Shown here in pieces: positions 1-64,000 of a stretch of DNA of 64,000 nucleotides (within the stretch, counting starts at the first letter, position 1; every line of letters starts with the position of its first letter). This DNA comes from Crassostrea angulata (taxonomy: Eukaryota), in contig NC_069116.1 in the NCBI RefSeq assembly GCF_025612915.1, forward strand, positions 24,707,051-24,771,050, given 5' to 3'. The position numbers were made by a program, and so were the translations under genes. The notes beneath the pieces are model-generated. The model ran no database searches, had not been told where the DNA came from, and was given only the letters and a program-made list of their open reading frames with translations.

Positions 1-896
1 TATTTCTGGTGGTAATGTTCATGTTTACTTACATGTTTCTAGAACTTTTTTGAAAAGGAGGGGTGGGGGTCTGGGGCACATTTTTGGTAATTTTATTATG
101 TAAATTTTAACAAATTTGAATTTTTATTGTTTTATTGGTTTGGGGGGGGGGGGGGGGGGGTTCCTGGCCTCTCCGGATCTCCCCCCTTAATTTGCACATG
201 TTTAATATCCCTTGGAATCACAATAGACAGATAATATACTTGTACCACCACAAACAGTACTAAGGAGAACATTTTTATCATGTTTATGGTTCTTTTTGTA
301 AATTTTTATTTGGTACACTTTGAGATACAAATGATACAAACATTTTGTCAACATTACTTAATAGCAGGGAGTATAAACTAAGTAGTTAGTAAATATGTAT
401 GTCCCTGTTATTAAATAGACTTTGAATTGCTACATTATATTTCATGTCAAATGAAAACTATGTCGTATTAAGTCAAATGTTATAAGAAGATCATTTCTTG
501 TAAAATATTTATGTATTTATAGTACTATTTTTTTATTTTTACAGAACAACCTTCAAGATATTTGGTCCCCCAAAGGGTGTAAAGAAAAAATCAAAGAAAC
601 TGGGATAGCATTAGATAAAATTATTTGTGTATTTTGTATTTCATGTTATATATCATTGCATTACAATATGTGTTCAATTTAATATTTGTATATAATAAAT
701 GAAAAAAAAAACTTTCATGTGTTAAATTTGTTTTTTTGTTATTTCTCTGTTTTAGAAAAATAATAAAAAATTAATATTAATATCAAATAATGAGAAGAGT
801 AAAATACTGACCTTTTGTTCAATTGCGTTTAAACTTATGGATCAGGAGTCTTGATGCAGGTTGCAAAGGGAAAAGAACCAAACATTTAGATATTTC

Positions 897-1277
897 TTAA
901 ATATCGTTTTTATGTCTGATCTTGCGTTCCGTAGTTTTACGACAACTCCCCACTTTATGACAGGAGTTGTAGGCGGAAGTAGGTCGGGTTCCAACGTAAA
1001 CAAACCAACGTGTATGGTAACTCGTGTACACATTATCGGTTTTAATTACAAGTGGGAAATTCTGATCCGTTTGCAAATGTTCCAACACACTTTGTCTTTT
1101 CAAGGCCCAACTGATTATATGTAGTGTCGCCTTCTGATAGTAACGAGGAAGGATGATAAAGCCCCGTGTTATAATTCGTTTTCTGTGTTTAGGTATTTTC
1201 TTGTTTTCAACTTTTTCGATAACGATATCTTGGCGATCTTTGATAACATTTGCTGTATTTCTAGGTAAGTAAACCAT
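897..1277 (-). CDS. Orphan 126-aa ORF (basic, KIPKHRKR motif) overlapping a 87-aa ORF on the opposite strand; no recognisable family
   Basis: Uninterrupted ORF from an ATG at 1277; a GTAAGT motif on the plus strand at 1266-1271 abuts it. No similarity I can recognise, and it may be non-coding. Confidence 0.12.
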   Translation of the reverse strand: MVYLPRNTANVIKDRQDIVIEKVENKKIPKHRKRIITRGFIILPRYYQKATLHIISWALKRQSVLEHLQTDQNFPLVIKTDNVYTSYHTRWFVYVGTRPTSAYNSCHKVGSCRKTTERKIRHKNDI

Positions 1278-1724
1278 TTTGCAGTTTTAGGTGAGAAATG
1301 TGAATGGTTTGTTCTATGGATGTGTGTGTGTAAAGAGGGGGGGGGGGCTACATGTCTCAGGTTTCTACAACAAATTACGATGAGACCTTGAATATTTATA
1401 TACAGCATGCTGTATTCAGTTTGGTAAAATAAGAGGGTTTTTTATTCAGCTTGACTTAATATAATATATGGTTGGCATATAACCAAAATATTGACCACAG
1501 TATTTGCATCATAGGGCATAAACTCACAGTTAATATTTAATGTTAAGGTAGGTCTTTATAATTGAGTTATATCATAATTTACAATCCTATATAATATTGA
1601 AGGATTCTTTCAGAAATCTGTCAGAAATTTCTGTATATTAACCGACTCCACAGTTTAATAAAAAATGGTTTGATGTGTCCAAAGATCAATTTCCTACATT
1701 TTCATGCATATAAAAGTGCCCCAC

Positions 1725-2050
1725 TACAGCAGAAAATTACTTCATGACAGATAGCATGATGCAAAAGAAGAGCATAAGTCAAATAAGCGAAACATACGCA
1801 CTTTTGGGTTGAGAAAAAATTATTAATTTCAAATTCAGTAAAAATTTACAATATCTCCAGCGTGATTTGAACTCTAGATCCGTGGCTCGGCTCAATCCTG
1901 ATACTTTACCCACTGATCTATGAGAAAACTCGACAAAATTAATTGATGGAAATACTTCGATTAAACATTTATTTAAATCTTGTGATGTTGTGTCTTCAAA
2001 AAAATGTTTTTTGTAGTGGGGTACCTTTAATTAACACTGCGTATTTAAAA
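1725..2050 (+). mobile_element. SINE-like dispersed repeat, copy 1, with a tRNA-related tail segment
   Basis: About 300 bp collinear with 4341-4740 (shared blocks 'cagcagaaaattactt...agcatgatg...aagtcaaatag(g)cgaaa' and 'gatt(t/c)gaactc...cctgatacttta'). The reverse complement of 1861-1925 resembles a degenerate tRNA (GTTCAAATC T-loop-like). Confidence 0.4.
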
Positions 2051-2161
2051 AAAAAATCATTTTTGTTGATTTGTTTTTTTCGTTTTATCTGCAACAGCTT
2101 AAACGGAACATAGGATCTGCACTTCTTTGTCTTGTTTATTCATAATGTCGTGTTTTTTCTA

Positions 2162-2440
2162 GCATCTTTATATATACTATCCCCGGCAAAGCAACCCAAT
2201 GCCTCGTCAGAAAGTGATCAGAAAACAACGCGACAAATCGTAAACGAGTTATACCCCTTGGTGGATGAGGAGGAGCTACAGAGGAGCGTAGAGAGGGCGG
2301 TGTTTGGGTTCGTGACCTATGACGCAACCAGTGTCACGGCACTGCAGCAGTTCAACCCTGTACAAGAAAACACGGAATGTATATTTGCAAAGAAGGCGAA
2401 ACTCTGGGGAAATCAGGATTGGAACCAAGAATTAAGTTTG
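2162..2440 (+). CDS. Internal coding exon(s) of an upstream multi-exon gene (…VDEEELQRSVERAVFGFVTYDATSVTALQQFNPVQENTECIFAKKAKLWGNQDWNQELSL)
   Basis: Open frame preceded by a polypyrimidine/AG acceptor at 2152-2162 and ending at a G|GTAATT donor near 2440. There is no in-frame ATG, so the start is upstream or in another exon. Confidence 0.3.
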
Positions 2441-2692
2441 GGTAATTTATCTCACTAACAATTTATTCACATCCAACATAAAACCCCATTTTGGGTTCCA
2501 CAGTAGTATTCCTTATGTATCTGACAAAACGTACTGGAATCTTGAAATAAGTTGTAACATTTTGTTTTTTAATTATTTTGCAGAAGAGAATGTTTTCAGG
2601 TAAGGCTTCATAACTTTGCTTTATTATGTATATATACACAACTGGTACACAGTGAATTTTTCATTTAAATTCAGGTGTGTCAAACCATGCAA

Positions 2693-3265
2693 AAAGGACT
2701 ATGTGCGGTTTTATGCATTTTTTGCCCCCAAAAACGAAGTTTTAGAAAGAGCTTTAAAAATTAGGTGAAAGATATTTAAAAGCATATTGGAAATAAAGGT
2801 GCAAAAGGTTATCACCACAGTGACGTCATAATGTAGAAATGACGTCATGCAGATTGCAGTTTTTTGATAAATTGATGTTTTGTAGCAAAATATGGGTGTT
2901 TTCCGATGGTTTTTCGACTCGGAAACATCGAGCGCAGGCTTGCTCAAGTACAATTTTTTAGTATAATGTGTATATCTATCTGACGAAAAATATATGTTAA
3001 AATCGCACTTGAGCAGACCTGCGCTCTATACTTCCGAATGCTAAATATAGAGGAAAAATGAGAATATTTTCATTTGTTTGCAAATTTGCGGGAATTAAGT
3101 CATATAGGTGACGTCATAGATAAACAGCAAATGAGCAATGATGACTAAAATCAAGATTAAAGCTATAGGCATCCTCTATACAATGATTTGTGAAGATTTT
3201 ATTTTTATACGACACTATTTAAAAATTGGTTAAAATCGGGGGCAGATATTTGACCAAACCGCACA
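2693..3265 (+). repeat. 570-bp dispersed repeat, copy 1, with three TGACGTCA (CRE-like) palindromes and an internal 18-bp inverted repeat
   Basis: About 93% identical to 60871-61439 in the same orientation. It lies inside an intron of the 2100-3995 gene. Confidence 0.65.
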
Positions 3266-3315
3266 TATATTCAAAGTCGACGTTTTTTTTTAGATGGCTA
3301 CCAACTCTGCTTCAG

Positions 3316-3396
3316 TTTACAATTGTTTGTCGCCAGTATAAACTTGATGGATTCGTTATCGAAATACCCGAGGAATATCACCATAACGACATACAC
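3316..3396 (+). CDS. Internal exon (…YKLDGFVIEIPEEYHHNDIH) of the same gene
   Basis: Open frame ending at a CAC|GTAAGC donor at 3397. The acceptor is ambiguous (cttcag|TTT at 3315 or cgccag|TAT at 3336). The upstream part of the listed ORF 3226-3474 is repeat-derived. Confidence 0.3.
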
Positions 3397-3683
3397 GTAA
3401 GCCAAGTCTTTGAGATATACATGTTATTTCAAGAAAAATATCATTTGAAAATAAATTGCTCCGAATCCAAATGAGATTTACCGAGAATATTATGGAGCTC
3501 TATGTAACGCATCCAAGATTCTAACGGTTTTTTTTAAGTACTTGTATAATACATCAAATATATTTGTTGTAGGAATTTGCAAAGACATTCAAGAAAATTC
3601 TAAAAGTGATTTCGGATAATGATCCGAAAAATATTAAATGCATGGATAAATCGTATGTCTCGAAACGAGGCTGGGTTTTTCAG

Positions 3684-3995
3684 TTCAACAAGATGACGTT
3701 TTTCATCACCACGTTTGCACCTTTTTATCCAGCGACCAACAGCAGGTATGCCTTCGGGTGTGACAACTGTTTCATTTTGCTTCAACCAGAATTGAGTTTC
3801 GCTCTTCACGATTTGTCTTGGGACACACCCGAGACAAATTACGACAACCCTACCTCAGAACGGGACAGAATCCGCTGTGCCTATAGGGATGCAGGGAGAC
3901 CCTATGTAGTACCACGTGATATCACTCAGCCAATGGCGTGGGACATGATAAAACCACTCACAGAACACGATCCGATAGTTCAGTGGTGGAAGTGA
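3684..3995 (+). CDS. Terminal exon of a conserved uncharacterised protein (FNKMTFFITTFAPFYPATNSRYAFGCDNCFILLQPELSF…RDRIRCAYRDAGRPYVVPRDITQPMAWDMIKP…VQWWK*); possibly YqcI/YcgG-family-like, assigned from memory only
   Basis: Acceptor tttttcag|TTC at 3683 in phase with the previous exon; long open frame to a TGA at 3993-3995. Confidence 0.45.
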   Translation, partial: FNKMTFFITTFAPFYPATNSRYAFGCDNCFILLQPELSFALHDLSWDTPETNYDNPTSERDRIRCAYRDAGRPYVVPRDITQPMAWDMIKPLTEHDPIVQWWK

Positions 3996-4340
3996 TAACC
4001 CCGTTGTTGATTTTGAATTTAAGTTTGTTTTTATCTGTCAGCACATCTGAAAATCTTGTATAATTGTCACTGACAAAACTTTTTGTTCTGATACAACCTG
4101 TATGATTTAATTAATATTATATGGTTATATATGATTGTGGTTCATTTTTTAATCTTTTGGACTATTTTTGGACCGAAGTAACAGACCCTACGTCAACACA
4201 AAATCGTTCAACTAAACATTCCTTCTCATGCATGATTTTTTTGATATGAGTGAAATACTCTCCAAGTGATGCAAAACAGCAAGAGGAAATATCATTGAAA
4301 TTAAGGTACTTCAGTACACCTTCAAATAGTTTCTCAAATC

Positions 4341-4740
4341 AGCAGAAAATTACTTGATTATGATAGTGAGCATGATGGATAAGAAGTATATATGTCAAAT
4401 AGGCGAAAAAATGTGCAATTTTGGATACTGATATTTTTGGAAATTTCATTCAGTTGTCATGTTGTGAATTTTGAATTTACCGGCTGCCACCCGGTAAATT
4501 CAAAATTCACAACATGACACAGTAAACATGAACAAAAGCCACAGGCGGATTCGAACTCATGATCTGCGGTTCACAAGCCTGATACTTTAACCACAGCGCT
4601 ATGACGATATACTCGTACATCTGAATTGCTTGATACAAACAGTTTAACAAAACATTTAAATCGCCATCTTGTGACGTAGTGTCTTAAAAAGTATAAGTCT
4701 AGGTGTAGTGAAGCACCTTAAAAACAAAACCAGTCTCTGT
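4341..4740 (+). mobile_element. SINE-like dispersed repeat, copy 2, with a perfect 29-bp-arm hairpin (4455-4519) and a tRNA-related segment (4530-4610)
   Basis: Collinear with 1725-2050. The hairpin is tgtcatgttgtgaattttgaatttaccgg/ccggtaaattcaaaattcacaacatgaca. A third partial copy of the hairpin half lies at 44025-44058. Confidence 0.45.
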
Positions 4741-5097
4741 ATTTCTCTCCTCATCTGGGTTCTAGCATAAACAACAGCTTAAATTAAAATGTAGTATTAT
4801 TCACTGCGTGTTTAAAGGATTAGTTTTCATTTAATTATATTCTAGCATTTATAATTATATGGACTTGAACATATAATGTTATGCAAAAAATCGGTTTCTA
4901 CGCCATGTATGAATTACCAGTTGTAAACTGATGTTTAAAAGGTTATATTGATATTTATCTCCGCTTAAATCAGCATCGTTAGAAAGTGATTATGATCAAG
5001 CGCCGACGTGTTGTGAGAGTACAGGCTTCCCTTCCAGTATTGATTATTTCATTGTGCCATGACGGAGTGATGATATTCGGCTACATGATTTATCACC

Positions 5098-5307
5098 ATG
5101 TTCAGTGCTCGGGCCTTGCTGGTTTCTGTGTGTCTCTGGAATCTCTTTCACCACACGCTGAGTGCGTGGGAGGGGGAGGAAGGAGATTTCAGCTTTGACG
5201 GCCTCCCCGGGGCTCAGCACGAGTTCAAGGTGGAGGTTTCCGGGAATCAAGAAGAATGCTTTGTTCAGAAGGTAGCGGAAAACGCTGAGCTGCATGCCTC
5301 GTTTGAG
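5098..5307 (+). CDS. p24/TMED (emp24/GOLD domain) cargo receptor, exon 1: signal peptide plus start of the GOLD domain
   Basis: ATG at 5098, hydrophobic signal peptide (MFSARALLVSVCLWNLF), ...EECFVQKV..., donor GAG|GTAAGA at 5308. Confidence 0.7.
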
Positions 5308-6419
5308 GTAAGATATCGTTACAAGAATATGCACAAACGCAATTGTGAAATGGAGCTTTTACGGCTAAATTATACGCTGTACACATGATTTTGTTCAAAA
5401 CTATTTTCCTTAGTACATGAAATGTTGCCGATATATCGATTTTTAATACACGTACTGGTGAATGTAACACTCTATCGAGATATTCTATATTGTCTATACA
5501 AATCTTTATTATTCTCAGTGATTTTATTTCCAACGTTTGTTTTATGGTTTTTGCACTGAGAAAAGTGATATGCTACTACTTATGTCACTATAGCTTTAGA
5601 AGATGCAACAATGAAGGTAATATATAATAATTGTTCACACGTGTATTTAAAAAAATTACAAGGTGATGAGATTGCAAAGATAATTTAATGATTGTATCTA
5701 TTTACTATAGAAAATTTACATAACTCTTTTGATTGCTTTCGTGGCGTATCAGTAAGTGAAGTGTAAATTAGGATAAGAAATTGTTAAAAATCTGGAAAGG
5801 TTAGGATTGATTATAATTGGATAAGAAACAGAGATCAAACATAAAAATGTATCGAAGGAGATGAGCTGACCATTGGCCGTTAAATTCGTTGTTTAAAGGG
5901 ATCGGGGGTTATACTGCACTTTAATTATACTTTTTATAAAAAATTAACTTGATAAATAATTATAGTGACTCACGGTAGTGAATTTCCAAGAACTAGGCGG
6001 TAGAAAGACCTCGAGGGTGAGCAATATGGCGCAAGTACCTTTCTCTGACTGTCATTACTGAAAACAATTATATTACATGTAAATCTATACAACGTATGCC
6101 GCTGGTCCGCATGATTACATTTTCATAAATTATTGGGGAAAAACACAAATTCGGAAAATTTAACGCATGGATAATTAATACATCGATTTGTCATTTTTAT
6201 TTAGCTACGACTCTGCAGCTACCGATAAATACTGGTTATCAGAATCATTTTCGCCACAGTAACAAAGTCGAAGGGGGTTAGGGATATTTTTTCGGCCATA
6301 TATCGGGAACATTTCACCGTACTTCTCCAGCTTGTACAAATCACGACCCCGAAAGTAGTTCTTTTTTTCAAATGTAACATCGTTTTTTTTAGTACAAAAA
6401 CTTCTGGTGTGTTTTGTAG

Positions 6420-6537
6420 GTTTTGCGAGGCGGAAGTCGAATGGTGGACTTCTCCATCAAGGATGCGTATAACAACGTTATCCAAGAAATAATATATAAG
6501 TCTGAGGCTAACATTAAATATAAAGCCCCTGTTACAG
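6420..6537 (+). CDS. p24/TMED exon 2 (VLRGGSRMVDFSIKDAYNNVIQEIIYKSEANIKYKAPVTG)
   Basis: Acceptor tgttttgtag|G at 6419, donor ACAG|GTAATT at 6538. Matches the TMED gamma-type GOLD core (…vldGaGlDiDF…). Confidence 0.7.
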
Positions 6538-6873
6538 GTAATTAAGGTTATCACATATTTATTGGGTGAGTAGATACACGTAGTTACCAGATACCCTGCA
6601 GACAGCTTCAAACAGTAAAATAATGCTACTTGTATGTACACAGTGGGTTAAACAGATTCTACTGTAAAACTAGGTTATATCGAAGTCACGATAAAATTAG
6701 TTTAATGTAATTTAAAATGCCAATAATGATAATAATAATGCTAATAATAATATATAATTGTTAGACATACCACGTGTGTGTATGTTTTTCCAGTGAACAT
6801 TATGCTTACAAGAAAATTGTTGACCTGTGTGTTTATTCTTGAATTTATAATTTAACATTGCATGTATTTTCAG

Positions 6874-7019
6874 GGTACTATCAAATATGCGTCAATAACA
6901 TTCACAGTCGTTTTGTATCAAAGCTTGTACATTTTTACATCGTGACAATGGTTGAAGCAGAGTGGACAAAGTATGTGGAAGAGATTGAGGAATTAAAAAC
7001 GGCAGTAGAAAATTTTACG
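6874..7019 (+). CDS. p24/TMED exon 3 (YYQICVNNIHSRFVSKLVHFYIVTMVEAEWTKYVEEIEELKTAVENFT): end of GOLD domain plus coiled coil
   Basis: Acceptor ttttcag|GG at 6873 (phase 1, consistent with exon 2), donor ACG|GTAAAA at 7020. Matches the conserved GDYxFCFDN…W motif region of p24 proteins. Confidence 0.7.
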
Positions 7020-7144
7020 GTAAAATGTTCTTTTTAATAACATATTTTAACATTTTTTGATGCACCGGAGTTTTATGATTTTCTGTTTACCGGTATTTTT
7101 ATAATTTTATATTTTGGTTGAAAAGCAACGATTATCTTTAAAAG

Positions 7145-7215
7145 TTGCACAGAGAGAGAAAGAGAGAGACAGAGACAGAGACAAAGACAGAGACAGAGAG
7201 ACAGAGATTGCGCTT
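7145..7215. repeat. Compound microsatellite (AGAGAC/AGAGA)n
   Basis: Direct reading; it sits in the TMED intron between exons 3 and 4. Confidence 0.8.
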
Positions 7216-7252
7216 ATGACTTAAAGATTAAATCGAAATTTTTCAATTACAG

Positions 7253-7486
7253 GTTGTTATTACGGAAGTTCAAAACTCAATTAAACAAGTACGCTTGCAC
7301 CAATCATCAACTAGACTAAACGTCATGAAGGATTGGTACTTATTGACTGGAAATAACTCTTACGTCATGTATTGGTCACTATTCCAAATTGCATGTGTCC
7401 TTATGACGTCATCCTTTCAAGTGTACTTCGTCAGAAAACTATTTAATATTCCAAATGTGACCCCTACTGCGAAACCGCGAGCTTGA
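7253..7486 (+). CDS. p24/TMED exon 4: coiled coil, transmembrane helix, short cytoplasmic tail, stop
   Basis: Acceptor caattacag|GTT at 7252. Transmembrane helix YVMYWSLFQIACVLMTSSFQVYFV, then RKLF, TGA at 7484-7486. Overall similarity to TMED1/5/7-type p24 proteins. Confidence 0.7.
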   Translation, partial: VVITEVQNSIKQVRLHQSSTRLNVMKDWYLLTGNNSYVMYWSLFQIACVLMTSSFQVYFVRKLFNIPNVTPTAKPRA

Positions 7487-7562
7487 ATAAATCAGTTTAT
7501 TTATAAAATGAAATGCGTAATCTATTATTTTGTTGCATACTAAGTATTCAAGGAATCATTCT

Positions 7563-7680
7563 TTGAGTATTATGAGGGGATAATTTCGGTTGGGGATGGT
7601 CAAATCCAATAAAGCCCGAAGGGCTTTACGATAGATTGACCACGCTCCGACCGAAATTATCACCATAATATTCAAAGAAT
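7563..7680. mobile_element. MITE-like element with roughly 26-bp terminal inverted repeats (family A, copy 1)
   Basis: The left end (tattatgaggggataatttcggttgggg) and right end (cgaccgaaattatcaccataatattcaaag) are largely reverse-complementary, forming terminal inverted repeats. A second family copy lies at 49915-50030. Confidence 0.5.
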
Positions 7681-7980
7681 GATTTCTTATTACTTATATT
7701 TATATTAGTTCCAATTTGTACACTTTAAAACAACATTACTTTAAAACCACTATTTTTTCAAGAAGCACATTCTATGTAGAACTACGCGGCGCAGCCAATA
7801 CTGTTTTTCGGTTATGCTATAAGACACGCCCATTTTGTGTCACTCATCTTTTTTAAAGTTATTGGGCCATAGTGGTCAAAATTGATTCGTAATATTATCA
7901 CACACAAAGACAGTTGAAAATTTAAATATTTCGAAATAGGTGACGGGATATCTACCGATGACATTTATATGTTCCAGTAT

Positions 7981-8415
7981 GTACGATCAGACCCAACTTA
8001 ACACCAGAGTAAACCCCAACTCAACCCCGGGTTTACTTTCGGGGTTTACTTTGGGTCTACTCTGGGTTTACTTTTTAAAAAAAAAATGGGTGTCCACTCG
8101 GGGTTTACTTTGGGTTTACTCTGGGTTTACTTTGGATTTACTTGGAAATTGCTTTTGAGGTCAACTATAAGCACTGAAGTGTGAAGCAGGCCCGTCTTTT
8201 ATCTTAGCATCCTACTGCCTGTTATTCCTGCCCCTTGTATATTCCGAATACACAGTTAGCGTCTGTTTTCAGGGGTATACTTCTGACTGGGTCTACTCTC
8301 TGTGTCCACTCTGGGTTTACTTTGGGTCCACTCTAGTAAACCCGGAGTAAACCCAGAAAGTAAATCCAGGGTTTAGTTGGGGTTTACTTTCTGTTCGGTT
8401 GGGTCTGATCGGTAC
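7981..8415. mobile_element. Non-autonomous TIR element (17-bp TIR gtacgatcagacccaac) with internal GGGTTTACTTT-type tandem repeats
   Basis: Termini gtacgatcagacccaac … gttgggtctgatcggtac. The internal sequence is short tandem repeats in both orientations and has no coding capacity. Confidence 0.5.
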
Positions 8416-8472
8416 TGTACCATTTCTGCATCAGAAATAATCCACACATATAAACCACACATTTACACTAAT

Positions 8473-8822
8473 CAGAACTTCAGAGCAATCGCAACTTCTC
8501 GGGCCTTTCCGGCAGGCTCGGAAAACACCTCGAATGCATTACCTAGGCGTCCATGACAACCCCCCTTTTTATAAAACTTGATATAAATATAACACATTTT
8601 ACGATCTGTTGAGATGTGAGCTATACTTCATTTAAGTAAACGATATACACTTAAATATAACATAGAAGCGACATACTAACAAGACTGTCTAGCCGATACT
8701 TATTTAATTGGGAAGCGACTCCATTTTGTATAAAAATCTAACATCCGGTGATGTTAATACATTCGAGGTGTTTTTCCGAGCTTGCCGGAAAGGTCCGAAG
8801 AAGTTGCGATTGAACTTCAGAG
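8473..8822. mobile_element. Foldback/MITE-like element with roughly 65-bp terminal inverted repeats
   Basis: The left arm (8473-8540) and right arm (8755-8822) are near-perfect reverse complements ('gaacttcagagcaatcgcaacttctcgggcctttccggcaggctcggaaaacacctcgaatg'). Confidence 0.55.
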
Positions 8823-10666
8823 TATTCAAAAATTGTACGGATATTTAATGGCTATGCCCAATTAACGCTTTTATACAGCAAACACACTGTTAGAAGTAAT
8901 TAATATATACACAAGAAAGGCAAAAAATATGGCATGTCAAATTTTGCAATATTCGATCTTTTCCATCTGTATTGTGTGATTTTCATTTGTATTGTATAAA
9001 TTTCTATTTGTATTGAATGATTTTCCATTTGTATTCCATAAGTTTCCATTTGTATTCCATAATTTTCCATTTGTGTTATATAATTTTCTATTTATATTGT
9101 ATAATATTGCTACACCAATAATCTTTTCGTCATTAAAATCGTGATACCAGTATTGCCCCGATACATCATAAAACCCTTAAATGTTGTGTGTGATATCTAG
9201 GAACTATATGAAAAGAGATCTACAAAAGATTTAAGTATTGAAAAAATTTCACTAAAATTCCTGTATAGAGAAAGAAAGGACAACATTCCAAATATGATGT
9301 GATTTATCACATGCATTTCATTGTAGTTTTTTTTTATTCATTTGTAAAATTAATATCACACCGCTTTTAATGGTAGTTTTTTTTTATAACTATAGAACAT
9401 AATGTGTTTTTGATTGAATGTTTGTGTTTGCAATAAGCTATGAATTTTTTATTTAATTTTTTTTTTTTTGGGGGGGGGGGGGGTATTTGATGTATAAATT
9501 TCCCTCTTTATAATAATAAGACACAGAAACTAATTTGATAAATAAAGATGTCTTAAATAACTACACATTGTTACATTTCAGCTTATAAAGTTTTACTCTC
9601 CCCAAAAAAATGTTACGAGAAAAATTTTCATTAAATATACATGAAGATATCAAATCTAGGTATTAATAAAACAATAATTTCATGCACATTATGACTACAC
9701 AGTAATTCACAGCTGATTACATTTCAAAACCTCGCCAGGTTCATATGTCACAGTATTCCTTGTTATCGCCATTTTATAACCATGGCTCTATTATATTACA
9801 CTATTCTATTACACTCCTTTCTTTTCATTTTTATTGCTTATTTGTTCTCCCCCTCCCCGTCCCACCCCATCCCCCCAAACTTTCCATTTTTTTCTACTCT
9901 GTTATTAATTTTTGTTTTGTTTTTATTACATGTTTTTTCTTTTCTTTCCCATTTTTTCCCTACATTACATATACTTTTTTATTTCCAACCTTAGCAATTA
10001 ACCATTATTTTTCTATTTTTTTTTATTTTCATTTTCCTATCATGAGCTATTTGTTTTGTTTATTTTTTTGCACTGTACCTCCTTCCACTACTATTTACAA
10101 TATTAATCTATTATACAAAATTCCATGGCAATATATATGTATATATATATATTATATATAATTATATAATTACTCATATTATACCTTGACTACAGGAGAG
10201 AACATAAATAGGCATTGTGCCTGCTGTTCAATCCAATTCAATGTATTTATATACTTGAATAAAATACTTATTAAATAAATATGAAGTAAGGTTAATATTA
10301 TTATAGAGCGTTTACAGCAGATATCACAACCCGATCAGAAGAACAGTATACAGGGTTTGTTTTTTGTTTTTGTTTTTGTTTTTTTTTGGGGGGGGGGGTT
10401 GTTGTTTACTTGGGTCGAGGGCAACAGTTGCTCTGTCGGACCGGCTCACAAACTGTTGCCTAAGGCCAAACCTCGAACCCAGTAAACAACTGGTTTGTTA
10501 TATACTCCTACTAATTTAATCACTCGTTTTCGCGGAATATGACAGTCGATTTTAACAGTTCCAGTCCAACAGTCAAAATGCTGGACTTTTTTGGTATAGA
10601 GTTATATGGTAACTGTTTTACAGGGGTATAACAATCGGTCTTGCTAAATGCTCTCACAGACTGAAG

Positions 10667-11668
10667 CTACTGAAAGCACTTCTTGTGGACAATGCAGGGA
10701 CCGTATTCGTCATATTCCTCTTTGCTGATCCATATATCTTTAAAAATGGAGGTAGAAGCTAGAAACGATCCACCAAACCAGGCTGAGTATTCCCTGTCGG
10801 GTGGAACAGTTATCTTGACTTTCACAGAACTGGGAGCAAGTGTTGTGATTTCTTTCTTTAGACGTTCTGCAATTCCGGAAAACACGGTAGAACCGCCAGA
10901 TAGCACAATGTTAGCGTACAAGTCTTTTCGGATATCCTCATCACATTTCATGATACTGTTGTTTATGCTTTCATGGATACTAGAACATTCTATTCCGAGG
11001 AGTGATGGTTGGAATAGAGGTTCTGCACATCTAAATCGCTCGTTGCCAATGACCATGAGCTGACCGTCAGGGAGTTCGTACCTTTTTTCCATGAAAGATG
11101 AATCGATGTCCATATCTTGTTGAAAGTCATTCGTGACAAAGCACAATTTCTCCTTGATGTCTCTGACAATGTCTTTTTCGGATTTGGTTGTGAATGAATA
11201 TCTACATTCGGTAAGTAGTTTCATGAGGTAATCGGTCAGATGACGTCCAGCAAGATCTAGTGTCCTGGTGGCATGAGGAAAGGAGTAACCCTCGTAAATG
11301 GGCACTGTATTAGTAACAGTATTTCCAGAGTCGAGGACAATTCCTGTTGTACGACCGGAAGCGAACAGAGACATAACGGCCTGAATAGCAACGTACATGG
11401 CGGGAGATTCAAACTTTTCGAACATGATTTGTGTCATCTTTTCCCTGTTTGCCTTTGGGTTGAGCGGAGGCTCTGTCAGTAGAACAGGGCATTCTTCTGG
11501 GGCCACACGGAGTTCGTTGTAGAAGGTGTGGTGCCAGATCTTCTCCATGTCATCCCAGTTGGTGACGATGCCATGTTCTGTGGGGTGTCTTAGGGTAAGG
11601 ATTTCTCGCTTAACCTCGGCTTCATCTCCAACGTACGTGTCCTTGAACTCCATACCAACCATGTTTCC
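10667..11668 (-). CDS. Divergent actin paralog 1, exon 2 ([59 protein letters not shown]…CIVHKKCFQ*)
   Basis: Full-length actin fold, alignable to canonical actin across the whole exon but with many substitutions (e.g. [21 protein letters not shown] versus canonical [21 protein letters not shown]). Acceptor tattttcag|GGA at 11668; TAG at 10667-10669. Confidence 0.8.
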
Positions 11669-12283
11669 CTGAAAATAGCAACTGCTTTAAAATTAAAATG
11701 AAAAGAAAATACCGGTTGCGCATGTGCATGAGTTTATTTGTTTATATGTATTTGAGAAAAGGACATGTAATAATTGTCAAATCATAGTATCTTAGCAATG
11801 AATAAGCACCATACCGACCTATCAGTACATCAATGTCAACCATATTTTATTTCTATAAAATAACTATGTGTTTAGAATTTGCGTATATTACAGAGTCTTT
11901 CATACACGTTACACGCCGTTTTGGTCTTAAACAGAATTCTCTTCCATTTAAAATATTATATAGAGATTTACAAGATTTACAAAACTGACTGTTTTTTATA
12001 ATAAACCTGAAAATAAAAAGCTTACCGATTTAAGCTGCAATGAATGAAATCGATGAAATTATGCAAATAAAAAAACATTCTCGATCCACATTAATTAACT
12101 GTGATATATCAAGGTTCTGATAATTACTAGTAATGAACCTATTCTAATTGAGAGGGCAACATTATGCGATTGTTTTTGCATTTGACCTATTACACTGAAT
12201 GATATACCAAGCAAAATGTCATACATTTTTTTTTATTTGCAGACGGTAGAAATTACTCAAATTGTAACATACAATTAACTTAC

Positions 12284-12415
12284 CGTATGCTTGGGGTGAC
12301 CGACAATGGCGGGAAACACGGCTCTTGGAGCATCGTCTCCGGCGAATCCAACCTTGCACGTTTCGGATCCACTGTCAATAACTAATGCAGCAACTTCGTC
12401 TTCGTCGTCGGCCAT
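12284..12415 (-). CDS. Divergent actin paralog 1, exon 1 ([44 protein letters not shown])
   Basis: ATG at 12415, donor ACG|GTAAGT at 12283, 44 codons in phase 0; joins exon 2 in frame. Note [10 protein letters not shown] versus canonical [10 protein letters not shown]. Confidence 0.75.
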
Positions 12416-12524
12416 TTTTAAAAACTTTGCCGAGGGTGGATTTTAAAATTCTTAATCTTGATTAGATTCCCTTTGTTGGGGGAAATGTTCAGCCATTTAA
12501 ACCTACACTAAATATTGCACAATT

Positions 12525-12532
12525 CTTTTATA
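12525..12532 (-). promoter_or_regulatory. TATA box (TATAAAAG) for actin paralog 1
   Basis: About 110 bp upstream of the ATG on the minus strand. Confidence 0.4.
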
Positions 12533-13953
12533 TTGAATATCGGTATGTCAATTTTTGCGATCTGGTTCCATAGTTGGGCGTATATGGTCAATGATATTTA
12601 TTTTATACATTTTAAAGAGATAATCCAACATATACCGTCCAAGTTATCAGAAAAAGATTCCTAGTGTGCAAAATATGAGACAATGCAATAATAAAAATGC
12701 ATTCCCAACAAGAGAGGCTCGTGGGCAACATCGATGAGCTGAGCAGCATAATCCATAACTGATAAAATCAGCTTTATTGGGTCATATTTTACAAAGCTGG
12801 ACAGTGTGGTAGAGTAGGTATTGTTTTATAGGTTTTCAATTTTTCTTCATTCTCCACATATTTTTTGTTAAACATTAAGCCCCTTTTATTGTTACAGAGA
12901 TTGTTGTTTCAGCAATATAGAATGATTACTTACACTTATACTATTTTCGCGCATATTTTTACTTTTTATTTATTTGAAAATTTTAAACTGTGTAAGTTGG
13001 GATCAGATTTTAAATTTGTATTGTCTGTCATAGTGATGATGAGTTTTGCTCATTTCTATACCTGACAGAAAGTACTTGTTGAAGAAAAAAAAAAGATACA
13101 TTAAAATTATATTCGCAAAAATTATTGGCATACTTCGTAAGATCGAATTCGCCAAATCTTTGCTCTGTCCAGAAACAACTGCTTTACGGTTTTATAAATT
13201 GCATTGCATTTGAAAGAATATTCTTTAGTTGCACGTTATACACGCTACTTATTCTTATGCTGATTTTTAAACCTCTTCAGTGGTCACAGAGTGAGTTTAG
13301 GAGTAATGGTTTGAACATTTTAAAATCTAAACTGTTTCCAATATCAAACTCTGAATCCCTCCTAGGGGCCCAGTAATCAAAGTTCGAACAATATTGAACC
13401 CATACTTTATCAGGATGATTGTATAGTCAAATCACATATTTTTTTTTCATCTATATACCAACATAAGTGCATGACTCGATTTCATATTGATATTTTTTTT
13501 CTCGATAAAATTTATATGCAGAATATTGGTATTACTAGTAGTTCTTTCCGGTCGTGTTAAATTGATTTTTTTAGTGGTAAAAATACATTTACACTTTATG
13601 CTGTGCATGTAAATTACATGCATGCAGTTACTTAAAAAATTAAGAGACAACTACTGGTTTCGTTAATATTCGTTAAACGTCAATTTTCGTGGATTTTGTT
13701 GTATATGCGGTCCACGAAACCAAATATCCACTGAAGTAAATCTGATAACAGGTTTTGTTGATATATCCATTGTATAAGAATTTTTGCATCCTCGAAACAG
13801 TAAAATATACTTAATCCTTAACTATTTATAGCAACAAACATTAATGAAACTATAGTATGACAAAAATGAAGTTCCCAAAATACAAAGCACCATTTAATCG
13901 ATAACTCAAACTATAACCGGTCCGTCCTGCTTTTGTTCACACAAAAAAAGGTA

Positions 13954-14955
13954 TTAGAAGCACTTCTTGTGAACAATGCAGGGACCATTTTCATCGTATT
14001 CCTCTTTGCTGATCCACATATCTTCGAAAGTGGAGAGAGAACCCAGGATGGATCCTCCAATCCAGGCGGAGTATTTCCTCTCGGGTGGAGCATTGATTTT
14101 GACTTTCATAGAGCTTGGAGCCAGTGCTGTGATTTCTTTCTGAATACGATCGGCTATACCTGGAAACATGGTTGAACCTCCAGATAACACAATGTTAGAG
14201 TACATGTCTTCATGGATATCCACATCACATTTCATGATACTGTTGTTTATGTGTTCATGGATATTGGAATTCATCACTCCATACATGGATGGCTTAAAAA
14301 GAGTCTCTGGACATCTGAACCGCTCGTTGCCAATGGTGATAACCTGGCCATCTGGAAGTTCATAACTTTTCTCCAGAGAAGATGTCACTGATGATGACAT
14401 CTCATTTTCATAGTCAAGGGCGACGTAGCACAATTTTTCTTTGATGTCACGGACGATTTTTCTTTCAGCAGTTGTTATGAAAGAATATCTACGTTCGGTA
14501 AGTAATTTCCCGAGATAATCCGTAAGATGACGTCCAGCGAGATGAAGTTTCAAAACGGCGTGGGGAAAGGAATGACCCTCGTAAATAGGCACTGAGTGGG
14601 TGACATCGTTTCCGGAATCGAGTACAAATCCAGTTGTACGACCGGAAGCATACAGAGACAGTACGGCCTGAATAGCAACGTACATGGAAGGGGAATTGAA
14701 GGTTTCGAACATGATTTGTGTCATCTTTTCCCTGTTTGCCTTTGGGTTGAGCGGAGCCTCAGTCAGAAGAACAGGGTGTTCTTCTGGGGCCACACGGAGT
14801 TCGTTGTAGAAGGTGTGGTGCCAGATCTTCTCCATGTCGTCCCAATTGGTGATGATGCCATGTTCTCTGGGAGGTCTAAGTTTGAGAATTCCTCTCTTAA
14901 CCTCGGCCTCATCTCCAACATACGTGTCCTTGAACTCCATACCAACCATATTTCC
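13954..14955 (-). CDS. Divergent actin paralog 2, exon 2 ([41 protein letters not shown]…CIVHKKCF*)
   Basis: Full actin fold; divergent motifs [36 protein letters not shown]. Acceptor catttcag|GGA at 14955; TAA at 13954-13956. Confidence 0.8.
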
Positions 14956-15767
14956 CTGAAATGTAACCAACATTAAAAAAAAATACGATTAAACCAAGAT
15001 AAAAGTAAGGGAAAACAAAGTTTGTTGGTGTACAATTCCCCCATATAAGTTAGCAAAATAACGAATTACTTTTTGGGCTCTGGAGACTTTACCTGTATTT
15101 GAAAAACAATAATGATAACAATTTTTGCATATTTTATAAACATCTTTCAATTATAAATTGATTAATATTACTGTGATATCAACAACTAAAATAAATATTA
15201 AAAACAGTAATTAAAAAAGTTTATTTATATTTAATTCTATATTAATTTTTTTTATTTTATCATTTTAATGCATTTTATCATTTATTTATTTTCTTTTATT
15301 TTGACATGCGCTAAATTTGAATTACATTAGTTTTGGTTTCGGTTTTTTTAACATACTCAGTATCGTAAGGCATTGCCAATTTGAGACCCCTCTTAATCCA
15401 TTTATCATCGTATACATTCATATATTTTAGACCGCATGAAATATAAGTATTGCTGAATGTTATGATATATAAACATAAAACCTTAAAACATTCGATACAA
15501 GTAACAAAATTATTTTGCAAAATTTAAGAATTCGAGAACAAATCATATGGATGTTAACAGTTTTACATTTATCTGTACAGTGCCTTCGCTAGCGTTTATA
15601 TTTTGTGTATCTTATGATAATGATAAAATACTTGCAGAAATTACTAAGTATAACAAACAAATCCTTATCTTTACATCTATCGAATATGATTCGATCTATT
15701 TCTTATCGGAAACCTATGGATAACCCATGACAGGACTGAAATTGACGGGGCTGAAATCTACACGCCC

Positions 15768-16155
15768 CGTTTATCGATTGGTCGAATCCTACCGCGACCC
15801 TAGAAAACTCACAGACTGCACAAAATAATGATGATGATGTCAGACTCAAATTCCCATAGGAGGCGATTTGGCCGTTTCTTTTAGCGGACGTCCTGATGTA
15901 CATTAAGTCATTAACAGTAATTTAGTTAATTTAACTTACTTTTTACAATCAGTTTATTAATTTGTTGAAAGAAAGATGTAAACATAAACAATAAAATGCT
16001 TTCTTTGATGATTAAGATTATAATAAAAGGTATCGATCATTGCAGAACAAAATTACATAACCCGCATTAGTGGGTTGTACATTTTTTCTGCAATGTCGCC
16101 ACCTTCATACCCCGCATGAATCACCAAAGAAAGAATTTGTTGCTTAAATAACAAC
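15768..16155 (+). repeat. Roughly 400-bp dispersed repeat (family B, copy 1) inside the intron of actin paralog 2
   Basis: Collinear with 27098-27455 and 53185-53480 (shared 'cacgccccgtttat(c/t)gattggtcgaa…cagactgca…gatgatg…attcccata…gatttggcc…aaacaataaaatgctttctttgatgatt…atcattgcagaa'). Confidence 0.6.
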
Positions 16156-16217
16156 ATTTTACATCAGTGAATGTGATGCTATTAATGATATTATAATTGT
16201 AACTTGGCATAGCCTAC

Positions 16218-16346
16218 CGTGTGCTTGGGACGACCGACGATGGGTGGGAACACAGCCCTGGGGGCATCGTCACCGGCGAATCCAGCCTTACACATCCCGG
16301 ATCCATTGTCAATAACCAACGCTGTGACTTTGTCATTATCAGCCAT
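16218..16346 (-). CDS. Divergent actin paralog 2, exon 1 ([43 protein letters not shown])
   Basis: ATG at 16346, donor ACG|GTAGGC at 16217, 43 codons in phase 0. Confidence 0.75.
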
Positions 16347-16618
16347 TTTAACTTTGTTTTTTCTTGATCTCGTTTTCGATTTACACAATTCAACATTTCC
16401 AAGATTGGTTAAAGAGAGATGCCTAAAAGTAAAAACTTATTAGCATCCGTAGAGTAGGTGTAAGATTAACGAGAAGAATTAGAGTTGTTTTAACAAGAAT
16501 TTGGACATTTGGTATTAGTGTCATATGCTACTCATGGTTAACTATCAGTCATCGGCAAATACAATGTAGATATGAACATACACTGATTGCAGCAACACTT
16601 GTCTGACTTTATCAAGGG

Positions 16619-16626
16619 CTTTATAT
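16619..16626 (-). promoter_or_regulatory. Candidate TATA-like element (ATATAAAG) for actin paralog 2; implies a 5'UTR intron with an acceptor near 16423
   Basis: It sits about 275 bp upstream of the ATG. A tttttacttttag acceptor at 16422-16435 (minus strand) and a CCAAT motif lie between them. Speculative. Confidence 0.2.
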
Positions 16627-18434
16627 TTCATGATTAGTTGAAACCGCATTCATTTCAAAAAATAGACCAGAAAATTTTCAACATTCAATGAACATTGATG
16701 AATTTCTATAAACTTAAGCAAATCTGAAAGAAGGTTCATGTTCTTAATATTTGACTGTTGTTTTTGGTGAAAAAACTAGACATGTTCATCTGAAAGTACA
16801 ACCTCTTGGTAAAATGGCTCTACAAAGAATCATTTAATCCCCAATATTGTAAAATTTTATGTTGTCTTTTTTTAATCCACCATACAGTCTGATTAAAGTC
16901 GTTTAAACACACAGTATTGTGATAATCGTGAACAAATTGTCATGTTTTCACTCCGTACCTAATGTAATGTTTGAGAGTATTCAAGTTGAATTAACATATT
17001 GATCCATTTTAGAATGCTTTAATATTTACTTGAATAGTAAACACCTGTAAAAAAAAGATATAATAAGCTGCAAAACACGTATATAGTTATAATTTACAAG
17101 CAACATATGACGCGGAAAAGCGTTTATCGATTGGTTTATGGCACTTTAAAGATTCCATATAAACAAGCCTAGATCTAAGAGTATCTTAATCAATTAATCC
17201 TCGAACGGTTATAATATGATTTACATATTATATTTCAAATTTCAAAATTTAAATTCAAGTTAGAATAGCATTATTACAAAAGTTACATCTAACATATCAC
17301 AAATATTAAATAATATATTATACACACATTGAAATGTGTTCAATGGATCCCCCAGTAATTCGTTCGGACCTATCTTATTATCTCATGACAACAGGATGTG
17401 TTCATTGTATTGTAAATATATAAGTACACGTACTTACTATGTATCAGACGATTGTTTACAGAGATAGTCCGAGTCTACCGAGAAAAAGAAAACACTCAAA
17501 CAGGATGTTTCGGCCGCTACAGAAGCCGCTTTGTGCCAAATTAAAAGAAATATTTTATTCTGCGCCGCCAAAAAGGCGTTTATTAAACACTTGATATCGA
17601 GAACTTTTATATGGAGATATTCTTAATTGTTTCCGAAATTGATATCATTCGCTCCACCACTTCGATCGGAGGACTTGTTTTGTAAGAAACAATAGAAATT
17701 ATCTAAGTAGAAACATGCAACTTTGTAGGTTTACGTATGTAGTTATTTTCCAACGAGAATAAAAATTGTTTAAAAATGCATTGATGACGTATATATTTAT
17801 TTTGACGGCCGTCATATAAAATACTTTCTTTACTCGTCACCATTAGTCTTTTACAGTATAAAGAAACAAAAACAAAATACCCCTCCCCCCCAAAAATAAC
17901 GATACTCGTATCAAAGATAATTAAATAACGAAGACAAATTTTCTTTAACGCTCTATATATTGATCTAAGGGGGCTGGGTGGTCGACATCTGCCTCAATCT
18001 TTATCTTAAAAATTTTATTTATCCTTCAAACTTTATAAATGAAATAATATAAAAAGAAAAGTTTTTGATTGTATCCATGAATTTTACGAAGTTGTGGCAA
18101 TTTTGGCCACGATGCATATTATGGAATGAATATATACAACTTGAGATCAAATTAGGAAAAAACCCGGTTGTACCGGTACATCGGTGACTCCAACCCCTTT
18201 ACCTTTATGTTACACGAGGGGCCACTAAGCCAAGCAGTTTGCTGAACACCTGAGCGTAATATTAACACTACAAGACTTATTAGATTTGTCTACATAAAAG
18301 TCAGATTTATGGTACAAATAAAAAATTCCAGATAATTTAGAGTTATCGAACATTGCTGATAGTCTAGTCTCGGAGATCGTTATCATACTGACCGGGTTGG
18401 TTAGTTAACTACGAAAAGCGAATAGTGCCAAAAC

Positions 18435-18600
18435 AAAAATATTTTTATCTCGTAATTACGAGAAAAGATCTCGTTATTACGAGATAATTAACTTGTAATT
18501 ACGAAAAAAGATCTCGTAATAACGAGTTAATTATCTCGTAATTACGAAAAAAGATCTTATTATTACGAGTTGATATTCTCGTATTTACCAGAAAAGATCT
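18435..18600. repeat. Tandem repeat (about 45-bp unit, about 3.5 copies) built around the perfect 14-bp palindrome CTCGTAATTACGAG
   Basis: ctcgtaattacgag(a/aaa)agatctcgt(t/a)attacgag… repeated; about 240 bp downstream (3') of the actin paralog 3 stop codon. Confidence 0.7.
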
Positions 18601-18836
18601 CTACAGATATTCAGATATAAACAGGGATTTCATTATTTATTATACATGTTACAACATACATAATCATATTTTATATACTATCACTTGTAAGTTGCATACT
18701 AGTGTATTTGTATTATATTTGAATCAATCAATCAAGTTCATTTCATAATCATTCTGGATAAGCTAATTGTTATTTTAAATGATTTACAACAAACATCACA
18801 GATCGGTTCAAAGGTCAACTGGTTAAACAGTAAGTA

Positions 18837-19865
<1,029 letters not shown>

Positions 19866-20304
19866 TTATTTAATATAAACAATTTAGAATTTTTTTTCTT
19901 TTCCTTTATTTTTGATTAATGAACAAACCCTATCAGAGTAAAATGATTTAGATTTATAAATTCCGTCATAAAAATTCAGTTTTCTTACAGTCAACATTCA
20001 TTTGCGGTTTACCAGTATCAAATTACCATAAACTGAATCATTAACACTGTGTTATGTAATTAAATAGTTTATTTAATTGTTCAATCAGATTGCTTTATGA
20101 AACATGAGCTACTAGATGAAATGCCAATATTATTAACTTTTTTATTTTATTGTTTTCGGTAAATAATGAAATAGAATACGTGAAAAGTATGCTAAGCGGT
20201 TTCCGTTAACGCTGCATTACAAAAAACGATTTTATCCCTTTGGTTGTATGTTACCTATTATACGAACATAGGGATGACATGGTTTCAACTTACATCAGTT
20301 ATTA

Positions 20305-20481
<177 letters not shown>

Positions 20482-20526
20482 TTAAGTTCCAGTTTATTGT
20501 AATGCTTAACTTATGATGGCTGCTTG

Positions 20527-20534
20527 TATTTATA
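20527..20534 (-). promoter_or_regulatory. TATA box (TATAAATA) of actin paralog 3, in a conserved CTTGTATTTATATGCC context
   Basis: About 90 bp upstream of the ATG. The same 16-mer occurs upstream of paralog 4 at 24852-24867. Confidence 0.5.
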
Positions 20535-20808
20535 TGCCATAAGGCTTTTGATCACGTGCTTCTGTTTTCATGATCCAATACCATATTAAGACAACAGAAT
20601 GGAGCGCTGTTTGTGATTTTTACCTTTTTTGGAAGTTCAGTTTATAAGTCAACCAGGCTTTATCAGAATCATAATTAAAAATAAACCATAATGTATGAAG
20701 CATGAAACAACGCAAGATAAGATAATTTCATTTAAGCCTTTATCGACTCTTAACAATTTAATCACAAAACAGAACAAAACGATTGAATTTTTTTTTTTAT
20801 AAACCTTC

Positions 20809-20823
<15 letters not shown>

Positions 20824-20899
<76 letters not shown>
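20824..20899. repeat. (TA)n microsatellite, about 38 units
   Basis: Direct reading. Confidence 0.9.
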
Positions 20900-20902
<3 letters not shown>

Positions 20903-21317
20903 GAAAAAAATATGTCAATTTGAAAAGTTGAAAAGGTTTGTTGAATAATTCAGGATTGTTTCATTATTGAAATCTTCATTTAAAAAAATGAATTTAAAAA
21001 AATACAAAATAAAATTAGAGCAGAGCAAAGTATATCTAAATTCGTGTAGTAAAATCAATACATGTATGTATATACCACACTTTAATTGTTGATTCAGGTA
21101 CGTGTATTTTCTTACATATATTAGTAATGTTGAAATGTATAGAAATGACGACATTCTTCAAAACCAAATCCAAATAAGGTATCTACATTTATGAAGAGGT
21201 CTCCGTTCTAGACCGAACTATTTTTAGACTTGACACACTCGGGACAGGTATAGTACTAATCTCTCGACTGCTTGCGCAAGTCGTGTTTTAATAAACTTTT
21301 TTTTCAAACTGATAAGG

Positions 21318-21319
<2 letters not shown>

Positions 21320-21390
<71 letters not shown>
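21320..21390. repeat. (TA)n microsatellite, about 35 units
   Basis: Direct reading; a second TA array about 420 bp from the first. Confidence 0.9.
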
Positions 21391-21395
<5 letters not shown>

Positions 21396-23042
21396 GGAGA
21401 GGGTTTGTTTTGTTTTTTGATTTTGTTTTTTTCTGGGGTTTATTTTTTTTGGGGGGGGGGGTTTATTTATCCATTCATTTATGTATTTATTTGGTATTTC
21501 TTACTATTTTCGAACAAAGATTAATCAAGGTATCGTTATTTATTTTGTGTTTGCTACGCTACAGGCTGTTATCAGGGGAAAGGGTTTATATGCTATACTT
21601 ATTGATTTTTTATTTAACGATTTGTATACGACTATGTTAAAAAACAGTAACTTTGATTCAATTCGTTTCTCTGCTTTAAAATGTTTAAATGTCCGGTTGT
21701 AAATCTGTTTCAAGATCACAGTACAAAAGAATTATTTTTTATAATAATACTTATGATATTCAAAAGGCTATCCAGTATATATATATATCTGCATTTACAG
21801 CGTGTTCATGACCTCATACTGACCTGATTCTAATGTAAACATTGCTTATTGAACGCGGAATGTGTAAAGGTATATATCAATGTACTGGAAGAGGTATAGA
21901 AAAAACAACTAACGATGAACACGGGTACTCCGCAGCAGATTTAAGTAGATGAAAAAAGCTATCAAAACAACTTTCCTGCCAAAAAGAAACTTGGTTTATT
22001 AATTATATTATATAAATTTACAACAGATCCAATATTTTAGTCGGCGAATAAGGTTGAGAACCACGCCCCTTCTCTCTCAGGACAGCCAAATGAACAACAT
22101 TGAGAATAATAATGATGTTCCCCCTCATCAAAATATATGCATATATTTCTATAATCGAATAAGGGATATTCTCCTTCAAGTGTCAAAGATCAATAAGAAG
22201 TATATTCCCCCATCCCCTTTCCCAGCAAGGCTCATTCTAAAAAAAATGTTCTAAATCAAAATTATTTAAAATTTCAATAACCGTTGTGAAAACGAAGAGT
22301 AACAACGACAACAACATAAAACAAAAAAAGTTGTAAAACAAATTTCACGATCCTTGCTAGGGTTTATGGACGAACTTATGTATGTTTATTCGTTTATTAG
22401 AATCAATTTTGAGAAAAAAATGTATTTGAACCCTGACCAATTAAATCATAGGTTAAAATGCCCAATACTTCTCTGCTTTCTCTTGATTTATGTCGGCTGT
22501 CTGCAGAACCTTAGCAAGTCTAGACTAACAAACGTTATCACTTACATTCTTTTATTTTTGAAAAACGCGAAGATTAAAGTCTTGTCAGTTTCTATACAGC
22601 TGTGAATTACAATCAATTTCCATAAGAAATATAGTGAATTATACTTAGTAAATGTAAATATTGAGGGATAACTCTCAATGGAAATAGTTGATATTACATG
22701 TACATGCAATTTTACATTTAAAAAATATTCTTTTTAGATATTGACCCCCTACATATAATGAAATTGCTAACATTGTAAGTACAACTCAAAACAAAGGAAT
22801 GATGCATTTTAATTTATTAAGACAACAAGTTTATTTTAGGTGTTGTTTATTATCTGGACAGTTACCATTGTTAATTTTTATACATTGTATATTGCGTAAA
22901 TTTTTTGTCTAATTGATGAGGCAATATCTCTCAAATGTGTTTCAAACCATCTTGGTCAGTCTTATTGCTTATATATCCCAAATCCTACAAGTGTCAAAGA
23001 TCAATTAACACCACGACTGATCCTAAATGTTTTAAAAGAGTA

Positions 23043-24080
<1,038 letters not shown>

Positions 24081-24608
24081 TCAAAGATTGTTTTAATACT
24101 CTTACTTGAGGTTTAATTTAATTAAAAGTTTAAACAGAAGGTGTAAATTGATATGCATAAAATTTCCAGTTAAAATATGTCCCCCAAAAATAGGACTTTT
24201 ACTATGATAATTTTTTTTGAGTTTACCAGTTTAATATTATAAAAAGGTTTATTTGTCAAAAAGAGTGATATCAAAGGAATCAAAACAAATACCTTCAGAG
24301 CAGCAAAGAAAACGACACCTTCCTTACCCGTGTATTACATGAAGCATTCAAATTAGTTCATTGTTTGGGACGTAACTTTATATCATATTCTATTTTATTC
24401 AACGTTATACATGTATATTATTTCCATTTTACTAATAAAGTCTTCATTTCAGGAGAGAAAAAAAGCAGAGTCAGAAACAGCAAAACGTCCTTTCGTATTT
24501 TCAGTGACTGGGTTAAAAGAAGCTTCATTATTTGACTCTGCATCTTTCTGTACATGAAATCATGCGTTTGGATCGTTTGCAATGTTTAAAGGTAAGAACT
24601 CAACATAC

Positions 24609-24734
24609 CGTATGCCTGGGTCGACCAATAATGGAGGAAAACACAGCCCTGGGAGCATCGTCTCCGGCGAATCCAGCCTTACACATCCCGGATCCAATGT
24701 CAATTACTAACGCGGCAAAATCGTCATCCTCCAT
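24609..24734 (-). CDS. Actin paralog 4, exon 1 ([42 protein letters not shown])
   Basis: ATG at 24734, donor ACG|GTATGT at 24608, 42 codons in phase 0. Confidence 0.8.
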
Positions 24735-24855
24735 TATGAAATCATTCTAACAGGCGGTTTTTTTTCTCTTCTTTGTAATCACTAATTACAAATCCAAGTT
24801 CAAACAGGTTCATGTTTAGTTTAATTGTAGTGCTCAACATTCCTTTAGCTTCTTG

Positions 24856-24863
24856 TATTTATA
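24856..24863 (-). promoter_or_regulatory. TATA box (TATAAATA) of actin paralog 4
   Basis: About 120 bp upstream of the ATG; identical 16-mer context to paralog 3. Confidence 0.5.
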
Positions 24864-25307
24864 TGCCGTCGAATATTTGAGGACGTGTTCAACTACACAT
24901 TAGGCAGAAATTAACCCGGGTAGTCCTCTATACACGTATTGACTTTAAAGGAAGTCCAGAGTAAGACGATCAGACAAGCTATAGTAATATATGATATACC
25001 AGAGTCATATTTAAAAATAACTCACCAAGTGTTAACCGTTGACCAACACAGGATAAAGCTTTACCAAACCAGTCATGTCATTAAACAGACTTGTCTCGAA
25101 CGTAATTATGAACACAATTACATGTACTGTTGCCTTTTCCGGTTATTGTCCATGAGCATAATGTTATCAGGTGAAATGTATGGTGTTCCGTTGGGGCCAC
25201 TTCGACCTTCTCATTTTCGCCTTTAGGATGAAGATGCGAAGGCGAAGGTTCAAAGGAGAAAGTGCAAAGTCTGAAGTTGCTAAGACGAAGGATTTGTACT
25301 GCTATTG

Positions 25308-25404
25308 TCTTTTACTAATTAACAATTTTTAATTGTCAATGAGTCCATGACTAATTATAGTCATGGACTTATTGACAATTAAAAATTGTTAATTAGTAAA
25401 AGAC
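25308..25404. repeat. Perfect 97-bp palindrome with 48-bp arms and no spacer
   Basis: tcttttactaattaacaatttttaattgtcaatgagtccatgactaat|tatagtcatggactcattgacaattaaaaattgttaattagtaaaagaca. The two arms are reverse-complementary. Confidence 0.85.
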
Positions 25405-27097
25405 ATTATTGCTACTTCGTCTTTACACTTTCGCCATCGCCTTTTAACGTGTCATTGTCGGTGTTAATGTGTATGAAGCTCTTTATTGTTTACAGATAAT
25501 TTTAGCTATAAAAATCGTTATGATTCAAGCATGTACGTTTCATATTGCCTTGGTTACTTTAGGGGGTCGTTGATAGCACTGATGACAATATCAAGCTTAT
25601 TAGATATTGTTGAGTCGCTTCACGATTCGTTTGTGAGGTTCCTGATGCCACTTTTGTATGGCTGGTGGGGTTTTGTGGGATTTTTATGCTTGAAAATTAA
25701 ATTTCTTAACAACATGACCAACATTGATAATGATCAAATTGGTCAATTTTTTTATTATATCTTGATTTTTTGGGATTCAGTACTTCCGCGTTGGATTGTC
25801 TTAACATTTAATAATTGAATTTTTGAAATTCTTAATTAAATAAACATAATTTCCCAAATTTGAGAAATTACAATCATTTTTTCTCTGTCGCCACAAATAA
25901 GTAAATATTTTCATTGATACATCGATGCAGTTAATTGAATCTTGAAAGTAAGCTAGAAAACTTTTCACTACAAGTATTTATGTTTGAATTTTAAAAATCA
26001 CAGGGAGAAAGTGTAGGTTGGTCTCATATCTCTCATTCTCATAAATATCAGTGCATTTATTGTAATGACGACACAACAGCTTGAATGATAGAGCCATTTT
26101 AACATTTAGGCTAAGATGACGCAATCTATGCGTATTTTACTCGAAAACAGCGCCAATAATCATGCTGCAACGTCGTCTACGGCCATTTTAAATGTTTTTT
26201 ATTATTTATATATTTTTTTGGTATCAAGTTTAACCAATTACACCCAAGATAAATTCCAAAAATGGTATTAAGATGTAAGTAGAAGTCGTCGTTCTAGATC
26301 AATTTTAAGACTTGACACAATACTAGCATAAGCATGTCGTTATATACATACACAGCAGTAATATGTTATCGCCATCTTAAATTTTTTTTTAACTCATAGA
26401 AATAATAAATGGCTCTAATATCGATCGAAAATCTCAAACAGATAACAGTCCTGTGTTCGGGTTTTGTTTCCCGTTGGTTTTCACCCGAAAGTGTCATCAG
26501 GATTTCGATGATTATCTCACTGAGCATACCTTGGCCTGCTTATACAAAGTGTAATTTACTTTCAATCTAAAGTTAAAAATCATTACATTACATAATTTTG
26601 CATGTAATAATTTTAAACTTTAGATTTAAAATTATTGAAGGACAAAGGAGCGGATATTTGTAGGTTGTGCCTGTTATCCAATCCCTATTGAAAATATTCA
26701 ATAAAATACGTTAAAAATCAATCCGGAATGTGAATCTGTGGCGAGTTTCACTACATCTTATTGACGTGTTCGATCGTAAAAATAAAGATAAATACTGAAT
26801 GTTTGGAAAGGGTAGGAGTTCTAATGCTAAATATTTACTTGACAAATAAAGCAAGACTTTATCTACTAATGGTAATATATATTTTTTAATTAATTGACCA
26901 GAATGTACAGGAATTAAAAATGGACTTTTTTAAAGCTCCTATAATTTATTTTTGATAATGGTACATTTTCTTGAGATTGTGATTCTTTATAAAATATTTA
27001 CATCCATCGAGTTTAATTCCCTCTATTTCTTATGGAACTTAATTCATAACTTTATAGAAATATAAAATCAGCCAGGTTGAAATATGTATACACGCCC

Positions 27098-27455
27098 CGT
27101 TTATTGATTGGTCGAAACCTATACAGCGACCTAAGAAAAATCAGACTGCACGAAATGATCATGATAATGTCAGTCTAAAATTCCCATATGAGACGATTTG
27201 GCCGGGGTTTTTTTGGCTAACGTACTGATGTAAATTAACAACAATTTGGTAAATTTTTCTGACCTTTTTACGATCGATTTATTAATTTGTTAAAAGAAAA
27301 ATGCAAATATAAACAATAAAATGCTTTCTTTGATGATTCATGCGGGTTATGAAGGTAGCTATCATTGCAGAAAAAGTGTATTTTTTCTGCTATGTCGCCA
27401 TCTTCATATCCCGCATAAATCACCAGCGAAAGAATTTTTTTGTTTAAATAATAAA
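27098..27455 (+). repeat. Roughly 400-bp dispersed repeat (family B, copy 2)
   Basis: Collinear with 15768-16155 and 53185-53480. Confidence 0.6.
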
Positions 27456-27938
27456 CGGACTTAATAACAAAAAAACACAACTATATTGCAATAAAAAAGA
27501 CTTTGAGTGATACATCTATGCAGTGTAAATTGATAGCGTTTTACAAAAATATAAAAGAAACTTTAACAAATATTTGAAATTTTAAACAATATGAAAATTA
27601 TGAAAACTGGTTTATGTGAGTGTATGTCGAAAAACTTGTACAATATTCATTTTTTACCCCCCAAAAATGCATACATGTACCTTTGAATCGTAACAGCAAT
27701 ACCCCACCCCCTTTTTTTTTCTTTCGAATGCAAGTACCACTTACAATGACACTTGTGATAAGGACAATAATCGATAATTGTTATAAACCACCATGACGTA
27801 AACATCTAAATATAAGTGAGATTTTCAAAAAAGTATTTATTATTCAAAACTGGTACTATCCATAATTTAAGTAATTGCTGAAACACGACCTCTCCCTAAC
27901 CAACATTGCACAGCGTTTAAACTGTTCGTCGTCTGGTG

Positions 27939-29144
27939 TCATCTTCTCCATAAGACATCGTTTGGCCACGAGAGTCTCTGGTTCAGAGGTAATGGCTGCC
28001 GGGCTAGTACCGGTCGGGTCGGTGTGAATCCATGCCGACTTAAAAAATCAATGATTTCCTGGCCCGCCGGACCCGTTTTGAGCCACATCCATTCCATTAA
28101 CACAGCTCTAACGTCGACGTTTTTGAAGAACTTCTGTCCTCCTTTAAACACCCTGTTCTCATATCCTTCCACGTCCATTTTTATAATTACTTTTTTCAAA
28201 TCAAAACCCGGAAGTTCGAGGAGGTCGTCTAGAGTTGCAGTTTGAACATCGCCATAGCTACCGGAAACACGACTTCCTCTGACTTTGTTTGGGTTTTTGT
28301 CTTTTGCCACAAACGTCCCTCCAATATTGCCTTTATCTACGCCAAGGGACACAACCTCACGGACATCAGACAGAGCATTATATACTAACTGCACATTATC
28401 AAAACGATTTGTTTGTACTGTTGCACACATGCGCTGAATGTTTATAGATAAAGCATCAACTGATACGACTTTCCTGCCGAATTTAGCCACCGCCATTGAA
28501 TATACACCGAGATTGGCACCAAGATCTAAGAACTGCAAGTCTAGATCTTGTCTAAGAAAGGTTAGGACTAGTTCTATGTAACCCCCTTCCCAGGAACCAT
28601 GTTTGTGAATACTATTACTAACGTGAATGTCATTCTTTGGGTTATGAATGAAGATTGGGAGTGACCCAGCCGAAGTTCGAAGAACAGCCTGCATAAATTT
28701 AGGCAGAGCTTTACAAGTGTGATCGTCCCTGGTCCATTGCTGAGCGTTCCTTGCGTACAATCGAAGTATTTGTGGAGCTGGTGTTGTGATAGCCTTTGTT
28801 ATTAGAGAGTTTTGGGTAGAATTTCTAATCGCTGCTTTGATTTTCTGGGCGACAGGTTTTTCAGTTGAAAAACTCCCGTTTCGATTTCCTTTAAATGAAG
28901 TTCCAACACCTTTTTCAGTATTTGGGACACTGGTACTTAATCTTAATTTTGAAACGCTTGTATTTAAATTTTGCTTAGTTTCTTCAGATGTCCCTCCTTT
29001 GAATATTCGGATTCCAGCATTCAATATCGTCTGACCGTGGTGTAACACATTAATATTAGTCTCCTTTTCAATATTGCACAAAAACCATCCAAATGTAAAA
29101 GCACAAATCATCAAAAAGGCTTTCCAGAATTTATCCAATTCCAT
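27939..29144 (-). CDS. FkbM-family (Methyltransf_21) SAM-dependent methyltransferase-domain protein, METTL24-like, type II membrane topology (paralog A, 401 aa)
   Basis: Uninterrupted ORF with an ATG start. The N-terminal hydrophobic anchor is MELDKFWKAFLMICAFTFGWFLCNI. Glycine-rich SAM motif I is IDLGANLGVYSMAVA…VVSVD, and the FkbM signature is KMDVEGYENRVFKGG. It is paralogous to the ORFs at 35913 and 38378. Confidence 0.75.
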   Translation of the reverse strand: MELDKFWKAFLMICAFTFGWFLCNIEKETNINVLHHGQTILNAGIRIFKGGTSEETKQNLNTSVSKLRLSTSVPNTEKGVGTSFKGNRNGSFSTEKPVAQKIKAAIRNSTQNSLITKAITTPAPQILRLYARNAQQWTRDDHTCKALPKFMQAVLRTSAGSLPIFIHNPKNDIHVSNSIHKHGSWEGGYIELVLTFLRQDLDLQFLDLGANLGVYSMAVAKFGRKVVSVDALSINIQRMCATVQTNRFDNVQLVYNALSDVREVVSLGVDKGNIGGTFVAKDKNPNKVRGSRVSGSYGDVQTATLDDLLELPGFDLKKVIIKMDVEGYENRVFKGGQKFFKNVDVRAVLMEWMWLKTGPAGQEIIDFLSRHGFTPTRPVLARQPLPLNQRLSWPNDVLWRR

Positions 29145-30138
29145 TCTATAGAAGCTTCAAGTAACTAATTAACTGACCTAATAAGTTGCAGTTTTAACTT
29201 AGAATTAATTAGATTTCCCAATCGACTTAATCCGAATTGAAACATAATTGAATAGACACACGGCACAACGATTTCATAGTTAAAATGCTGAAGAGATTAA
29301 GTGTGAAAATATCCACTTCCTTGTTAATGTAAAATAGGATACATAGATTTTTCCTTCCAATGATGGCATTTCCGGACGCTTCTTTTTGAAAGAAGACAAG
29401 TGTATTAATGAGGAACACTTGATCACAAAAGAAACTAAACTAAACACAAGGCCACTTACATCGACTAAAAATCCTACAGGGTTAAAATGGATTTAAATCC
29501 CCAGTCATGCTCCGACTTGATTATATATTAACCCTCATTGACCAATCTCTCAAACCTTCTGCCAGTATACCCTTTAAAGCATTCTCCGTTAATTATTATT
29601 GACCCATGCGCTCTTTTCTATGTACAGTCCCATTGTGCCAAACAATAGCGGGGATTATATCAATAGGTATCTACCTGTTGTGTAGCAATTAGATGCCAGC
29701 TAGTTGTATTTGCTATCAACAACTTTCCAAGTATGAACAATTCAATTTCTATCGATTTTTTTTTTACTTTCTGATGATATTTGTCAATTGTTTTTACTTA
29801 TTTTGGAAGCCCTACTCAACATTTTTAAGAGCGAGAAGGTTAGAATAGGTTGTTGCCTGCTGCTGAATCCTATTCAATTTTAAATATAAGTGTAAAATCA
29901 TTTCACTGCTTGGTTTTTTACTTTTCGAAAAACCTTAACCCGTAAATGTGTTGTGTGTGTTTATTTTCTTAAGAATTATTCAATCGTAATCTGGTAATAT
30001 ATAGATCTATAAAATAAAAATCTCGAATAAGGTCTTCATCAAATCGTAGAATTGATTTATATCAATTTTCCTGATGTAATAGATATCCATTCATGAAATG
30101 AAAAGAGAAGAACATGATTTGATTTGTACATATTTTTT

Positions 30139-30304
30139 TGTGTAAATTACACAAGTGGATTGGAAACAAGTTCTTACAACTTACATGTCCCTCTCCTAAT
30201 GATAATATATATACAGTTGTCATGGTATATATTAAGCTTATCATTAGGAGAGGGACATGTAAGTTGTAAGAAGTTGTTTCCAATCCTCTTGTGTAATTTA
30301 CACA
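30139..30304. repeat. Long inverted repeat / foldback (about 66-bp arms, about 34-bp spacer)
   Basis: tgtgtaaattacacaagtggattggaaacaagttcttacaacttacatgtccctctcctaatgataa … ttatcattaggagagggacatgtaagttgtaagaagttgtttccaatcctcttgtgtaatttacaca. This explains the mirror-image ORFs 30062-30283 (-) and 30124-30357 (+). Confidence 0.8.
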
Positions 30305-30856
30305 ATGAAGAAGAACATGAATTTTTGATAGCTGATTTTAAGGTTTTCAGTAAATAAACAACATTGAATGATTTATCTGTTTATAAATGCGGATAGCTAG
30401 GTAACAATGAAAATGAAATGAACCAAATTAAAATGCCTGATAACATGAGAAGCCAGGCATTTTGCATCTTGAACTTTTCTGAAGAGTTATCTTATTATAT
30501 TATTCTAAAAACTATACCTTTTCATTTCACTTTTTGCTCGTGTGATTTTGAAATAACGTTTAGAGTATACACTCAATGAAATTAAAAATATAATTATTTT
30601 CAAGTGTTTTAAAGACAACATTCGTTTATCAAAAAAGCCCTTATACTTGAGCCTATGTAAAAAGTAGTTAAGAATTTCAGTTTGATTTCTTGTTAGAGTG
30701 TTAAATTACCATGCTTACTTACGAAATTTTCCATTTGAATGGCTTTCCTGGTTTGTCAACTTGACTTTGTCAATATCACTTTCGGGTACGATTACTCTGT
30801 AAAAAGAGAAATAACTCTCACCAAACTAAATTACTAATGTTAAACCAGTGTCACAG

Positions 30857-30969
<113 letters not shown>

Positions 30970-32185
30970 CGGTTCATATAAACATTTTGCATATTTGTTT
31001 TTCTTGTCGAAAGATATTATTTAATAAACCCAAACAAATATTTTAAAATTGAAAGTAAATATCTCTTCCGGGAGGTAACAGAGTCTGCAATTATTATCAT
31101 TCTTTACATCCTTCCGAAGTGAAACGTCCTCCCTTTTTCAAATATATTTTTTCTACCTTTCTTTTGGAAAAAAAATTGCATTATTGTATTGTATTGTTTA
31201 TTGGTCAACAGCTATACAGCTCACAGCCATACACATGAGAATTGATATTAACATTAATATAATTGTAAACGGAAAAAGGAAACTTCAGTTTATACATGGA
31301 GTTTTCTGATGACAAAATAATTCTAAATATATTTACCTAAAATGCACAATTCTTAAACATTTTGTGAAGACAATGGGGGGGGGGGGCACAGTGATAAATT
31401 TCAACAGTTTAGGGTCCATAGGGTGAATTACATGACATTTTATTTCGTTGATTTTTCTCCGTCTAACAGGTTATCCATATACATGTCCTTTTTTTTACTT
31501 TGTTAATAATGGATTTTATTTTATTTCAGAAAGTCTAGATTTGGAATGAGTAGGTATTAACAGTTGTCCAATATCATTATGGTTTGTGGGCCAGAAGTTT
31601 CGACTAAACTTATCAATATCAAGTTTTATTAAAATAAAAACCAAACAGTTAGAAAGCAGGTCAAACTTTTGTATAAATGAGGAGAAGCTATTAAATTGTG
31701 CAATTGCTTCACTAATTTTATAAACTGCCTTTTTGACACAGTAAGTATGTAACTAATTGTTTATTATAGCTACGTTGTGCCTATACAATATGTAATACAT
31801 AGTATATGTCTAGAAAAATCGTAATTTGCACCCGGCCCCTTGGACCTTTAAGTCACTTCATATATACAACTGCAACTTGAATCGTTAATGCATGAATGAT
31901 TCAAATTTATATAACATTAACTCTTAACATCGATAAGTTACATTTCTGATATACAATATTTTAACACATTCACTTTTGAATACTAGTATTATTTTTTCCT
32001 GAGTTGGTAAGCAGAGTTTATGAATCTAACAGTTTATAATTGGCACATAACTGAAAAAACTGACTGGCAATTAATATGTACATGTACATTGTAGCATTGC
32101 ATCATGCACATGTACATTGTACATTGTAATATTGCATCATTGTTCTCATGTACCATATGTTAAAATGGTGTGGAAAGAACAAATG

Positions 32186-33302
32186 AGCGCTCCTTTAATT
32201 ACAATACGCTTATAGCACTCCTTTACGATACACTTATAGCACTCCTTTACAATACACTTATAGCGCTCCTTTACGATTTGCTTTTAGCACTCCTTTACGA
32301 TACACTTGTAGCGCTCCTTTACGATACATTAATAGTGCATCTTTACGATACACTTATAGCGCTCCTTTACGATACACTTACAATGCTCCTTTACTATACG
32401 CTTATAGCGCTCCTTTACGATACACTTATAGTGCTCCTTTACGAAACGCTTATAGCACTCCTTTACGATACGCTTATAGAGCTCATTTACGATACATTTA
32501 TAGTGCTTCTTTACGATACACTTATAGCGCTCCTTTACGATACTCTTACAGCACTCCTTTACGATACGCTTATAGCACTCCTTTACGATATATTTATAGT
32601 GCTTATTTACGATACACTTATAGCAATCCTTTACGATACACTTATAGCACCTCTTTACCATACACTTATAGCACTCCTTTACGATACGCTTATAGCACAG
32701 CCACTCCTTTACGATACGCTCATAGCACTCCTTTACGATAGGCTTATAGCGCTCCTTTACGATACGCTTTTAGCTTTCCTTTACGATACCCTTATAGCAC
32801 TCCTTTACGATACTCTTATAGCACTCCTTTAAGATACGCTAATAGCGCTCCTTTACGATACGCTTATAGCACTCCTTCACGATACACTTATAGCGCTCCT
32901 TTATGATACACTAATAGTGCTTCTTTACGATACACTTATAGCGCTCCTTTACGATACACTTATAATGCTCCTTTACGATACGCTTACAGTGCTTCTTTAC
33001 GGTACGCTTATAACACTCCTTTACGGTACGTTTATAGCACTCCTTTACGATACACTTATAGCGCTCCTTTACGATACGCTTATAGCGCTCCTTTACGATA
33101 CATTTATAGTGCTCCTTTACGATACACTTATAGAGCTCCTTTTCGATACACTTATAGCGCTCCTTTACAATACTCTTATAGCGCTCCTTTACGATACACT
33201 TATAGCACTCCTTTACGATACACTTATAGAGCTCCTTTACGATACACTTATAGCGCTCCTTTACAATACTCTTATAGCGCTCCTTTACGATACGCTTATA
33301 GC
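32186..33302. repeat. 24-bp minisatellite, about 46 units over about 1.1 kb (consensus GCACTCCTTTACGATACACTTATA)
   Basis: Strict 24-bp periodicity with point variants. A unit length divisible by 3 with no stop codons creates artefactual ORFs on both strands (TLIALLYD…, CIVKERYK…). Confidence 0.9.
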
Positions 33303-35912
33303 CTAGTGTACTGTATAGGAGCGGTTTTACGAGTCTAATTTTAATCAGATTGAGAGAAAATAAAATTTGAATCTTAAAGTGTTTATACAATTTTATTTTA
33401 ATTTCAGTCACTTTCAATAAATTCAGAATAGATTGATTTCTCTGGGTTTTTTTGTTTTTTATTTACTCAAAGAATACCCTCGCTACTTTTTTTTATCTCA
33501 AAAAAGTAAACATTTATTAAATTTGATCTACAAAATACAAAAACGTACATTTATGTAGAGGGTTTATTCGACCCAAGTAATACAAGAATGGAGATTAATT
33601 GACTGTGTCAAATTTTTATAATACAAGACAATTCTTTTTTTAAAAAAAAGTTATAAATAAAGCTAACACCCAAATACACCCACAAATCGGTGTCTTTTTT
33701 TCTACAGATTTGGAACAGTTGGTGTGAATAAAAAATAATTTTTGTTGAGTTTTACAGAACATGCAAAGCGTATGTAACAGGAAAGAAGAAAAAAGGAATT
33801 AGGAAAAACAAACCTAAATATATGGTTTTGTCTTCCATATGCTCAGAGTTCGAACGAATCGTTTTAAATAACAAAATTTTTGAAAAAATAAGTTACATAT
33901 ATGAAAGTGGGTTTATTCTTTATTAGTCAGAACACTTTTGAAAGCTAATTTCACGTTAATTGTACGTTATAGTTGGCGAACGCCAAAATACTTCAATTAA
34001 TATAAACCCTCTAAACATCGTTAAAGGGGAGTTTTGGGAAATATTGTTTTAAAAAAGAAAAGCCCAACATAAGTCTTCTTTTCAACTACAAGACACATAT
34101 ATAGTATATAAGTCTTGACAATTGTGCGTCAAATCCGGAATCGAGTATTATACTCTCTTTTCCACATTTATATTTATGTAAAAATGATTCAATTCAAAAA
34201 ATAAACAGATAAGCTTGTTACTGAATATAGAATTGAATCCCGATTTTTAAACGCTCACAGATTATAAATAAAATAGTTATTTACATTTCACGTAAGATAT
34301 TTCTTACGTCTTAGACCTTGTGATAAAATATGATAACTAAAAAATTTGTCCGCTCTGAATGTAGTCTCGTAATAAAATCAAAACCAGATTAGCATTCACC
34401 GATATATAATGTTTACGCAATTATAATTTTTCATAAACTAAGATCTACTTATTTATGAAAACATGATTGTTCTAATATATATAAATTAAGTAGCTTACAA
34501 AATAGTTATTAAGTAGAATTGTAAATGTTTTTAATAAACATGCATGTAAAAATTGCCATGAGCTACCATTGAACAACCGCAAAACAATATAATTCGTAAA
34601 ACTACATGTATTAACATTACTCATAACCTTAAAACACTTACAATTTCATCGCCATGCTTGAAATAATTTATAAACACACGCACTTGTAAATTTATATGTA
34701 GCAACCATGCTACATCATATGATAAAAATCATACTTCAACCCAATATACTTAAAACTTTAAAACTATGGTACATAATAAGTTGGTGAAATCATTCTCTGA
34801 CATAAAGACCCAAAGAGTCGCTGCTTACACCCCGGGTCGGTTTCCGTTAAGCAAAGCGGATGGGTGAGAGTCACCGATTCCCCCTGGATGGGACACCAGT
34901 CCTTCGCAGGTTAACTCCCGGCGTAAGCCGTTCCCCAATTTCAGTTGGGTGGACTGAGCCAATGCAGAAAAAGTGCCTTGTGTAAGTGCACAACACACAG
35001 CATCAAGGGACCACAACAGGACTTGAACCAGCGATCGTTGGGTTTAACACCTATGCCCACTGAGATCTGTTCTCATATATAACACTGATGCTATTAGTTC
35101 GGATTGCTGAAAATCGGATGCCTGCATTGCAACTAACTCTGATCCCTCTTTAAATTGCTGATGTCGTCTGCAGTGATTATTTTCTGATGTTAATATCATT
35201 ATGACATTTATACAATTGAGGTAAGTTAAACACACTGCAGCCTAAATCCAGCAGCTTAATAACAAACTCGGCCATTTACGTCGACAAAAAGCTGAAATAA
35301 CAGAAAACTTCCTATTCTAATGAAATTGTCAAACTATTTGCAACATATACATGTAAGTACATTGGGTTTGTGTAAAAAAAATCAGCCACAGCACCAACTT
35401 TTTTAAAGTTTAAAGTGAATTTAAAAATATGCTTACACAGTATCTGATTTGACTAGCATTATTCATTGCACCAATATCTAATGGAAGAGAACTTGAACTT
35501 CTAATCTTGGGGTCAATGCTTTCTCGATGACTTGAATTATGGCTCGTTTGTTGACAAAAATGCGATGGTAAATATATATGGAACCAGAACCCAGGTATTC
35601 TATGCATAATATCCTTATCAAATCTATCCAAAAACAAATATTACATGTTCTTGGTTTTATACTTAATAACTTTTGCCCAAAAATTTGGTGCTTAACTTGG
35701 TGATCGTTTTAATACTACAATGTGGTTGTAAATCAAAAACAAATATTTACAATCTCAAGCTTGGTTATTTAGAGATGTGATGTCAAGTGATAGTCTTGAC
35801 GAGATATAACCACAGGTAATTAAGCTGCTTTTCCAAAAAAAGTCAATAAACTTAACTTAAACAACAGAACCTTCGGCGTAAGGGAATGTGAAAGACCCTA
35901 AAGACAAGTCTA

Positions 35913-36920
35913 TCAATTTTTTTTGCGCCATAATACATCATTTGGCCAAAATTCTCGCTGATTAATAGGCAAAACACGCCTATCCGTAGGAACAGTTGCT
36001 TCATAATTATGACGTTTAAAAAATTCTACGATTTCTTGACCTGCAGGGCCGGTTTTTAGCCACATCCACTCCATGAGCACCGCTGTCACATCGACACGTT
36101 CAAAGAATTTATTGCCACTCTTAAACACTCTATTCTCGTACCCTTCCACGTCTATTTTCATAACAGCTTTTTTCACCGAGAATCCCGGAAGTTCCAAGAT
36201 GTCGTCAAGCATCGCCGTCTGCACGGACCCGTAGCTGCCCCCGACGTCACTTCCTCTAACTTTATTCGGATTCTTGTCTTTGGCAACAAATGTTCCACCA
36301 ACGTTTCCTTTATCTTTACCAAGACTTACCACTTCTCGGACATCTGACAAAGCATTATGGACCAGTTTTATGTTCTTTGTAAAGTTTCCCGCATAGATGG
36401 AAGCACACAATCTCTCCACATTCATAGCTAAAGCGTCCACTGCTATGACTTGTCTATTCATCTTTGCTATGGATAAAGCAAAAACCCCTATATTGGTACC
36501 GAGATCTATGAAGTGGAGATCAGGATCTTCTTTAAGAAGGTTAGAAATAAGATCAACAAATTGAGGCTCCCATCTTCCATCTCGTATTAAACTTCCACTT
36601 ACATGTTTATCTTCAGTGGAAGAGTAAACGAAAATAGGCGTGTCTCCAGCACTTGTGTGTAAAGTTGTTTTCAAAAACTTTGATGTATCTTTGCATGTTA
36701 TATTGCATGGATTCCATTTAGTTTCATCTCTGTGATAAATAAAGTATTCCTGAGACACCGGTTTTTTCGTCGTTATCGGAGCCTCTGTGTTTTTAAATAC
36801 CGGATCAAACATCGGAAAGAGTCTCTGTGCGTGAGGACATTGCTGGATAGCGAGCATCCATCCCACGATGAAGCAACAGAACCCCAAGCAGCCGATTTTG
36901 ACGGCCAAGTTGAATTTCAT
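35913..36920 (-). CDS. FkbM-family (Methyltransf_21) methyltransferase-domain protein, type II membrane topology (paralog B, 335 aa from ATG 36920)
   Basis: The listed ORF starts at a TTG. The first ATG (36920) gives MKFNLAVKIGCLGFCCFIVGWMLAI (signal anchor). Motifs are IDLGTNIGVFALSIAK…VIAVD and KIDVEGYENRVFKSG. A tttacatttacag acceptor lies 12 nt upstream of the ATG, suggesting a 5'UTR intron. Confidence 0.7.
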   Translation of the reverse strand: MKFNLAVKIGCLGFCCFIVGWMLAIQQCPHAQRLFPMFDPVFKNTEAPITTKKPVSQEYFIYHRDETKWNPCNITCKDTSKFLKTTLHTSAGDTPIFVYSSTEDKHVSGSLIRDGRWEPQFVDLISNLLKEDPDLHFIDLGTNIGVFALSIAKMNRQVIAVDALAMNVERLCASIYAGNFTKNIKLVHNALSDVREVVSLGKDKGNVGGTFVAKDKNPNKVRGSDVGGSYGSVQTAMLDDILELPGFSVKKAVMKIDVEGYENRVFKSGNKFFERVDVTAVLMEWMWLKTGPAGQEIVEFFKRHNYEATVPTDRRVLPINQREFWPNDVLWRKKN

Positions 36921-38377
36921 CGTGGGTGCGTTCTGTAAATGTAAACAAAACGTATTCTGACAAATACACAGTACTGCAAGGAGTCTCACCTGCCCGACAA
37001 CATAGATATGCTCCACGTGTAACGAAGCCTTATCAACACCGTTCGACAATTCATCGACTGGCCATAAGAAACGATCATATATTTAATGCAATCACAATTA
37101 AAAGTCTTACAAAAAGATTTACAGAAAATTGGTGTTGTTTATGCACAGGGTTTTTCGGGGTAACCAGTGCATAGAAAATATGTAATCTTACCGAATATAG
37201 ACATGTGTGGCGCTCTTTGCTATGGAGGGTATACGTTATCTCTGCTGATAAAGAAAACCACGTGGTTTCCGGTTGTCTAGCTGAAATAACTTTAGCAAAT
37301 AATCGGAAGAACAAAGGTATTTCCTTGATCCTGATTTTGATTGGTATCGTCTCTAATCGTACCAAATGTACACAGTAAAATCGTGTTTTTTTAGTGTCCG
37401 ATATCTTATGTGTAATCAAATAAGAGGAGGAAAGAGGCACTACTGCACGCCTTCAATATGTAGCGCTTTTGCAAACATCAGGCATTTTGAATATGATGTA
37501 CAACATTTAGTTAAAGTATATTTTTTTCAAAAAGGAAAATTTCACATTTACCATTTGAAAGGAGCCCTTGTATTGTATACGACATCATTAGAATAATCAG
37601 GTATTGTTAATGATATATAGGAAAATAGTTTACAGGTATGCAATAAAAAGTGGATTTTTGACTATTTGAACCAAAGAAATCCAACTAAAATTTTGCTCTA
37701 CAGGTTTAGTAGTACACTTTTACATTGAATTTATTGTTGGTTCAACTTGGTCTTTGTACTGAAAACTACGCATATTTTTCAATTAGTAGCTTTTCCAATA
37801 CAATCATGTATATACGCACAAATATCAAAAAGGCATTCTTTAGTGTTTTATCAGTGGCCAAGTGGTAATGCCTAGGTATTTTATTTTGCGGTCGCTTGAT
37901 CGATTAATATTTTTTTTCTTTTCACTTAAAGCATAATAAGAATAGAGTGATTAAATCTGCTGGATTTTTTCTTCAAATTTTCTTGTTTAATTCTTAGTAT
38001 ACGCATATCCAATATAAATAGATCTCTTCACTGACACCATAAATACACTAATAGTATTTACACTAATACATTCACTGCATAATGCCGGAAGTTATCACGG
38101 TTCAGATATCAAATGACTTTATTTCTCGATGAAGGTTTCCTGAATTTATAACAAAGCAATGATTACATACACCATTATAAAATAAATACCTATGTTTCGA
38201 AAATCATATTGCGACAGCTGTATTTATTTAAAGTAACAGTTACTTTCCGTTCAAACACGAGTGTAGGCGAAATAATGGGAAAATGTGCTTAACCTCTTAT
38301 TTTCTAACTATTTTAAAACTATTTTCTCTGATTATAATCCAAAATCAAAATCCTATCAAAAAGAACAATAAAATGGA

Positions 38378-39496
38378 TCATCTCGTTTTTATTAAAGGTT
38401 TTTTCCTCCATAAAATATCATTGGGCCAATTGCCACGGTCCTGAATTTTTAATGGCCGAGGGTTTTGTTCGGGAACATGCGGTTCCATATTTTTAAGTAA
38501 CATGAAATTGATAATTTCTTGCCCAGCGTTTCCGGTTTTAAGCCACTGCCACTCCATAAGAACTGCCCGTACATCGACTTTATCGAAAAATGTTTCGCCG
38601 CCTTTGAAAACTTTGTTTTCATAGCCTTCAACATCAATCTTCATTATCACTTTTCTAAAGTTAAATCTAGGTAATGATAAAACATCGTTTAATCGTATTG
38701 TTTGAACGGTTCCATAATTCCCAACGACCCTACTTCCGATCACTTTGTTGGTATTTTTATCCTTAGCCACAAACGTGCCTCCAACGTTATTTTCATCCAT
38801 TCCGAGTGATACTGTTTCATAGACATCAGAAAATGCATTGTACACAATTTGAACACTATCGGTAAAGTTACCTTCAATCACAGAGGAGCACAATCGCATG
38901 ATGTTCATCGCGAGGGCGTCTACCGCTAGCACTCGTCGCCCAAGCAGGGCGACCGCTAAAGTAAACACACCCACGTTGGAACCAATGTCTACAAAGTGTA
39001 GATCTGGATCCTGCTGTAGTAAGGACAGTATAAGGTTTATATGTTTTCCCTCCCAACTCCCATATCTGATGATTTCCCTGCTAACCCATATATCCTTCCT
39101 CGGGTCATATATATAAATGGTCGTCGAGCCAACATTTGTTCTGAGTTTGGAGCGATAGAATCCAGTGGTATTTCTGCTGCACATACTAGGCTGGACCTTC
39201 CATATCGTCCGATTCCTGCTAAACACTAAATTCCACCCATCGCTGCCTTGTGCTCTGTGCGATAGCTGACTTAAAGTGAAGTGGTTATTTTTTTTATTTG
39301 ATATCATGGTGCGATAGGGCGATGAATTGTTGTGGTAAGCGGTTACATTGCTGAAAACGGCCTCTGTTCGCCGCAGATATAACGCTACAGTTTGTTTCAG
39401 TCTATCCACCGTGTCTTCATAAGTCATAGATGTGAACATGTAGCCAAGACAAAAACCTACAACTAACAGGATGCAAGTTTTCTTTAATCTTGACAT
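38378..39496 (-). CDS. FkbM-family (Methyltransf_21) methyltransferase-domain protein, type II membrane topology (paralog C, about 372 aa from ATG 39496)
   Basis: Signal anchor MSRLKKTCILLVVGFCLGYMF. Motifs are VDIGSNVGVFTLAVALLGRRVLAVD and KIDVEGYENKVFKGG. A tttttttttctttcag acceptor lies immediately upstream of the ATG (the MFFFSFRI of the listed ORF is probably intron/UTR). Confidence 0.7.
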   Translation of the reverse strand: MSRLKKTCILLVVGFCLGYMFTSMTYEDTVDRLKQTVALYLRRTEAVFSNVTAYHNNSSPYRTMISNKKNNHFTLSQLSHRAQGSDGWNLVFSRNRTIWKVQPSMCSRNTTGFYRSKLRTNVGSTTIYIYDPRKDIWVSREIIRYGSWEGKHINLILSLLQQDPDLHFVDIGSNVGVFTLAVALLGRRVLAVDALAMNIMRLCSSVIEGNFTDSVQIVYNAFSDVYETVSLGMDENNVGGTFVAKDKNTNKVIGSRVVGNYGTVQTIRLNDVLSLPRFNFRKVIMKIDVEGYENKVFKGGETFFDKVDVRAVLMEWQWLKTGNAGQEIINFMLLKNMEPHVPEQNPRPLKIQDRGNWPNDILWRKKPLIKTR

Positions 39497-39830
39497 GATC
39501 CTGAAAGAAAAAAAAAACATGTAACAGATGTAAATGTAAATTTCTTTCGAAAGAAAAATTTATAGCAAATTTACAAATCCCCCCCCCCCCCCCCAATTTT
39601 AAATAAAAGGGGCATAACTCCCATATAAAGTCCCAATATGTACAGTAATTTTATATTATATGTCCTTAATAACTTCAAATTTTATAAATCCTGATGAGGG
39701 GATAAGTTGAGTTAGTTGCGCTGACAAGAATAAGACTGAAAATTGTTGCATGGTATTTTTCATTCTTTTCCAATCTTTGTTTCATTAAAGGAAGAAATTG
39801 ATTTTTTTTAAACTCAGTACAGTACACCTG

Positions 39831-39833
<3 letters not shown>

Positions 39834-39886
<53 letters not shown>
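39834..39886. repeat. (GA)n microsatellite
   Basis: Direct reading. Confidence 0.9.
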
Positions 39887-39888
<2 letters not shown>

Positions 39889-41399
39889 TTAATGGAATAT
39901 TTTGATTATTGATCAGAATTGTATCTAAAGCTGTGGGTTTATACATGTAATATTGTTTCGATTTTTAGATTTGATTACTTTGAGTAATTGAAAGTTCATA
40001 TTATTAGAAATGTTTTTTGATATTATGAGATATTTCTTTCTTTGGAGCAGTTGAATAGAATAAGTCATGTATCCAAAATACCGTAATAAGACATAAGGAA
40101 AGGTCGGATTCATTGAATGTTGAAAAAAAAAACACTGGCAACAAATTAATATTTTCGATATTCAGCTGTTGGGGGTAAACAATGGACTCATTAATGACAC
40201 GGAATTCACATTAAGACACCTTTTGTGACCCAAAGGCTTTAGCATGCTTTGACAGAGCATGTGGAGGCCGTTACTCCAGTGTGTTCGATGAAAAAGAGTT
40301 TCGCCTTGGTAGAATTTCTAAATTCAATAATTGATCTGCTTACATTTTTGTTTTCATTCAAAGTTTTACCCCATGATTGATTCGTTACCGTGTCAAACGA
40401 TTCCTATGATCTGAAGAACGTACAGAACTCAAACTATTTTAAAAACGGTTTTTATTTGACCAGAGCTCAATCGTATGACATTAGTTCTTTTAAAAATATG
40501 CAAACCAACTTGAACCAACATCAATATCGATACTAGTAACAACTTAAATTCAATACAAAATCATTGATAAGTAAATTTGATCTGCATAACAGCAACTTCC
40601 TATCTTGAAAAGGGTACCCTATATGCAATATTTTTGCCAAAAAATGACTAAGTTCAACAGATAGTATTTTTTTCATGATTTATTAGAAAGCAAAATCCTA
40701 GTAATATGCACATTTCTGATATATTTACAATTTATCTGCAATTGGTCAACTTCCTATTTTGAAAACAGTAGCAGGAGTTATCTGTACAATAAGGGTACCC
40801 TTTTTTCGCAGCCGCCCGCTCGCCCGCCATATTTATCATTTCAATAACTGGATTTTTCCTTTGGAAAACCTGGTTAAAAATATAACGGGAATGCAGGCGA
40901 TTTATTGTTTTGGAGAATACGTCGCTCACAAAAGTATAGGTTACTTCCCTTCAATCCTTACTTATGCTGGCCGATTTCAAACTTTTCTATTTTTATGATA
41001 GGAAGAGCGTACAGTATAGATAAGGGATGCTAATACTCGCAACTGAATTTCTAAAAAGTAAAAAAACCAACAAAATAAACCAAACAAAATGAAGTGAAAT
41101 AAATCAATTACAGTTCAATATTAGCGAAATGGTTAAGATGGAAAGATTGGCTTATTTTTCGTGTTTAATGGAACGGTATAACCCATGGCCGAAAGATGAT
41201 TTTTCTTAAAGATATATTTAACCATCATCAAACTTTTTTGTCCGGTCGCAGTGTTTTCTCAAGTCAAATATTTTTTTAAATGCCAAAAAAAAAAAAATGA
41301 AGATTTCAGCGGTTTTTAATGTTTCCTTTACCTTGCTGTCATACTTTTAGTTCTTCATTATCAAAAATTTATACTTCAATGTCTTATTTTTAATTAGCT

Positions 41400-41625
41400 G
41401 CAGGTCTGTAGCTCCCGGTCGGAAAAAAATCAGATTGACGACCTGGGAGTATAGTGCCACCCATGGAAAAAAATTTGTATTTATTGCGCACAAAACGTGC
41501 GCTAGTTTTGGACTGACTAATCTTATCTGTACGCATATTCTGTATAAACAATCAGTACCATGAAATTCGATATTGTCTCTTAACTTGCTTCAGACTTTCT
41601 CCGGAACTCGCTACAGACCTAGGAA
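41400..41625. mobile_element. Short MITE-like element with about 20-bp imperfect TIRs (aggtctgtagc…cgg)
   Basis: tgcaggtctgtagctcccggtcgg … ccggaactcgctacagacctagg; internal palindrome gcgcacaaaacgtgcgc. Confidence 0.35.
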
Positions 41626-44018
41626 AATCAAATATGTTAATTTAATAAACAATCTAAGGCCCCTTTCACAAAGATGTTTAAAATAAGATAGAACTTAAGA
41701 TACGCCTTGTAACATATATAATGAAGGTTCCTGATATAAAATCTTTCATCGCTGTTTCACAATTTGGAACTCTTTATAGTTATTACATGTATATATCAAG
41801 ACACAAATGCCATGAAAATGCAATATTTACAAGCCAACGAGGTTCATCCCCCCACCACCTCTCCTGCTGCCTGAAAACTCTTATAAAAAGCAAATTTCAA
41901 CGATATGATAGACTTTTCCAACCAGTACGTTAAATCTACACGAACACACACTTTTTAACAATGAACTGTATATTTTATGCACAAATTCATTTTTTCTAAC
42001 TAAGATAAAATAGCATTAAAGGAGACATTGGAAAAGTAACCATGCAGGGAAAAAAGGGGGGATAATGCCAAATTTGTGCAAAGGTAAATCCAATAGATAT
42101 TTCAATTTCTCATAGAAGGGTACATTTACGACAAATGAAGTGTTTTATCTGTAGCGAATCGAGAAAAGAAATCCAAAATAAAGCGATAGCAAGGGAAAAC
42201 TGGTGGCGATCATTTGCCAGTAGATTAATCGTGATGTTAATGCTCATCCAAATAAAGAACTATTAATTATTAAATGAATAATTTTTGTTCTTAACGACAT
42301 TTTGGTCACTCTATCTGAACAAATCCTCGTTTTTCTTAATTACACGTTTCAAAATCTGGGGGGGGGGGGGGGAAGGGGGGTGTCGGAACTCACCAAACCC
42401 CAACCCCACCATTTTTAGATCCGTGCATGAATTGGACTACTTTCACCAAGGATACAGACACATCTGTAGAACAATCCTTGATATCATGCTTCACTTTCAC
42501 CTGTAGGTAATCAGTAACCGTCTAAAACATCATCACAAAGTAGACCTGGCCTGGAGAGGAAGTTGATAGTGAATGTGTCCTAATATTATTTGTTTTCCAT
42601 GCGCGAATCTAGAGAGGGGCTCAGGGGGGAACATTATAAAATTATCAAAAATATGCCTCAGACCCCCCCCCCCCCTCCCCCCGGAAAACTCAAATTACCG
42701 GACTCCCCTGGAAAATTTTCTGGATCAGTGCATGGAACTTTTCGATGTCCTTACAAATGTGGTGAAGAGTTTAAACAGTTATACAAACTCACAGTCTAAT
42801 TGATAGACGTTTATGATTAATTTTTTTTCCCACTAGAGCTAATTATTTTCCTTAAAAATCCATTTTCCATACCTACTTCCCAAAATTTTAGACGGAGTCA
42901 CGTACAGTATGGGGAGGGGGTGGGGGGGGGGTGTGGAAATAAACAACAATGCAGGGAGGACAATTTATGGCTCGCTGAAAACAGGGTCAACAATCTCGCG
43001 TCGAGTCACAAATCGGCACCCTTGAAACTCTCTGGCGGCCACAAAACCGAAACAGGTATCATTTCTTTAACTTATTTTAAAGTAAAATCCCCACCTAAGA
43101 TTCCGCAATGTTTTATTGTTTTATGAAAATAAAACTTGCGATACTTAATTTAAACAGCAATTTCTAATGATAAAGGGCAGGGTGTTACCCAAATGATTAT
43201 TTAATTTAAAAAAAAAAGGTTTTGTTAGCGGAGATGAACAAACTAATCTTACCTGTTTGACTCCAGAATGATAGCCAGTGACAATTGATCCGTAGGGTAG
43301 TCAACACTGGGCTAAACAGATGCATTCACTGAGTCGTGTAAAAACACGTGGATTTCCATTTTTGTAATAGCAAGTGGGAGCGTGGCATGGCAATACTGTT
43401 TACTGCAAATATTTTAAAATTCCCACCTACCCATCTAGTCAATTTACTGCTGATGAGTATCTGTTCTAATTACTGGCATGCAGACTTGTAATTGCTTAAA
43501 CTAATTAAAACTGATTGTTTTCAACATTTAAAAAATGTTTCATACTACTAATGTAGTATTGGGAAAATAAATGATAAAAATTTAATTTTATAAATCATAA
43601 ATACAAATTTATAATTCATTCCTCTGACAACAAATATACAATTTGTATGGAATCCTGATAGGGCCATACAGTTCACTATTGCATCATTGCACCACCGAGG
43701 TTTATATACATTAACAGTATTCATTTGATTTATACATCAGATGTTTTAGATATAATGTGCATTTTTATCGCTAAAAAGCATATGTTGTAGTTTTACAAAA
43801 AAGAAGAGTTACACGGGTTGATCCAAAAGTAATGTCACACTATGCACAACGCCTCTTACTGGCGCTGTATTGTATAAAATGACACATCAAAATTTTTCTT
43901 ATCAAAATTTCTTGTCAAAATTCTAATTTGAATTAAAATTTTGATTAAATTTCGTTGAACATTTAACAAAATATTGATATTTTCATCATAATATATACTA
44001 GTGGCATGTTGTAATATG

Positions 44019-44052
<34 letters not shown>

Positions 44053-45671
44053 ACAACATGACACTAGTACATGACATCGCCGCTTCAGGAATTTATATCT
44101 TTTTTAAGATTCGTATTTTTCAATAAATTTCAAGCTTCAAAAGTTGAAAAAGCCCCCCAAAACAAAATGTTTTGAAACAGATATAACAAACTTTACCTGA
44201 CTGTTTAAAAAAATTAGGGAACCCTACCATGCATTTAAGGAAGGAGTCTTTTTATTATCAAACATACTTCTTATAAGAAATGCATGAAATTTTGACACAG
44301 TCAAACGGATCATATTACTTAATGATTCTATCAGTTTAATTAAACTTGACCTTTATGTTTTCGGATAAAGGTCAGGTCAAGGTCACTACCTTTTTCCTCA
44401 ACGTAAAGAGTGATAAAAATAAGTGTAGCTCTTTATAGTTCTGTAGACATTTGTTTAAGATTTGAAGATTCAAATCTTCAATGAAATCATAGACCATGAG
44501 AGTGTCTATCAGCTTATACTACTAAATTGGAATAAATATTTATACTAAAATTTATATTGCTTAGCCCGCATTTCCTCTAATTTTCTTAAATTTTGAAGAA
44601 ATTTTGATTATTTTTTAATGCTTCCGATAATAAAATATTTCTAATTTTTATGTATTCTGAAGACTTTATATAAAGATATAAATTGACAGAAAAGCTAATA
44701 TATTGACCGTTTCATAAGAGAGAAAAACTGATTTTAGTGATTTTTTCACAAAAATCAATGTATAGAATGGGCGCTTTAAAAAGCTTATAAAAATGTTATT
44801 TGATAAGCAAATCATATTTTAAAAACATATTCTGAAACCCAAGTATATTATTATTTCACATTAGTAAAAAAAAATCCAACATTATTGTTATTGTTTTTAA
44901 AATGCGAAAACAGACTCATTATATATATATAATCTGCAGCAATTCTGAATTGCGCAACATGTGATATTTTCCTACGCCAATATTACGCCAAAAATATAGT
45001 CCTTGTTCCATTCTAAACATTGATTACATTTTTCTATTCCAAGTTGTATGATAGTAAAAAAGAAAGAAAAATTTACTATTTTAATTTCCTTTCATCTTGA
45101 TTTAATGAACAATTAATCAAATTTACGTTTGACAAGTCGAAACCCAGAAAAGACTCCTTCCTTAAGATGTCTTCGCAATGCCTTTTGTCTCCAGATCAAT
45201 GAATAGAAAGACTGGAATTGTGAATAGTGATACGATGCATTTTTTGCTTCGATTGATAGAAATCACAAAAAAATGTATTTGAATTGTTATATACATGTCT
45301 TAATCTTTCAGCAGACGTCAATTTTTACCAATTGAGGCTTAGAATGAAAATACATTCCTTTGATACCTTTCCTAATCGGATTGTGAATTGAAGAATTTAT
45401 GTGAAAATAAATTCATTCAAACTTTTATGTTAAATGGTAGTGAAAACAATTATAACTGTAAAGAAATTCGTTATAAAAGTGTTAATTTCGTTATTATTCA
45501 CCTCTACGGAACTCAGAATCAGTTCGCTATATCCGAAAATTCGATACATCCGAATTCGTTTTAATAGTAAAATTTTGCAAAGATTTGTTAAGAGTTTTAT
45601 AGGGGACTCAAAAAAACTTCGCCATATCCGAGATTCGCTATATCCGTGTTTTACTGTAGTTATATATCACT

Positions 45672-45928
45672 ACTGTAATGAAAAAACCCTGAGACTATCA
45701 AAAAACCCTGAGGAAACCCTGAGTGGCACTGAGAAAACCCTGAGAGAACCTGAGGTCGGCACTGAGAATATACTGAGGAAACCCCGAGGGACCCTGAGGT
45801 TTGCACTGAGGGTACTGAGGAAACCCTGAGGGACCCTGAGGTTTGCACTGAGGGTACTGAGGAAGCCCTGAGAGACCCTGAGGTCGGCACTGAGGGTACT
45901 GAGGACACCCTGAGAGACCCTGAGGTCA
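45672..45928 (+). repeat. Array of a 42-bp minisatellite (CACTGAGGGTACTGAGGAAACCCTGAGGGACCCTGAGGTTTG, about 6 units); left arm of a large inverted repeat
   Basis: The reverse-complement array at 49370-49666 includes the same unique 50-bp lead-in (ctgtaatgaaaaaaccctgagactatcaaaaaaccctgagg). Confidence 0.85.
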
Positions 45929-47818
45929 CTTTTATTAGAAAAACGATCCAAATTATTCGATTAAATAAAGTTATAAAAGCTAATATAATTATTTTTTATA
46001 ATGATTATTTATATTTCTATTTTGTCGAAATTTCTTTTTAGTGACTCTGAGATTAAGTAAGAAAAAGAAATAATGAGCCATGTTATATTGTCTTATTATA
46101 TCAAGGCTTATTTTTTTGTTCAAACTACAACAAAGTTTTTTTGTTATTTTACAATAAGCATGCATAAAAAATAATATCTAATTTAAATAATGTTATTTAT
46201 TTCAATTTGACATCTGATTAAAATAGAACTTCTACTGTACTCTTTTTTCTGTAACACTGCATATTACCTTCTACTAAAACTTCCGTTGTGTATATCAATT
46301 GTCAATTCTATTGTTTGCCCATGATCAGAAAAACACTGGAACTAACACAGAATATACAAGATATACACACGCCAGTTTGCTGCATGTAAAGAACAGGTGC
46401 CCGAGGCAATATTGGAAATATATTACAGCTGTGAAATTGTCGCGAATTGATTCAACTGAAAAGTCAGCTGTGTATATTATCATTGTTAGTAAAAGAAAAA
46501 CTATAAAGTAGCAAACAATGTCAAAGTTTTAACACAACAGATTGTTTCATGTAATGCATGTAACAGGTGCCCGAGACAATGTTTGAAATATATCACAATT
46601 TTAAAATAAGATGTAGTTAATTTCATTTATATGCATTTAATAATATCTATAAAGATACATGCACACATAAAATGAAGTTTATTGCTAAAATGTGTTTGAT
46701 AACTTAGGAATATCTAGCTAAGCGATAGTGTTACTTAATATTGTATAGTTTACGTGTAAATTAGTATCTCTATTTAGAAAATTGAAATTTGATATCAGTT
46801 TGGGAGTTCTTTTTATTAACAAAGTTAAACCAACTTTTAAATAAAAAAAAACTACACTTGTACCCGTGACCGGTATTTCGATGTCTGTAAAGATAACCGT
46901 TCGTTGGTTTGACACGTAGGCAAAGTCAAGAGCTGTCTGCCTCGTCTATATCACAGCACAGAAAACAAAACTGAATGTTATAGATGATCTGAACTACCTA
47001 CTGCAGAATTGTACATGTGTCAATTTCAGTCTAAGAAAGATGTTTGTGAAGTGTAATGTCAAAGAAAATCTCTATTGTAGTAAGTTCTAAACACTGTTCG
47101 TTCTACCCACTAAGTTTTCAAATTTGAGCATAATTTTTTTTATATCATACATATACAGGCTTACACACGTACATCCCAGGCACGTAGCATCGATTTTTCT
47201 CTCAACAAATTAAACATTTAACTTGGATTACATATGAATCAACATGCATATGGAGTCCCCTCCTCTTTTTGGGAGCACGTAAGAAATTAAAGTAAAATGA
47301 AAGAAATTAACAATGAAAATGTGCTACAAATTGATAAACAGACCCAATACGCCCCCTCCCATATATAGCAATAGATATAATTTTCACGATTTTGAAAAGT
47401 GACATTCTTCTCCGTATTGTCAAGATTTTTTGATAAGGTTGCTCCCCCCCCCCCTTTTCAAAAAACGATGCAAGTAGAAATTCAATTTCAAAATGTTGAA
47501 CGTTCCGAATTTAGAAATATTTTCCACCCGATTGAATTTTGATATTTCTTGTTACCGGAAATGCCAAGACAGGGGAAGGGAAATTCCGAGGTCAGTCTGT
47601 CTTGTATTAATAATTTTAAATAAAGGACCTGTCGAGGAATTCAATTTTAACATAGCACGGAAATTTTGAATGTTTACGATGCACAACAGAGACTGATAAG
47701 TTGAATCAAAATGTATGTCTATACATGAAAAAAAAAACCTCCTCTAATGAAATGTGTGTGTCATTAAAACAAACCTGAAGTGAAATGATTTTGCTTTTTT
47801 TCCTTATAGTACCATAAT

Positions 47819-47936
47819 TTTTTTCTTAAGTTAATGTTACATTGTACTACTGACGCTTATTTGTATTGATGGTACTACCATCAATACAAATAAGCGTCAG
47901 TAGTACAATGTAACATTAACTTAAGAAAAAAATTAG
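47819..47936. repeat. Perfect 118-bp palindrome (59-bp arms, no spacer)
   Basis: ttttttcttaagttaatgttacattgtactactgacgcttatttgtattgatggta|ctaccatcaatacaaataagcgtcagtagtacaatgtaacattaacttaagaaaaaaa. Confidence 0.85.
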
Positions 47937-48045
47937 ACACATCGTAAAAAAATCTTCATTTCAAGTCAAATTCGGTTCACAACAATCCCCCCCCCCTTCC
48001 CCGTCTTCGACCAAATAATTCGCCGCCCCAATATGAAGTACTTTC

Positions 48046-48048
<3 letters not shown>

Positions 48049-48122
<74 letters not shown>
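48049..48122. repeat. (CT)n microsatellite, about 37 units
   Basis: Direct reading. Confidence 0.9.
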
Positions 48123-48127
<5 letters not shown>

Positions 48128-48688
48128 ACTTTATATATGTTTAGTACTACTAAATGTAGCCTGCGGTAATATTGCCAGTGTTTAAAATCGTGTATTTCAA
48201 TTTTTATTGATCATTGATTGTCTTGTTCTGATTCGAAGTCCATGATAAAAAAAAAGTACTGTGTACGATAGACGATGTACTGTCTCCTTTGTGTATAAGT
48301 ACGAAACACATTCTTTTATTTGTCTGGGATCAAGAAAAACCTCGGAAATAACAGACAAGGCTCAGACTATACACGAGACAGTGACCGCGGCGAGGTGTGA
48401 ATATTGGCCACCTGTGTATATATCTTGTAGTATCAAAATAAACAGCTCCAAACGGCGGGGAATTACGGTTCACCGGATTTTTATGTAAATATAAAAGTGA
48501 TTTCGCCCGGGTCTACATGGAAATCAAATCATAGTAAAGGAAATTAATTTTGAATAGGACTATATTTATAAAGTGATCGCTAAAAATCGGGATATAAGAA
48601 ATATGTATTATAATTATAGCGATCAAAATCAGTTTATTCCATATTTTATTCGGGTTTGTAAATGAAGTTTTATTTTGTTTTCCTTACC

Positions 48689-48691
<3 letters not shown>

Positions 48692-48752
<61 letters not shown>
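48692..48752. repeat. (GA)n microsatellite, about 30 units
   Basis: Direct reading. Confidence 0.9.
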
Positions 48753-48756
<4 letters not shown>

Positions 48757-49369
48757 TGGATTTTTTTAACCTCACACCATTTTACTGTCTAAGCATTAGA
48801 ATAGTTTACCGATCTATGTTTTTTTCATACTGTACAAGAATATGCGATATGATATATCAAAATACATCTACACTGTCTTGTTTCAAATTAGAAATACCGG
48901 TAATTGAATCTATGAATGCTCATAAGTCAACTATGTTCTGTTAGGGCGACTAAAATGATTAATTAAATGAATAAAAATGAACATGATTATTTATTTTAAA
49001 AACATTACATTTTACGGCCGACTACTATATTTCATTTCTGAAGAATACTTTATATGTAAAAGGTTTGTTTTTAATTTTCAAATAACAAATTAATTAAAAC
49101 ATTGGGTTCCTCGCTTTTCGCATGTTAAACCAGTATACAATGTACATTCAATAAGTACAGAATACATACTCATCCTTTCTGTTTATGTATTTTCCCTTAC
49201 AATTAATTAAAGATGCTGTTTAAATAAGAAAGTCTGATCATTTGCAATTGCATCAGTAAAATAAATTTATACCAAATTAATGCAATGTTACTCATGTTTA
49301 TATTTATTTTTAAATATGATTACGCCAATTGTTGGATAATGAAGGATTTTTTAAATTTACGTATTATGT

Positions 49370-49666
49370 GCCGACCTCAGGGTCTCTCAGGGTTTTATCA
49401 GTACCCTCAGTGCCGACCTCAGGGTCTCTCAGGGCTTCCTCAGTACCCTCAGTGCCGACCTCAGGGTCTCTCAGGGTTTCCTCAGTACCCTCAGTGCAAA
49501 CCTCAGGGTCCCTCAGGGTTTCCTCAGTACCCTCAGTGCAAACCTCAGGGTCTCTCAGGGTTTCCTCAGTATTCTCAGTGCCGACCTCAGGTTCTCTCAG
49601 GGTTTTCTCAGTGCCACTCAGGGTTTCCTCAGGGTTTTTTGATAGTCTCAGGGTTTTTTCATTACA
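49370..49666 (-). repeat. 42-bp minisatellite array, right (inverted) arm
   Basis: Reverse complement of 45672-45928 including the unique lead-in. Confidence 0.85.
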
Positions 49667-49914
49667 GTATACCATAAAACGGGAAATATACTTTCTATGA
49701 AATGACGGAATGCATGCTTTACATTCAAATATTTACATTTTTCAGTGCCTTTGCTTGTAATAACTCTACCTATCGATTCCGTACAATATAGTCCAATAAA
49801 TTCAAATGACGTTTATTGGGGCGCAAACGGGGTTTGCTTAATTACATTCAATCATTTAATCGTACAATTGCTGATAATAATATAACTATAAGTAATAAGG
49901 AATCATGCTTTAAA

Positions 49915-50030
49915 ATTATGAGAAGATAATTTTGGTCGGGGCCGTGATCAAATCTATCATAAAGCCCTTCGGGTTGTATTGGATTTGATCACGCCCGGAC
50001 CAAAATTATTACCTCATAATACTCAAAGAA
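49915..50030. mobile_element. MITE-like element (family A, copy 2)
   Basis: TIRs ttatgagaagataattttggtcgggg / ccggaccaaaattattacctcataa. The core 'tcaaatc.a.aaagccc..ggg' is shared with 7563-7680. Confidence 0.5.
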
Positions 50031-52575
50031 TGCTTCCTTATTCCTTAAATCTTGTTTATGTTTTTAAAAAAATGGAGTCAACGAAAGGTTAGATGGGGTT
50101 TTGTAGCCAAGAGAAAGAACAACACACACAAAAAATATCTTTATATTTCCTTTTTCAGAATGAATCAATGAATACGTTTGTATGCGCGACCTTAAATCGA
50201 TCCCTTGTCGTCAAAGTGTGCAATGGTGATATTCTGTCTCCATATCAATGAGGAGAGAGAAAAAGCAGATTATCCACGCGGTTTGAATACGAACTTTTTA
50301 TAAGGAAATATACGCCGAAAATTACAGAAAAGTGCGAACCCGTGGAATGAAATGGCCATTATTTCTAGTTCAGTAGGCGTGGCGGCGATTCCAAGTATTC
50401 TAAAATATATTATATTGTTTCTGGGGATTATTGTAATGGGCCATTGTGGGATGACGGGTGCACTGGATTGGCACAATATGCACATTATCATCATTGTTCA
50501 CAACAATTTTATTACCGGGGATTAATGGGAAAACAAAATAACGCTTTCGTCTAGGATCAAGTCGCATCCATCAGAGAGGCGCAAACAAAAAAGAGTTAAT
50601 TTGCGATCTATAACGCTTAGTTCGAGTAACAGTAGTACTACGTACGGCCGCTCCCTGGCTGAACTGTACGTTTAACCATAACTCAAACAGCTCCAAAATT
50701 ATCGCAGTCCATCTAGGGAAATCAAATAACCACGCTCAGATGGGAATAAAATATCAGTTTATTCATTCATTATCTATTCACCATCTAATTCATACAATAG
50801 CAAATGAACGACAAGTTTCATATTCTCGCCCGACATTGTGATTCATTGTAGTGCGACTTCTAAATTGGCTGAAAAAGTATATAAAAGCTAGTAGCGTTCT
50901 TGACCAAGGTCACGTGACACGTCATCTTCATCTAAAGAGTGACTAAAGCTTAATTCTACATCGACCTTAGTACCCCTGCGAATGTTATTGTCATTTAAAT
51001 TTAGACCACGTGGTTTTATTTGACCCTTTTAGTTTCGCAGTAAAAATTGTGCCTCATGATGATAGTCTATTTCTTAGAATTTATAGGTACTTGTAGTCAA
51101 ATGTAAAATCTAGGCATTTATTGATTTTAAACTTTATCTTCATTAATTAGAGGATAAAACGAGTTCTAGAAATAAATATGTAAATATAAATTATAATTTT
51201 TTTCTGCTATTGCAACAATTAACTTGCTTAGTAACGGTTCCCCTTTTAGGATTAATGTTTGATCCGCGCCTGACCTAGTAATAGCATCAATTGTAAAACA
51301 GACTATAATATTTTATGCAGAATATTCCTTGAACATAGCTCGATATACTAAGTTTTTATGCAAACCAAACACCCATTCTTTTTTTAAAAAGCATGGTATT
51401 GCACGCCAAAAGCATCAAACATGGCTATGATTTTATTAGGCAACCAATGTTTATACTTTCAACCACGTGTAGAGTGGTTGAACACGAACGATAACTCTGT
51501 TCTAAATATTATCGTTTAGTTTAAATAACCTCTAGAGGATGAAATAAAACATATATCTTAACAGATTTTCATGTTTTAACATAAATCAAAGTAGGATATG
51601 ATATGAACAATGACCAGAACTTACGTATTTTGAGAATATTATCCGAACACTTACACTTCCGCTCAAAATTTCACAGGAACTGAACAAATCTCGGTGAAGT
51701 CTCGTGAACTTTCATTCGAGCATCTCTGGATTTATTACATACTTAGCTACGATAAAGGAAACATTCCGGACACATTCGCAGGGGTGCTTAGGGTATTGAT
51801 GTTATTTAGAGTGTAAACTCAAGAAGCTACGATGGTCTAAGTATTTAAATCAGGCTCGTAGCTGAGTCAAAGTATACAACCTGGCCATTTTGAAAAATTT
51901 AATATGGAAAACTGAATCACGTCAAATGTATGCTAAATAATTTTAATATAAAGCAGATTGAAAGCTTTCAAAAATTAGCCATGTAAAGTATGGCAGGATA
52001 AAGACAAGAACAAATCTGGTATTTACAGGACTTGTACAGACGTCTCTGGTTTACAGGAAGAACTTGTAAACATAAATCACGTGACTTATCGTAGGTTTGC
52101 CCAAACTATGAATCAAATAATCTGTCTCAGGTTTATAAAGCCTAAGGTATAACTTGTGTTTAGTTTACGGAAATCACGAACATGTAACTTCTCTCAGTTT
52201 GAATGATAAAAACTACAAAGGTTTAAAGGGATTAAATTTTGCATTGGGTTTACAGGAATATGACTGCTGTATGGTTTAATTAAAGGAATCAAATACCTTA
52301 GCCATGTTTTACACGAATTACATGACTGACTTTTCTATGGTTTACAGGAATCACATGACTTGTCTGGGGAATATAGGAACTGCATGACCGGTCTTATGTT
52401 TACACCATACACAAGATATTTCTCCAGTTTAAATTACATCATCTGTTTTTAGCCAAACAAATCTGAACATGAAGTTACATCCAAGGTTGTTGCATCTAAA
52501 ATAATCAGACTGAAAAAAAGGTATTATTTTATTGATTAAATTGAGTGAGAGTACAATCAAATGATCTTTATCCTG

Positions 52576-52837
52576 TCATTTAGTTGCTCTCTGAGCACTG
52601 GTGTCTGACTGGGAGTAAAGTTTCAATAACAGGTCCGCACTGGGATTTTTCTTTTCTAGATCCAATGATTTGAGTGGTACTTTCGAGCTAGATAGAAATG
52701 GCGGTCGACTGTCGTCTGATTTCATCAGGTTTTTTAGGGCTTCCTTTGCAGCTTGCTCTTCAGCTATTGTAAGCGTCTCACCTGGGGCTGAAATACAACA
52801 ATACATCTTTTTTATTCCATAGACCCCTTCACGATAA
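52576..52837 (-). CDS. MRPL44: MRPL44 (mitochondrial ribosomal protein L44) terminal exon: dsRBD C-terminal half (…MYCCISAPGETLTIAEEQAAKEALKNLMK…*)
   Basis: 52576-52806 is certainly coding (human [30 protein letters not shown] aligns to MYCCISAPGETLTIAEEQAAKEALKNL). The phase-consistent acceptor ccacag|T at 52837 is inferred and lies inside a MITE terminal repeat. TGA at 52576-52578. Confidence 0.6.
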
Positions 52838-52999
52838 CTGTGGTACTGCTCTCTTGCAGGGCAAATTGATATACTTTGCCGAAATTTTAGTAGCTAGATA
52901 TTAAATGACGTAAATGAATCAATTGACGTTACATCATATTTCACCAAACTATGTCATTTTGCCCTGCAAAAGAGCAGTACCGGAGATACTGTGAAGGGG
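52824..52999. mobile_element. MITE (family C, copy 1) with about 42-bp TIRs, in/at the last intron-exon junction of MRPL44
   Basis: TIR ccccttcacgataactgtggtactgctctcttgcagggcaaa versus the reverse complement of tttgccctgcaaaagagcagtaccggagatactgtgaagggg. Second family copy at 58805-58985. Confidence 0.6.
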
Positions 53000-53184
53000 T
53001 TAATTTCACAGCAAAATTTGCCTTGCATGAGTTTCACTCCACATGAATTTCTTGCAAAATTTTCTCATGAATTTCATATTTTTACATCTACCAAGTATTT
53101 TCTCCTCTATCTAATACAAAAACAGATTGTGATTCATAGCTCTATAGAAACTGACAGGACTGAAGTCTACAGAATCCAGCTCTA

Positions 53185-53480
53185 ATCAGTTTATTGATCA
53201 GTCAAAACCTTTAACAACTGGAGAAAAATCATGGACTGCATGAAATAATCATGATGATGTAAGACACAATATAATACATAAGAAGAATCGGCTCTTTATT
53301 CTATCTATTAACTGATACTATCATACTGTTATACTCTTACATTAACAATCATTTAGTTAATTTTACTAACTCTTTACAATCAATTCATTAATTTGTTAAA
53401 AGACAGATGTAAAAGTGAAAATAAACTTTGATGATTCATGCAGGTATAAAGGTAGCGATCATTGCAGAAAAAATGAACAT
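53185..53480 (+). repeat. Roughly 400-bp dispersed repeat (family B, copy 3, 5'-truncated or diverged)
   Basis: Shares 'gtttattgatcagtcaaaacct…gactgcatgaaataatcatgatgatgtaag…tttgatgattcatgcaggtataaaggtagcgatcattgcagaaaaaatg' with the other copies. Confidence 0.5.
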
Positions 53481-54496
53481 AACCAGCATTTACCAGCATT
53501 CCCTTTTCACATGAAATTCACAAGAGAAATTCACAAAGAATCCATGTAAGGCACAATTGCCCATGTACTGTAGATTCCTAATTAAATGCAGAGATTAATA
53601 TCCCTGTAAAAATTGTGAGAATTCCATTGTACATCTTGCGGATTTTAAAATCTCACTTTCATTTTGCGGACAGATGTAAGCTATATGAAACTATGATAAA
53701 TATTAAGTGTTGGCAATTTTATATTCTCATGATTTGATGCAAAACGATTGTGGAATTAAGTACTCGCGTAAAATAATAAATCTACGATATCAAAATGTAT
53801 ATCAAATTAACCAATCCTAAAGCTGTTTTCTAGGAATCATTCTACCTCATCCTAAATAAAACTAGTTTTATGCAGAAATGTATGCACCCAGAATATACCA
53901 TCAAACATCTTTAATAAACATTTATTTAAAGTTCTTTTTGCACTTTTTGTGGAGGAAGATGTTACAATTCTTAAGCTTTCCAAAATTAAATAGGTTAATA
54001 TTTTAAAAAACAAATAAATATTTCGCACCTCTGTTTGAATTTAACCAAAAAAAAACCCCACAAGAATGTGGTTAAGTAGACTTACATCTCCCAATTAGTT
54101 CCTTATCACTGTAGATTCCAACATGATAAAGGGACATAATGGAGGAACATCCAGTCTGCCACAGAAGTCTACAAAACGACAACACTTATCTATTTCATGC
54201 CCAACATTTCCTGGGGTATACAACCATCAGTAAAAAAATTATGATACAAAGGTTTTAAAATTGTAATTGTAAAAGTTCTTTAGTTGTAATCATTACATAT
54301 ACCTATCAGTTACAGGTAAATTCCATTTTAGAGAGGTAGCTTAAGTACAAGTACCGTAAAGTTTTAAATTTGTGGGTAAAGATTCAAAATTTCTTTTTCC
54401 TTATCCATCCTTTTACATGTATGTGTACTTCTTAATGACAACCCCCCCCCCCCCCTCAATACGGTATAAGATTTTATTTTGTACGGCATACAGTAC

Positions 54497-54645
54497 CTGG
54501 ATTCTGGGCTTGCCATTCCTCTGGACTGAAGGACAGCACTGAGCAATCCCATGGGGTTATCTAACTTCCACATCTCGTTGATGTCCTTCCCCACAAGACG
54601 TGGGACCAGAAAGTCCACTACGAATGCCCCAGCCCTCTCCTCCGT
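54497..54645 (-). CDS. MRPL44: MRPL44 exon (TEERAGAFVVDFLVPRLVGKDINEMWKLDNPMGLLSAVLQSRGMASPESR): end of the RNase III-like domain plus start of the dsRBD
   Basis: Strong match to human MRPL44 (…[48 protein letters not shown]…). Acceptor aaaacag|ACG at 54646, donor CCAG|GTACTG at 54496. Confidence 0.8.
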
Positions 54646-54872
54646 CTGTTTTAAGAAACAAAATTAGTCAAATGTTTTTAAAAAATACAAATAAATGTAC
54701 ATCATTTACTGCAAAAATTTCCATATTTACAGAAACAGTGAAGTCTTGCACTTTGCTCAAAATGGTTACAATTATTCTTGGATTTGTGGGTTTTTTTTGC
54801 AAATGATTTTTTTAAAATATACAAAATCTTCTAACATTTCTTGATGAAGAGCAACAGCCAAGTGATACATAC

Positions 54873-55004
54873 CTGGCTTTTTGCTACAGCAGCTACAACA
54901 GCCATAAATGTGTCAACCATTTCCTCATCTGTTGGAGGATAATGCTGGAAGTCAAGAACAATTTTCTTAGTAAAGTACAACAGTGTTCTAGAGAGAGCGA
55001 AAGC
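54873..55004 (-). CDS. MRPL44: MRPL44 exon (AFALSRTLLYFTKKIVLDFQHYPPTDEEMVDTFMAVVAAVAKSQ)
   Basis: Aligns to human [44 protein letters not shown]. Acceptor tgatacag|GCT at 55005, donor CAG|GTATGT at 54872, phase 0 to 0. Confidence 0.7.
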
Positions 55005-55735
55005 CTGTATCAAACTACATGGGTTGCTGTACAATGAAAGTGCAGACATATAATAATTTGCAGACATGTAATGAATACCTTCGACTGGATCAAGTCCCTC
55101 ACTCCTATTAACTTTCCAACACTGGCTAATATTTCTGTTGTCATTACATATTCACAAATGGCACTGCAATTAAAGTCATGTACATTTTGGATAGGAACTG
55201 ATTTTTTTTATCCAACAATTAGTTTTCTATACATATCAATTCATAATCTTAAAGAGTGATAAAGAAGAACACAAAAACATTTAGTAATGATACAATGAAT
55301 TATAAAAGATGATATTAGATCAGATCAATTAAATTAACTTTGTTGTAGCTTATCAAAATAGACAATGATACTAGTTTTTTTTCTCAAAATTTCTTGATAA
55401 TTTCACTTTATGCAAAAGTCAATCATTTACATGTATATTTAGTAAAAAAAAAAATGAAACAGACTCTTACCATATTCCTTCCTCAAACATGTAAGGAAAA
55501 TTAAATCTTAGGTATGCCTTCAAATATTTTTGAATAAGTTGTTTTCCTGTAATAAAAAGAAATAAAAGTAAAAAATATTACTCATATGAACATGTACAGG
55601 GAGTTTTATTGCAGGTAGGAAACCAACCAACAACAATTCATATTGATAAATAAAATCATATACATGAATTAAACATAAAGTAGTATAAAATAATTTTGGT
55701 GGATAAATAATGGATAGAATAATTTGAGTAATTAC

Positions 55736-55850
55736 AGGTATTCCTCGAGTCTTACCTTCTTTTGATAGCTCTTCATTGCAAGATGTATCAGGAATTTGTG
55801 TTTTCACACCAACCTTTTTTCTTTCCTCTATTTCCATTTCAATATATGAT
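55736..55850 (-). CDS. MRPL44: MRPL44 exon (…SYIEMEIEERKKVGVKTQIPDTSCNEELSKEG(KTRGIP))
   Basis: Aligns to human [34 protein letters not shown]. Acceptor tttgtag|A at 55851. Two candidate donors: the stronger motif AAG|GTAAGA at 55755 gives phase 1, inconsistent with the next exon; CCT|GTAATT at 55735 gives phase 0, consistent. The coordinates use the phase-consistent donor. Confidence 0.5.
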
Positions 55851-56224
55851 CTACAAACAAAGTAATTTTAATAACTATCTTCACCTCTAACTAAGAACCC
55901 ATGGTTATAACTTAAAGAAGATTGATACATGTTTTTATATGTCCAATTATCTTCACAAATTAAAACTTACACTACAAAAGCGATCAATATTTGTCATATT
56001 AAAAAAACAAGGCCAAATACTTACTTGACACTTCCTGACATGAATGATTACTTGTATCTAAACTCTTAAGTTATTTTCAATTGTTATACCAGTTAGGACA
56101 TACAGAATTTGTACAGAAGCTTCAAATTTTGATAGAAAGACTTTTCAAAACTAAAAGCAAGTCACAATGACTCACTTGTATTTGAAATACATGGGTACTA
56201 AAGATGTAGATCCCCATTCATTAC

Positions 56225-56311
56225 CTAGAAATGAAAGCCTCTCTCAGGATGTCAACATCAAAATCTTCCCCAAGTCTCTTTCCAAATGCAAAAAGCTCAG
56301 CATCATAATTC
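56225..56311 (-). CDS. MRPL44: MRPL44 exon (NYDAELFAFGKRLGEDFDVDILREAFIS)
   Basis: Aligns to human [31 protein letters not shown]. Acceptor catttcag|G at 56312, donor TCTAG|GTAATG at 56224. Confidence 0.75.
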
Positions 56312-56824
56312 CTGAAATGAAATTTTTATGTTTAAAAATTCTGTTCATAAAAATGCTCTTCATAAAATGAAAAATATAAGGCTTAAATACCTGGTCATTC
56401 AAAAGAATGAACATCATTCATTCTGAACAATTACCATTGAACTAATATTAATGCATTTTCTGAGTTCTATCAACCACCAAGGAATATAAAAAGGGCCAAA
56501 AAGCCTCAAACTTTGTTTTGCTTAGTCTTAGACAGCTTTTATCATCCATACATTCTAAACATGAGTCTAATTTTTCAGAAATAATAGTTTTTTAAAAATG
56601 CCCAAAGCTGAATCAGTATACATGTTTAGACAGTCATGTAGAAACCAATTATATATGTTCGTCATCATATTCGCCATTGTTCTTTTTCATTAAAAAAAGT
56701 TTAATCATATAATTAAGACATGTTTCCTTAAGAATGGCAAAAAATCAGTTAAGCTAAGTTTTATCTTCTTATATGTCATGATTAATTTTTTTTTGGTCGT
56801 AGTATTCACTGTTTTTGTAATTAC

Positions 56825-56942
56825 CAGCAGCCAAAAGCCGATGGATGCCTCTTGGGTTCTGGTCCAACCTTTGTTCTTCTTTCTACTTGTTCTTTTAAAT
56901 AAGGCGGTAGTGATTTGGAATTCCGTAAGTAACGACATTGCA
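56825..56942 (-). CDS. MRPL44: MRPL44 exon 2 (…QCRYLRNSKSLPPYLKEQVERRTKVGPEPKRHPSAFGCW)
   Basis: Aligns to human [26 protein letters not shown]; the W is completed by the next exon. Acceptor ttaaag|TG at 56943, donor TG|GTAATT at 56824; phases consistent with the flanking exons. Confidence 0.55.
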
Positions 56943-57092
56943 CTTTAAGTAAACAAACGAAAATTCTGAAATTCAGGTAGAAAATCTATAAAAAAAATCA
57001 ACTACAGTTGAGTTGCGTTTTTTTAAATATTTTGAAGAGCTGGTTTGCTCTCATTTATTTTATCATATTAACATCTAAATATGACTACATAC

Positions 57093-57180
57093 TGTCGTTG
57101 TTGTGTTTTGAGAACGCCAAAACTGTGCGTCTTGCAATAACATTGGTTCGCGAAAGGTGCCTCAGCAAGGGCGCAGCCAT
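57093..57180 (-). CDS. MRPL44: MRPL44 exon 1: start codon and mitochondrial targeting presequence (MAAPLLRHLSRTNVIARRTVLAFSKHNND)
   Basis: ATG at 57180; Arg-rich amphipathic N-terminus lacking acidic residues; donor GACA|GTATGT at 57092 (phase 1). Confidence 0.5.
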
Positions 57181-57773
57181 TTTTTTTTGTAATACAGTCA
57201 CTATTAAACCGTACGTAGAATTGTTCAATTTATTTCTTTTTCCTGTCTTTCTCCACTTTAGATTTTATCTATAGATATATTTTCAACATGTAGTCTATAT
57301 AAAATTAAGAATTTTTACATTTGGTTACGTTTACATTACTTGGAACATTGACAATACGAATAGATTGTAAACGAGTTCACAAAATTTCTACTTTCACCTT
57401 TGATCAAGAACATGCAACTGACAAGGGTGCTGCAGTATTTCAAAAAGAGACCTAAATGGCCTGGGTTAATGACGTCGGGGTATCTATACACTTTTATATA
57501 TTTATAAGCTGTTTCGATCAATGATGGACATGCCTGGAATTGAAAAGAAGAAATGTTAAAAGCCAGTATTGAATTGTTCGTTAATATGTTTTACGGTGCT
57601 ACCGTTCTGGCGAGCGCAGCAAGAATTACACATACCTTGCATCATTGTCAACTAATAGTTTTATTTAGGTATAAACGAACTTCAAAGAATTTTTGAGAGA
57701 GTATTGCTCTACAATAAGTATGCCAAAGGTACTAATTTTAATGGTTATGATACATACAGCGCAACCCCCTACC

Positions 57774-57775
<2 letters not shown>

Positions 57776-57808
<33 letters not shown>
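57776..57808. repeat. (GA)n microsatellite in the MRPL44/MRPL57 intergenic promoter region
   Basis: Direct reading. Confidence 0.9.
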
Positions 57809-57810
<2 letters not shown>

Positions 57811-58218
57811 TGTAATTTCCCACTTTTAAATGTAATGATCTGACTATATGCAATATCTACATAATTTTTTTTACCTGTTTATTTTTTCATTTTATTCCTT
57901 TTTATTTAGTTCAAAATGTCCTATTGTTTATTTCCTCCCTACTCATATACTTACCTGCCTACTGTACATGCATGCACAATTAGCTTAAAAATGGATCGAT
58001 ATGACAGTAAAGTATGGCTCTTGCTATTATATAAATATAAAATCTCTATATTAAAAAAAAATTAAAAACAAATCATATGTCAATGAGGCAGGTATCGCAG
58101 TCTATACTGAAATAGCCAGTACACTCATTACAGATGTTTGATCCACCTCTAAATTTATCGCGGGAAATATAGCACGAGTGCACTGTGACGTCATCCATGA
58201 CTTTGTTCGTCTTTGTTT

Positions 58219-58241
58219 ATGTTTCTCGACTCAATACGAAG
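58219..58241 (+). CDS. MRPL57: MRPL57 (MRP63, mitochondrial ribosomal protein 63) exon 1 coding part (MFLDSIR…)
   Basis: ATG TTT CTC as in human MRP63 (MFLTALL…). Donor AG|GTATGG at 58242 gives phase 2, matching the exon 2 acceptor. A TGACGTCA CRE-like motif lies at 58185-58192. Confidence 0.5.
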
Positions 58242-58804
58242 GTATGGAAGCATGTAACAAATCTTTTGAGTCTCGCCAAAGTATATGCCGTACTCAAAAC
58301 GTGTCTTCAAATTTTAAGTCACCGTAAATTACGAGTTAAAAGTCGGCCATTTTTGGCATAGCACCACGGGTGAAAACATTAGAGAGCATTATGGGGCGTA
58401 GACAAAAAAATTTGTTTGATGAACTGTAGGTTTAGCTCGTTCTTTTTCCCGCGCACACTGGTTCTTAGAGCTCGCTTCGCTCGCTATAAGATATGATAAA
58501 TCATATACGTTACACAAATAAAAAATGTTGTTAACGTCTATGTGAGGAAATGTTAAAAGCCAATCTTGAATTGTTCGTTATAGGATCTATATATTCTTAT
58601 ATGATAAATCATATACACAAATAAAAAATGTTGTTAACGTATATGTGCAAATATGGTATAATTATGAATAATAGTATAGTTAGGATATGAGGTTTTTTAA
58701 AATATGATTTGTGTTGTGTTCATCACGAGTCAAAATTTTGGTCTTGCCATTCATGCAACCTAGGTACTGATATCAGATTGCCTGAATGTGATTGATGACC
58801 AATC

Positions 58805-58985
58805 GACCCCTTCACGGTAACTACAGTATTGCTCTTGCATGGCAAAATGACATAATTCGGTGAAATATGACATAACATCAATTGTTTCAATTACGTCATT
58901 TAATTATCTACCTACTAAAACTTCGGCAAAGAATACCAATTTGCCCTGCAAGAGAGCAGTACCGCAGTTCCTGTGAAGACGTCTA
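58805..58985. mobile_element. MITE (family C, copy 2) in MRPL57 intron 1
   Basis: TIR ccccttcacggtaactacagtattgctcttgcatggcaaa … tttgccctgcaagagagcagtaccgcagttcctgtgaag; internal region related to copy 1. Confidence 0.55.
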
Positions 58986-59820
58986 TATTTTAAGATGCAA
59001 GTTTCCTGACTACAGACAGGGAAGTCTATGTTTGTAACTGGGTGACAAAACAGCTGCAGAACTGTAGCTCTATAGGAAATATGGGTTGACAGACCATAGA
59101 GTTACAGATCCATCTATACAAAAACTGTATATTTATTCACTTTATTGCACACCAAATGTCACATAGGGTTTTGGACTTATTCACCTAATTAAGGAATGGA
59201 TTCTGTGAAAGTTTTCATACAAAAAATTCCTGAGACATTTTACTTTTAATGCCATTTCTATCATCACTATAGCCCTATTAAGTGAAGTGGTGTTTACAGG
59301 TAAAAATTGTGAGTCTTGACCCCGACATGAATTTAAACTAATTCACTTTCCAAGGTCTGTTAGCATTTGAGGCAAGTAAGGAGTGAGTTGTAGTAAAATC
59401 TCTCAGGAATTTTTTGGTATGAAAATATTTACAGAAGATATTCCTAAATTAGTTTTACAAGTCCAAAACTGTGCGCAACTTCTTGTGCACATAGATACAC
59501 AGTTTTTTGTATGAATGGAACTGTAGCTCACTGCTATATGTCAACCTAAATTCCCCGTAGAGCTACAGTTCTGCAGCAATCATAAAAAAAATAATAGTTT
59601 AAGAAAAATTTTATTCAGAAATATACTGTACACAGAATATAAATGAATATGAATCGTTCTGCAGGCAAAAAGACAACCTATATTAGTTCTCTCCAGTCTC
59701 CATTAAAGATAAAAAAAAAAAACTGAACAATTCCAGATTGGAGTAAAATAATTAGATAAGCTAGATTTAGCCCTAAATATGTATTTAAAATGGGATGGGA
59801 GAAATAATGACAGACCAGAC

Positions 59821-59883
59821 CTGGATTCAAACTTGGACCCTCTGAATCTCTAGTCAGGTGTCCTACCAACTGAGCTATCTGCC
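59821..59883 (-). pseudogene. Degenerate tRNA-like sequence (probable SINE head or tRNA pseudogene), not a functional tRNA
   Basis: The reverse complement GGCAGATAGCTCAGTTGGTAGGACACCTGACTAGAGATTCAGAGGGTCCAAGTTTGAATCCAG has D-loop and T-loop-like motifs, but the D, anticodon and T stems do not pair. Confidence 0.4.
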
Positions 59884-59913
59884 AAACTAGGACAGTCTGT
59901 AGATTGGCAAGTA

Positions 59914-60067
59914 ATCACGATGGTTTTAATTTCACTATGTTCGCGATTCATCATTTTCTCGCAAAATTAAACCCATCGTGAATACTACGATTAGTTTCGA
60001 AAAACGTTTTAATGCCTATATTCTGATCAATTGATTTTCTAGCAGTGTGAAATTAAAATCATCGCGA
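59914..60067. repeat. Inverted-repeat element (22-bp TIR atcacgatggttttaatttcac)
   Basis: atcacgatggttttaatttcac … gtgaaattaaaatcatcgcgat; a further partial copy at 60085-60118. Confidence 0.35.
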
Positions 60068-60262
60068 TTGGTACTTAATTAGAAATCGTGAAATTTTAAC
60101 ACTGTGGAATTAAAACGACTTACAGTACATATATTGTGTAGAGTGTATGATTTTTTTTTGGAAGACACTTGCTGTATAATATTCTAATATAACCATAGGG
60201 AGAGACTGAAGTAAATATGAGTGTTTTCTAAAATATTAAGTGTTTAATTTTAGTATATATTT

Positions 60263-60374
60263 TTTTTATTAGCAAACATCGATATCTGCCAGTCATTACT
60301 TCAAAACAGAAAGCTAAAGCTGTCAAGTCATTTATCAGAGAGGAATCCAATGTGAAAATTTTACAAAATCCATA
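60263..60374 (+). CDS. MRPL57: MRPL57 exon 2 ((S)KHRYLPVITSKQKAKAVKSFIREESNVKILQNPYITK)
   Basis: Matches human [39 protein letters not shown]. Acceptor ttttttattag|C at 60262, donor AAG|GTAGGT at 60375. Confidence 0.7.
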
Positions 60375-60870
60375 CATTACAAAGGTAGGTGTTTTCATTG
60401 GTTATCTTTTCTGCTTTTCCAGAGAGACATTTATGTACAGTATGTTTCATTTTAGTTTTTCATCTTATAAATTAGAATGAATCTGTTCAGGAATATTGTT
60501 TGCATGTACATGTACCTGTGCAGTGTAAATACTCATGTACCTGTATTTGTTAATTCATCATTTACCCAGGATTAACCTTTTGTTTAAGGTCAAGACAGAT
60601 TCCTGATACGGTAGCAAATGTCCCAATTAAGAAAAAAAAGTATTTAAAATCAAAACTTAGTCAAAGTAATTAATAATTCCACATTACCTGGTATTCAAGA
60701 AATTTTGAGAAATAAATATGTGGTAATCAAGAAAAATGATATTGCAATTTTTGTTTCATGATAGTTTAAAAATTTTATTTTCTTCATGCTGCAAAAATGT
60801 TCACTGCAGTATTAATTTTGCATATTAATATAATTAAACCAAAGTTTTAAGAAGGTGAATACATGTAGCA

Positions 60871-61439
60871 AAGGACTATGTGCGGTTTTATGCATTTTTT
60901 GGCCCCAAAATCAAAGTTTTAGAAAGAGCTTTAAAAATAAGGTGAAAGATAGTTAAAATCATATTGGAAATAAAGGTGTAAAAGGTTATCACCACAGTGA
61001 CGTCATAATGTAGAAATGACGTCATGAAGATTGCATTATTTTGATAAATTGATGTTTTGTAGCAAAATATGGGTGTTTCCCAATGGTTTTTCGACTAGGA
61101 AACATCGAGCGCAGGCTTGCTCAAGTACCATATTTTAGCATAATGTGTATAACTATCTGAAGAAAAAATGTTTAAATCGCACTTGAGGAGACCTGCGCTC
61201 TTTACTTCCGAATGCAAAATATAGAGCAAAAATGAGAATATTTTAATTTGTTCGCAAATTTGTGGGAAATAGGTCATTTAGGTGACGTCATAAATAAATA
61301 GTGAATGAGCAATGATGACTAAAATCAAGATTAAAGTTATAGGCATCCTCCATACAATGATTTGTGAAGATTTTATTTTTATACGATACTATTTAAAAAT
61401 TGGTTTAAATCGGGGGCAGATATTTGACCAAACTGCACA
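60871..61439 (+). repeat. 570-bp dispersed repeat, copy 2 (CRE-like TGACGTCA palindromes), in MRPL57 intron 2
   Basis: About 93% identical to 2693-3265. Confidence 0.65.
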
Positions 61440-61532
61440 AAGTCCTTTGACAGACACAGGGACTAAGTAATATGTTATCAAACTGGGGTTCTCAAATTTA
61501 CTACGTACTTAATCAGGCTGAATTCATTGTAG

Positions 61533-61682
61533 GAGGAAGAACATGGTGCCATGAAAGCATTAGGAAAACCTCAGGCCAAGTTTGAAGCTATAAAGGAGGC
61601 CAAAAAACAAAAGGCATGGCCTACTGATGTATCTATGAAGAAATACTTAGAACATTTAAATATTACGAAAAGTTGGGAGTAG
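61533..61682 (+). CDS. MRPL57: MRPL57 terminal exon (EEEHGAMKALGKPQAKFEAIKEAKKQKAWPTDVSMKKYLEHLNITKSWE*)
   Basis: Matches human [45 protein letters not shown]. Acceptor tcattgtag|GAG at 61532; TAG at 61680-61682. Confidence 0.75.
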   Translation, partial: EEEHGAMKALGKPQAKFEAIKEAKKQKAWPTDVSMKKYLEHLNITKSWE

Positions 61683-61803
61683 ACATTAATTTTCACTCTA
61701 AGTAAATGTACATATCTTTTTTATATTCATATACTTGTATAACTGAAAATGATTGTAATTTTTTGTGTTTGAAAATGTGTTTGTGTTCAATTTTATTCAA
61801 TGT

Positions 61804-61809
61804 AATAAA
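61804..61809 (+). promoter_or_regulatory. Poly(A) signal AATAAA for MRPL57
   Basis: 122 nt downstream of the stop codon. Confidence 0.4.
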
Positions 61810-62784
61810 ATTTGATCAAAATCTGTTTGAAATCTTTTATTTGAATCCAATGCCACACCTCAACTGCTGTTGTGTGTAAAAAGAAAATGTCACTCAATCC
61901 TTATTGAGAAAAAAATACTTGTACATACAAGTGTCAATGTAATTATGTATACACAAGTTACACCTGATAGAATAATGAAGTTCTCTTTTAGCCTGGAAAT
62001 TTAAAAAAAATACTTTAAGCAGTCAGATATATAAATAGCAATGTTATTTATGTCTCTGATGTAGTGTATGGCAGATAAACTTCACAAAAAGAACTATTTT
62101 ATAAAAATATTGTTTTACAGTCTTTAAACTATCCAGGTTTATGTGCAATAAACTATAGTTTACAGAGTGAAAACTATAGTAATTTAGTAAGCAACATTAA
62201 TCTACATTTCTCATCTGTAAAACATAGTTAATTTGATAGCAAATCTGATAAATATAGTTTTATGGTTTGAGAAACAAAGATTAACAACATCTTTTAACTA
62301 TAGTTGACGAATGTAAAATTATACTTTGCAGATGTAAATTTAACAGTGTTTAATCTATATATTTAGCAGCAAAATCCATTACTTACGTTAACCACAAACT
62401 ATAGTTTACAACATTTTAGTTTGTTTTTACAAATCAAATATACAGTAAACAAATCTTTAAATATAGTTTATTTGTCAATAATGTTTATTTACAATGTAAA
62501 CTGTGAAACTGTTCAGCTCAGTTTTGTATAGAAGATAGGACACTATATATTCACAAACATCTGTATTCAGTAATTATCTTATGAAAATTTACATAAGCTA
62601 ACTAGTCCAATAAAATCACAGTATTTTCATTTTCAAAACTTTTTTACGGATCAAATTTTGAAGAAAAAAATCAATAATAAGAATGTTGGAGAAAAATTCA
62701 AAATTCAAAGTAAGCATTTTTTCGGAATTATTTATTCCCTTCGTGAACGACAAACTATAATTTGGCGCCAAAAACAAAACTGTC

Positions 62785-62928
62785 ATGTCAGCCGTTCGTC
62801 CGAATTTGTGTCCACAATTATCAGAGGATGTTGTCTCGAAACTTAGATCTGCTGGTGTTAAAACTGTTGTTGACCTAATAAAAACAGATTTGGAAGGTCT
62901 CGCTCTTGAAACTTCTTTACCATATAAG
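62785..62928 (+). CDS. RAD51D: RAD51D (RAD51 paralog D) exon 1: N-terminal HhH domain (MSAVRPNLCPQLSEDVVSKLRSAGVKTVVDLIKTDLEGLALETSLPYK)
   Basis: Matches human RAD51D [48 protein letters not shown]. Donor AAG|GTTAGT at 62929. Confidence 0.75.
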
Positions 62929-63423
62929 GTTAGTTATACACTAATGTGTCAAAAGTATATCAATTTTTTTCTCCTATTTTAGGCTATCATAAAATTCCAA
63001 ACCCAACATCTCTAGTCTTGCATCTCCTTCTCAATCAACAAGTCTGATCTTTGTCCTTGAGGATTTGACAGTTGTGTACCTACTCAGGTGCTATCAACAA
63101 TTAATTTACCTGTTTACAATTCCGAGGCAAGTATAAACTATTGGCATCAATTGATAAAAACAGATGAAAGGGAAGTAAAAGTAACTTATATGTAATCCAT
63201 GATTCCTCTGACTCTAACCCCTGCTTTTATATTGTGACATGTGGAGGGGCCATGTCATTGTCACAATATAAAATCGGACGTAAGAGTCAGAGGAATCTCG
63301 GATTAACTGATCTGCAGCATTTGACCCGAGCTCCTTTAAATTAATAATTAGTACCAATATAGTGTGTTGGAGAATTGTATGATATGAAACATTATCTTCA
63401 ATATTTTAAAATCTTATCTTCAG

Positions 63424-63542
63424 GACCTTGTCATCATCAGAAGACTTTTATTGGCTCAGTTTTCTACATTCCCTGTGAATTGTTCAGATTTCTACCAGAC
63501 AACGATTGCATCATCATCAATAATACCAACACCAGCTGAAAA
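63424..63542 (+). CDS. RAD51D: RAD51D exon 2 (DLVIIRRLLLAQFSTFPVNCSDFYQTTIASSSIIPTPAEK)
   Basis: Matches human [37 protein letters not shown]. Acceptor atcttcag|GAC at 63423, donor AA|GTAAAA at 63543 (phase 2). Confidence 0.7.
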
Positions 63543-63757
63543 GTAAAATTTAATGTTTCAATTATTTATGTAATATTTCTCAATAACAACTATAAACACT
63601 GTAAATAAAATTAGTGATGGAAATAAATGATATTATTTTCAATGATGAAATGAGAAATATATTTTTTCCTAATCATATGAAAAACTTTTATTGTGTATAA
63701 GCCACATCATGTTGATGCAACGAATAAAAGAATACCGTTTGTAAAAATATGTTTTAG

Positions 63758-63839
63758 ACTGAACGAGTTACTGGATGGGGGACTGTATACATCAGAAGTC
63801 ACAGAGATTGCTGGGGAAATTTCTTCAGGTAAAACACAG
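63758..63839 (+). CDS. RAD51D: RAD51D exon 3 with Walker A (KLNELLDGGLYTSEVTEIAGEISSGKTQ); the gene continues past the window end
   Basis: Matches human [27 protein letters not shown]. Acceptor gttttag|A at 63757 (completes the split codon), donor CAG|GTAAGA at 63840. Confidence 0.7.
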
Positions 63840-64000
63840 GTAAGAATTTAACCCAGGATGCAGCCTAAACTTGTCATATACTTGGAACCAATATTTGAGA
63901 TACAGAAATTTTTCTGTAATATGTGTTTCATATATGTATTATGATATCAAAACATTCTTTATATATTGAAGTGCATATTTTATGATTATTCATTTTATGC

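Follow-up and report, generated by a model that had tools for sequence, protein, structure and literature searches.

A probable non-autonomous DNA transposon family with foldback-like arms of tandem repeats in oysters

In oyster genomes DNA transposons predominate, and the majority of the tandem repeats have been attributed to Helentrons; to our knowledge, no foldback family has been characterised in molluscs. Galileo, a foldback-like element of the P superfamily in Drosophila buzzatii, has terminal inverted repeats (TIRs) of up to kilobase length and target-site duplications (TSDs) of 7-8 bp, and is also known from autonomous copies that encode a P-type transposase. Elements of the CACTA/En-Spm (CMC) superfamily have 5'-CAC(TA) termini, TSDs of 2-4 bp (typically 3 bp) and subterminal repeat arrays that bind the transposase, the motifs of which are usually scattered and present in both orientations. 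The foldback (FB) elements and Tetris of Drosophila virilis consist of three parts, a terminal domain followed by a domain of tandem repeats and then a middle that is non-coding and variable, and occur in rearranged or shortened forms (PMC4079207). Tandem repeats in TIRs have been proposed to act as secondary transposase-binding sites (PMC4079207, citing Marzo et al. 2013).

Here we describe an element found in a 64-kb stretch of DNA from an oyster of the family Ostreidae (the window). Positions 45668-49669 very probably represent one copy of a non-autonomous, cut-and-paste family of oyster DNA transposons with foldback-like arms (Table 1). The element is a genuine but fairly ordinary mobile element; the family leaves known transposon biology unchanged, while giving oyster genomes, besides Helentrons, another means of dispersing short tandem arrays, one that is based on TIRs.

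Table 1. Features of the element, in window coordinates.
Feature	Position	Strand	Details
Left arm	45668..45927	+	terminal CAC, terminus TACTGTAATG, lead-in of ~100 nt made up of degenerate CTGAG subrepeats, ~4-5 42-bp units
Terminal CAC of left arm	45668-45670		outside the perfect inverted repeat; YAY conserved in other copies
Left interior, family sequence	45928..47106	+	collinear with the diverged copy L059
Recurring ~100-150 bp module	46282..46437	+	direct-orientation repeats at 46494-46607 and 48285-48382
Imperfect 211-bp hairpin	47767..47977	.	core is a perfect 121-nt palindrome, 47815-47935
(CT)37.5 microsatellite	48049..48123	+	TRF
(GA)31 microsatellite	48692..48753	+	same position in copy L001
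Right interior, family sequence	48754..49367	-	L001 alignment
Right arm	49368..49669	-	inverted copy of left arm, ~6 units of 42 bp

The inverted match between the arms extends over 45671-45927 (257 nt) and 49368-49669 (302 nt), with a gap of 3,440 nt between them. Within the 64-kb window the 42-bp unit and the 29-nt terminus are confined to the element, and shuffled sequences gave an expectation of 0 for both. The initial annotation had described opposite-facing arrays of a 42-bp unit about 3.4 kb apart, and this arrangement is borne out, with 5 and 6 copies enclosing 3.44 kb; TRF assigns a period of 42 and 4.9 copies to the left array and 6.0 to the right. Complementarity between the arms is 100% in the outer 100 nt and 96-97% in the array parts; in a global alignment the arms are set apart by one complete 42-bp unit, an indel of 2 bp and a small number of substitutions. 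A common, unique lead-in of about 50 bp had also been proposed; the identity of the outer 100 nt upholds its presence in both arms, but degenerate CTGAG subrepeats make up this sequence as well. The 42-bp unit divides into four subunits of ~10.5 bp, each with CTGAG at its centre and all of one orientation, and the pentamer occurs 21 times in the left arm and 25 times in the right (0.26 expected), in a single orientation within each arm and at a spacing of 9-12 nt (~10.5 bp). We infer that these pentamers are putative transposase-binding sites.

Comparison with other copies gives the family terminus as 5'-YAY-TACTGTAATG…GTG-3'. Of 20 ends sampled, about 15 have YAY (CAC, CAT or TAC) in front of TACTG, and approximately one third of ends have TAC. 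The left end of the window copy reads CACTACTG, and the same comparison places its terminus at the CAC, 3 nt beyond the perfect repeat, so that of the earlier bounds of 45672-49666 the inverted arms stand and the left limit is moved outwards. At the right end the outermost 3 nt (canonical GTG) are absent and the junction reads …CATTACAGTA followed by TACCAT. The canonical right end, …CAGTAGTG, is found in L060, L058 and P0177-P0179, and outward-reading ORFs terminate in CATTACAGTAGTN. Having lost this GTG at its right end, the window copy may no longer be mobilisable.

A TSD sought immediately outside 45672 and 49666 does not flank the element, the right terminus of which is incomplete. The flanks read ATATATCAC and TACCATAAA; they share no direct repeat of 8-10 bp, and none surrounds the complete relatives L058 and L060. 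Inspection of the window junctions by eye revealed no clean TSD of 2, 3, 5, 8 or 9 bp. The adjoining 3 bp are TAT on the left and TAC on the right, the latter lying beyond the end that is missing 3 nt; those of L058 are CAA and CAA, and those of L060 TAT and AAA. As a matter of speculation, the right junction could be squared with a TAT duplication by assuming a 5-bp microdeletion (CAGTA[GTGTA]TACC). The sequence TATAT just outside YAY is common to several close copies, and could be a target preference or an unrecognised terminal sequence. A repeat in the right flank of the window copy starts 54 nt past the junction.

The dinucleotide TA lies directly outside CTGTAATG at both window ends, and the perfect inverted repeat therefore reaches 45671 and 49669. 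These ends might be read as TIRs of the Tc1/mariner or Stowaway type that begin CTGTAATG and are flanked by a TA TSD, in which case the inserted segment would be CTGTAATG…CATTACAG with TA as the target. However, the YAY beyond the TA is conserved in the ~15 of 20 ends noted above despite their otherwise unrelated flanks, and the TA is thus internal to the element; L058 and L060 have no TA just outside their YAY…GTG ends. With no TA duplication directly outside the TIR, an assignment to this group is very unlikely.

The layout of the element bears a close likeness to the FB scheme. Long TIRs of tandem subrepeats lie behind a unique terminal domain and enclose a variable non-coding middle, which differs by indels from that of L059, and this modular arrangement matches that of Tetris (PMC4079207). 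As with Tetris and FB, the oyster element is non-autonomous and has shortened forms, among them hairpin-like miniature derivatives. Membership of the classical foldback lineage (FB/Tetris, Mutator-related) would entail an FB/MULE-type transposase and TSDs of 8-10 bp, and since no such TSD was seen it is unsupported. Repeats of 220 bp in Tetris (10-31 bp in FB) and TIRs that dominate the element differ from the 42-bp unit (4 x 10.5) of the oyster element, its CAC…GTG ends, and its arms, which sum to 559 of 4,002 bp (~14%) in the window copy; TIRs form most of the element only in the ~207-bp relatives L058 and L060. Moreover, foldback architecture arises independently in several superfamilies (PMC4079207). 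We regard descent from the FB lineage as improbable, and the foldback label that the locus first received is apt for its arms, arrays and middle but probably not for its ancestry. Galileo, which shows foldback architecture evolving inside ordinary TIR superfamilies, shares with the oyster element its long TIRs and internal tandem repeats; in Galileo these repeats carry extra transposase-binding sites (PMC4079207).

As to the superfamily, the CAC…GTG ends, the subterminal arrays and the single 3-bp duplication lead us to lean towards CACTA/CMC. Dense subterminal arrays of a short motif (21 + 25 CTGAG at ~10.5-bp spacing) are a likeness to CACTA. The consensus end CAC-TACTG… would also suit that group, but about a third of ends have TAC and the window copy lacks the right GTG; likewise the CAA/CAA duplication of L058 may be a 3-bp TSD of the CACTA kind, but the other complete relative, L060, has none. 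In contrast to CACTA motifs, those of the oyster arm all face one way, in a regular tandem array with a higher-order unit of 42 bp, and no CMC transposase was linked to the family. The kilobase TIRs, 7-8 bp TSDs and P-type autonomous copies of Galileo were not seen in the oyster element. We tentatively entertain the idea of a new bivalve-specific TIR lineage, in which arms of the foldback type would have arisen inside a group that is CACTA/CMC-like or still unclassified; here the whole arm would be a one-orientation array of CTGAG, phased at 10.5 bp and comprising putative transposase sites, with the 42-bp unit as a higher-order repeat.

In order to find further copies, the translated arm was used as a protein query against public oyster read assemblies (Logan/ENA). 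A first search returned 37 ORFs; among 128 representative matches, about 60 that are short and of high identity, from related ORF clusters, are true copies. In the DNA of L001, L008, L009 and L059 the family terminus and array stand beside unrelated flanks, such that copies with one junction in common are dispersed, and the number of 42-bp units per end varies from ~3 to 7 across copies. L001 has the interior of the window copy next to its right arm, and L059 next to its left arm. Miniature relatives of ~207 bp, L058 (421-627) and L060 (87-294), retain both termini. A second full-length copy was not seen, the other copies being known from short contigs only. Outside the oyster assemblies, the lead-in pattern had 0 matches in JGI metagenomes, and the 48 matches of the unit pattern there were all isolated, at most 22 nt long and due to chance, none forming an array; scans of bacterial and archaeal genomes gave 0 matches, and a scan of viral contigs gave one, L061, which was judged to be chance. 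The 42-bp unit is absent from the C. gigas satellitome supplements. Taken together, the common terminus and array beside unrelated flanks, the common interiors and the miniatures argue for a dispersed, non-autonomous TIR family, and the transposon interpretation of the initial annotation gains from the presence of terminus and array at many unrelated oyster loci with family-specific interior on both sides. As no transposase is fused or adjacent to the arm in any match, and no autonomous partner was found, both the mobility of the family and its superfamily are deduced solely from its structure and from how its copies are distributed.

These copies also bear on whether the locus is one mobile unit at all. 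The lack of a clean TSD and the incomplete right terminus of the window copy would suit a rearrangement scar (a hairpin-capped break or inverted duplication), and the existence of miniature family elements makes it conceivable that two small, opposed elements inserted separately around host DNA. Yet the sequence inside each arm is family sequence that lies beside the same type of arm elsewhere (L001 on the right; L059 and P0002 on the left), neither arm has a second terminus at its inner end, and the interior has no other match in the window. We consider such a composite origin very improbable; the hairpin-capped scar, which had been put forward as an alternative, is rejected on account of the family interior that recurs beside the arms at other loci.

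The interior of the transposon copy is, as had been claimed, AT-rich and non-coding, with a GC content of 31% (54% in the arms), no ORF above 93 aa and, in frame +1, 76 stops in 1,146 codons. A six-frame Pfam scan of the interior gave nothing above threshold, the best scores being noise (RNA_pol_Rpb1_4, 17 bits; DUF7921, 17 bits), and no tRNA or coding remnant was found in the element. The left interior aligns with L059 in three collinear blocks (46286-46530, 46579-46702 and 46962-47106), the window having extra segments at 45985-46285 and 46703-46961, and is translated by the C-terminal half of protein P0002. On the right, L001, from a different locus and dataset, has 88% identity to the window over 824 nt from the right arm through to the microsatellite, with ~615 bp of right interior in common; the (GA)31 array, found at the same position in both, is thus part of the family element. 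Two microsatellites reported earlier as (CT)37 and (GA)30 proved to have 37.5 and 31 copies, and the palindrome given as 118 bp is perfect but measures 121 nt, with arms of 60+1+60. The surrounding hairpin folds as DNA with -68.3 kcal/mol (z = -21). The perfect palindrome alone gave Rfam matches, to microRNA-precursor models; both strands score equally, and these were taken as a generic hairpin effect.

The combination of microsatellite, tandem-repeat array and palindrome is also known from oyster HINEs (PMC7492417), and the microsatellites and hairpin of the present element could accordingly suggest a derivative of Helentron/HINE, by which tandem repeats and microsatellites are usually carried in Crassostrea genomes. 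Cg_HINE of Crassostrea gigas belongs to the same host group and has similar short arrays, but it differs in its rolling-circle mechanism, its subterminal inverted repeats of 11-12 bp and its conserved boxes; the microsatellites of HINEs are mostly of 4-nt motifs (PMC7492417), whereas those of the oyster TIR element are dinucleotide and its TIRs span 257-302 bp. Helentrons and Cg_HINE are marked by conserved boxes at their termini, by subterminal inverted repeats of this short length and by a 3' palindrome; none of the five conserved Helitron boxes (1-5) was matched in 45668-49669, while Box 3 was readily found in the flank of L008. A Helentron origin is extremely unlikely.

For the TIR family we propose a mechanism in which cleavage would take place at the terminal ~13 nt, and a transposase provided in trans would bind along each arm at its 21-25 CTGAG motifs, which are in helical phase; the array is read in this way because the tandem repeats of Galileo TIRs and the subterminal repeats of CACTA elements have this role. 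Intrastrand pairing of the inverted arms may lead to internal deletion, which would explain ~207-bp miniatures that keep both termini. Inverted arms can cause local instability, as at the one site where the miniature L060 and the longer copy L008 both occur. Several reading frames of the arms are open, so that gene callers translate the arms and may join them to host genes, with consequences for annotation: in the nSTAND3-ankyrin model P0076 a family copy lies inside the host gene, at …SPLYI|NHCDEK….

The element at 45668-49669 is a real, well-delimited non-autonomous DNA transposon with terminal inverted repeats (TIRs) and foldback-like arms, belonging to a dispersed oyster family. The initial annotation had described its ends as true inverted copies of a 42-bp array, and this was confirmed. 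In a repeat search the outer 100 nt (45671-45770 and 49570-49669) are inverted and 100% complementary, and the array parts inward of these, reaching 45927 and 49368, are 96–97% complementary. TRF assigned 4.9 copies of the 42-bp period to the left arm and 6.0 to the right; when the left arm is aligned globally to the reverse-complemented right arm, the two differ by a single complete unit, an indel of 2 bp and a small number of substitutions. Neither the 42-bp unit nor the 29-nt terminus recurs anywhere else in the window (expected number in shuffles, zero). The left arm contains 21 CTGAG motifs and the right arm 25 (0.26 expected from shuffles), in a single orientation and at spacings of 9–12 nt, with a mean of 10.5 nt; the 42-bp unit is therefore a higher-order repeat of four subunits, each of about one helical turn. 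The lead-in reported as unique, present in both arms, is the degenerate outer portion of the same CTGAG array. This very regular, helically phased, single-orientation array is a mildly unusual trait of the element.

Because 42 bp corresponds to 14 codons, the arms lack stops in several reading frames, and other copies would therefore have been translated by ORF callers. Relatives were sought as such ORFs with the translated right arm (103 aa) as query, which identified 37 ORFs in Logan/ENA assemblies; an exhaustive search of representatives gave 128 matches, approximately 60 of them short, high-identity true copies. The 42-bp arrays recur at other loci in other oyster datasets, with the same terminus beside unrelated flanks. 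Contig L001, whose flank differs from that of the window, carries this terminus and 4–5 units, and is 88% identical to the window over 824 nt, in an alignment that starts in the right arm and crosses ~615 bp of interior as far as the dinucleotide microsatellite. Contigs L008 and L009 hold additional copies in unrelated flanks, and an older copy (L059, ~78% identical, 6–7 units) has an interior collinear with 46286-47106 of the window save for two window-specific segments. L058 is a complete 207-bp relative, in which the terminus, lead-in and three units are followed directly by the other terminus. L060, whose flank is identical to that of L008 and marks the same insertion site, is a 208-bp hairpin-like derivative with both termini. 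The shared terminus and arrays in unrelated flanks, with interior shared on both sides, show that the element belongs to a dispersed family whose end is defined and whose interior is family-specific on either side. This excludes a local rearrangement scar as the origin of the inverted arrays, as well as a pair of small elements that inserted separately on either side of host DNA. The 42-bp unit is absent from the C. gigas satellitome sequences in the supplements of the satellitome paper.

A further copy interrupts the last ankyrin repeat of an 887-aa nSTAND3-ankyrin protein (P0076) at …SPLYI/NHCDEKTLRLS…; the final 100 residues of this gene model are translated from an arm, an example of how such stop-free arrays can contaminate or truncate the gene models of the host.

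Tandem repeats in oysters are usually carried by Helentrons and their non-autonomous Crassostrea relatives (HINEs) (PMC7492417, PMC8268682). Both were excluded here, as the element has no match to any of the five conserved boxes. The copy found in L008 and L060 is itself inserted within a Helentron/Cg_HINE-type tandem repeat (L008 641-734, L060 1-86), to which Box 3 of PMC8268682 aligns with 91% identity over 46 nt; the ready detection of Box 3 in the L008 flank shows that the box test had power. The site carries the long form in one dataset and the 208-bp hairpin form in another.

The ends were compared by alignment of copies and back-reading of ORF flanks. Homology between copies runs past the inverted-repeat boundary of the window, with three extra conserved bases, YAY (CAC, CAT or TAC), at ~15 of 20 ends and unrelated flanks beyond. 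ORFs reading outward end in …ITVV/…HYSS, corresponding to CATTACAGTAGTN, and L058 and L060 terminate on the right in …GTG. The conserved YAY and these right ends point to a family terminus of 5'-YAY-TACTGTAATG … CATTACAGTA-RTR-3', canonically CAC…GTG. The left end in the window has the canonical CAC (45668-45670); on the right the sequence runs …CATTACAGTA/TACCAT, without the canonical terminal trinucleotide, and since its outermost 3 nt are missing this copy may be immobile. The TA adjoining the perfect inverted repeat at both ends of the window copy is internal to the element, because YAY is conserved outside it in other copies; a Tc1/mariner-type reading, with this TA as the target-site duplication, was removed.

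The picture for target-site duplications is mixed. With boundaries set by the family consensus terminus, the flanks are CAA/CAA in L058, TAT/AAA in L060, and TAT on the left versus TAC beyond the truncated right end in the window, where no clean duplication lies directly outside the element. No 8–10 bp duplication was found in the window copy, L058 or L060, and no empty site was reconstructable from sequence within the window. TATAT or some other AT-rich sequence adjoins many of the ends, and the TATAT in P0076 consists of host codons; this pattern suggests an AT-rich target preference. Several dinucleotide microsatellites that are both long and perfect lie outside the element (see table), and the (TA)n tracts may have a bearing on the apparent preference for TATAT-like insertion sites.

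The interior (3,440 nt) has a GC content of 31%, compared with 34% in the window as a whole and 54% in the arms, and contains no ORF longer than 93 aa; of the 1,146 codons in frame +1, 76 are stops, and stop-masked Pfam scans of all six frames gave nothing beyond two noise matches below threshold. Its description as AT-rich and non-coding therefore holds, and since it shows no coding capacity the element is non-autonomous. A tRNA search of the element found none, and the interior has no match in the rest of the window. The microsatellites and perfect palindrome reported there are present, the palindrome being 121 nt long and not 118. Rfam matches are confined to the palindrome, where microRNA-precursor models give each strand the same score: mir-130 reaches 43.6 bits on either strand of 47818-47932 (gathering score 40.6), and several unrelated miRNA models match the same segment. 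These matches are most likely a generic perfect-hairpin artefact, though a hairpin-derived small RNA from this segment is conceivable.

Coordinates of features within the element and in neighbouring sequence
Feature	Positions	Strand	Location or basis
(CT)37.5	48049-48123		interior; TRF
(GA)31	48692-48753		interior; TRF
Perfect palindrome, 60+1+60 = 121 nt	47815-47935		interior; repeat search
Imperfect hairpin, 211 bp, perfect palindrome as core	47767-47977		DNA fold -68 kcal/mol, z = -21
Actin long exons	10667-11662, 13954-14973, 18837-19862, 23043-24056	minus	
Three tandem single-exon FkbM-type methyltransferase-like genes (PF05050)	27939-29144, 35913-37049, 38378-39520	minus	
(AT)38	20824-20899		
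(TA)36	21319-21390		
(GA)53	30861-30967		
(GA)26	39834-39885		
24-bp minisatellite	32199-33302		
Putative Tc1-like end	45523-45659		directly left of element
~380-bp repeat	7550-7931, 49727-50039		

The element has the same three-part layout as the Tetris/FB foldback scheme of terminal domain, tandem-repeat domain and variable non-coding middle (PMC4079207). Foldback architecture has independent origins in different superfamilies, for which the length of the target-site duplication is the main clue (PMC4079207). FB/Tetris duplications are 8–10 bp, a length seen at none of the three copies compared here, and the arms make up only ~14% of the element. Of the original proposal of a foldback transposon, the transposon reading and foldback-like layout are thus retained, while membership of the FB lineage is unsupported. 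The CAC…GTG ends, subterminal repeat arrays and one 3-bp duplication (L058) lean slightly toward CACTA/CMC elements; no transposase is linked to the family in any related copy found.

Subterminal repeats of CACTA elements are known transposase-binding sites, and work cited in PMC4079207 is described there as having shown the same for the tandem repeats of Galileo TIRs. The CTGAG array may likewise offer phased sites to which a transposase provided in trans would bind. The terminal ~13 nt would be the cleavage site, and the inverted arms could give rise to internally deleted miniature forms, as well as to the long L008 and short L060 forms at one site.

Elsewhere in the window, four tandem actin paralogues occupy 10667-24056 on the minus strand, the two distal copies being more diverged (e.g. 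TVTNTV and ECSS in place of conserved motifs). The FkbM-type genes have N-terminal hydrophobic segments and homologues across bivalves (Saccostrea, Ostrea, Mytilus, Pecten); a 401-aa FkbM-like ORF is 99% identical to a 253-member Logan cluster and 69–70% to named Saccostrea and Ostrea proteins. The window is eukaryotic, and these identities point to an oyster source, most likely of the genus Crassostrea/Magallana. The 24-bp minisatellite (TTACGATACACTTATAGCGCTCCT; ~46 copies, 84% match) is open in several frames, yielding spurious ORFs of 110–220 aa. Beside the element are four occurrences of TTCGCTATATCCGA, arranged in two pairs separated by ~95 nt, with …GTTTTACTG/TA after them. The arrangement resembles a Tc1-like transposon end of the IR/DR type, 8–11 nt from the insertion; its partner was not found in the window. 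The ~380-bp repeat has as its core (~49918-50017) a MITE-like inverted repeat, ATAATTTTGGTCGGGGCCGTGATCAAATC…GATTTGATCACGCCCGGACCAAAATTAT.
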